Of a DNA stretch of 40,320 bases, positions 1 through 40,320 are shown one piece after another. Source of the stretch: a virus; UHGV virus genome UHGV-1432856, one strand, 5' to 3'. The notes beneath the pieces were generated by a model that saw nothing but the letters and a program-made list of their open reading frames with translations, was not told the origin of the DNA and searched no databases. The position numbers and the translations under genes were made by a program. Position 1 is the first letter of the stretch. Each line of letters begins with the position of its first letter.

Positions 1-1477
1 CACCGGTGCTGATACCGGCATAGTCATCATCGCAGATTTCAATAACATCGCCCGGTACATGGCGAAGCCCTTCTGCGCCGACGCTGAAATCCACGGTCTG
101 CGTCTCCAGCAGCTCCGTTTTAATCAGCCACAGCCCGGCGCGGTGTGCCTGCCCCCGGCTGGTACAGCCAAAGGCATCCATCTTCGTGACATTACGACCG
201 TAACGGGCAATGGCCTGCGTATCTTCAACAAGCTCTGTCGCCGTCTCCCAGCCGTTATCCGGGTCAATCCAGTTCACCTCAACGGCATTATGGCGGTCCT
301 TCAGGGCGCTGAAACTGTAGCGGAACGGCGCGCCATCATCCGGCATCACCACATTACTGCGGTTATAGGTCCATACCTTATCCGATGGCCGGTCCTGCAC
401 GAACGTCAGCGTCTGCCCGTTCCATACCGGCATACAGCGCATCGCCGAGCAGAAATCACTGAGCACATCCCACGCCTTGCGCTGTGTGGTCAGGTAAGCG
501 TTACAGGTGATGCGCGGCTCCGTGCCGCCAAAGCCGTCCGGCACCGACTGGTCGCAATTCTGGCCGATGACATACAGCGCCCATTTATCCACATCCGCCG
601 CACCAAGACGTTTCCCCATGCCGTAGCGCGGATGGGTCAGCATATCCCACAGACACCAGGCCATGTTGTTGCTGTATGCCGGTTTTAACGTTCCGTCCCA
701 GATACCGCTGTATTGCCGCGTCTGCGGGTTATAGTTCGACGGCACCTGCAGAATGCGCCCGCGAAGATGATAATTACGGCTCACCTGCTGGCTGCCGAAC
801 TGCTCCGAGTCCACCTGCACGCCAACCAGTGCCGTGTTCGGGTAGCACTGTTTCACATCGATGATCTCGGTGTATGACGACCAGAGCGTTTTGTTCTGCA
901 GCTGGTCTGTGGTGCTGTCCGGCGTCATCCTGCGCATCCGGATATTGAACGGGCGCGGCGGCAGGTTATCCACCACCACCGAGGCCAGATACTGCGAGGT
1001 GGTTTTGCCCTTAATGGTGATGTCTTTTTCCGTCACCCAGCCACCGTTACGCTGTATCTGAACCAGCAGGCGAACTTCCGACGGATTCCTGTCACCCTTT
1101 GAGGTGGTTTCCACCAGTGCCTGCACACCGAAGGTAAAGCGCAGACGGTCGATGTTTGCAGACGTGATGGTCCGGGTGATCGGCGTGTCGTATTTCACTT
1201 CCGTACCCAGCACCGTCTCGGAGCCGGAGGATTCAAACCCCTCCGGCGGTGTCTGCTCCTGTTCACCTGCCCGGAACACCACCGTGACACCGGCGATGTT
1301 GGTATTCCCCTCACTGTCCAGCACCGGTGTACTGTTCAGCAGCACGCTTTTTAATCCATCCACCGGACCTTCAATCGGCCCTTCACTGATGGCGTCTATC
1401 ACGCTCAGCATCTGCGTGGACTTCAGGTTGTCCTTCGCTTCGCGCGGGGTATGCCCCTTACTGCTGCCTTTACCCAT
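1..1477 (-). CDS. J: lambda-type tail tip / host specificity protein J, N-terminal part only (3' end lies beyond window start)
   Basis: Reverse complement upstream of 1477 translates to MGKGSSKGHTPREAKDNLKSTQMLSVIDAISEGPIEGPVDGLK..., the lambda J N-terminus as recalled; start codon at 1475-1477; the plus-strand ORFs at 59-1511 are its antisense shadow. Confidence 0.9.
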   Translation of the reverse strand, partial: MGKGSSKGHTPREAKDNLKSTQMLSVIDAISEGPIEGPVDGLKSVLLNSTPVLDSEGNTNIAGVTVVFRAGEQEQTPPEGFESSGSETVLGTEVKYDTPITRTITSANIDRLRFTFGVQALVETTSKGDRNPSEVRLLVQIQRNGGWVTEKDITIKGKTTSQYLASVVVDNLPPRPFNIRMRRMTPDSTTDQLQNKTLWSSYTEIIDVKQCYPNTALVGVQVDSEQFGSQQVSRNYHLRGRILQVPSNYNPQTRQYSGIWDGTLKPAYSNNMAWCLWDMLTHPRYGMGKRLGAADVDKWALYVIGQNCDQSVPDGFGGTEPRITCNAYLTTQRKAWDVLSDFCSAMRCMPVWNGQTLTFVQDRPSDKVWTYNRSNVVMPDDGAPFRYSFSALKDRHNAVEVNWIDPDNGWETATELVEDTQAIARYGRNVTKMDAFGCTSRGQAHRAGLWLIKTELLETQTVDFSVGAEGLRHVPGDVIEICDDDYAGISTG

Positions 1478-1537
1478 TCCTCACGCTCCAGAAACGACAA
1501 AACCGCCCTGAGGCGGTTTCACACAAAACATTCTGCA

Positions 1538-2209
1538 TCAACGACCAATCACCACAACCTGACCACCATCTCCTTCATCTGCCGTGCTGATCTCCTGCGA
1601 AATCACCCGTGACCCCACGCGCATTTCACCGTACAGAACCGGCAGAACATTGCCCTGGGCAACCATGTTATCCAGTGAGGAGAAATAGGTGTTCTGCTTA
1701 CCGTTATCCGTTGTCTGTGTGCGGGGAGTTCTGGCTTTCGGTGCCAGCATCTGAGCCACACCGCCGAGCACCATACTGGCACCGAGAGAAAACAGAATGC
1801 CGGTCATACCACCGGCCCCAATGGCTGTCCCCCATGCTGCAAGGGTGGCTCCGGCGGTAAAGAATGATCCGGCAATGGCGGCTGCCCCCAGGACAATCTG
1901 GAATACGCCACCTGACTTGGCCCCGGCGACTCTGGGAACGATATGAATCACAGCGCCGTCAGGCAGATCCTCATGTAACTGCGCCGTTAATCCGGACGTG
2001 CTGACATCCTGCCCGGCAATACGTACCTGATACCAGCCGTCGCTCAGTTTCTGACGAAACGCAGGGAGCTGTGTGGCCAGCGCCCGGATGGCTTCGGCCC
2101 CCGTTTTCACACGAAGGTCGATGCGGCGGCCAAATCGTTGTAAATCCCCGTAAAGGCAGATGCGCGCCATGCCCGGTGACGCCAGAGGGAGTGTGTGCGT
2201 CGCTGCCAT
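1538..2209 (-). CDS. I: tail assembly protein I
   Basis: 223 aa, MAATHTLPLASPGMARICLYGDLQRFGRR... matches lambda gpI; glycine-rich hydrophobic C-terminal half; about 60 nt gap to J as in lambda. Confidence 0.9.
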   Translation of the reverse strand: MAATHTLPLASPGMARICLYGDLQRFGRRIDLRVKTGAEAIRALATQLPAFRQKLSDGWYQVRIAGQDVSTSGLTAQLHEDLPDGAVIHIVPRVAGAKSGGVFQIVLGAAAIAGSFFTAGATLAAWGTAIGAGGMTGILFSLGASMVLGGVAQMLAPKARTPRTQTTDNGKQNTYFSSLDNMVAQGNVLPVLYGEMRVGSRVISQEISTADEGDGGQVVVIGR

Positions 2210-2850
2210 TTGTCGGTGTACCTCTCTCGTTTGCTCAGTTGTTCAGGAATATGGTGCAGCAGCTCGCCGTCGCCGCAGTAAATTGCGGCGTGATTCGGCA
2301 CCGATGAACCAAAACAGCACAGCAGCACATCGCCCGGCTGTGCCGCTGACAACGGCACCTGATACAGCCCCGTCGCCTCCAGATTATCCAGATAGAGATT
2401 CTGGCCGTTACGCCACCAGTCATCCTCACGATGAAAGTCCGGCATCCCAATCCCCGCCAGATGATAAGCATCCCGGAACAGTGTGTAACAGTCCGTCACA
2501 CCGTGCCCAAAGCGCCGCCCGGTGAGATGCGGCACACAGCGGAACTTATGAATCGTCCCCCGGCAGACCAGCCACCACGGCAAATCACTCTGCACCTGCA
2601 GCCGCCGGTCGGCCTCACTCAGCCAGGGCAGACCACCGGGGTGGCTGTGGACCAGCGCCACAATCTCACCCTGCATCTCTGCCCGCAGCCAGTCCTCCGG
2701 CGACATCCGGAAATACGCCTCCGGCTCACCGGAGATATTCACGCAGGGAAAATATCTTTCCCCTTCCGGCGTTCTCACCACGAAGCCGCACGACTCCGCT
2801 GGCGCACATCGCCGGGCGTGCGCCAGAATCGCTGATTCTGTCTCTGTCAT
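2107..2850 (-). CDS. K: tail assembly protein K (MPN/JAB plus NlpC/P60 peptidase-like)
   Basis: HSHPGG (JAB-like) and DCYTLF (NlpC/P60 Cys) motifs; 103-nt overlap with I as in lambda. Canonical lambda annotation starts at the internal Met (about 2706, 199 aa); the longer ORF from 2850 is reported here. Confidence 0.8.
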   Translation of the reverse strand: MTETESAILAHARRCAPAESCGFVVRTPEGERYFPCVNISGEPEAYFRMSPEDWLRAEMQGEIVALVHSHPGGLPWLSEADRRLQVQSDLPWWLVCRGTIHKFRCVPHLTGRRFGHGVTDCYTLFRDAYHLAGIGMPDFHREDDWWRNGQNLYLDNLEATGLYQVPLSAAQPGDVLLCCFGSSVPNHAAIYCGDGELLHHIPEQLSKRERYTDKWQRRTHSLWRHRAWRASAFTGIYNDLAAASTFV

Positions 2851-2855
2851 GGGAT

Positions 2856-3554
2856 TTACTGCGAAAGTTTGTTAATGGAAAGGAAGCCGCCAAAGTTGCC
2901 GACGTTATTGCGAAACTTACAGCCACTCAGGCATTTGCTGCATTTATCCTTCGTGATATCGGACGTCGGCTGGTCATATTCATCCGCGACAGCCGGACCA
3001 TGATAACCGCACTCATCACCGCGATAGGTCCAGGTGCAGGTGTTGGCCAGCATGATGCGCCCCGGAAAAACAGCACCATCCGTTTCCGTCGGTGTGGAGA
3101 GCACAAAGGAGGCACTGACCGCACTCAGTTCGCTGCACTGCTCGATGCGCCAGCGGCTGATCACCTCCTGCTCCGGATCGGCGTCGCTGTTTCCGTTGAC
3201 GAAGTTCACCGCATCCAGAAAACGGGCGTAAACCTTACGCCTGACCACCGTTCCGCCGACCAGACTCTGCAGGTCTTCCGCCATCCCGGTGACCATGCCG
3301 TGCAGGTTAGAGACCGTCAGTGTCGGACGGGCAGCACTGCCCTTACCGTTCAGTTCAAATCCCGTCCCCTGAATGGGGTATGCCTGATACTGCCGCCCCT
3401 GCCAGGTGACCGGCTCACCTTTTTCGTTCTGCTCATTACAGAAAAAATAACGTTCTCCACCAACCTCTGTCAGATCGATTTCCCAGAGCACCACGCAGGC
3501 AGACTGCTCCGCACGGGTGCATTCATTCAGTGTTTCCTGCCGGATATCCTGCAT
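2856..3554 (-). CDS. L: minor tail protein L
   Basis: 232 aa, MQDIRQETLNECTRAEQSA...KCSKCLSGCKFRNNVGNFGGFLSINKLSQ matches lambda gpL as recalled, including the C-terminal Cys cluster. Confidence 0.9.
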   Translation of the reverse strand: MQDIRQETLNECTRAEQSACVVLWEIDLTEVGGERYFFCNEQNEKGEPVTWQGRQYQAYPIQGTGFELNGKGSAARPTLTVSNLHGMVTGMAEDLQSLVGGTVVRRKVYARFLDAVNFVNGNSDADPEQEVISRWRIEQCSELSAVSASFVLSTPTETDGAVFPGRIMLANTCTWTYRGDECGYHGPAVADEYDQPTSDITKDKCSKCLSGCKFRNNVGNFGGFLSINKLSQ

Positions 3555-3883
3555 CAGTTCACCACCTGTTCAAACTCTGCGCTGAACTCAACACGTAACA
3601 TACTGACCCGCGACGACCATTTTGCGCAGGTCACCTTTATCTGCCTGTAACCATAAGGCGGCGTCCACAGAAAGCCCTTCCAGCCCCCGTGCTCAGCCAG
3701 AAACGACTCCAGCGCTGTTGCCTCCTCGCGGGAGACAGAAAGCGTCACGCTGTACGTTTTCAGGTTGGCATTCAGCCCGGCAGGCGCTCGCTGGGAATAG
3801 CCATCACCAAAGCGCACCTTTCTTACAGAAGGGGCCGAAGCCACATCCATACCGGGTTTCACTTTCCAGCGGAAGGTTTTCAT
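3554..3883 (-). CDS. M: minor tail protein M
   Basis: 109 aa, MKTFRWKVKPGMDVASAPSVRKVRFGDGYSQRAPAGLNANLKTYSVTLS... matches lambda gpM; start overlaps H stop. Confidence 0.9.
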   Translation of the reverse strand: MKTFRWKVKPGMDVASAPSVRKVRFGDGYSQRAPAGLNANLKTYSVTLSVSREEATALESFLAEHGGWKGFLWTPPYGYRQIKVTCAKWSSRVSMLRVEFSAEFEQVVN

Positions 3884-6441
3884 CGTCCACCTCCGGAGAA
3901 CAGGCCACCATCACGCATCTGTGTCTGAATTTCATCACGGGCACCCTTGCGGGCCATGTCATACACCGCCTTCAGAGCAGCCGGACCTATCTGCCCGTTC
4001 GTGCCGTCGTTGTTAATCACCACATGGTTATTCTGCTCAAACGTCCCGGACGCCTGCGACCGGCTGTCAGCCAGACTGCCCGGTGTACCGACATAACCAC
4101 CGGTGGCATAGCCGCGCATCAGCCGGTAGAGATTCCCCACGCCAATCCGGCTGGTTGCCTCCTTCGTGAAGACAAATTCACCACGGTGAACAATCCCCGC
4201 TGGCTCATATTTGCCGCCGGTTCCTGTGAATCCTCCGGTTGCAAAATGGAATTTCGCCGCAGCGGCCTGAATGGCTGTACCGCCTGACGCGGATGCGCCG
4301 CCACCAACAGCCCCGCCAATGGCGCTGCCGATACTCCCGACAATCCCCACCATTGCCTGCTTAAGCAGAATTTCTGTCATCATGGACAGCACGGAACGGG
4401 TGAAGCTGCGCCAGTTCTGCTCACTGCCGGTCAGCATCGCTGCCATATTCTGTGCAATACCATCAAAGGTCTGCGTGGCTGCACTTTTTACCTGCGACAT
4501 ACTGTCCGTGGCGCTCTCTTCCCACTCACTCCAGCCGGACTTCAGGCCTGCCATCCAGCTCCCGCGAAGCTGGTCTTCAGCCGCCCAAGTCTTTTTCTGC
4601 TCTGACATGACGTTATTCAGCGCCAGCGGATTATCGCCATACTGTTCCTTCAGGCGCTGTTCCGTGGCTTCCCGTTCTGCCTGCCGGTCAGTCAGCCCCC
4701 GGCTTTTCGCATCAATGGCGGCCCGTTTTGCCCGTTGCTGCTGTGCGAATTTATCCGCCTGCTGCGCCAGCGCGTTCAGGCGCTCCTGATACGTAACCTT
4801 GTCGCCAAGTGCAGCCAGCTGGCGTTTGTACTCCAGCGTCTCATCTTTATGCGCCAGCAGGGATTTCTCCTGTGCAGACAGCTGGCGACGTTGCGCCGCC
4901 TCCTCCAGTACCGCGAACTGACTCTCCGCCTTCCACAAATCCCGGCGCTGCTGGCTGATTTTCTCATTTGCTCCGGCATGCTTCTCCAGCGTCCGGAGTT
5001 CTGCCTGAAGCGTCAGCAGGGCAGCATGAGCACTGTCTTCCTGACGATCGCCCGCAGACACCTTCACGCCGGACTGTTTCGGCTTTTTCAGCGTCGCTTC
5101 ATAATCCTTTTTCGCCGCCGCCATCAGCGTGTTGTAATCCGCCTGCAGGATTTTCCCGTCTTTCAGTGCCTTGTTCAGTTCTTCCTGACGGGCGGTATAT
5201 TTCTCCAGCGGCGTCTGCAGCCGTTCGTAAGCCTTCTGCGCCTCTTCGGTATATTTCAGCCGTGACGCTTCGGTATCGCTCTGCTGCTGCGCATTTTTGT
5301 CCTGTTGAGTCTGCTGCTCAGCCTTCTTTCGGGCGGCTTCAAGCGCAAGACGGGCCTTTTCACGATCATCCCAGTAACGCGCCCGCGCTTCATCGTTAAC
5401 AAAATAATCATCCTTGCGCAGATTCCAGATGTCGTCTGCTTTCTTAAACGCAGCCTCTGCCTTAATCAGCATCTCCTGCGCGGTATCAGGACGACCAATA
5501 TCCAGCACCGCATCCCACATGGATTTGAAGGCCCGCGCTGTCCTGTCTGCCCAGGTCTCCAGCGTGCCCATGTTCTCTTTCAGGCGGCGGGTCTGGTCAT
5601 CAAACCCTTTCGTTGCGGCCTCGTTCGCCGCCTGCAATGCCCCGGCTTCATCGCCGGAACGCTGCAACTGAGCAACATACGCAATCTGCTCCGCCGTCAC
5701 GTTATGGAACTGGCGTGCCATCGCTGTCAGCCCTGACGTCGGGTCTGTGGTCAGCTTCCCGAAGGCTTCAGCGACCTTGTCCACCTCCACGCCGGATGCA
5801 GAAGAGAAACGCGCCACACTCTGGCTGATGGACGCAATCTGAGCCTCACCGCTTACCCCCGCCTTAACCAGTGCACTGAGTGACTCGCTGGTCTGGTTAA
5901 ACGTCAGCCCTGCCGCCTGCCCGGCTCTGGACAGGACCAGCATACGATCTGCCGTCAGACCCGACTGATTACCGGAAAGGACCAGCGTTTTGTTGAAATC
6001 GGACAGGGTTGAGTCACCCTGATACCAGGCATACGCCAGCGCACCGGTCGCCACCGCCAGCGAGGTGGCCCCGACCATCGGCAGGGTGATCGCACCGGCA
6101 AGCCCCCGGAACATGGGGATCATCCCGCCGAAGGAGTCCTTAACCTGACCACCCTGTTGCAGCAGGATCAGCCACGGGCTTTGCCCGCCTGCAAGCTGCG
6201 TGGCCACGTCGGTGAACTGTGCAGGCAGCATACGCATGGCGGCTTTATACTGCCCGACGGAAATCCCCGCTTTCTGTGCAGCCAGCGCCTGTCGGCTCAG
6301 CGACTTTTCAACGACTGCCGCTGTTTTTTTCGCATCAGTTTCCGTGCCGGAAAAATGACGCCTGACTCTGGCCATCTGCTCGTCAAATCTGGCCGCATCC
6401 AGACTTAAATCAACGACCAGATCGCCTACCGGTTCAGCCAT
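3880..6441 (-). CDS. H: tail tape measure protein H
   Basis: 853 aa, the same length as lambda gpH; coiled-coil-rich centre and glycine-rich hydrophobic C-terminal segment; 8-nt overlap with the upstream T frame as in lambda. Confidence 0.95.
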   Translation of the reverse strand: MAEPVGDLVVDLSLDAARFDEQMARVRRHFSGTETDAKKTAAVVEKSLSRQALAAQKAGISVGQYKAAMRMLPAQFTDVATQLAGGQSPWLILLQQGGQVKDSFGGMIPMFRGLAGAITLPMVGATSLAVATGALAYAWYQGDSTLSDFNKTLVLSGNQSGLTADRMLVLSRAGQAAGLTFNQTSESLSALVKAGVSGEAQIASISQSVARFSSASGVEVDKVAEAFGKLTTDPTSGLTAMARQFHNVTAEQIAYVAQLQRSGDEAGALQAANEAATKGFDDQTRRLKENMGTLETWADRTARAFKSMWDAVLDIGRPDTAQEMLIKAEAAFKKADDIWNLRKDDYFVNDEARARYWDDREKARLALEAARKKAEQQTQQDKNAQQQSDTEASRLKYTEEAQKAYERLQTPLEKYTARQEELNKALKDGKILQADYNTLMAAAKKDYEATLKKPKQSGVKVSAGDRQEDSAHAALLTLQAELRTLEKHAGANEKISQQRRDLWKAESQFAVLEEAAQRRQLSAQEKSLLAHKDETLEYKRQLAALGDKVTYQERLNALAQQADKFAQQQRAKRAAIDAKSRGLTDRQAEREATEQRLKEQYGDNPLALNNVMSEQKKTWAAEDQLRGSWMAGLKSGWSEWEESATDSMSQVKSAATQTFDGIAQNMAAMLTGSEQNWRSFTRSVLSMMTEILLKQAMVGIVGSIGSAIGGAVGGGASASGGTAIQAAAAKFHFATGGFTGTGGKYEPAGIVHRGEFVFTKEATSRIGVGNLYRLMRGYATGGYVGTPGSLADSRSQASGTFEQNNHVVINNDGTNGQIGPAALKAVYDMARKGARDEIQTQMRDGGLFSGGGR

Positions 6442-6670
6442 ACCGGACTCCTCCTGCGATCCCTTCTGATACTGTCATCAGCATTACGTCATCCTCCGTC
6501 ATGTCCGCCACATCCGGGGAAGCGGGGATAACTTCTTTCCCATCCGGGCCAAAACGAACGCCTCCGGCAAGCCCTGCTGCTTTCTGCATCAGCACATCAT
6601 CTTCAGGCTCTTCGTCAGCCTCGCGCCGGTTCAGCAGACTGAAATCCAGCGGATGCATATCCGGATCGCT
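6434..6670 (-). pseudogene. T: 3' fragment of the T segment of the G-T tail assembly chaperone; 5' part and gene G missing
   Basis: Frame ends exactly 8 nt inside the H start, as lambda T does; the frame stays open only to 6721, and composition turns AT-rich above about 6670; where G, V and U should follow there are Mu-like genes instead. Confidence 0.55.
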
Positions 6671-6680
6671 GAAAAACAGG

Positions 6681-6814
<134 letters not shown>

Positions 6815-6842
6815 AGAACTCGCGCCAGCCTGATTGCAGATA

Positions 6843-7232
6843 TTACTCTTTTTTCTCCGTATCTGCATCGGGTTCATCAGCAAATAGCTTGCCCTGCATC
6901 CGATCCAGTTCTTCTTTTCTTACCCGCTTAACCACGCTGTAGACCCACTGAAGCGAAACACCAAATTTGCGGGCCAGTTCGTGGTGGTTGCGTCCGTTAA
7001 ACTCCCTGAAGATTTCCCGGTCGCGCTGACTGACCTTCCATACCATGCCCATCGGGAAATAAACGTTTTGCCCGCCCCAGACCTGCATCATTCGGTTCGC
7101 GACGGCCTGACCAATCTGGTCGGCAACTTCGGGCTCAATATCAATAATCTCGCGAACGGTCTCAGAGGTATGCTGTGCCAGTTCCACCAGGAGTTCCGGC
7201 CCCTTACTTCGAAACTGATTCAGGTCGCTCAT
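6843..7232 (-). CDS. mor: Mor/C-family late transcription activator
   Basis: 129 aa (same length as Mu Mor); C-terminal HTH region FNGRNHHELARKFGVSLQWVYSVVKR resembles the Mor/C family; follows GemA as in Mu. Confidence 0.75.
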   Translation of the reverse strand: MSDLNQFRSKGPELLVELAQHTSETVREIIDIEPEVADQIGQAVANRMMQVWGGQNVYFPMGMVWKVSQRDREIFREFNGRNHHELARKFGVSLQWVYSVVKRVRKEELDRMQGKLFADEPDADTEKKE

Positions 7233-7653
7233 GTTTGACTCCCGCAGCTCTGCGCTGCCACTTCTTCAGTTTCTCAATAACACTGCTTGCCTGTTCAGTA
7301 CTGAGCCAGCGCAGGGCGCTGATGCCCGTTTCCCGCTTGATCCACCTCGCTAATGCATTTTCTGAACGGTCACGAACAATGCCGGCAGCAGCCATTTCAA
7401 GCCATAGCGCACGAATTTTCCTGGACTGCGGATGGTTATCCAGCGGTAAACCGGAGCTGGCTTTTCTGGCTGGTTTAACGCGAAAGCCTTTCTTTTTCAT
7501 GGATTCCAGCACGCAGTTTAGTTGTGTGGTATCCATTCCTTTGGTTGAGGCTTTACCGGTCAGCCCCTGTAACATCTGGCGGTAGGTGTCTTCATCCATA
7601 CCCAGTTCATTACGGGCAATATGGATAAGCTGTATCAGGCGTTTTTTCTGCAT
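7204..7653 (-). CDS. gemA: GemA-like protein (Mu gp16 family, DUF1018-like)
   Basis: N-terminal LIQLIHIARNELGMDEDTYRQML typical of Mu gp16/GemA; lies immediately upstream of the mor-like gene. Confidence 0.7.
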   Translation of the reverse strand: MQKKRLIQLIHIARNELGMDEDTYRQMLQGLTGKASTKGMDTTQLNCVLESMKKKGFRVKPARKASSGLPLDNHPQSRKIRALWLEMAAAGIVRDRSENALARWIKRETGISALRWLSTEQASSVIEKLKKWQRRAAGVKHERPESVSK

Positions 7654-7654
7654 A

Positions 7655-7861
7655 TCATCTCCTTTTTTTCAGTCTGTCGGCAACAATGTCGGTTGCAGCT
7701 GGCAGGGTGACTGGCCAGAACAACATGACGGCGGTCATGTACAGGATGTAATGCGCGGTGTCGTAGTGCCTGCCATAGCCCAGGGAACGATGAAGTCTTG
7801 CGCTGCATGATCCTGCGTACATATACCAGAAAAGAAAACAGACAATGGTTTCAGTAGTCAT
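7655..7861 (-). CDS. small hydrophobic protein (68 aa)
   Basis: ATG at 7859-7861 preceded by GGAGG at 7 nt spacing; hydrophobic segments; the longer track ORF 7655-8017 overlaps the next gene out of frame, so the shorter start is used. Confidence 0.45.
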   Translation of the reverse strand: MTTETIVCFLFWYMYAGSCSARLHRSLGYGRHYDTAHYILYMTAVMLFWPVTLPAATDIVADRLKKRR

Positions 7862-8081
7862 TCTGAATACCTCCCCATTCGATATGAATATTACGGGCAG
7901 CAATGACAGGGTCGTTATTCCACCATGCACCTGACATGTATTTTTCAACCTGTTCGCGTCCGGCAATAACACCAATTGTGATCCCCGGCCTGACGTTCTT
8001 AAAAAAGGCGCGGGCAAAAAGGTATCTGGCAGATATTCGGCAGGCTTTTAATTTCCGGCTGTTACCTGATAGCGTAATCAT
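7851..8081 (-). CDS. hypothetical early protein (76 aa)
   Basis: ATGA start/stop overlap with the upstream gene at 8078-8081, suggesting translational coupling in the early operon. Confidence 0.45.
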   Translation of the reverse strand: MITLSGNSRKLKACRISARYLFARAFFKNVRPGITIGVIAGREQVEKYMSGAWWNNDPVIAARNIHIEWGGIQNDY

Positions 8082-8761
8082 CTGGCCTCCAGTTTCTGTT
8101 GTTCCTGCCCACTGACCGGGCGGTGCAGTCTGACGTTCTGCCCTTCACGAAACCCCGCATAGCGCGAGGCGTCGCCATTGCGGCTTCTTCCCGGTTTACG
8201 CGCCCTGGTGGTTTGCGTTTGCGGGTATTTATGTTCCAGCCACTGTTGCATCAGTTCACGCTCATCATCGGTCAGGGCAAAGGACTGTATTTCACTGATA
8301 ACGGCCAGTACCCAGCCTTCAGCAAACTGGTTTCCACGGCTGGTACGGGTGGCGTTTTTTATTCTTTTGTTCTGTGCGCTGATATACTGCTGACGCGCCT
8401 TTTTCAGTTGGCGGACCAGCACTTCCCAGGTGTATGCAGCCAGTGCCGCTCGTTCCCGGTTACCGTAGAACCCCACAGACGGATGCGTGCCGGGGTGAAT
8501 GATGGAGTTAACACCAAATGCCTCGCGGATGATGTTCATCAGGCCCAGCATGTAGCGCGGTGGACGGAGACTGCCTGTCGGCCAGTAATGACTGATGGTT
8601 TCATCAATATCACTCATAGCAATGTCGGAATGTGTGATGCCGTGAACATCCATCAGTTTACGGGCTCGGCGCAGTGCCAGAGCGGCCTCGTGCGGGTTGC
8701 CGGATGCGGCCAGCGCCAGCAACTTTTTCAGTTTCTCAATGTGTTTATTCTGGTCTGTCAT
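8078..8761 (-). CDS. hypothetical early protein (about 227 aa; DUF2786-like N-terminus)
   Basis: Start taken at the Met (8759-8761) that forms an ATGA overlap with the upstream gene; KLKKLLALAASGNPHEAALALRRARKLM N-terminal motif; the track ORF extends to 8797. Confidence 0.5.
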   Translation of the reverse strand: MTDQNKHIEKLKKLLALAASGNPHEAALALRRARKLMDVHGITHSDIAMSDIDETISHYWPTGSLRPPRYMLGLMNIIREAFGVNSIIHPGTHPSVGFYGNRERAALAAYTWEVLVRQLKKARQQYISAQNKRIKNATRTSRGNQFAEGWVLAVISEIQSFALTDDERELMQQWLEHKYPQTQTTRARKPGRSRNGDASRYAGFREGQNVRLHRPVSGQEQQKLEAR

Positions 8762-8973
8762 TGTTCTGTATCTCCGGTATTTTTCTGCCGTTTCCATGCC
8801 CGGACAGCGTCGGACAGCTCTTTCAGGCTGTATGCTGCTTTAAGCTTTTCCCATAACCACTGTGTTGTTATGTGCATCAGCAGGGCAGCCAGGGCTGCCC
8901 CCGCACTGAGGCATGTCGCCAGGCCAGTAAGAATCAGTGTCCATGCGGTGATTTCCCTGAGTATGTCAGCCAT
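8758..8973 (-). CDS. small membrane protein (71 aa)
   Basis: Hydrophobic core WTLILTGLATCLSAGAALAALLM; GGGAGG ribosome-binding site upstream of the start. Confidence 0.45.
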   Translation of the reverse strand: MADILREITAWTLILTGLATCLSAGAALAALLMHITTQWLWEKLKAAYSLKELSDAVRAWKRQKNTGDTEQ

Positions 8974-8987
8974 TGAATGCCTCCCGG

Positions 8988-9284
8988 TTACTCGTTCGTG
9001 TAAATCACGCCCAGTCGTGCAGCCAGACGTTCCAGTTTTTTCTGTTTGTGGAAGTCAATCAGCCGGTCCATCCCCTGAAGGCGCAATTGCTCTGTCATGA
9101 TTTCCACGTCTGCCAGCTCTGCCGCGAGGTCACTTTCGCTGCCCTGTCCGTTCAGATTGCGGGCAGCACTGGCCGCCAGTTCAGCGGCCTCTTCTGTCAG
9201 TTTCAGGGCCTGTGCGTCCGGCCCGAAACGCTGCAGGGCCAGACGGTAGAGGGCGGTGCGGGTGAGTATGGTGTTCCGTGTCAT
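8988..9284 (-). CDS. small all-alpha protein, possibly MazG-like NTP pyrophosphohydrolase fold
   Basis: 98 aa with TEEAAELAA (EExxE-like) and ELADVEIMTEQL acidic motifs; GAGGG RBS; assignment tentative. Confidence 0.4.
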   Translation of the reverse strand: MTRNTILTRTALYRLALQRFGPDAQALKLTEEAAELAASAARNLNGQGSESDLAAELADVEIMTEQLRLQGMDRLIDFHKQKKLERLAARLGVIYTNE

Positions 9285-9293
9285 GCCGCGCCC

Positions 9294-9566
9294 TCAGTGC
9301 TTCCGGCTGACGGTGATGTGCAGGCCGCCTTCTGCAGTGGTTTCCATCCGGTACGGCACCTCATGCTCTGCCGTGTGGGTGAGTGTGTTCACCAGTACCT
9401 GCAGGGCAGCCGCCTTTCCGTTGGTCGCCACAATGGCCTGAGCGGCCATACTGATTAGTGCCGTCAGGACGTGCTTCACATCGGTGAGGTTGCGGCATTC
9501 ACACTCGTTGACATAGTGTTCAACAAGGGTTCGGGTGCGCTGTCGTGCTTCCTGTGGGGTAATCAT
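9294..9566 (-). CDS. hypothetical early protein (90 aa)
   Basis: ATGA overlap with the upstream gene at 9563-9566; no recognisable motif. Confidence 0.45.
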   Translation of the reverse strand: MITPQEARQRTRTLVEHYVNECECRNLTDVKHVLTALISMAAQAIVATNGKAAALQVLVNTLTHTAEHEVPYRMETTAEGGLHITVSRKH

Positions 9567-9757
9567 TGCGCGTCCTCCCTGTCAGGGCGGGAGAATTCCA
9601 TGACGGGCACGTCCGCCGAAAAATGCTGGCTGCAGTACGGGCAGACCAGGGTGACGCGTACCGCAGGGATGTGGTATTTACCGGACATCACGGCGATGGC
9701 GCTGTGAAAACGCAGGGCTGTTATATCCCTCTCGCACTGAATACATTTAAATATCAT
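9563..9757 (-). CDS. small zinc-ribbon-like protein (64 aa)
   Basis: Two CxxC pairs (CIQCER ... CPYCSQ); AGGAG RBS about 10 nt upstream of ATG. Confidence 0.5.
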   Translation of the reverse strand: MIFKCIQCERDITALRFHSAIAVMSGKYHIPAVRVTLVCPYCSQHFSADVPVMEFSRPDREDAQ

Positions 9758-9854
9758 AATTTAATTCTCCTCTGTTTCCGGCGTGCAGAAGCCCACGGCG
9801 CTGACGCTGGAATAAAAAAGAAAATGTTTTTATTAAATAATTAACGTGGTGTGT

Positions 9855-10385
9855 TTACTGCACATCCTGCTCAAAAGGAATTATTGAAAAATCCTCAATG
9901 TCGCTTTTAATGGAAATACCGGGAATATTTTTCACGGCCTCTTTTTCATTCAGGATAGCGTCTTTATTTATTTCCTCTTTTACACGAATAAAGCGCTCAA
10001 GCCCCAGACGTCTCAGTAATTCAATAACATTATCCGCCCCACGGATACTGACTGATGGCGGACGGTTTCGCCACTGCACCTCGCCGGTGGTGAGGTTAGC
10101 GAACTTCACCTTCCCGTTGCCGGTCAGTTCATCACGGTGTGCCTCACACCATGTCTGAATACCGGACTGCAGTTCGGCCATGCGTTTTTTCAGGCTCTCG
10201 GTGAGCGGGGCATAACGTGCGGTGATATCGCCAATGGCGTCATTCATTTCTGTTTCAGCCCTGACCAGTTCACGTTGTGCGTCACCGAGCAGTCTGATGC
10301 CCTCAATGACCTCTTCGCGTGTCCCCGGTACCCAGAGTGCCGCTGCGGACTTGATACGTTTTGCCCCTTTTGTACTTTTTGCCAT
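9855..10385 (-). CDS. gam: Gam-like host-nuclease inhibitor protein
   Basis: 176 aa; KRIKSAAA...ETEMNDAI...VRPPSVSIRG...GIEDFSIIPFEQ closely matches Mu Gam as recalled. Confidence 0.9.
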   Translation of the reverse strand: MAKSTKGAKRIKSAAALWVPGTREEVIEGIRLLGDAQRELVRAETEMNDAIGDITARYAPLTESLKKRMAELQSGIQTWCEAHRDELTGNGKVKFANLTTGEVQWRNRPPSVSIRGADNVIELLRRLGLERFIRVKEEINKDAILNEKEAVKNIPGISIKSDIEDFSIIPFEQDVQ

Positions 10386-10412
10386 ATTTTATGATTTCTC
10401 CGGTTGTGCTGA

Positions 10413-10682
10413 TTACCACAAAGATTCCGGCCACACGACGCGACAGCCGTGCAGTTCGAAAACGCCCTGACGGAAATGACCCCTGTGGTCATGACCGGTA
10501 TACAGATAACTGGCTTTCCCCTGTTCAAGCATGTGTATGCAATGCGCACTCCGGGAAACTCGGATGACAGGTTTATGGCCCCTGATGGTGATGCTCTGTA
10601 TATCCGTATTCGTCGCCTTAAGTGCCATAATGGCTGACTGCACTTTGTTAATCTGCTGGCTGATAACTGTGGTGGATTTCAT
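10413..10682 (-). CDS. hypothetical early protein (89 aa)
   Basis: Starts 2 nt after the B stop with AAAGGGG RBS; occupies the B-to-gam position where Mu carries small accessory early genes. Confidence 0.45.
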   Translation of the reverse strand: MKSTTVISQQINKVQSAIMALKATNTDIQSITIRGHKPVIRVSRSAHCIHMLEQGKASYLYTGHDHRGHFRQGVFELHGCRVVWPESLW

Positions 10683-10684
10683 TA

Positions 10685-11851
10685 TTAAACCCCTTTGACA
10701 ACGTCAGCATTGACCTGTGGAACCCCGATTTCAGCGGCCAGATTCATGGCGGCTATCACCAGGTTACTGACGGCCAGCGGATACAGCAGGCTGACCATAT
10801 TTTTACGATGACTTCCCGGATTGCTCAGGCGGGCACGTATGGCATCCACTGCGCTGGCGTCCATAATGTCCGTCAGTTGTTTACCGGCCCGTTGCAGTTT
10901 GAACGTCAGAAATTCTTCAAGGTTATTGTCCAGAGGCAGAAGTTCGACCACCTCACAGCGCTGAACGACTTCACGGACTTCCATATTGCGTTCAGACAGT
11001 TTTGTCGCCAGTTCCGGCTGGCCAATCAGCACGATGGACAGCAGTTTTTTGAAACCGGACTCCAGCTCAAAAAAGCGTTTGAGGTGTTTCAGTGTCGGAA
11101 TGGGCAGACTGTGGGCCTCCTCAATCACCAGAACGTGGCTGAACCCCGCCTGGCTGCTGTCTTTCAGGACGCGATGCAACTGGCGAAAGCGGGCGTCCTG
11201 ACTGCGTCTGATGCTTTCCAGTGGTGCGATGGTACTGATAATGGCTTCGGCAATCGCTGCTGCCTTCAGGGTTTTCCCTTTCACATCGTTGTCTTCCATA
11301 GCGATGATGTATGGCTCGATAACAATTACCGGCGCATTCTCGCGGTTGATACGTTCAGTCAGGTCGCGGCGCAGCGTGGATTTACCCGCACCGGACTCAC
11401 CGATGACGGCCATAAACCCACCATGACGGGCTGTCTGGTACAACGCCTCACGCACGTAGCGAATGTCCGGGGTGGTGAACACATCATCAGAACCCTGCAT
11501 GGCTTCGTCGGCGAACGGGTCACGGAAAAGACCAAACGCTTTTTTGGTTGCTGGAAATAACACCTGTTTTTTGAGTAACATATTCTCTTCCTCACTGAGG
11601 CTCGTTTTATCTGTGGTACCCGCTGTACGGGGCGTGGCCGCGCCCTGTACAGCATCAAAACTCTTCGTTGTATCAATCCCCTGACTTTCCAGCCAGGACG
11701 CAAGACGCCGGCGCACTTCTCCGGGGCTGGTGCGGGGCCACGCGTTATGATTCACAATCTGGGCCAGCGTGGCCTCAGAAACATCGACAGCTCTCGCCAC
11801 CACCGCCTGTGGAATACGGGCCTCTTTCAGTTGCTGCTTCAGTACCAGCAT
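10685..11851 (-). CDS. B: transposition ATPase B (AAA+ P-loop, N-terminal HTH)
   Basis: Walker A GESGAGKS, Walker B-like VLVIEEAH; immediately downstream of the transposase; start taken at the Met preceded by GAGGAGGG, 10 nt after the A stop. Confidence 0.8.
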   Translation of the reverse strand: MLVLKQQLKEARIPQAVVARAVDVSEATLAQIVNHNAWPRTSPGEVRRRLASWLESQGIDTTKSFDAVQGAATPRTAGTTDKTSLSEEENMLLKKQVLFPATKKAFGLFRDPFADEAMQGSDDVFTTPDIRYVREALYQTARHGGFMAVIGESGAGKSTLRRDLTERINRENAPVIVIEPYIIAMEDNDVKGKTLKAAAIAEAIISTIAPLESIRRSQDARFRQLHRVLKDSSQAGFSHVLVIEEAHSLPIPTLKHLKRFFELESGFKKLLSIVLIGQPELATKLSERNMEVREVVQRCEVVELLPLDNNLEEFLTFKLQRAGKQLTDIMDASAVDAIRARLSNPGSHRKNMVSLLYPLAVSNLVIAAMNLAAEIGVPQVNADVVKGV

Positions 11852-11861
11852 GTTTCCCTCC

Positions 11862-13631
11862 TCAGTTGCCGTTAACAATGCTGATAACACTGCTGCTGGC
11901 CGGTGTGGTCAGCGTGGCCATGACTTCATCCAGTGCGGCTTCCGGTACGCCGTCCGGGTACTGTGCCGTTAACTGGCGGTAATGTTCCGGCGTCCAGGTA
12001 AGGCCGTCGGCGCTGAACTTATCGCGCAGGGCTTTCGCGGCCTCCACATGAGTCATGGGACGTTGTTCAGTGCGCGGCCCGCGTACGTCAGAGGCCTGAC
12101 CACGCTTCGGCATATAGGCCGGAAGTGTGGTGTCGTCGATATGTTTATACGGGTCAAGCCGCCCGCCGAACGGCAGCGCCTTCGCCTTGCGTGCGGCGGC
12201 TGCATCTGCGGCGTTGTCTGTACCGGTAACCAGCGCTTCGGTTTCTTTTGCCGCCATCTGTGCCGGGGTTTCCGGCAGGGCTTTGTAACTTTCGCCAAAT
12301 ACCGCCGCGCCTTCAGCAAAGCCAAACTCGTTCTTTCTGACCTCTTCGACCAGGAAGAACGTCTCGTGGCCGTCCTCACCGGTCAGAACCACCTGTGCCA
12401 CATCGCTGCGCCATGGGTTACGGGTAATCATCAGTTTTTCACCAACCAGTACGCCCGGTACCGTTGATACGTCAAATTCAGTGCCCCGGAACGAGACACG
12501 AAGTTTTGGCGTGACTTTGCGGAGTTCTGGTGCCGCCACAGCCAGTTCATGACATACCTCAACGGAAGGCGCTTTTTTCAGCTGCTCAGCAGTAATCTTC
12601 AGCCAGATATCCGTGCGGGTTTTACCGTGGCGGCTGTGAACAGCCGTGGCGTTAAAGTGGCTGCGCCATTTCGCGGCCAGCGCGTTGAGTTCTTCCAGAC
12701 TGTGAACCGGCCGGAACTTCAGACCCGGCTCCAGCTTGCGTTCGATAATGTCTCGCGCCTTTTCCACCTGTCCGGTGGCGCGGGCGTTATGCGGCTTGTG
12801 CGCTATCAGGTCGATGCCCAGTGAGCGGCACATGTTTTTCGTCATACCCGCGGTGTTTGCCGAGCCGGGGTCGAGATAGAGTATTTTTGGCACGCCGTGC
12901 AGCACGTCTGCGCCGCCACGCTCCTGCATGGCGTTGATAAGCACAGAACACAGGTTCTCACCTGATTCCGCGCCCGTCACATACTCAACGTAAATCCAGC
13001 CGCTGGCATGGTCGGTAATCTCGTAACTCCACACGCGGTCACTGGCGATACGGGCAAGGTTAGCGGGCTTGTTCTTGTAGAACTTCGCGCTGTCCATCAC
13101 CTGCAGCCCTTTATGTCCATTGCTCAGGTAGTAAAGCGTGCAGAGTGAGGCGTCAATCTGCCAGACATGATTGGGGTGCAGACTGGCCACTTCGGTATGC
13201 GGTGCAGGAGCATCCAGTTGTTCCGGGTGCAGGCCATAGTTACGCAGAGCACGGCTGATGGCATCTTCAGACAACGGGAAAAACTCACCGGTGGTTTCAT
13301 CTGTTCTGCCTGCGGTGATAAAGCCGTTAGCCCGCAGGGTTTCCACTGCATCTGCGATGGAATAGAGGCGCTTACCGTTCTTGCGGGTGGCCTCACGCAG
13401 TGTGGCAGATATCAGCGCGGCTTCGTCGCGGGTCAGGGCGCTGCGTCCGGCATCAGCGCGTTTTTTGCGTTTATCAGTCACAGAGACCTCCTTCAGCCTG
13501 CGCAGCAGAGTGGCGCGGGACATGCCAAGTTCAGCACAGGCAGCGTCGTATATTGCACCGCGTTTACCATGCCCCGCGTCACGTGCCGCGCGGGCGACAT
13601 AAACCAGTCGTTCAGTCAGGGCAGCATTCAT
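11862..13631 (-). CDS. A: DDE transposase (phage A-type, integrase-core fold)
   Basis: 589 aa; candidate catalytic triad HVWQIDAS / YLDPGSAN / GQVEKA (D, D, E); paired with the B ATPase. Confidence 0.85.
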   Translation of the reverse strand: MNAALTERLVYVARAARDAGHGKRGAIYDAACAELGMSRATLLRRLKEVSVTDKRKKRADAGRSALTRDEAALISATLREATRKNGKRLYSIADAVETLRANGFITAGRTDETTGEFFPLSEDAISRALRNYGLHPEQLDAPAPHTEVASLHPNHVWQIDASLCTLYYLSNGHKGLQVMDSAKFYKNKPANLARIASDRVWSYEITDHASGWIYVEYVTGAESGENLCSVLINAMQERGGADVLHGVPKILYLDPGSANTAGMTKNMCRSLGIDLIAHKPHNARATGQVEKARDIIERKLEPGLKFRPVHSLEELNALAAKWRSHFNATAVHSRHGKTRTDIWLKITAEQLKKAPSVEVCHELAVAAPELRKVTPKLRVSFRGTEFDVSTVPGVLVGEKLMITRNPWRSDVAQVVLTGEDGHETFFLVEEVRKNEFGFAEGAAVFGESYKALPETPAQMAAKETEALVTGTDNAADAAAARKAKALPFGGRLDPYKHIDDTTLPAYMPKRGQASDVRGPRTEQRPMTHVEAAKALRDKFSADGLTWTPEHYRQLTAQYPDGVPEAALDEVMATLTTPASSSVISIVNGN

Positions 13632-13634
13632 TGG

Positions 13635-14549
13635 TTATGCCTCCAGCCCGTTAATCTGTGGCGTCGGCTCAGTCAGCCATGAAGGCGCGGCATTGCCTGT
13701 TGGCTCATCCGGCAGGTCAAATGTGGAGCGCAGGCTACGCGCTGTGCTTTCCAGTTGACAGACCAGGCCTGCCATGAAGTCTCTGGGGGTATCAATCATG
13801 TTTTCAGCACAATATGCGCACAGCGTCTCAAAAGCGCTGGACAGTCGAACGGCGATAGCAGATTCCGCCTCAACCGCTAATGCTGTCACTTCCGCCCGCA
13901 GCTTCTTAACCTCTTCATCAGGCTCAGGCGGCTGAATACGGGATTTCTTCTCCAGTCTGGTGGAGAGTGAGTCTATTTTTTCATTTTTGTCAGCGAGTAC
14001 GCGCTGTTGTGCTGCGTTGGTTTCGCGCGCTTCGCGCAGGGCCTGACGCAATTCACGTACTGACATGCGATCAACGTCGTCAAGCGTCAGGCCGGCAACT
14101 GTGCCGCCGTCGGCCAATTCATCAAGTTCTTCATTATCCAGAACCATCAGGTCGTACAGTTTGGCTTTCCCCAAAACGCTCAACGTTGAGCGTTTTGTTG
14201 GCTCATCACCTTCTCCCAAAAACTTCATACTGGCTTGCATCATGCGGCGAGCAACTTGTGGTGCAAGTCCGAGTTCATTTTCTAAAATGTTTGTAAAATC
14301 ACCGTGTGGCTCATTTTCTTTTAAGATGATCAGCCGCTTACCCGCTTCCAGCATAGATTCAGCACTCTGCGCCATATAAAAACGTGCTTCGTGAACAATG
14401 CGATCACGTTCATAAGGCAGTCCATCACCAAACTGCTGCATAATTTCCATGCGATGCTGTGTCATAGCGTTCAAATTGACATTGATGTTATCTGACAGCG
14501 GAACCTCAACATTCAGTTCAGTGTTAACGGGTGATTTGGTGCGTCCCAT
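13635..14549 (-). CDS. acidic coiled-coil protein (DUF3102-like) of unknown function
   Basis: 304 aa, tightly packed between the wHTH gene and the transposase; domain assignment from memory only. Confidence 0.55.
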   Translation of the reverse strand: MGRTKSPVNTELNVEVPLSDNINVNLNAMTQHRMEIMQQFGDGLPYERDRIVHEARFYMAQSAESMLEAGKRLIILKENEPHGDFTNILENELGLAPQVARRMMQASMKFLGEGDEPTKRSTLSVLGKAKLYDLMVLDNEELDELADGGTVAGLTLDDVDRMSVRELRQALREARETNAAQQRVLADKNEKIDSLSTRLEKKSRIQPPEPDEEVKKLRAEVTALAVEAESAIAVRLSSAFETLCAYCAENMIDTPRDFMAGLVCQLESTARSLRSTFDLPDEPTGNAAPSWLTEPTPQINGLEA

Positions 14550-14559
14550 TGATTACTCC

Positions 14560-14868
14560 TTACAAACGACTACCTGAAATAACTCGTTGGTTGATTTCGT
14601 TAATACGATCCTGTGCACGCGCCATCTCGTGACTGTGAGCCATGGCGATCTGTAGTAACTGGATTCCCGGTGCGAAACGTCCGTTCTCTAATTTCATGGC
14701 CAGTCCCTCTTCAATAAGGGTATTAAGTGCTCGATTGATATTCGCCGGGGACTCCCCCAGGGCTGATGCCAGTTCACCGTTAGAAACACCGTTCAGAGCA
14801 TGACCGCGTAGAGCTTTGAGTACACGTAGGATGCGGGTCCCAGAACTGGAAATATTTACTTTACTCAT
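14560..14868 (-). CDS. winged-helix DNA-binding protein (IclR-N/MarR-like HTH)
   Basis: LRVLKALRGHALNGVSNGELASALGESPANINRALNTLIEEG HTH pattern; start taken at MSKVNISS (14866-14868); the track's longer start at 14931 would overlap the upstream gene. Confidence 0.5.
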   Translation of the reverse strand: MSKVNISSSGTRILRVLKALRGHALNGVSNGELASALGESPANINRALNTLIEEGLAMKLENGRFAPGIQLLQIAMAHSHEMARAQDRINEINQRVISGSRL

Positions 14869-14920
14869 GTCACATTTCCATTTTTGCAATATGTGATAAC
14901 CTGTTGCATATGTGGAAAAT

Positions 14921-15109
14921 TTATGCCGCATTTGACGTGGGTTTTAATCCCAGTTTTACGGCAATTTCATGGGCTTTGCCGTAACGAGCTTTGGTCTGTC
15001 CATTGAGAACACGATAGACCTCATTGCGGCTGTAGCCGTGTTCTTCGGCCCAGCGGGTAAACGTGATACCACGCTGACGGAAGAGATTTTTAACTTGTTC
15101 GGAAGTCAT
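14921..15109 (-). CDS. small HTH DNA-binding protein in the Cro/Ner position
   Basis: 62 aa, first gene of the leftward operon, divergent from the XRE repressor; AGGAG RBS; not clearly homologous to Mu Ner, assigned by position and HTH-like pattern. Confidence 0.55.
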   Translation of the reverse strand: MTSEQVKNLFRQRGITFTRWAEEHGYSRNEVYRVLNGQTKARYGKAHEIAVKLGLKPTSNAA

Positions 15110-15159
15110 TGTTGTCTCCTTTGTTGATGCAATGATGTTTGTTTTATATGTGATAGATT

Positions 15160-15179
15160 ATGAGAACTATTGTTCTCAT
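15160..15179. promoter_or_regulatory. putative operator: inverted repeat ATGAGAAC-TATT-GTTCTCAT
   Basis: Perfect 8-bp arms with 4-bp spacer, inside the 86-bp divergent region between the Cro/Ner-like and repressor genes. Confidence 0.45.
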
Positions 15180-15195
15180 TGTCAATGAGGTTTAT

Positions 15196-15621
15196 GTGAA
15201 TTTTGATTCTCTTTGCGCGTCGCGGTTCAAAGCTGAGCGTTCGCGGTTATCACTCAAGCAGGCTGAAGTAGCAGCCCTTTGTGGCGTTTCAAGAGAAATG
15301 TGGGGGAAATATGAACGAGGGGTTGCTGTTCCCGGAGGTGAGTTACTTGCAGCCTTTGCAAGAATTGGGGCCAATGTACAGTTCATTCTTACCGGGGAGT
15401 CATCAGGTATAACTTTATCACGTGATGAAATGGAGTTACTGCAGCACTACCGGCAGGCACCATTACAGGTCAAAGGTTCAGTTTTGTCGGCCTTGACTAC
15501 TGGCTCCTCCAGAGAACGGGCGGAACAGGTTATTCATGGAGATGTTCTGGGGAATGTTATCAAAGGTAACGTAACCATAGGAACAGGTGGAATAATGAAC
15601 AAAAATACCAAGAGAAGATGA
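15196..15621 (+). CDS. XRE-family HTH transcriptional regulator, probable prophage repressor
   Basis: HTH LSLKQAEVAALCGVSREMWGKYERG; start placed at GTG 15196 (GAGG at 5 nt spacing); the track ORF starts at ATG 15160 inside the palindrome; divergent from the early operon. Confidence 0.65.
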   Translation: MNFDSLCASRFKAERSRLSLKQAEVAALCGVSREMWGKYERGVAVPGGELLAAFARIGANVQFILTGESSGITLSRDEMELLQHYRQAPLQVKGSVLSALTTGSSRERAEQVIHGDVLGNVIKGNVTIGTGGIMNKNTKRR

Positions 15622-16604
15622 GTAAAGAGAAGCAAACAGTTAACGGGGATGTGGGTAACGTTGTCAGCGGTGATGTTACCATTCATAACTATTCTGCTGA
15701 CATACTTCCTTCGGCCCAGCAACCAATTTCGTTGCTGCAAAAACGCGATTTACACAGATTGATGGATGAATTGGTTGATCTGGGGGAAAGTAAGCGCGAG
15801 CTATGGATGACGATCCACACGAAACTTAATACCAAAACAGTTAATGAAATGACTGCGGCTGATTATCATGGTGCGGTTGAGATCCTTCAGAGATATGCAC
15901 AACAGATCCAGAATATGAAGGACTGTAATCTTCTGGTCAGCAAAATAATGGCGCTTACTGACCCTGGGTATCGTCTTGACCGTGACAGATACTGTCTGAA
16001 GCATTTCGGTACAACCCATCTTAAAGGCCTAGACAAAGAGCAGTTGCAGGCTGTGTTTGGTTATTTTGATGATCTGCTGAATATTCGTGATGAGAGTAAA
16101 ACTCTATCACCTCCATCGGAAAGCGGTGCAAAATCAGTCGCAACTGTACCAACCAGAAGCCGGAAGCCTCATGTAGTAGTGTTGGGGGGAGTGTTAGTTC
16201 TTGTAGCAATATTTTTCGTGGGAATGATTGTGTTCGCTGGTAAATGGGGAAATGCCAAAGCAGTAGCTTCTACTGAAACCAGCGTTTTTAACATTAAAAC
16301 CAACGATAAAATAATAGAAGATTCCATCCCCGCACTGCGCAGCATGTTTCCAGGGTTAAATAAGTACTCAGATGATTTCCATTCGGTTTCAAGCTACAAG
16401 CAAAAAACGGGCTGGCATACCCTTAAATTTACTGTATCAGCAAAGGCATCCGTCCCCGAAAATTATAGTGTTAAGGGCAAGGTTTGTTACATTAACATAA
16501 GCCCTGATGGTAGTTATGCTCGGGTTTTGACTGCTCCATGTCGTTCACTGCTACTTGATCAGCAAAGCACTCCTGACAGTAAATACCGTTTTATTCTTAA
16601 ATAG
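15618..16604 (+). CDS. single-pass membrane protein of unknown function, translationally coupled to the repressor
   Basis: 328 aa; ATGA overlap with the repressor stop; one TM helix (VVVLGGVLVLVAIFFVGMIVFA) between a roughly 185-aa N-terminal and 120-aa C-terminal domain; N-terminal GDV/GNV repeat; AT-rich. Confidence 0.6.
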   Translation: MSKEKQTVNGDVGNVVSGDVTIHNYSADILPSAQQPISLLQKRDLHRLMDELVDLGESKRELWMTIHTKLNTKTVNEMTAADYHGAVEILQRYAQQIQNMKDCNLLVSKIMALTDPGYRLDRDRYCLKHFGTTHLKGLDKEQLQAVFGYFDDLLNIRDESKTLSPPSESGAKSVATVPTRSRKPHVVVLGGVLVLVAIFFVGMIVFAGKWGNAKAVASTETSVFNIKTNDKIIEDSIPALRSMFPGLNKYSDDFHSVSSYKQKTGWHTLKFTVSAKASVPENYSVKGKVCYINISPDGSYARVLTAPCRSLLLDQQSTPDSKYRFILK

Positions 16605-16694
16605 AAAATAACAGCTGAATTACCATGGGATCAGAAAAAAGACAAAGGCGGCATCATGCTGCGTTCTGAAATTTTAATGTAAAAGGTGATGAAC

Positions 16695-17276
16695 ATGGCA
16701 GGGATTCAGGTTATCGCAGGAAGTTTTCCTAAAGGGTGGGCAAGCATGGGGTTCGGTACCATCGTGTTTGCCAAAAAACCAAAACAAGGCTTTCCTGAAA
16801 ATATTGTATTAAATCTGAAAGAAGAGCTTTTATCGATTGAACTTGCGGATAGTGAAGAGGAAAGCCGTATAGGTAAGGCGGCAGGCGCAGGTTTGCTTGG
16901 TGGATTAATCTTTGGTGGTGCAGGGTTGGTCATTGGAGGTTTGCTTGGTGCGGCGGACAAGACGAAAAAAACTATCACTTTTAAGGCAATGTTTACGGGA
17001 AATAGGTTACTTCTGGCTAAAACAGATTCAAAAACTTTTGTAAAACTTCAGTCAATTGCTGCTGATAATGCCCATAACGCATCTGTAATCAACATGAAGC
17101 AAACTAACAGGGGCGATGTTTCTTCTCGTAAACAACTAACAGAAAATCCACAGCAGCAAGACTTACCTGCGCCCGCTACAACAGTAAAAATGACTGCCAA
17201 AGATAAGTTAGAATCGGCTCTTGGGCTGGGAATCATCGTTATAGCTGTTTGGGCAATAATACACTTCTTTTTTTAG
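16695..17276 (+). CDS. glycine-zipper membrane protein of unknown function
   Basis: GKAAGAGLLGGLIFGGAGLVIGGLLGAA glycine zipper plus C-terminal hydrophobic helix LGLGIIVIAVWAIIHFFF; start chosen at ATG 16695 (AGGTG upstream); AT-rich. Confidence 0.55.
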   Translation: MAGIQVIAGSFPKGWASMGFGTIVFAKKPKQGFPENIVLNLKEELLSIELADSEEESRIGKAAGAGLLGGLIFGGAGLVIGGLLGAADKTKKTITFKAMFTGNRLLLAKTDSKTFVKLQSIAADNAHNASVINMKQTNRGDVSSRKQLTENPQQQDLPAPATTVKMTAKDKLESALGLGIIVIAVWAIIHFFF

Positions 17277-17278
17277 TG

Positions 17279-17302
17279 CAGCCCTTCAGGGCTGTTTCTG
17301 TT
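17279..17302 (+). terminator. Rho-independent terminator ending the repressor-linked cassette
   Basis: CAGCCC-TTCA-GGGCTG hairpin followed by TTTCTGTT, 3 nt after the stop at 17276. Confidence 0.5.
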
Positions 17303-17313
17303 CAGGAGGTATC

Positions 17314-17790
17314 TTAAGGATTATCCGGGGCGTTTTCCTGTTTGCCGTACTTCGGAGACGAACAACATTCTGTTGGCTGACCGGTGAGTTTACGTAACTC
17401 CTTCATGAGCAGCTCCTGATCGTAAACTGTCATCAGTGCCGCAATGGTGGCATGCAGTGCATCGGGCAGTATCCAGGGTTGCCGGCCCGTGGGGCATATA
17501 ACATCCAGCAGCTCATTCGTCCGACAGATACGCTCCTCGCCGTATGACAACAGGCCCTGTCCCGTGTATTCCTCCAGCCTGATCACTGTGCCACCCCGTG
17601 GCTTCTGCCAGGTCGTCAGATCTTCGCCATTCATACGGCGCTCATTCTCCACGTCAGCAGCATCGACAATGACGCTGTTTCCGAGTTCCTGTTTCACCAT
17701 CTCTTCTATCCGCGCCAGTACGTAACTTTTACCGCTGCCCACAGGACCGGACACAGTGACAGTGATGACCGGATTCAGTGTGTGCGTCAT
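17314..17790 (-). CDS. small P-loop protein, NMP/shikimate-kinase-like
   Basis: 158 aa; Walker A GPVGSGKS at residues 15-22 followed closely by VIVDAADVE, resembling small P-loop kinases; strong GAGGAG RBS; convergent with the cassette. Confidence 0.55.
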   Translation of the reverse strand: MTHTLNPVITVTVSGPVGSGKSYVLARIEEMVKQELGNSVIVDAADVENERRMNGEDLTTWQKPRGGTVIRLEEYTGQGLLSYGEERICRTNELLDVICPTGRQPWILPDALHATIAALMTVYDQELLMKELRKLTGQPTECCSSPKYGKQENAPDNP

Positions 17791-17849
17791 ATCGTATTCT
17801 CCTCTGTGAATAATTCATCGTTTATCCTGCACATCCCGTATCCCCGGCT

Positions 17850-17870
17850 CTCTTAACGCGCTTTAAAATC
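17850..17870 (+). promoter_or_regulatory. degenerate copy of the late-region motif, upstream of the lysis genes
   Basis: CTCTTAA-CGCG-CTTTAAAATC, about 50 nt upstream of the ATG at 17921; compare 31232-31253 and 37583-37604. Confidence 0.3.
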
Positions 17871-17920
17871 CTTCGCGCCCTGTATTTGTGATGCTGTCTC
17901 CACCAGATAAGGAGACACAC

Positions 17921-18214
17921 ATGAAAAACCTGAAAAAATTCATTCCCCCTGTTAAAAAACCTCGCCTCAGCGGCTGGCTGCTGACCTCAGTGCTGTTGCT
18001 GGGCACCATCGCTCTGGTCTCACCACAGCAGCTGCCTGTTGTGATCTACAAGCTGGCACTCATCACGCTGGCAGCAGTGCTGGGTTACTGGCTTGACCGT
18101 TCGCTCTTCCCCAAAGCCCGTCCCGGTCAGTACCTGAAACATGACGACAGGCTGATGGCTGAAGGGCGTTTCCCGGTACAGACCGGCCTTCACCTGGTGT
18201 TTTCTGCTGCGTAA
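17921..18214 (+). CDS. small two-TM membrane protein, putative holin
   Basis: Start MKNLKKF with AAGGAG RBS; two hydrophobic helices; directly upstream of the endolysin; the track ORF starts at 17888. Confidence 0.45.
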   Translation: MKNLKKFIPPVKKPRLSGWLLTSVLLLGTIALVSPQQLPVVIYKLALITLAAVLGYWLDRSLFPKARPGQYLKHDDRLMAEGRFPVQTGLHLVFSAA

Positions 18215-18273
18215 ATCCGCCGTGCACTGATTGTTGCAGCGGTCTGCCTGGCTGTTGCGATGGGGCTTTAATC

Positions 18274-19014
18274 ATGAACTGGCCGCAGATCACCTGGATT
18301 GTATGCATGTCCCTGAAACTGGCTTTCGAAGCCTTTCGGGTCTTCATCAGAACCGAACGCCTGTCAGTCCGCGCCGGGACCTTTCTGGTTCATATGGCAT
18401 GGGTATTCTTTGTCGCAATGTTGCTCTGGTGTGGCGGCTTTTTTAGCCAGGCATGCGCAGCACAACCTCCGCAGGCTGCGCTGCAGTATCGCGATGATGT
18501 GATCCGTAATGCCCGGCTTGAATGGGGACTGTCTGCGCCGGTGGCCGATTTCGCCGCGCAACTGCATCAGGAAAGCGGCTGGCGACCTGATGCGATCTCG
18601 CCGGCTGGCGCTCAGGGACTGGCGCAGTTCATGCCTGCCACTGCCGACTGGATAAGCCAGTTGATACCGATGCTGAGCAGTCGTGAGCCGTTTAATCCGG
18701 CATGGGCTATCCGGGCGCTGGTCAGCTATGACCGCTGGCTGTGGCAGCGTGTCAGCGCCGCCAGTGACTGCGAGCGTATGGCCATGACACTGTCGGGCTA
18801 TAACGGTGGTCTGGGCTGGGTACAACGGGACAGGCGGCTTGCATCACAGAAAGGTCTGGACAGCACCCGCTGGTTCGGACATGTCGCCACGGTGAATGCC
18901 GGACGCAATGCGGCCAGCTGGCGGGAGAACCGCCATTATCCGCAGCGCATCCTGCGCGAACTGGCACCGCGATATCTCACATGGGGAGGCAGCAGTTGTG
19001 TGGCATCTGGTTAA
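18274..19014 (+). CDS. endolysin, lytic transglycosylase (SLT domain) with N-terminal hydrophobic anchor or signal
   Basis: SLT-like motif AQLHQESGWRPDAISPAGAQGLAQFMP; N-terminal hydrophobic stretch; start uncertain (18274 or 18394). Confidence 0.7.
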   Translation: MNWPQITWIVCMSLKLAFEAFRVFIRTERLSVRAGTFLVHMAWVFFVAMLLWCGGFFSQACAAQPPQAALQYRDDVIRNARLEWGLSAPVADFAAQLHQESGWRPDAISPAGAQGLAQFMPATADWISQLIPMLSSREPFNPAWAIRALVSYDRWLWQRVSAASDCERMAMTLSGYNGGLGWVQRDRRLASQKGLDSTRWFGHVATVNAGRNAASWRENRHYPQRILRELAPRYLTWGGSSCVASG

Positions 19015-19648
19015 AAAGCTGCCGTGGCGCGGCATTCTGCTGGCCATTCTTATCAATGCCTTTCTGGTCGGCCTGTATGCCATGGGATACAGAAGTGGTC
19101 ATGACTCTGCAAAGCGTGACGGTGATACCGCGCTCAGTCAGTTGCAGTCAGCATTTGACGCGTACAAAACGGAGCAGGCAACGCTTGAGAATGCTGCGCT
19201 GCGGGCCTGGGCCAGACGGTATCAGGAGCAGGTGGCCGCCGGGCAGCGGGCTGAAGCCGGTTATCTTGAGCAGATTGCTCAACTGGAGAGCCGGAATAAA
19301 CAACTACAGGGGCAAATTAACGATGTCACACAGCGCTGGATTGATGAAAAAGGTAAGAGCCATCCCATTGAGTGCGTGTTTACTCGCGGTTTCGTGCGCC
19401 AGTACAACGCCGCACTCGGATATGACAACGCATCCGTCGACACCGGTCATTCAGACTCAGTTGCCGCCGCTGGCACCCGCTCTGGCACAGCGACCGGGCA
19501 ACCTGAAACCACTGACACCCGGTTACGCGATTCGGGTGTCTCCCAGCGTGACGTTCTCGCCAACATCATCGACAACGCAGGACAATGTCGTCGCTGGCGG
19601 AACCAGATAAACGCGTTACTGGATGAACGGGAAGGATTACAGAAATGA
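18998..19648 (+). CDS. i-spanin (Rz-like)
   Basis: GTG start with GGGGAGG RBS; N-terminal TM (ILLAILINAFLVGLYAMGY) then coiled-coil periplasmic domain; contains an embedded lipoprotein ORF. Confidence 0.6.
   Translation: MWHLVKKLPWRGILLAILINAFLVGLYAMGYRSGHDSAKRDGDTALSQLQSAFDAYKTEQATLENAALRAWARRYQEQVAAGQRAEAGYLEQIAQLESRNKQLQGQINDVTQRWIDEKGKSHPIECVFTRGFVRQYNAALGYDNASVDTGHSDSVAAAGTRSGTATGQPETTDTRLRDSGVSQRDVLANIIDNAGQCRRWRNQINALLDEREGLQK
19344..19610 (+). CDS. o-spanin (Rz1-like lipoprotein) embedded in the i-spanin gene
   Basis: MKKVRAIPLSACLLAVSCAS signal peptide with lipobox, proline-rich mature part, in the +1 frame wholly inside the i-spanin gene. Confidence 0.55.
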   Translation: MKKVRAIPLSACLLAVSCASTTPHSDMTTHPSTPVIQTQLPPLAPALAQRPGNLKPLTPGYAIRVSPSVTFSPTSSTTQDNVVAGGTR

Positions 19649-19971
19649 CACTGCAGGTTGAATTCTGGACGGTGGTGAGTTTTCTGCTCACCTTCATGGG
19701 GTTTGTGGGAGGGCTCGCCAAATGGTTGTTCAGTAAAACAGAAGAACGCCAGGCGGCACGATTCGCCTCCCTTGAACAGGCCCTGCAACAATCCGCCTCC
19801 AACTGGGGCGAGCTGGAAAAAGAATTTATGCGATTTAAAGCGGATTTACCGCTGAATTATGTCCGTCGAGAGGATTATATCCGTGGCCAGACAGTCATTG
19901 AGGCCAAACTGGACGCGCTTTATAACAAACTGGAAGTGGTACAGCAGTACCGCAATACCGGAGGTCAATAA
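19645..19971 (+). CDS. small membrane-anchored protein (Mu gp25 position)
   Basis: N-terminal TM FWTVVSFLLTFMGFVGGL, then helical region; start overlaps the previous stop. Confidence 0.5.
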   Translation: MTLQVEFWTVVSFLLTFMGFVGGLAKWLFSKTEERQAARFASLEQALQQSASNWGELEKEFMRFKADLPLNYVRREDYIRGQTVIEAKLDALYNKLEVVQQYRNTGGQ

Positions 19972-20282
19972 TGGTCGATATTACCCGGGTACGCCGCGAA
20001 TCCCTGCGCTGGAGTCTGCTGGTTGCCCTGAACAAGACCCGCCCTTACACCGCCAGCGAGACGCTGCTGCTGGATGTGTCCCGTGCCATCTACCCGGACA
20101 CCACACCGCTGGAACTGCGCCGCGAACTGGATTATCTGGCTGACCGTAAAATGGTTGATCTGGAGAAAAAACCTTCTGGCGACTGGTTTGCTGACCTGAC
20201 CCGCCTCGGCGTAGACCTGGTGGAATACACCGTGGAATGTGGTCCGGGTATTGCCCGCCCGGAAAAGTACTGGAGTGAATAA
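19971..20282 (+). CDS. hypothetical protein (Mu gp26 position)
   Basis: 103 aa; overlapping start/stop with neighbours; by synteny only. Confidence 0.45.
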   Translation: MVDITRVRRESLRWSLLVALNKTRPYTASETLLLDVSRAIYPDTTPLELRRELDYLADRKMVDLEKKPSGDWFADLTRLGVDLVEYTVECGPGIARPEKYWSE

Positions 20283-20827
20283 TGGCCAGACGCAGCACAA
20301 TAGAAAAGCTGCCGGAAGATGTGCGCCGCTGGCTTGAACGGGCGCTGACTGAATCCGGCTTCAGCGGGTATAACGAGCTGGAGTCCCTGCTGCGTGAGCG
20401 GGGGTACGTCATCAGCAAATCCGCTATCCATCGCTATGGACAGAAGATTGAGCGCCGCTATGGTGCTATCCGTGCGGCAACAGAAGCGGCCCGCATGCTG
20501 ACCGAAGGCGCAGCAGACGATCAGGATGCGCGTTCGGAGGCTGTGATAGCCCTTATTCAGACCGAGCTGTTCGAGAGTATTGTCCAGTTGCAGGAGGCGG
20601 AAGAAGGCGAAGTCGATCCTAAAGAACGCGTGGCCCTGCTGTCGAAGGTGGCGAAGAATGTGGCTACGCTGTCCCGCGCGTCCGTCAACCTCAAAAAGTT
20701 CCAGTCTGAAGTACGGGCCAGAGCGCAGCAGGCAGCCAGCAACGCCGAGAAAATTGCCCGTAAGGGGGGACTGTCAAGCGACGCAGTACAGGCGCTTCGT
20801 CGCGAGATTCTGGGGATTGCCACATGA
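20282..20827 (+). CDS. Mu gp27-like DNA-binding protein, putative small terminase subunit
   Basis: 181 aa; MARRSTIEKLPEDVRRWLERAL N-terminus typical of gp27-like proteins; immediately upstream of the large terminase. Confidence 0.55.
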   Translation: MARRSTIEKLPEDVRRWLERALTESGFSGYNELESLLRERGYVISKSAIHRYGQKIERRYGAIRAATEAARMLTEGAADDQDARSEAVIALIQTELFESIVQLQEAEEGEVDPKERVALLSKVAKNVATLSRASVNLKKFQSEVRARAQQAASNAEKIARKGGLSSDAVQALRREILGIAT

Positions 20828-22419
20828 CAAAATCATCCGGAGTGATTTTAAACGCCGCTGGCGGTGGCCCCGAAGGGATGAGTCCCATGGACGGGAGGAA
20901 TAACCTTGCTCCCGTTTTGCCTGATACCTCGGCGCTGGATGCTCCTCCCGTTCTGTTGCCTTACCAGCAGCGCTGGGTGGCAGACACCTCTCCGCTTAAG
21001 GTGATAGAAAAGAGCCGTCGTACCGGTATTACATGGGCTGAGGCATCCGATAACGTACTGACCGCCGCCTCTTCTGCGCCAGCAGGCGGGATGAATGTGT
21101 ATTACATCGCTTATAACCAGGACATGACCGTCGAATACATTCAGGCGTGTGCGATGTGGGCACGGGCATTCAACTATGCGGCCAGTGAAATTGAAGAAGG
21201 ATTCTGGGAAGAGGACGACGACGACAAACACATCAGGACTTACACCATCAAATTTCCTGACTCCGGCTTTCGTATTGTTGCGCTCTCCAGCCGCCCGTCT
21301 AACCTGCGTGGCCGTCAGGGTATTATTGTTATCGACGAAGCGGCGTTCCATGAGCAACTGGACGAACTGCTGAAAGCGGCGCTGGCGATGCTTATCTGGG
21401 GGGGAAAGGTACGCGTTATCTCCACCCATGACGGTGACGACAATCCGTTCAATACGCTTATCGGGGATATCCGTGCCGGACGTCAGGGAGGCAGCATACA
21501 TCGCATCACTTTCCGGGAAGCCGTATCTGAGGGGCTGTTCCGGCGCGTCTGTCTGCGCACCGGGAAGGAATGGTCGGAGGCATCCGAGCAGGCCTGGATG
21601 GCATCGGTGTACAAATTCTACGGTGCCGGCGCATCCGAAGAGCTTGACTGTATTCCGGCCAACGGTGGCGGTGCCTGGCTGTCCCGTGCCCTGATAGAGT
21701 CCCGCATGTCCGCTGATACGCCGGTATTGCGTCTGACCTGCAAGGAAGGTTATGAACTGCTGTCTGATGAGGTTCGCTTCCGCGAGACGCAGGACTGGCT
21801 TGATGAGTATCTGAAACCCTTGCTGGAGGCACTCCCCACTGATGCCCGCTCTTTCCTGGGGCGCGACTTTGGCCGTAGCGGTGATTTGTCGGTGGACTAT
21901 CCCCTGCTGCAGGAGAAGAACCTGGTACGACGCGTGCCATTCGTACTGGAGCTGCGTAACGTGCCGTTCAGACAGCAGGAGCAAATCACCTGGTATCTGA
22001 TGGATGGCCTGCCCGGTCTGCTGGGTGCAGCGTTTGATGCCCGTGGTAATGGTGCCTATCTGGCTGAATACGCCATGCAGCGCTACGGCTCCGGCCGGGT
22101 TCAGCAGGTGATGCCAACCGAAGGCTGGTACCGGGAGCATATGCCTCCGGTCAAAGCTGCACTGGAAGACGGTAACCTGGTGGACTTACCAAAGGATGAA
22201 GACACACTGGATGACCTGCGGGCCGTTCAGGTGGTGAACGGTGTCCCCCGCGTACCGGAGCAACGCTCAAAAGCAAAGGCTGACGGTGGTAAACGCCACG
22301 GGGATTCAGCCATCGCACTGGCGCTGGCGTATTTCGCCAGCCGTGAAATTAACAAAGGGCCGGTGAAGGCAAGCTCACGCCGTCGTCGTCAGGCGGCCCG
22401 TATGCTGGAGGGATTCTGA
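20824..22419 (+). CDS. terminase large subunit
   Basis: 531 aa; N-terminal LPYQQRW motif, Walker B-like IIVIDEAAF; followed by the portal gene. Confidence 0.8.
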   Translation: MTKSSGVILNAAGGGPEGMSPMDGRNNLAPVLPDTSALDAPPVLLPYQQRWVADTSPLKVIEKSRRTGITWAEASDNVLTAASSAPAGGMNVYYIAYNQDMTVEYIQACAMWARAFNYAASEIEEGFWEEDDDDKHIRTYTIKFPDSGFRIVALSSRPSNLRGRQGIIVIDEAAFHEQLDELLKAALAMLIWGGKVRVISTHDGDDNPFNTLIGDIRAGRQGGSIHRITFREAVSEGLFRRVCLRTGKEWSEASEQAWMASVYKFYGAGASEELDCIPANGGGAWLSRALIESRMSADTPVLRLTCKEGYELLSDEVRFRETQDWLDEYLKPLLEALPTDARSFLGRDFGRSGDLSVDYPLLQEKNLVRRVPFVLELRNVPFRQQEQITWYLMDGLPGLLGAAFDARGNGAYLAEYAMQRYGSGRVQQVMPTEGWYREHMPPVKAALEDGNLVDLPKDEDTLDDLRAVQVVNGVPRVPEQRSKAKADGGKRHGDSAIALALAYFASREINKGPVKASSRRRRQAARMLEGF

Positions 22420-23828
22420 TGGCGAGGGGTATCTGGGTTTCACCCGATGAATTTGTTGCTTTTTCTGAGCCTCAGAAATCACTGACCGCGCAGATTGCCT
22501 CCCGCAGCCGCGCGATCGACTTTTACGGACTGGGCATGTATCTGCCCAATCCTGATCCCATTCTCAAGGCTCAGGGACGGGATATCCGTATCTACCGCGA
22601 ACTGCGCACCGACCCGCTGGTTGGGGGCTGTATCCGCAGACGTAAAGCAGCGCTCAAATCACTGGAGCGTGGACTGGAGCGCGGTCACGCTTCTGCCCGG
22701 GTCTTCCGTTTCATCCGCGACATGCTCGACGATCTGGATCTGTCCCGCATCATCGGTGAGATGAGTGATGCCGTGCTCTACGGGTATCAGCCCTGTGAAA
22801 TCATGTGGGGCCGTTCGGTCAGGGCGTGGGCAGTGACGGATATTGTCGGCAAACCGCCTGAGTGGTTTCAGTTTGATACGGACAACTGCCTGCGCTTCCG
22901 GGCGCGTGATGCGGGTGTGGAGGGTGAGCTGCTGTCACCGTCAAAATTCGTGGTGCCGGCACAGGATGCCTCGTATGACAATCCTTACGGTTTCCCGGAC
23001 CTGTCCATGTGCTTCTGGCCGGTCGCCTTCAAGAAAGGCGGGATGAAATTCTGGCTCCGCTTTGCCGAAAAGTTTGGCTCCCCGTGGGTGATCGGTAAGC
23101 ACCCGAGGGGTGCAAATGATGCAGAGATTGAAAAACTGCTGGACTCCATGGAGCAGATGGTGGAGGACGCGGTGGCCACCATCCCCGATGACAGCAGCAT
23201 CGAACTCAAAGCCGCGGATGGTAAGGCGGACAGCAGCGAGGTATTCCGCGAGCTGATCACACTGTCACGCAGTGAGATCTCCATTGCATTACTTGGTCAG
23301 AATCAGACCACGGAAGCGAACAGTAACAAGGCCTCTGCACAGGCCGGGCTGGAGGTAACGGCTGATATCCGCGATGCGGATGCGGACATCATTCAGGCAG
23401 CAGTGAATCAGGTTATCAGAACGGTGGTCACCCTGAACTTCGGCGATGTGCCGTGTCCGGTCTGGGCCATGTGGGAACAGGAGACCATTGATGACACCCG
23501 CGCCACCCGCGACGAAAAACTCACCCGGGCGGGTCTGCGTCTGACCCCGCAATACTTTAAGCGTGAGTACCAACTGCAGGACGGCGATATTGACGAGACA
23601 TCACCGTCGGAACGCCAGAATAACATGCTGCCGCTGTCATTTGCCGAGGCGATTGATGCCGATATTCAGGCTCAGCAGCAGCTTGACGACGCGCTGGACA
23701 TTCTGATGAACGGAGGTGTGTTAAATGGCACGCTGGAACCCGTCCTGGCACCTCTGTTTAAGCGGGTCGAAACGGGGTTAACCCGACTGAGCTGCTGGGC
23801 GAACTGGCGGAGCTCTACCCTCAGATGA
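22419..23828 (+). CDS. portal protein (Mu gp29-like, DUF935 type)
   Basis: 469 aa; position between terminase and F-like gene; start overlaps terminase stop. Confidence 0.75.
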   Translation: MARGIWVSPDEFVAFSEPQKSLTAQIASRSRAIDFYGLGMYLPNPDPILKAQGRDIRIYRELRTDPLVGGCIRRRKAALKSLERGLERGHASARVFRFIRDMLDDLDLSRIIGEMSDAVLYGYQPCEIMWGRSVRAWAVTDIVGKPPEWFQFDTDNCLRFRARDAGVEGELLSPSKFVVPAQDASYDNPYGFPDLSMCFWPVAFKKGGMKFWLRFAEKFGSPWVIGKHPRGANDAEIEKLLDSMEQMVEDAVATIPDDSSIELKAADGKADSSEVFRELITLSRSEISIALLGQNQTTEANSNKASAQAGLEVTADIRDADADIIQAAVNQVIRTVVTLNFGDVPCPVWAMWEQETIDDTRATRDEKLTRAGLRLTPQYFKREYQLQDGDIDETSPSERQNNMLPLSFAEAIDADIQAQQQLDDALDILMNGGVLNGTLEPVLAPLFKRVETGLTRLSCWANWRSSTLR

Positions 23829-23867
23829 ACACGGACGATCTGCAGGAACGGCTGGCCCGTATTCTCT

Positions 23868-24716
23868 TTGTGGCAAATATCCGGGGACGTCTGCATGAGC
23901 GTGACAACGGCTGAACTGGCGTACTGCATGACGCTTCCCCCGAAGCGGGCAGTCAGTTACCTGAAGTCCAAAGGGTATCAGATTACCTGGGACTGGGAAG
24001 AAATGTGGCAGGAGGCCCATGCCCGCGCCTTTACCGTTGCTAAAGTGACCCGCCTGGATATCCTGGAAGATATTCGCGGGGCACTGCAGCAGGCTGTCGA
24101 TGAAGGAAAAACCGATCGCTGGTTCCGGCAGGAGCTGGAGCCGGTGCTGAAGCGTAAGGGATGGTGGGGACCACGTGACACGACTGACCCGGTAACGGGT
24201 AAGCCGGTCACCATTCAGCAGGGCAGTCCGTGGCGGCTCGATACCATCTTTCGCACCAATATGTCCGTACTCTACAGCGCCGGTCGTTGGGCGGAACAGA
24301 TGGAAAACGTCGACGACAGGCCGTACTGGATGTATACCGGCATCAACGACAGCCATACCCGCAGGAGCCATCTGGCGCTGCATGGTCTGGTGCTGCGCTG
24401 GGATGACCCGTTCTGGCAGGCATTTTACCCGCCGAACGGCTGGCGCTGCCGCTGTAGTGTGATTGCCCTGAGTGCGGCGGATGTCCGTGCCCGTGGCCTG
24501 AAGGTTATCAGCTCCGGCTCTGCCATGGGCCAGGAACTGAAACTGGTCTCAGAGAAAACCGGCGAAATGCGGAACGTGGCCACCTTTAATACCGGCACCA
24601 CGAAGGTGACCACCGACGTCGGCTGGTCTTATGCACCGGGGGCAGCATACCGTCCCGACCTGGCCCGCTATCAGGGTACGCTTCAGCCACTGGCACAACA
24701 GGAACTGAGAGGATAA
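23868..24716 (+). CDS. head morphogenesis protein (Mu F-like)
   Basis: 282 aa; follows the portal as in Mu; sequence pattern consistent with F-like minor head proteins. Confidence 0.7.
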   Translation: MWQISGDVCMSVTTAELAYCMTLPPKRAVSYLKSKGYQITWDWEEMWQEAHARAFTVAKVTRLDILEDIRGALQQAVDEGKTDRWFRQELEPVLKRKGWWGPRDTTDPVTGKPVTIQQGSPWRLDTIFRTNMSVLYSAGRWAEQMENVDDRPYWMYTGINDSHTRRSHLALHGLVLRWDDPFWQAFYPPNGWRCRCSVIALSAADVRARGLKVISSGSAMGQELKLVSEKTGEMRNVATFNTGTTKVTTDVGWSYAPGAAYRPDLARYQGTLQPLAQQELRG

Positions 24717-24718
24717 CA

Positions 24719-25177
24719 ATGGCTTCCGATAACCTGGTCAGTATCACCATTAACGATAAATCCCTGCGCCGGAGCCTCCGTGCGCTGGATCTTGCTGCCA
24801 CAGACCTGGAGCCCGCGATGCGCAAAATCGCCGGAACCCTGCTGGCGGAAACACAGTTTAACTTTCTTGATGAGGGGCGTCCGGGGTGGATCCCCTCGCT
24901 GGCAGCGGAAGAACGTGACGGGCAGACACTGCAGGATACCGGGCGTCTGATGGGGTCAGTATCAACCGACCATGACGACCGGCAGGCTGTTGTGGGGACC
25001 AACGTTGTTTACGGTGCCATTCACCAGTTCGGGGGTAAAACGGGGCGTAATGAGTCTGTTGAACTTCCGGCCCGCCCGTTCCTGCCGGTGACGGGGGATG
25101 GAGAACTACAGCCTGAAGTGGTAATCCCCATCCTCGATACCATTGTCCGCCATCTTGAATCAGCGGCCCGTCGCTGA
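24719..25177 (+). CDS. virion morphogenesis protein (Mu G-like)
   Basis: 152 aa; synteny (after F, before I). Confidence 0.55.
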   Translation: MASDNLVSITINDKSLRRSLRALDLAATDLEPAMRKIAGTLLAETQFNFLDEGRPGWIPSLAAEERDGQTLQDTGRLMGSVSTDHDDRQAVVGTNVVYGAIHQFGGKTGRNESVELPARPFLPVTGDGELQPEVVIPILDTIVRHLESAARR

Positions 25178-25391
25178 GTTTTCTCTCTTCAGGCGGGTGA
25201 TTTATCATTGCCAGCGAATGAGGGGCTGTATTACCTTTATAAAGGCTTTACAGCCTCTGTTTTATAACCGCCTCCGGTTCACCGCATTGCTTTCCCTGTC
25301 CTTCTCCCCTGATGTTTTCTAAAGCAGATTAAAATCGCCGGGCCTGCATTTCTCACAAACTGTCTCCGACAACATAACGCGGGACAGCAAA

Positions 25392-26507
25392 ATGTCAGCC
25401 ATTCACATTTTTAAAGCCGGTACTCATACCGATATGCACGGCAAAAAACTGCCGTTCACGCCAGACGATCTTGCCGCCTGCGTGAAAGCCTATGACCCGT
25501 CCGTCCATGAAGCACCACTCGTGATTGGTCATCCCAGAACGGAAGACCCGGCGTGGGGCTGGGTGAAAGCCCTGTCGCTCAGCGGCGTCGATCTGATGGC
25601 AGAGCCTGCCCAGCTGGACCCGCAGTTTGCTGAGATGGTCACCGACGGACGATTCAAAAAAGTGTCCGCCTCTTTCTACCTCCCGGATTCACCGTCCAAT
25701 CCGAAGCCCGGCGTGCTCTACCTTCGCCATGTGGGCTTTCTCGGGGCACAGCCACCTTCCGTCAAGGGGCTGAAACAGGTGTCCTTCAGTGAGCAGGAAG
25801 AAGGTGTGGTGGAGTTCGCCGACTGGCAGGCCATCACGAATGCCTCCCTGTGGGGAAAGCTGCGCGATTTTCTGATCGCCCGCTTCAGTCTGGACGAGGC
25901 AGAAAAAGTCCTGCCGGAATGGCAGCTCAACAGTCTGCGCGAAGAGGCGTACCGCGACACACTGTCGCAGGATGCAGCAGGTGCACAATTCAGTGAGACA
26001 GGCCCGGGGCCGTCTTCCGCAAGTAACGAGGAATCATCGATGACAAAAGAAGAGATTGAAGCCCTTCAGGAGGAGAACCGCCGCCTGAAGCTGCAGGCTG
26101 CTGATCGCGATGCGCGTGATGCACAGGTCAGACAGGAGCAACTGCATAAGGACAATGTGGCCTTTGCAGAAAAACTGGTCGCAGAGGGCCGTCTGGCTCC
26201 CCGCGCCTCCTCCGTGGTGGTTGCCCTGCTGGATGCCGTCGCCGGTGGCGACAAGCCGGTGGAGTTTGCTGAGGGGGAAAGCCGCACACCGCTGGCCACC
26301 GCCTTTCGTTCATTGCTCTCCGACGGGGAGCCGGTGATGAATTTCGCCGAACAGGCCACAAAAGAGCGTGTCGGCGACACGGTGAAGGTGGATGTGGCAG
26401 AGTTTGCGGAAGCCGATCCTGAGCGTCTGGCCCTGCATCAGAAAGCAGTGGCCCTGTCCAAAAAAGAAGGCATCAGCTATGAGGCTGCTGTCGCACGCTG
26501 CCTGTAA
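25392..26507 (+). CDS. head maturation protease / scaffold (Mu I-like)
   Basis: 371 aa; N-terminus MSAIHIFKAGTHTDMHGKKLPFT typical of Mu I-like proteins; coiled-coil C-terminal half; precedes the major head gene. Confidence 0.75.
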   Translation: MSAIHIFKAGTHTDMHGKKLPFTPDDLAACVKAYDPSVHEAPLVIGHPRTEDPAWGWVKALSLSGVDLMAEPAQLDPQFAEMVTDGRFKKVSASFYLPDSPSNPKPGVLYLRHVGFLGAQPPSVKGLKQVSFSEQEEGVVEFADWQAITNASLWGKLRDFLIARFSLDEAEKVLPEWQLNSLREEAYRDTLSQDAAGAQFSETGPGPSSASNEESSMTKEEIEALQEENRRLKLQAADRDARDAQVRQEQLHKDNVAFAEKLVAEGRLAPRASSVVVALLDAVAGGDKPVEFAEGESRTPLATAFRSLLSDGEPVMNFAEQATKERVGDTVKVDVAEFAEADPERLALHQKAVALSKKEGISYEAAVARCL

Positions 26508-26521
26508 TTTAAGGAGAGAGC

Positions 26522-27475
26522 ATGTCTGATTACTTAAAAGGTAAACGTGTCGTTGATCCGGTACTGACCAGTATCGCCCGTGGCTATAAAAATGCCGCAT
26601 TCATCGGCGAACGTATTTTCCCCGTCGTGCTGACGGACAAGGAAGGCGTGCGTGTACCGACCTTCGGGAAAACCGCCTTTGTGGAATATGACACCGAGCG
26701 TGCCGTCGGGGCGGACAGCAATGTTCTGGTCCGTGAAAAAACAGGCACGCTGGACCTGGTGCTGGGTGAACACGATCTGGCTGCGCCGGTGGACTATCGC
26801 GAGCAGGCGGAGTCCATGTTTAACGAAGAGAGCAAGGCCATCCGTCGCGCCACGAATGGCGTGAACCTGCGCCGTGAACTTATCGCTGCCCGTCTGGCTC
26901 AGGATGAAAAGGTCTACCGTACCGGGCACGTCAAAAAACTGACAGCCAGTGATCGCTGGGCCGGTGGTAAGGGGGACCCCATCGGGGTGATTGAAGCCGG
27001 TATGGAAGCGGTCCGTACGGCCACGGGGCTGCGTCCTAACCTGATGACCATGGGGGCCGGCGTGATGGCGCTGCTGAAGTTCCACCCGGCGATTCAGGCC
27101 GCTATCGGAGCCAACGAACGCAAGCGCATCACCACAGAAATCCTGCAGGACCTCTTTCAGATCGAAGAGATCGTCATCGGTGCCCCGGTCTCCCTGCCGT
27201 CCATGAAAGCGGCAATGGATAAGAACAGCGTGCCGGCGGATATCTGGGGAGACAATCTGATGCTGCACTATGTCGGCAAACCGCAGCCGGGGGCGGACAG
27301 CGCGGACGAGAACGAGCCGTCCTTCGGCTACACCCTGCGTCGTAAGGGGATGTCTGTTGCCGACAAATACGACGGAGCCGGTGGCAAGGTGAAGTACTGC
27401 CGTTATACCGATATCTACAAAGTCGCCGTGGTTGGTGGCGATGCCGGGTATCTCATTACCGGTATCAGTAAATAA
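26522..27475 (+). CDS. major head subunit (Mu T-like)
   Basis: 317 aa; immediately after the protease/scaffold gene with AGGAG-like RBS; by synteny and size. Confidence 0.8.
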   Translation: MSDYLKGKRVVDPVLTSIARGYKNAAFIGERIFPVVLTDKEGVRVPTFGKTAFVEYDTERAVGADSNVLVREKTGTLDLVLGEHDLAAPVDYREQAESMFNEESKAIRRATNGVNLRRELIAARLAQDEKVYRTGHVKKLTASDRWAGGKGDPIGVIEAGMEAVRTATGLRPNLMTMGAGVMALLKFHPAIQAAIGANERKRITTEILQDLFQIEEIVIGAPVSLPSMKAAMDKNSVPADIWGDNLMLHYVGKPQPGADSADENEPSFGYTLRRKGMSVADKYDGAGGKVKYCRYTDIYKVAVVGGDAGYLITGISK

Positions 27476-27484
27476 GGAGGCGTT

Positions 27485-27823
27485 ATGGGAACCACTCAGC
27501 AGGTCATTCTGATCACAACCGTAACGGCAGGGGCAGCACTGGCACAGCAGCGTTTTGTCGGGGCAGATAATACCCCCTGTAAAGCCGGTGCCGCAGCGCT
27601 CGGGGTTGCCGAAGTGGATGCTGTTACCGGCGACAGCACGCCGGTGAGCGTTCTGGGCATTATTGCTGTCGAGGCCGGGGCCGCTGTCAGCCGTGGTGTG
27701 GCTGTTCAGTCAGATGCTCAGGCCAGAGCCGTGCCGCAGTCCGGCGACGGTAAATCCTGTGGTATTGCACTTGATGAAGCCGGGGGTGAAGGCGACGTCA
27801 TTCGTATCCTGCGCGGGGTGTGA
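27485..27823 (+). CDS. small Gly/Ala-rich head-associated protein
   Basis: 112 aa; directly after the major head gene. Confidence 0.45.
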   Translation: MGTTQQVILITTVTAGAALAQQRFVGADNTPCKAGAAALGVAEVDAVTGDSTPVSVLGIIAVEAGAAVSRGVAVQSDAQARAVPQSGDGKSCGIALDEAGGEGDVIRILRGV

Positions 27824-27824
27824 C

Positions 27825-28271
27825 ATGTACTGCACCCTGGAGGATTTGCTTGCGCAGGTGCCGGAGCGGACGCTTATCGAGCTCACCAGTGAAGAGATGG
27901 ACTTCGACTCGCCTGCAACAGTGAATACCCGTGTGGTGGACAGCTGTATCCGCTATGCCGACGAGCTGATTGATGCCCATCTGCGCGGACGCTATATCCT
28001 GCCACTGGCAGAGATACCGACTGTTCTGCGGGACATTGCCATCACGCTGGTCCGTTACCGGCTCTACGCCCGCCGCCCGGAAGGTGACCTCCCGGATACG
28101 GTGAAGGATGACCACAAAGAAGCGCTGCGGCAACTCAGGGAGTTACGTGATAACAGGCTCACGCTGGGGCTGCCGTCCACTCAGAAAGATGTGCCTGAGC
28201 CTGGCGAGTTTCGTGTACGCAGTCGCCCGGCCACTTTCGGCGGTCGTGACGGTTTACTGGAGAAATACTGA
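27825..28271 (+). CDS. Mu gp36-like head-tail connector protein
   Basis: Start at MYCTLEDLL; synteny; the track ORF extends upstream to 27663 across the previous gene. Confidence 0.5.
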   Translation: MYCTLEDLLAQVPERTLIELTSEEMDFDSPATVNTRVVDSCIRYADELIDAHLRGRYILPLAEIPTVLRDIAITLVRYRLYARRPEGDLPDTVKDDHKEALRQLRELRDNRLTLGLPSTQKDVPEPGEFRVRSRPATFGGRDGLLEKY

Positions 28272-28735
28272 TGAACGTTCTGCCCGTCCTTGATGCGGTA
28301 CTGGCCCGGTTACGCGAGAAGCTGCCGCAACTGCAGGTGGAGTACTTCCCGGAGAAACCGGCTGAATATCGCCTGAACCATCCGGTTGGCGCGTTGCTGT
28401 TGAGCTATGCCGGTTCGCGCTTTGACAGGCCGGATGATACCGGTGCGGTGATCCAGTCTCAGACTATCCAGCTCTGCGTCACGGTGGTCTTCCGCCAGCT
28501 CAACGGTAAAAAAGGGGCGATTAATGTCCTGGATGCTGTCCGCCGCATTCTCGGTGGCCACACCCCGCCCGGCTGCCGCCGCCGTATCTGGCTGACCCGC
28601 GAGGTGTTTATCGGTGAAGTCAGGGGGCTGTGGCAGTACGCCCTCGACTTCGCGACTGAAAGCGTCTTTATCGAAGACAGCGATTTACCGTCCGGCCCGC
28701 TGTTAACCGAAGTGAACTATGAGGAAAGCGAGTGA
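28271..28735 (+). CDS. Mu gp37-like protein
   Basis: 154 aa; overlapping start/stop with neighbours; synteny. Confidence 0.5.
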   Translation: MNVLPVLDAVLARLREKLPQLQVEYFPEKPAEYRLNHPVGALLLSYAGSRFDRPDDTGAVIQSQTIQLCVTVVFRQLNGKKGAINVLDAVRRILGGHTPPGCRRRIWLTREVFIGEVRGLWQYALDFATESVFIEDSDLPSGPLLTEVNYEESE

Positions 28736-28986
28736 TGAAAGAATACCGCTATTCCGGCCCGGCCAGCGGCGTCACGCTGTCGGACGGAACCGAAATCCTG
28801 CTCTGGCCGGGGAAGACGGTTTCCCTGCCGGAGGAGCATGACTACGTGAAGGTACTGGTGGCGCTGAAACATCTGACGCCGGTACCTGAAGAGACTAAAC
28901 CCGCCGGCACACCGGCTGTGCAGTCACCAAAGCGCAGAAGCAGCAGTGACAGCGAAGTGAAAACGGAGGACACCCATGGCAGCTAA
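28732..28986 (+). CDS. Mu gp38-like small protein
   Basis: 84 aa; overlaps neighbours; synteny. Confidence 0.45.
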   Translation: MMKEYRYSGPASGVTLSDGTEILLWPGKTVSLPEEHDYVKVLVALKHLTPVPEETKPAGTPAVQSPKRRSSSDSEVKTEDTHGS

Positions 28987-30403
28987 CTATCTGCATGGTC
29001 CCGAAACCATTGAGGTGGAAAACGGAGCCCGCCCGGTTAAAACGGTGAAATCTGCCGTTATTGGCCTGATTGGTACCGCCCCGATGGGGGATGTCAATAC
29101 GCTGGTACAGTGCCTGTCTGAGAAAGACGCAGCGGCATTTGGCAGCCAGTTCACCGGCTTTACCATTCCGCAGGCGCTGGATGCGATTTATGACCATGGT
29201 GCAGGTACCGTTCTGGTCATTAACGTCCTCGACCCGGCGAAACATAAAACGGCGATCGAGGATGAGGTGGTTACCTTTGACAAATCGACAGGGCAGGCCA
29301 GACTGGCGCATCCGGTTGTCGCTAATGTGGTGGTGAAAAACAGTGAAGGCAGCACCACCCACACGGCGAACACGGACTACCGTGTTGATGCGCAGGCGGG
29401 TGTGCTCACGAACCTGGGCAAGGCTATTGAGGCCGGTGGCAGCGTGAAGGTGAGCTATGAGTACGCGGACCCGTCGAAGGTGACTGCGGCGGACATCATC
29501 GGCGGGGTGAATAGCGCCGGAAACCGAACTGGCATGAAGCTGCTTAACGACAGCTTCAACCTGTACGGCTATTTCGCCAAAATTCTGATTGCGCCGGTGT
29601 TCTGCACCCAGAAGAGTGTCGCAGTTGAGCTTATCGCCATGGCAGAGAAGCTGGGCGCGGTAACCTACATTGATGCGCCTGTCGGTACCACCTTTGCACA
29701 GGCTCTGGCAGGTCGTGGCCCGGAAGGCACCATCAACTTCAATACCAGCTCCGACCGCGTCCGTCTGTGCTATCCGCATGTGAAGGTATATGACCCGGTG
29801 ACAAACACAGAGCGTCTGGAGCCGCTCAGCCAGCGTGCAGCAGGTCTGCGTGCCAGAGTCGATCTGGACAAGGGCTACTGGTGGTCATCCTCCAATCAGG
29901 AGATTCTGGGGATCACCGGCGTGGAGCGCCAGCTGTCCGCGATGATTGATGACCCGCAGAGTGAGGTGAACCTGCTTAACGAACAGGGGATCACCACGGT
30001 ATTCAGCAGTTACGGCAGCGGCCTTCGTCTGTGGGGTAACCGGACGGCAGCATGGCCAACGGTCACCCATATGCGTAACTTTGAGAACGTTCGCCGCACC
30101 GGTGATGTGATCAACGAGTCCATTCGTTATTTCAGCCAGCAGTACATCGACATGCCGATTACTCAGGCGCTGATTGATGCACTGACGGAGTCGGTCAACG
30201 CCTACGGTCGCAAAATGACTGGTGATGGTGCGGTACTGGGCTTCCGTTGCTGGTTTGATCCGGCCCGCAATCCGGAGACGGAGCTGGCCGCCGGGCACCT
30301 GTTGCTGAGCTACAAATATACGCCACCACCGCCGCTGGAGCGACTGACGTTTGAGACTGAGATCACCTCGGAATACCTGTTAACCCTGAAAGGGGGCAAC
30401 TGA
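28976..30403 (+). CDS. contractile tail sheath protein (Mu L-like)
   Basis: 475 aa; immediately followed by the tube gene. Confidence 0.85.
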   Translation: MAANYLHGPETIEVENGARPVKTVKSAVIGLIGTAPMGDVNTLVQCLSEKDAAAFGSQFTGFTIPQALDAIYDHGAGTVLVINVLDPAKHKTAIEDEVVTFDKSTGQARLAHPVVANVVVKNSEGSTTHTANTDYRVDAQAGVLTNLGKAIEAGGSVKVSYEYADPSKVTAADIIGGVNSAGNRTGMKLLNDSFNLYGYFAKILIAPVFCTQKSVAVELIAMAEKLGAVTYIDAPVGTTFAQALAGRGPEGTINFNTSSDRVRLCYPHVKVYDPVTNTERLEPLSQRAAGLRARVDLDKGYWWSSSNQEILGITGVERQLSAMIDDPQSEVNLLNEQGITTVFSSYGSGLRLWGNRTAAWPTVTHMRNFENVRRTGDVINESIRYFSQQYIDMPITQALIDALTESVNAYGRKMTGDGAVLGFRCWFDPARNPETELAAGHLLLSYKYTPPPPLERLTFETEITSEYLLTLKGGN

Positions 30404-30924
30404 TGTCAAAGATTGAGATAAACCGCATCACGAATGCCAACATCTATCTGGATGGTACTAACCTGCTGGGACGGGCTGAGGAAGTTAAACTCCCCGATGT
30501 CTCCATGATTATGCAGGAACACAAGGCGCTGGAGATGGTGGGTAAGGTGGAACTCCCGGCTGGTTTTGACAAACTGGAAGGCGAAATCAAATGGAACAGC
30601 TTTTACCGCGATGCGATGCTGTCTGCCGCGAACCCGTACAGGTCGCTGGCACTGCAGTGTCGTTCCAGCGTCCAGCGCTACAGCTCGCAGGGGCTGATTG
30701 ACGAAATCCCGCTGGTCACCTTCCTGACGATTATGTTCAAGAAGAACCCGCTGGGGACGTTCAAACAGCACGAGAACGCCGAGTTCTCCAGTAGCTTCAC
30801 CTGCACGTATATCAGACAGGTACTGGATGGTGAAGAGCTGCTGCAACTGGACTATCTGGCCAACATCTTCCGGGTCGGCGGTGTTGATCAACTGACTGAC
30901 TACCGTATCAATATCGGGGGCTGA
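30403..30924 (+). CDS. tail tube protein (Mu M-like)
   Basis: 173 aa; ATGA-type overlap with the sheath gene. Confidence 0.8.
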   Translation: MSKIEINRITNANIYLDGTNLLGRAEEVKLPDVSMIMQEHKALEMVGKVELPAGFDKLEGEIKWNSFYRDAMLSAANPYRSLALQCRSSVQRYSSQGLIDEIPLVTFLTIMFKKNPLGTFKQHENAEFSSSFTCTYIRQVLDGEELLQLDYLANIFRVGGVDQLTDYRINIGG

Positions 30925-30926
30925 CG

Positions 30927-31208
30927 GTGAGTGTTGAACTGACGGATAAAGGAGGACGATGTGCGGCACTGGGCATGTCAAATGGTACGTGGTTTACCCT
31001 CCTTGATATTCCGGGGGTGGAAACCCTTTTTAATACCCGTAAAACCAATGACCCGATTGACTGCACACGTTCAAAGGCCCGCAAACTGGCGGATTTGATT
31101 GAAGCATGGGAGCCTCCCGACCACTGGTTCTCCGGCATCGGCAAATCTGAGGGAAAGACGCTTCTCATCGCTTTCCTGCGTAACTGCAAGGGGTTTCGCA
31201 CTTGCTGA
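30927..31208 (+). CDS. hypothetical protein (93 aa)
   Basis: GTG-start ORF after the tube gene; alternative ATG at 30975; followed by a terminator hairpin. Confidence 0.35.
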   Translation: MSVELTDKGGRCAALGMSNGTWFTLLDIPGVETLFNTRKTNDPIDCTRSKARKLADLIEAWEPPDHWFSGIGKSEGKTLLIAFLRNCKGFRTC

Positions 31209-31214
31209 CATCAC

Positions 31215-31240
31215 AGGGGCTCCGGCCCCTTCTTCTTAAT
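31215..31240 (+). terminator. Rho-independent terminator-like hairpin
   Basis: AGGGGC-TCCG-GCCCCT perfect 6-bp stem followed by TCTTCTTAAT. Confidence 0.45.
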
Positions 31241-31253
31241 CTCCTTTAATATC
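31232..31253 (+). promoter_or_regulatory. conserved late-region motif CTTCTTAA-N3-CCTTTAATATC (copy 1)
   Basis: 19 of 22 nt identical to 37583-37604; about 50 nt upstream of the chaperone gene start at 31306. Confidence 0.4.
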
Positions 31254-31305
31254 CGTCACGCGCTTCTCCCGACATACTGCCCTGAACTTACACAGGAGCA
31301 CAATC

Positions 31306-31641
31306 ATGTCACAGACCCCATCCGATACTTTTAAATTGTCTTATCCCTTCACCACTGCTGCAGGCACCAGAATTGAGCTGGTTGAACTGAAACGCCTGAC
31401 GGTAAAAGACCTGAAGCAGGTGCGCAAAATCAGCAAAAACCCGGCAGACTGGGACGAACCGCTGATTGCCCGCAGTACTGGTCTTCTCCCGGAAGATCTC
31501 GACAATATGGATCTGGCTGATTACCTGCAGTTACAGAAACGATTTCAGCTCATCACGGGGATGGGTGAGAGCAACCAGGGCGCTGACGCAGGCGCAGGGG
31601 CTGCTGGCGAGATGGTTCCGGTTTCAGCCGGGGGAGATTGA
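31306..31641 (+). CDS. tail assembly chaperone (upstream of the tape measure)
   Basis: 111 aa acidic protein between tube and tape measure genes; GGAG RBS. Confidence 0.6.
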   Translation: MSQTPSDTFKLSYPFTTAAGTRIELVELKRLTVKDLKQVRKISKNPADWDEPLIARSTGLLPEDLDNMDLADYLQLQKRFQLITGMGESNQGADAGAGAAGEMVPVSAGGD

Positions 31642-31723
31642 TGCCCTCGATACTGACGATCTGGAGATGTGGCTGGAGCAGGCTGAAGAGCAAATAAAAA
31701 GCGAGTACGGCGACAAATCATAG
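31466..31723 (+). CDS. overlapping +1-frame ORF, possible frameshift extension of the tail chaperone
   Basis: Second ORF overlaps the 3' part of the chaperone gene in the +1 frame and runs 82 nt past its stop; a G5 run lies at 31630-31634. Confidence 0.35.
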   Translation: MPAVLVFSRKISTIWIWLITCSYRNDFSSSRGWVRATRALTQAQGLLARWFRFQPGEIDALDTDDLEMWLEQAEEQIKSEYGDKS

Positions 31724-31798
31724 TACAGACAGCCGCCAGTAGCGGCTGTTCTGCGTTATCCCCTCACGTCTTTTCACCTTCCCCGGAGGTTAACCACT

Positions 31799-34750
31799 AT
31801 GTCGGGACAGTTTTCAGTCGGCGTTGTTATCGGCGGGATGATTGGTAGCACATTCCGTTCTGCAATGAGCGGTACCCGCCGTGCGCTTGATTCCCTGAGC
31901 GATACCTCACGCCGCCTGCAGGAACGTCAGAACGCTTTAACCCGTGCAACAGAACGTTATGGTCAACTGGGTTCTTCCCGGATGCAGCATCTCAACAGCG
32001 AGCTGCTGCGGGTAAGCCGCACCATGGAGCAAATTGAGCGCCAGCAGCGCCGTCTGTCAGCGGCATCCGCTACCAGTGATGCGCTGAAAGCTAACCGCAT
32101 GGCGCTGTATGGTCAGGGGATTGAAGCGTATGGCATGGCACAGACTGTTTATCATACGGTTTCCCCTGCCGTTCAGCAGTCCATGTCTTTTCAGGACAAA
32201 ATGATTGATATGTCGATCACCGCAAAATATGACAATAAAACGCGGGATGCACTTGCCGGACAGATAAAAGGCTGGGCGCTTAAATACAATCAGTATCAGG
32301 ATGAGCTGCAGGAGGCGGTGGGTTCACTCATCAGCGACAATATTGATAATGTGTCAGATATCGGTTTTCTGATGCCGGATATTGCCCGCGCGGCAACGGC
32401 AACACGCACGTCTGCTCAGGACTGGGCAAAAGTGGCCGCAGTCTGGCAAAACTCCCTGAAAGGTGCGGCCAGAGATTTTGGTGCCGTTCAGAATATTATG
32501 GCTTATGCCGGTGACCAGGGGTCATTTGAAATCCCGGATCAGGTCAAGTGGATGCAGTCCCTGGCCCCAATGATGGCGGGTATTGCCAGTGGAAAAGAGG
32601 CTGTTGCTGAAATCGGGGCCAGTCTCCAGATAGCAAAAATCGGTGCAGGTTCCACCGACGAAGCAGCCAATAATTTTAAAAACTTTCTTACCAAAATTTT
32701 TGCCCGCGATACTCAGAAACAGTTTGCTGATCTGGGTATTGATTTGCAGGGATCTATTGCGAGTTATAAAGCTGCGGGGATCTCTCCGATTGAAGGGATG
32801 TTGAGTGTTATAGAACGTTACCTCAATGCCAAAAGCCCCGAAGCGCTGGCCGGCTTCAAATCAGCCATGAAAATAAAGAATGATACGGCAAGAGATGAGG
32901 CACTTCAGGCTCTGGCGAAAAACTTTGGTCTGGGCGATATGTTCGCGGATATGCAGGTCATGGCATTTATCCGCCCGATGCTGGCCAACATGGACAGATA
33001 TCGAGAGATCCGTGCCGGTGCTCTCAGGGCTGCGGATAACGATTTGCTTGCCAGTGCTTATGATCAGCGGCTGAAATCTCCCCTTGAAGCCACTAAAGCA
33101 CTTATGGTCAGCAGTCGTGATCTGGCAATTACGCTGGGCGATCAATTAGCTCCATCTTTTATTTCTCTGACTCAGGAACTGCTTCCACTCATTCAGGGGG
33201 CAAAACACTGGGTAGCGACTCACCCGCAATTTGTCAGTGGGGCTTTTAAGCTCATCAGTGCGCTCCTTGCGATTAAGATAGCGACTGTTGGTCTCAAACT
33301 GGGGCTGAATCTCCTTATTTCCCCCTTTGTAAGTGTCTGGAAAAATGCTGTTTTACTTCGGGCCAACTGGCTTCGTCTGTCGCTCGCACTGGGGCAAGGC
33401 GGTAAGCTCCGCTGGCTGGTGACCGGATTTAGCGCCGTCGCCAAAGGAGCCAGAACACTGAGTGGCGTGCTCTCCGGGGGGCTGGTTCGCGGAATTATGC
33501 TCGCCGGACGTGCTGTTCTCTGGATTGGACGTGCGCTGATGATGAATCCCATCGGTCTCGTTATCACCGCTGTCGCGGCAGCAGCTTACCTTATCTACCG
33601 CAACTGGGGGGCAGTCAGTGGCTGGTTTAAACAGCGCTGGGCAGACATTCAGGAAGCCTTTAACGGCGGCATTGTGGGAATTGGTAAGTTGCTGATTAAC
33701 TGGTCGCCGGCAGGCCTGCTCTATAAAGCCTTTGCGGCTGCGCTGAAATATTTCGGCGTTGCTCTGCCGGCAAAGTTCACCGACTTCGGTGGCCATCTTA
33801 TCGACGGTCTGATTAACGGTATCAAAAACAAATGGGGGTCGCTCAAATCCAGTGTAACCGGAATGGGTGACAGCATCAGTAGCTGGTTTAAACAGTGCTG
33901 GGCTGACATTCAGGAAGCCTTTAACGGCGGTATCGCGGGAACTGGTAAGCTGCTGATTAACTGGTCGCCGGCAGGTCTGCTCTATAAAGCCTTTGCAGCT
34001 GCGCTGAAATATCTTGGTGTTGATCTGCCGGCAAAGTTCACCGACTTCGGTGGCCATCTTGTCGACGGTCTGATTAACGGTATCAAAAACAAATGGGAGT
34101 CGCTCAAATCCAGTGTAACCGGAATGGGTGACAGCATCAGTGGCTGGTTCAGCGAAAAGCTGGGCATTCATTCGCCGAGCCGCGTGTTTATGGGCTTTGG
34201 TGACAATATCGCGCAGGGGGCCGCCATTGGCCTGCAGCGGACCACTCCGCTTGCAGCTCTGGCCGGGCAGCGAATGGCCAGTGAACTGCTCCCCAAAATG
34301 CCCGTGAGCATTCAGGGGCCAGAAATACGGGATAACACTTCAGGTGTTCGCTTCAGTATGCCGTTGCCCGATATCAATGGGTTTATGTCGTCTGCTAAAA
34401 ATGCGATCGGAGCCGTAATCAATAGTTTGTCTTCCATGCCCGCTATTCCGCTCTCCACCCGGGCATCGATTTTACCAGGGCAACGTCTGGCAAATGAGAT
34501 GACACCGGATGTTCCCCGTATCCCCTCGCCTGAAATCCTGGCTGCCGGATATTCAGGCCGTGGTGCAGCTGCAACCGGCGGTGGAACGTCTGGTGGTATC
34601 CAGGTCAGCTTTAATCCTCAGTTTTTCCTCAATGGCAGGGAAACCACAGCGCCTGCCGGACTGACTGGCGCCCTGAATATGAGCCTGCATGAGCTGGAAA
34701 AAATGCTGGAGCGTCTGCTGGCTCAGAAACAACGTAAGGAGTACCGCTGA
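31799..34750 (+). CDS. tail tape measure protein
   Basis: 983 aa, helical and repeat-rich; between the chaperone and N-like gene; GGAGG RBS. Confidence 0.85.
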   Translation: MSGQFSVGVVIGGMIGSTFRSAMSGTRRALDSLSDTSRRLQERQNALTRATERYGQLGSSRMQHLNSELLRVSRTMEQIERQQRRLSAASATSDALKANRMALYGQGIEAYGMAQTVYHTVSPAVQQSMSFQDKMIDMSITAKYDNKTRDALAGQIKGWALKYNQYQDELQEAVGSLISDNIDNVSDIGFLMPDIARAATATRTSAQDWAKVAAVWQNSLKGAARDFGAVQNIMAYAGDQGSFEIPDQVKWMQSLAPMMAGIASGKEAVAEIGASLQIAKIGAGSTDEAANNFKNFLTKIFARDTQKQFADLGIDLQGSIASYKAAGISPIEGMLSVIERYLNAKSPEALAGFKSAMKIKNDTARDEALQALAKNFGLGDMFADMQVMAFIRPMLANMDRYREIRAGALRAADNDLLASAYDQRLKSPLEATKALMVSSRDLAITLGDQLAPSFISLTQELLPLIQGAKHWVATHPQFVSGAFKLISALLAIKIATVGLKLGLNLLISPFVSVWKNAVLLRANWLRLSLALGQGGKLRWLVTGFSAVAKGARTLSGVLSGGLVRGIMLAGRAVLWIGRALMMNPIGLVITAVAAAAYLIYRNWGAVSGWFKQRWADIQEAFNGGIVGIGKLLINWSPAGLLYKAFAAALKYFGVALPAKFTDFGGHLIDGLINGIKNKWGSLKSSVTGMGDSISSWFKQCWADIQEAFNGGIAGTGKLLINWSPAGLLYKAFAAALKYLGVDLPAKFTDFGGHLVDGLINGIKNKWESLKSSVTGMGDSISGWFSEKLGIHSPSRVFMGFGDNIAQGAAIGLQRTTPLAALAGQRMASELLPKMPVSIQGPEIRDNTSGVRFSMPLPDINGFMSSAKNAIGAVINSLSSMPAIPLSTRASILPGQRLANEMTPDVPRIPSPEILAAGYSGRGAAATGGGTSGGIQVSFNPQFFLNGRETTAPAGLTGALNMSLHELEKMLERLLAQKQRKEYR
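33613..34134 (+). repeat. in-frame tandem duplication, 2 x 261 bp, inside the tape measure gene
   Basis: SGWFKQRWADIQEAFNGGI...GIKNKWGSLKSSVTGMGDSIS repeated with few substitutions at an exact 261-nt offset (33622 versus 33883). Confidence 0.8.
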
Positions 34751-35634
34751 TGTTTGCCGTACTGGGTGATATTGAGTTTGAGCTGATTACCTACTGGGAC
34801 GGCTTCGAGGCCACGTTCGGCGTCGATTATGCGGAGCATGCCCGCATCGGGGGTAAGCCTGGCCTGCAGTTCGTCGGCGACAGGCTGGACGAAATCCAGA
34901 TAACTCTGGTTTTCCATCAGCATTATTGTGTACCCGATGTGGAGCTGGCGAGACTGCGAACAGCCATGAAAGCCCATCAGGCACTGGCGCTGGTCTTCGG
35001 CAACGGTGACTATCGTGGCTGGTTCGTGATTACCGATGTGACCGCAACCAGCGAGCAGACAGACAGCACCGGTAACGTGCTGGCTGTCAGTGCCACCGTG
35101 TCTCTCCGGGAATACACCGGTGATCCGAAAAATCCTCTGCAACCACCGGCAATACGCACGAAGCTCCCGGGTGTCGGGGCGGTCTCCGGTGCCATTCCTT
35201 CACCTTCAGGGGTGGCGCAGTTCATCCGCAACGGCGTCAACTATGCGAAACAGGCGCAGTCTGTACTCCAGACCACTATCAGCGCCGTTCGGGTGACACA
35301 GAAAATGAAGGATAACCCCGTTGTCGCACTGACCCGTGTGCCGGGGCTGATGAGCGGACTGGGTAATATCTCCGGGGCTCTGGGGAAAAGTGTTCCGGCG
35401 TTTAACGCACTCTCTGAATCCATGCCCGATGCCATCAGTCTGGCCAGAACAGCCAGCGAAGCAGCCACGTATGTACAGCAGGCACAGTCTGCGCTGAGTG
35501 GTGTGGACAAAAGAAATATTGCAGGTGCTCTGGATACCGTTTCCGGGCAGCTTAACGCCGCCGGCACAGCATTCAACCGCATGTCTCCGGGATTAAGTGC
35601 AATGGCCGCCAGAATACTGACGAGGAGTGTGTGA
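34750..35634 (+). CDS. DNA circularisation protein (Mu N-like)
   Basis: 294 aa; directly downstream of the tape measure gene as in Mu; N-terminus MFAVLGDIEFELITYWDGFE fits the N family as recalled. Confidence 0.75.
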   Translation: MFAVLGDIEFELITYWDGFEATFGVDYAEHARIGGKPGLQFVGDRLDEIQITLVFHQHYCVPDVELARLRTAMKAHQALALVFGNGDYRGWFVITDVTATSEQTDSTGNVLAVSATVSLREYTGDPKNPLQPPAIRTKLPGVGAVSGAIPSPSGVAQFIRNGVNYAKQAQSVLQTTISAVRVTQKMKDNPVVALTRVPGLMSGLGNISGALGKSVPAFNALSESMPDAISLARTASEAATYVQQAQSALSGVDKRNIAGALDTVSGQLNAAGTAFNRMSPGLSAMAARILTRSV

Positions 35635-35846
35635 TGTTTCTTGAACATGTTACCCGTGACGGAGAGCGCTGGGATTCGCTGGCATGGCAGTACTACGGTG
35701 ACCCGCTGGGCTATCCCCGGATTATTGCCGCCAATCCGCACGTGGCCATCACGCCGGTGCTGCCCTCCGGGCTGTTGTTACTGATCCCGGTGATTGAGAC
35801 TGAAGAAGCCCGTACAGAAGAGGATATTGCCCCATGGCTGAGATAA
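35631..35846 (+). CDS. small tail protein (tail protein X-like)
   Basis: 71 aa; overlaps both neighbours; short conserved-looking N-terminal region. Confidence 0.45.
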   Translation: MMFLEHVTRDGERWDSLAWQYYGDPLGYPRIIAANPHVAITPVLPSGLLLLIPVIETEEARTEEDIAPWLR

Positions 35847-36988
35847 ACAGCACTGCGCAAGTCACATCAGCGTTAACCGGCGTCAGCGATGTGCTGACAC
35901 CGGTGTTCACTCTGTGGTATCTGCAGAAAAACATCACCTCTGATATCGCGCCTTATGTCACCCGTGTGACCTGGAGCGATAACATCAAAAATGAGTCCGA
36001 TACCATTGAGGTGGAGCTGGACGACACCGATGGCCGCTGGCTGGATAAGTGGTATCCGGGCAAGGGTGACACGCTGACGCTGAAAATGGGCTATCAGGGC
36101 GAGAAGCTGCTGTCCTGCGGTACGTTCTCTATAGACGAGATCGAAGTGAGTTCGCCCGCTTCCGTTGTTTCTATCCGTGGGGTGGCCACCTCGGTTAACA
36201 GTGCTCTGCGGACTAAATCCAGCCGTGGTTTTGAGAACACCACGCTGGCAGCTGTTGCGGGGCGGATTGCCAGAAAGCACCGGCTGAAACTGGTGGGCAG
36301 CATTGAGTCCATCAGAATCGACCGGGTGACCCAGTATGCTGAAACCGACGTGGGTTTTCTGCGCCGGCTGGCCAGCGAGTATGGTTATGCAGTGAAAGTG
36401 GTCAGTGACCAGCTGATTTTTTCTCATCTGGCCACACTGCGCAGTCAGGAGACGGTCAGGCAGTTAAAACCGCAGGATGTGGCCCGCTTTTCCCTGCGTG
36501 ACACCATCAACCGGGTCTATAAATCTGCAAAGGTAAAACACCAGAAAAGCAGCAGTAAAAAACTGATCGTCCACGAAGCTGATGGTGGTACCCGTGAAAG
36601 CGACAAAAAGCTCAAAGGTGGTAAGGTTACCAGCGCTGACTCACTTAAAGTTAACAGCCGCGTCAGCGACCCGGACAGTGCCCGGATTAAAGCGGATTCA
36701 GCACTGGCCAGACATAACGAATACCAGCAGAACGGCTCCCTGACGCTGACGGGAACACCTCAACTGACAGCAGGCAACAAAATTGAACTGGTGGGTTTTG
36801 GGCAGTTATCCGGGCCATGGCTCATAACCACTGCCCGCCATGCGTTTGACCGTAACAGCGGCTACACCACAGAGCTGGAAGTGGCACGGGGGCCAGTCAC
36901 AAGAGGGAAAAAACAAAAAACTCAGAAACTCACGGTTTATCACCCGGATGGCAGTACATCGACGGTGATTAAGGAGAAGAAAAAATGA
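35834..36988 (+). CDS. baseplate hub protein (Mu P / late control D family)
   Basis: 384 aa; position before the gpV-like spike gene. Confidence 0.7.
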   Translation: MAEINSTAQVTSALTGVSDVLTPVFTLWYLQKNITSDIAPYVTRVTWSDNIKNESDTIEVELDDTDGRWLDKWYPGKGDTLTLKMGYQGEKLLSCGTFSIDEIEVSSPASVVSIRGVATSVNSALRTKSSRGFENTTLAAVAGRIARKHRLKLVGSIESIRIDRVTQYAETDVGFLRRLASEYGYAVKVVSDQLIFSHLATLRSQETVRQLKPQDVARFSLRDTINRVYKSAKVKHQKSSSKKLIVHEADGGTRESDKKLKGGKVTSADSLKVNSRVSDPDSARIKADSALARHNEYQQNGSLTLTGTPQLTAGNKIELVGFGQLSGPWLITTARHAFDRNSGYTTELEVARGPVTRGKKQKTQKLTVYHPDGSTSTVIKEKKK

Positions 36989-37581
36989 CTGGTGTCACTC
37001 GTCAGGTCGGTACGGTCAGTGCCGTTGATGCCGACAGGGTTCAGGCCCGCGTTCGTCTGCCTGAATGCGATAACCTGCGCACAAACTGGCTTAACGTGCT
37101 GCAGCGTAATACCCAGGATAACAAAGATTACTGGCTCCCTGACGTGGGGGAGCAGGTTGAGGTGCTGCTCGATGCCAACGGCGAGGATGGTGTTATTCTG
37201 GGCGCGGTGTATTCAGACGTCGATAAACCACCGTTCAGTGACAAAAATATCCGGGGAACCCGGTTTGCTGATGGTGCAGAGTACAGCTACAACCGGAAGA
37301 CGCACACTCTGACCATCCGGGGCGGCATTGAGCATATTGTCATTGAGTGTGGTGCTGATGTGGTATTGAAAACACAGAAAGCCACGATTGACGCACCGGA
37401 AACCGAACTTACCGGAGATCTGCGTGTCAGGGGAAAGCTGATTTACGAAGGAGGCATGGCGGGTTCTGGTGGTAAAGGTGTTACCGCGACCATCCATGGC
37501 AATATCGAGATTAAAGGGAATGCCCATGCCACGGGCAGTATGCTGTCTGATGGCGAAAACTCCAGCCACCACTCCCACTGA
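36985..37581 (+). CDS. baseplate spike protein (gpV-like)
   Basis: 198 aa; N-terminal OB-like region, Gly-rich C-terminus; synteny. Confidence 0.7.
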   Translation: MTGVTRQVGTVSAVDADRVQARVRLPECDNLRTNWLNVLQRNTQDNKDYWLPDVGEQVEVLLDANGEDGVILGAVYSDVDKPPFSDKNIRGTRFADGAEYSYNRKTHTLTIRGGIEHIVIECGADVVLKTQKATIDAPETELTGDLRVRGKLIYEGGMAGSGGKGVTATIHGNIEIKGNAHATGSMLSDGENSSHHSH

Positions 37582-37582
37582 G

Positions 37583-37604
37583 CTTCTTAAACGCCTTTAA
37601 TATC
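37583..37604 (+). promoter_or_regulatory. conserved late-region motif CTTCTTAA-N3-CCTTTAATATC (copy 2)
   Basis: 19 of 22 nt identical to 31232-31253; about 30 nt upstream of the ATG at 37636; followed by GGGGGC-AATACT-GCCCCC hairpin. Confidence 0.4.
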
Positions 37605-37635
37605 AGCGTTCCCGCACGGGGGCAATACTGCCCCC

Positions 37636-37983
37636 ATGAAAACGACCTCAGTATTCTGGCAACCAGCCCTGCAGGCTCCCGGCGAAATTGTCCGGGGGCT
37701 GGATGATATCCGGCAGGCGATTCAAATTATCCTGCGGACTCCCCGCGGCAGCGACCCGCATCGCCCGGAGTTCGGCAGCAATCTGCATCTTTATATCGAC
37801 TGGCCTGTAGACCGGGCCATTCCGCATGTGGTGCGCGAATCCGTCGATGCCATCCGGCGCTGGGAGCCCCGCTGCCAGCTTATGTCAGTTAAACCCGCCG
37901 TCGACGGCGAACATCTTACGCTCCGGGTGAGCTGGAAAGGCTCAGACGGACAGACCCGGACTCAGGAGCTGCTATGGCGCTGA
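37636..37983 (+). CDS. baseplate protein, GPW/gp25 lysozyme-like family
   Basis: 115 aa; size and position typical of GPW/gp25 between spike and J-like genes. Confidence 0.65.
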   Translation: MKTTSVFWQPALQAPGEIVRGLDDIRQAIQIILRTPRGSDPHRPEFGSNLHLYIDWPVDRAIPHVVRESVDAIRRWEPRCQLMSVKPAVDGEHLTLRVSWKGSDGQTRTQELLWR

Positions 37984-39077
37984 CAGAACCCGATTTTATT
38001 GAACGCGATGCCGACAAAATCACGGCAGAAATGATTGCGAAGTATGAAGCGGATACCGGCAAAACGCTGTACCCGGCACAGGCAGAACGTCTGCTGATTG
38101 ATCTGTGGGCCTATCGCGAAATGCTGGTCAGGGTTGCGGTACAGGAGGCAGCAAAGCAGAATCTGGTCGCCTTTGCCCGTGAGCCGATGATTGATTACCT
38201 CGGTGAACTGGTTGGTGTATACCGTCTTGCCGCGCAGCCTGCCACCACCACGCTCCAGTTCTCCGTAGATGAGGCACTGGCCATTGATGTGCTGATCCCG
38301 GCAGGCACCCGCGTCAGCGCTTCCGACAGCGTTATTTTTGCCACCGATACAAATGTGGTACTGAAGGCCGGATTGCTGCTGGTCAATGTCACGTCCACCT
38401 GTACCGAACCCGGTACCGCTGGTAACGGCTGGCAACCTGCGCAGGTCAGTCAGTTACTCGATGAGATTGATAACGTCGACCTGCTGGTGAGCAATCTGAC
38501 GGCCAGTTCCGGCGGTTCAGAACAGGAAGACGATGACAGGCTCCGGGAGCGTATCAGGCTGGCCCCGGAGTCATTCACCAATGCCGGAAGCCGTGGCGCA
38601 TACCGCTTTCATGCCATGCAGGCCCATCCCAACATTGTCGATGTTGCTGTGCTTTCCCCGGTTCCCGGGACCGTAGATCTGTATCCGCTGCTCAGTACCG
38701 GTCTGCCGGACGGCGGTGTTCTCACGCTGGTAGAGAGTTTCTGCTCTGATGAGAAAGTCAGGCCACTCACTGATACAGTGCGGGCTAAAACACCAGTGAA
38801 GGTGGATTACACCATTGAAGCCAGGATTACGATCTATCGTGATCAGGATGCCAGGTCTGTAAAAGATGCCGCTAACAGCGCCATACAGAACTGGGTGGCA
38901 TCACGTGCCGCCACGCTGGGGCGTGATATTGTCCCCAGCCAGATTATCAGTGCATTGTCCGTTTCCGGGGTGTACCAGGTTGAACTGGTGACACCGGCAC
39001 TGAGGGTGGTGGCAGAAAACGAATGGGCAAACTGTACGGCAATCACTCTTAACATGACTGGAGTGTCTGATGACTGA
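37974..39077 (+). CDS. baseplate J-like protein (Mu gp47-like)
   Basis: 367 aa; overlaps neighbours; synteny. Confidence 0.75.
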   Translation: MALTEPDFIERDADKITAEMIAKYEADTGKTLYPAQAERLLIDLWAYREMLVRVAVQEAAKQNLVAFAREPMIDYLGELVGVYRLAAQPATTTLQFSVDEALAIDVLIPAGTRVSASDSVIFATDTNVVLKAGLLLVNVTSTCTEPGTAGNGWQPAQVSQLLDEIDNVDLLVSNLTASSGGSEQEDDDRLRERIRLAPESFTNAGSRGAYRFHAMQAHPNIVDVAVLSPVPGTVDLYPLLSTGLPDGGVLTLVESFCSDEKVRPLTDTVRAKTPVKVDYTIEARITIYRDQDARSVKDAANSAIQNWVASRAATLGRDIVPSQIISALSVSGVYQVELVTPALRVVAENEWANCTAITLNMTGVSDD

Positions 39078-39648
39078 GCCATTACAACTCCCGCCACCGC
39101 TTGAGGGTGATATCAGTCTCAGGACGCTGGGAAGACTGGCAGGACGGCTGGATAACATCGACCTGAGCGTACTGATGGTCTTTCTCGTCGATATCGTCGA
39201 CAGTTCTGCGCTGCCATGGCTGGGCGAGCAGTTCTCACTGTCTGGCGATGGCTGGGAGCTGGCGGAATCGGACGATGTTCGCCGCATGCTTATAAAAGCA
39301 GCCATCGAACTGCACCGGTATAAAGGGACGCCGTGGTCAATCCGGGAAGTTATCCGCCGTTTTGGCTTTGGTGAAGTGGATCTGATTGAAGGCACAGGTC
39401 GTCTCAGTTACGACGGCAATCGCAGCTATAACGGACTGTTTGTTCATGGAGATGCAGCCGCCTGGGCAGTTTATCGCGTTATTCTGAAACAGCCCATTAC
39501 TAACGATCAGGCCGCGATGCTGCGTCAGACGCTGGCTGCATTTGCACCGGCCCGCTGCCATCTGGCCAGCCTGGAGTATCAGTCTGTGGCCATTCGCTAT
39601 AACAATACCGCCATCCATGATGGCAGTTATAACCACGGGAGCAGTTGA
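39070..39648 (+). CDS. tail protein, P2 gpI-like (Mu gp48 position)
   Basis: 192 aa; precedes the tail fibre gene. Confidence 0.65.
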   Translation: MTEPLQLPPPLEGDISLRTLGRLAGRLDNIDLSVLMVFLVDIVDSSALPWLGEQFSLSGDGWELAESDDVRRMLIKAAIELHRYKGTPWSIREVIRRFGFGEVDLIEGTGRLSYDGNRSYNGLFVHGDAAAWAVYRVILKQPITNDQAAMLRQTLAAFAPARCHLASLEYQSVAIRYNNTAIHDGSYNHGSS

Positions 39649-39650
39649 TT

Positions 39651-40320
39651 ATGGGAAACCTGAATGAAACAGAAAAGTGGGAAGAAAATATCTATCAACT
39701 GGAGACATCAGATCCGGTTCTGGGTGGTGCAGACGGGATATCAAATCGAGCCCCCCGGCAACTGGCAAACAGGACGAAATGGCTGAAGAAGAAAACGGAG
39801 GAAGCCGCACAGTCACTGGCTGAACACGTACGTTCCCGTAACCACCCGGACGCGACACTGACAGCTAAGGGGTTCACCCAACTGAGCAGTGCCACCAACA
39901 GCACCTCTGAAACGCTGGCCGCCACACCAAAAGCGGTCAAGGCTGCATACGACCTGGCAGCCGGCAAGGCGCCTGCCAGCCACACTCACCCGTGGAGTCA
40001 GATAACGGGAGTGCCTGCGGCTTCACTGACGGCAAAAGGCACCGTACAACTGAGCAGCGCCACGGACAGTCAATCAGAAACTGAGGCTGCCACGCCGAAG
40101 GCGGTCAAGGCTGCATACGACCTGGCAGCCGGCAAGGCGCCCGTCAGCCACACTCACCCGTGGAGTCAGATAACGGGAGTGCCAGCTGCCTCGCTGACGG
40201 CAAAAGGCACCGTACAACTGAGCAGTGCCATCAACAGCACGTCTGAAATACTGGCCGCCACACCGAAAGCGGTCAAGGCTGCATACGACCTGGCAGCCGG
40301 CAAGGCGCCTGCCAGCCACA
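39651..40320 (+). CDS. tail fibre protein, N-terminal part (3' end beyond window)
   Basis: ATG at 39651; translation MGNLNETEKWEENIYQLETSDPVLGGADGIS... then repeated 56-aa units; the minus-strand ORFs here are antisense artefacts. Confidence 0.75.
   Translation, partial: MGNLNETEKWEENIYQLETSDPVLGGADGISNRAPRQLANRTKWLKKKTEEAAQSLAEHVRSRNHPDATLTAKGFTQLSSATNSTSETLAATPKAVKAAYDLAAGKAPASHTHPWSQITGVPAASLTAKGTVQLSSATDSQSETEAATPKAVKAAYDLAAGKAPVSHTHPWSQITGVPAASLTAKGTVQLSSAINSTSEILAATPKAVKAAYDLAAGKAPASH
39861..40320 (+). repeat. 168-bp (56-codon) tandem repeat inside the tail fibre gene, at least 2.7 copies in window
   Basis: GGCTGCATAC recurs at 39941, 40109 and 40277 (exact 168-nt period); unit TAKG(F/T)(T/V)QLSSA...TPKAVKAAYDLAAGKAP.SHTHPWSQITGVPAASL. 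Confidence 0.8.

Follow-up and report, generated by a model that had tools for sequence, protein, structure and literature searches.

Tape measure gene and tail operon

The window, that is, the whole stretch of 40,320 nucleotides of the virus genome UHGV-1432856 that was analysed, encodes an rve transposase, an AAA_22 ATPase, Mor, GemA and a P2-like tail. Judged from this gene content (a DDE transposase, a MuB-like ATPase, Mor/GemA, a Mu-type head and a P2-type contractile tail), the host element is a BcepMu-like transposable, contractile-tailed prophage of E. coli. The gene order agrees with that of Escherichia phage PhiKM, which is classified as Bcepmuvirus, and the tape measure genes of the two are 96.6% identical. 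Of the complete E. coli genomes, about 12% carry the prophage, ST131-type ones among them.

The tail genes lie on the plus strand. The genes for the tail sheath (28976-30403) and the tail tube (30403-30924), the polymers whose length the tape measure protein is thought to set, are followed by a gpE-like tail assembly chaperone of PF10109 (31306-31723), whose relatives are annotated as "phage tail assembly protein" and "GpE family" and which includes an overlapping ORF (31466-31723) at the place where a chaperone frameshift extension would be expected. The tape measure gene (31799-34750) comes next and homologues of P2 GpU and GPD follow it, which is the operon position of a tape measure gene. 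Its product of 983 aa matches PF10145 with 74 bits (cut-off 33.2), TIGR01760 with 58.9 bits (cut-off 28.8) and PHROG tape measure families, and the gene is 100% identical to annotated tape measure protein genes in the complete genomes AVS0225 and AVS0655.

Within this gene, a Kyte-Doolittle scan detected hydrophobic, membrane-segment-like stretches (33230-33607, plus strand; aa 478-514 and 579-603), which are strongly conserved in an alignment with the outgroup and immediately precede a tandem repeat. After the last repeat unit, a conserved motif LGIHSPSRVF (34160-34189, plus strand) is found here and in distant tape measure proteins.

The tandem repeat

Tandem Repeats Finder (TRF) reported a repeat at 33615-34149 with a period of 261, 2.0 copies, 93% matches, 0 indels and a score of 958, and 261 bp was the only period that it detected. 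A base-by-base self-comparison at an offset of 261 gave near-continuous identity over 33615-33888 and background level outside. A chance match is excluded for 261 bp at 93.5% identity in 40 kb, and the repeat is genuine. Since the period is divisible by three and the repeat lies inside the single ORF, it is in frame, and the in-frame tandem duplication of 87 codons described in the initial annotation is borne out by TRF, the ORF and the family models. The codon-aligned units lie head to tail on the plus strand at 33614-33874 (copy 1, aa 606-692) and 33875-34135 (copy 2, aa 693-779). The repeat had been placed at 33613-34134, which is the right location with a register off by one base, within the ambiguity of the border sequence described below. 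The two copies are near-identical, as had been stated, with somewhat more than "only a few" substitutions: 17 of the 261 nucleotides and 9 of the 87 amino acids differ. We use these 17 nucleotides as diagnostic sites, copy 1 defining state 1 and copy 2 state 2. Judged by pS of 0.134 and pN of 0.045 (pN/pS 0.33), both copies are under purifying selection.

A 13-bp box lies at each border on the plus strand. The box TCAGTGGCTGGTT, encoding S-G-W-F, is found at the start of copy 1 (33615-33627); TCAGTAGCTGGTT, with one mismatch to it, lies at the junction of the two copies (33876-33888); and TCAGTGGCTGGTT stands again directly past copy 2 (34137-34149), at the end point of the repeat. The box is also present at both unit borders of a single-unit outgroup with 11 of 13 matches, and it was likely the microhomology behind the original duplication.

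On the minus strand, an ORF of 272 aa (33353-34171) runs across the repeat. Its stop-free frame has 328 codons with two units and 415 with three, and it is broken in the one-copy allele as well as the outgroups. We agree with the earlier judgement that this ORF is spurious, for one-copy and outgroup alleles do not conserve it; the duplication lengthens a stop-free antisense stretch by 87 codons and did not create it.

Copy-number alleles in related prophages

The tape measure lengths of related prophages were compared, as the initial annotation had proposed, and the homologues group at 896, 983 and 1070 aa, which correspond to exactly one, two and three units. For the allele counts, two evenly spaced samples of 60 were drawn from the matching complete genomes and the record spans were used; the sampled genomes are clonally biased, with many ST131-type records. 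One sample, taken from 634 matching genomes, gave 39 alleles with two units, 14 with three and 2 with one, the rest being 4 outgroup alleles with a single unit and 1 truncated gene; in the other sample, 41 of 60 had the two-unit span. By these samples, two units are the majority state, in about two thirds of the approximately 630 complete E. coli genomes with the gene. Counting alleles by coverage of at least 80% of one-unit, three-unit and synthetic four-unit queries was rejected, since overlapping pieces were joined and the counts did not discriminate.

The alleles differ by little else. Strains MLI121 and EcPF7 are examples of the one-unit class, B20123 and AR_0015 of the three-unit class. 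The three-unit gene of B20123 is 100% identical to the window gene outside the extra unit, and two- and three-unit alleles are flanked by identical sheath, tube and gpU protein accessions. Neither the 120 best protein matches nor the sample of 60 from the 634 genomes contained a four-unit allele, and none was among the top results obtained with the synthetic four-unit query; the longest of the 120 best matches has 1070 aa, apart from one variant of 1084 aa with an insertion. A rare four-unit allele may exist in a divergent lineage.

Repeats of this length trouble short-read assemblers, and the repeat does disrupt assemblies, as had been predicted: the PhiKM record has a gap of 100 N within it and its CDS is split. 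It could accordingly be supposed that assembly created the duplication in the window and that the real gene is single-copy, the outcome that had been named as refuting the duplication. This is almost certainly wrong. The 17 differences between the copies mean that they are not a duplicated pile-up of reads, the identical gene of 2952 bp occurs in the independent complete genomes AVS0225 and AVS0655, two units are the majority in both samples, and the protein collection holds at least 43 distinct cluster representatives of 983 aa.

The copy-number differences might instead reflect neutral decay in defective, non-inducible prophages, with no consequence for the virion. Cryptic prophages are common in E. 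coli, the completeness of this one cannot be shown from a window that breaks off within the tail fibre gene, and PGAP calls several three-unit genes and one two-unit gene pseudogenes. Translation contradicts the three-unit labels, however: every gene examined, whether of one, two or three units, is an uninterrupted ORF, and all changes are whole units in frame. Purifying selection on the copies, the open head, tail, lysis and transposition ORFs in the window, and the presence of a closely similar gene in PhiKM, which was deposited as an isolated phage, also speak against decay, which we regard as very unlikely.

Recombination between the copies

The diagnostic sites of the other alleles point to the way in which they arose. 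One-unit genes read 1111111111/2222222 (the slash marks the breakpoint), and the middle unit of three-unit genes reads 22222222/111111111 or 222222222/11111111. At the protein level, at least three breakpoints were found in each of the two classes. A probe specific to the 1/2 junction detected the one-unit junction at 100% identity in 11 independent complete genomes. Its 110-bp counterpart for the 2/1 junction was discarded as a count of three-unit alleles: it matched 400 genomes at 99% or more and is unspecific because copy 1 of the ST131 type itself carries a copy-2-like patch, which hints at gene conversion.

Near-identical genes thus differ by whole units, with 1/2 chimeras in contracted alleles and 2/1 chimeras in added units, and these junctions indicate that the one- and three-unit alleles were made from the two-unit allele by unequal homologous crossover, for which a strong dependence on RecA or phage recombinases is predicted. 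Natural one- and three-copy recombinants bear out the suspected recombinational instability of the repeat. Close single-copy relatives, which had served as the baseline for a longer tail, turn out to be not the ancestral form: their chimeric units, copy 1 at the 5' side and copy 2 at the 3' side, mark them as collapse products. Some short-read one-unit records could be artefactual, because collapse by an assembler yields the same chimeric signature as crossover. A phase-variation or on/off role was rejected because whole units come and go in frame and the ORF stays intact in every allele, and for the repeat in this tape measure gene there is nothing to suggest that switching is programmed or selected.

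Age and distribution of the unit

The initial annotation had called the duplication recent. This did not hold: prophage lineages that differ by pS of 0.083 in the rest of the gene share both copies as orthologues, and the copies themselves differ by more (pS 0.134). A more distant lineage, with proteins of 821-825 aa, has a single unit that lies equally far from copy 1 and copy 2 (28/28 and 33/32 nucleotides) and in which copy 1 and copy 2 states alternate at the diagnostic sites; alone among the single-unit relatives, it looks like the pre-duplication state.

We found the module in 557 representative proteins, with one to five matched stretches each and differing periods, and both lineage-specific and older duplications of it are seen in distant tape measure proteins. 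The duplicated segment in this region differs by lineage (76, 87, 72 and 42 aa). Hundreds of distant tape measure proteins share the unit at 40-55% identity, with an almost invariant core NWSPxGLxYKAF...FG(V/I)xLP.

The following history is proposed. An ancestor would have had one 87-codon unit flanked by a short direct repeat coding for S-x-W-F, and a single duplication, probably by misalignment at the 13-bp microhomology, would have given two copies that then drifted to the present identity under purifying selection. Copy number is still changing: since the copies have kept a length of 261 bp and an identity of 93.5%, unequal crossover between them repeatedly turns the gene for 983 aa into one for 896 or 1070 aa, with occasional gene conversion patches alongside.

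Tail length and other roles of the unit

We consider it probable that the repeat is a heritable module of variable copy number, changed by unequal crossover, with a ruler-type effect on tail length. The tape measure protein would lie extended in the tail tube and polymerisation of tube and sheath would halt at its length; if so, each unit would add about 13 nm, and the alleles would form a stepwise series of tail lengths with the remaining tail proteins identical. The rings of contractile tails have a rise of about 4 nm, and a unit would correspond to roughly three tube and sheath rings. The estimate of about 13 nm is drawn by analogy from other phages, namely TP901-1, in which a tail of 118 nm is set by about 810 length-determining residues (PMC5099701), and KS10, with a tail of 140 nm and a tape measure protein of 811 aa (PMC2628397).

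Alternatively, with repeat and variation still real, the units may not measure length but form a functional domain, for instance one that contacts membrane or tube, for use while the tail is assembled or DNA is injected; the number of copies would then adjust its activity or be near neutral, and tail length would change little or non-proportionally. The conservation of the unit and its near-invariant core in hundreds of distant proteins, the predicted membrane-like segments directly before it and several Gly-rich breaks within it, which could permit fold-back, are in favour of such a domain, and in TP901-1 some regions of the tape measure protein serve infection, not assembly (PMC5099701). The duplicated lengths, on the other hand, suit a length-tolerant ruler better than a fixed domain, and a single-sequence AlphaFold2 model of aa 526-834, used for its secondary structure as weak evidence, is nearly all helix at low confidence (mean pLDDT 43.7). 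In every experimentally tested tape measure protein, internal in-frame deletions and duplications gave roughly proportional tails (TP901-1 in PMC5099701; lambda and T4 as cited in PMC13585406), and the proportionality in TP901-1 held for a deletion in the first hydrophobic region (PMC5099701). We therefore hold the domain explanation to be rather unlikely. A PDB sequence search gave no significant match (the one lead, 9m8o chain M "Gp14", three chains, E 0.18, aligned over the unit region), and an NCBIfam search gave no model covering the repeat unit alone.

The ruler-type reading leaves room for a further role of the unit, which it may have, because its conservation exceeds the need of a pure spacer and the hydrophobic segments adjoin it. 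A broader proposal is that the module is a conserved cassette interacting with the tube lumen or membrane, and that recombination maintains a selected, quantised polymorphism of tail length, at about three rings per unit, in a widespread E. coli prophage, the one of ST131 included. We think this proposal unlikely. If it were true, selection might act, for example, to match the thickness of capsule or O-antigen or to evade defences aimed at tape measure proteins, and the recurrent amplification with different periods would be convergent use of one evolvable "length cassette" by contractile-tailed phages.

Comparison with known systems and significance

Variable-number tandem repeats of 11 aa have been described in tape measure proteins (Belcaid, Bergeron and Poisson 2011, PMC3271669). 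Like these, the present units are in frame and in tandem, and their copy number, which varies by duplication and loss, is taken to alter tail length. The present unit differs in having 87 aa instead of 11, in crossover junctions that are directly visible and in belonging to a contractile-tailed, Mu-like transposable prophage. The 11-residue (or 11-11-18) periodicity of aromatic residues (Trp/Phe) that marks the 11-aa class was absent here by autocorrelation (lag 11, z 0.1-0.6; lag 7 weak, z up to 2.6). According to a 2026 survey, myovirus tape measure proteins are typically without tandem repeats (PMC13585406), and Mahony 2016 suggested that repeats ease natural duplication and deletion in tape measure genes (PMC5099701).

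Long near-identical in-frame units, whole-unit alleles and chimeric junction units are likewise found at VNTR-like loci in genes for bacterial surface proteins, which unequal homologous recombination maintains and in which the product is a surface antigen and not, as here, a ruler protein of the virion. Engineered duplications and deletions of tape measure genes in lambda (gpH), T4 (gp29) and TP901-1 were reportedly made by Katsura and Hendrix in 1984, Abuladze in 1994 and Pedersen in 2000, and are also covered by Mahony 2016 (PMC5099701). As in those constructs, an internal in-frame segment is added or removed here, and with it protein length changes; in the constructs the tail changed in rough proportion. 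Unlike the laboratory constructs, for which tails were measured, the series of one, two and three units is natural and widespread. The BcepMu-like and Mu-like Burkholderia phages such as KS10 share the virus type, the layout of the tail operon and a comparable tail length per residue (PMC2628397), and the literature searched describes no copy-number polymorphism of the module in them. The same search gave no paper on PhiKM and no prior account of the present polymorphism. A change of unit number would be a natural but not unprecedented route to altered tail length and an ordinary kind of feature.

In practice, the repeat breaks or collapses assemblies, and the NCBI pipeline mislabels intact three-unit genes as pseudogenes. 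The ruler model is in textbooks, yet it is based on few engineered phages, mostly with non-contractile tails. The natural series, in which at least one pair of alleles shows no other difference within the gene and the sheath and tube proteins are identical, makes the model testable in a Mu-like myovirus without genetic engineering, and it would also allow us to test whether tail length changes in steps of whole rings and whether infectivity depends on it.

Repeat structure and host element

For this part of the window, Tandem Repeats Finder gave a single strong array (33615-34149; period 261, 2.0 copies, 93% matches, score 958, 0 indels), and in a base-by-base comparison at an offset of 261 identity was almost unbroken over 33615-33888 and at background level elsewhere. 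The period is divisible by three and the array lies within a plus-strand ORF of 983 codons (31799-34750) that contains both units, so that the in-frame tandem duplication described in the initial annotation is confirmed by repeat detection, offset comparison and reading frame alike. The codon-aligned units are copy 1 (33614-33874) and copy 2 (33875-34135), both on the plus strand. The span first proposed, 33613-34134, located the repeat in a register off by one base, an ambiguity caused by the recurrence at the unit borders of a 13-bp box, TCAGTGGCTGGTT, which starts at 33615, at 33876 (one mismatch) and at 34137, directly past copy 2. The copies had been said to differ by only a few substitutions; with 17 nucleotide and 9 amino acid differences (93.5% identity) they are more divergent than that. 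Hydrophobic, membrane-like segments flank the unit on one side and a conserved LGIHSPSRVF motif on the other.

Two further repeats were observed. A 71-aa segment of the window lineage (aa 823-893; 34265-34477), missing from a distant single-unit lineage with proteins of 821-825 aa, opens with GQRMASELLPKMPVSIQGPEI, similar to the sequence after it, GQRLANEMTPDVPRIPSPEI, and may be an older, degenerate second tandem duplication in the tape measure gene. A tandem repeat of 168 bp (56 codons; at least 2.6 copies, 86% match) occupies 39879-40320 inside a tail fibre gene, which starts at 39651 and runs beyond the window end.

The 983-codon ORF matches PF10145 (74 bits, cut-off 33.2), TIGR01760 (58.9 bits, cut-off 28.8) and PHROG tape measure families. 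Genes for tail sheath, tail tube and a gpE-type chaperone lie upstream and P2 gpU-, gpX- and gpD-like genes downstream, while an rve-family transposase, an AAA ATPase, GemA and Mor are encoded upstream on the opposite strand. Identity to the counterpart in Escherichia phage PhiKM, a classified Bcepmuvirus, is 96.6%, and gene order is the same in both. Tape measure identity, tail-operon neighbours, transposition genes and likeness to PhiKM together indicate that the host element is a BcepMu-like transposable E. coli prophage with a contractile tail. Over 1538-6441 (minus strand) and about 6441-6700, the window also holds a second, unrelated tape measure gene (lambda gpH-type, 853 aa, TMP_2 and Tape_meas_lam_C domains) and, after it, homologues of lambda M, L, K and I, every one of these on the minus strand. 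The genes expected upstream of gpH (G/T, V and others) are absent, and from about 6843 Mor and GemA of the Mu-like prophage begin. Apparently the transposable prophage has inserted at about 6690 into the tail operon of a lambdoid prophage. In genome AVS0225 (31673-37793 of the extracted locus), the prophage region adjoins, at its far end, a recombinase gene and irp2 (yersiniabactin HMWP2), annotated without its N-terminus, and the yersiniabactin island may have been disrupted there by the transposable phage region.

Copy-number classes in related genomes

The 2952-bp gene has matches in 636 of 5426 complete E. coli genomes. Compared across related prophages, as the initial annotation had proposed, tape measure lengths are sharply classed: among the matches listed, at least 43 cluster representatives have 983 aa, at least 26 have 896 aa and at least 17 have 1070 aa, and a unit profile finds exactly two, one and three units in these, respectively. 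Allele counts from record spans in an evenly spaced 60 of 634 matching complete genomes, which clonal sampling skews through the many two-unit records of ST131 type, gave 39 two-unit, 14 three-unit and 2 one-unit alleles, 4 members of the divergent single-unit lineage and 1 truncated gene; a second 60-genome sample agrees. No four-unit allele was found in the best 120 protein matches, the 60-genome sample or the top matches of a search with a synthetic four-unit sequence. On translation, ORFs are intact in all copy-number classes. An assembly artefact, raised as a possible refutation, fails against the prevalence of the two-unit allele and its 100% identity in the complete genomes of AVS0225 and AVS0655; the duplication is neither an artefact nor private to the window.

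Mechanism and age

The 17 nucleotide sites separating copy 1 from copy 2 were scored in relatives. The one-unit allele (MLI121, L4_E1441) has copy-1 states at the first ten sites and copy-2 states at the last seven. In three-unit genes an intact copy 1 and an intact copy 2 sandwich a chimeric middle unit, which has copy-2 states at the first eight sites and copy-1 states at the other nine in B20123 and A1.S1.65, and nine followed by eight in AHB1. These chimeras of opposite polarity are the reciprocal products to be expected when copy 1 and copy 2 undergo one unequal homologous crossover. At the protein level (120 homologues) each class has several distinct breakpoints, which implies repeated independent events. 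The B20123 allele with three units matches the window at 100% identity for 1815 nt before and 600 nt after the repeat, so that its expansion is very recent. Collapse of the repeat by an assembler would likewise yield the one-unit chimera; however, 11 complete genomes of differing origin share its junction at 100% identity and its unit has three private substitutions, so that this is an inherited allele. Unequal crossover is thus well supported as the mechanism of copy-number change. Copy 1 of some lineages, ST131-type among them, has a short copy-2-like patch: in P0051, P0040 and similar homologues it carries the copy-2 A and T at unit sites 20 and 22, two adjacent diagnostic sites, within flanks that stay copy-1-like. 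This patch accounts for the 400 genomes matched at 99% or more by a 110-bp "chimeric" probe, and suggests short-patch gene conversion between the copies as well. The repeat is a real, heritable and dynamically variable feature.

The initial annotation called the duplication recent. The copies differ by pS 0.134 and pN 0.045 (ratio 0.33), both being under purifying selection, whereas the N-terminal 605 codons of lineages that share orthologous copies 1 and 2 show pS 0.083 against the window; the duplication is therefore older than the diversification of this prophage group. The 821-825-aa lineage, which includes E. coli GABEEC10 and IAL7250 and a record named Klebsiella phage KP12, has one unit that is equally far from both copies (28/28 and 33/32 nt). 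Copy-1 and copy-2 states alternate along its diagnostic sites, a pattern that a single crossover cannot produce, and we read this lineage as the pre-duplication state. Its unit is already bordered by the S-x-W-F-coding 13-bp box (11 of 13 bases matching), and the founding duplication could plausibly have used this box as microhomology. The KP12 record (OM835952, "Klebsiella phage KP12 clone KP12_2") is classed in Vequintavirinae yet has this BcepMu/P2-type tail module, with about 86% identity across part of the tape measure gene, which is more in keeping with a prophage fragment that was co-assembled than with the lytic phage that the record names.

The module in distant proteins

A search of 1.84 billion representative proteins with the 87-aa unit found 557 at E <= 0.001, with 1 to 5 matched stretches each. 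Among the best 150 of these, complete sequences mostly have 750-1500 aa, the remainder being shorter and apparently partial, and a repeat period of 76 aa is common, along with 87, 72, 83, about 105 and 42 aa. Copies within P0122, P0123, P0133 and P0144 are each other's closest relatives, and those of P0127 and P0138 are orthologous between the two proteins. The varied periods and the mixture of lineage-specific and orthologous copies indicate that the region has been amplified in tandem many times, at differing ages and with differing boundaries. The unit core, NWSPxGLxYKAF...FGVxLP, is strongly conserved. Residues 559-782 (33473-34144), which take in the hydrophobic segments and the repeat, gave a non-significant though suggestive match (E 0.18) to "Gp14" (PDB 9m8o chain M; 674 aa, three chains in the solved structure), with motifs including YRNW, W-x-P and DG-x-NG-x-K-x-W in common; Gp14 may be a resolved tape measure protein, which could then reveal the unit fold.

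Effects on annotation and assembly

The antisense ORF at 33353-34171 (minus strand) is present and, as had been suspected, spurious, since its stop-free frame tracks copy number (328 codons at two units, 415 at three) and is broken in one-unit and outgroup alleles. The warning that the repeat may collapse in assemblies is borne out by the PhiKM record (PQ738613), with 100 Ns within the repeat (13436-13535) and a split CDS, "disrupted by sequencing gap"; in the unit preceding the gap, states of both copies are already mixed. In three extracted loci (L004, L005 and L006; each 1501-4713), NCBI PGAP calls the three-unit genes pseudogenes ("incomplete; partial in the middle of a contig") or breaks them in two. 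All three translate as an unbroken 1070-aa ORF, and these calls look like an annotation artefact of the extra unit. The two-unit gene of E. coli H105 (locus 301-3253; 2953 bp), annotated "frameshifted", exceeds the window gene by one base, either through a real inactivating indel or because the consensus of an older long-read assembly is in error.

Tail length and significance

Tape measure genes with variable tandem units that evolve by duplication and loss are already known (PMC3271669), and Mahony et al. proposed that repeats ease natural length change (PMC5099701). The class of Belcaid et al. has an 11-residue aromatic periodicity, which is absent from the present unit, where the heptad signal is only weak. 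According to a 2026 survey, tandem repeats are typically absent from myovirus tape measure proteins (PMC13585406). The present case adds to this known kind a population-level copy-number polymorphism of a long, 87-aa unit in a Mu-like myovirus prophage, with crossover junctions visible; our literature search found no earlier description of this polymorphism.

Tail length follows tape measure length in TP901-1, where 810 residues correspond to about 118 nm (PMC5099701). In KS10, a transposable Mu-like phage of Burkholderia that has been compared with BcepMu, the protein has 811 aa and the tail measures about 140 nm (PMC2628397). It is plausible that every unit adds tail length: at 1.5-1.7 Å per residue, 87 residues would correspond to 13-15 nm. 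The ring rise in contractile tails is about 4 nm, and each unit would thus add about three rings. An AlphaFold2 single-sequence model is nearly all helix at low confidence (pLDDT 44). Because the unit is so highly conserved, a rival reading is open in which it would serve as a functional domain, beyond simply adding length. Identical accessions of sheath, tube and gpU proteins occur beside two-unit and three-unit alleles, and the allelic series offers a clean natural system for testing, not a new principle.
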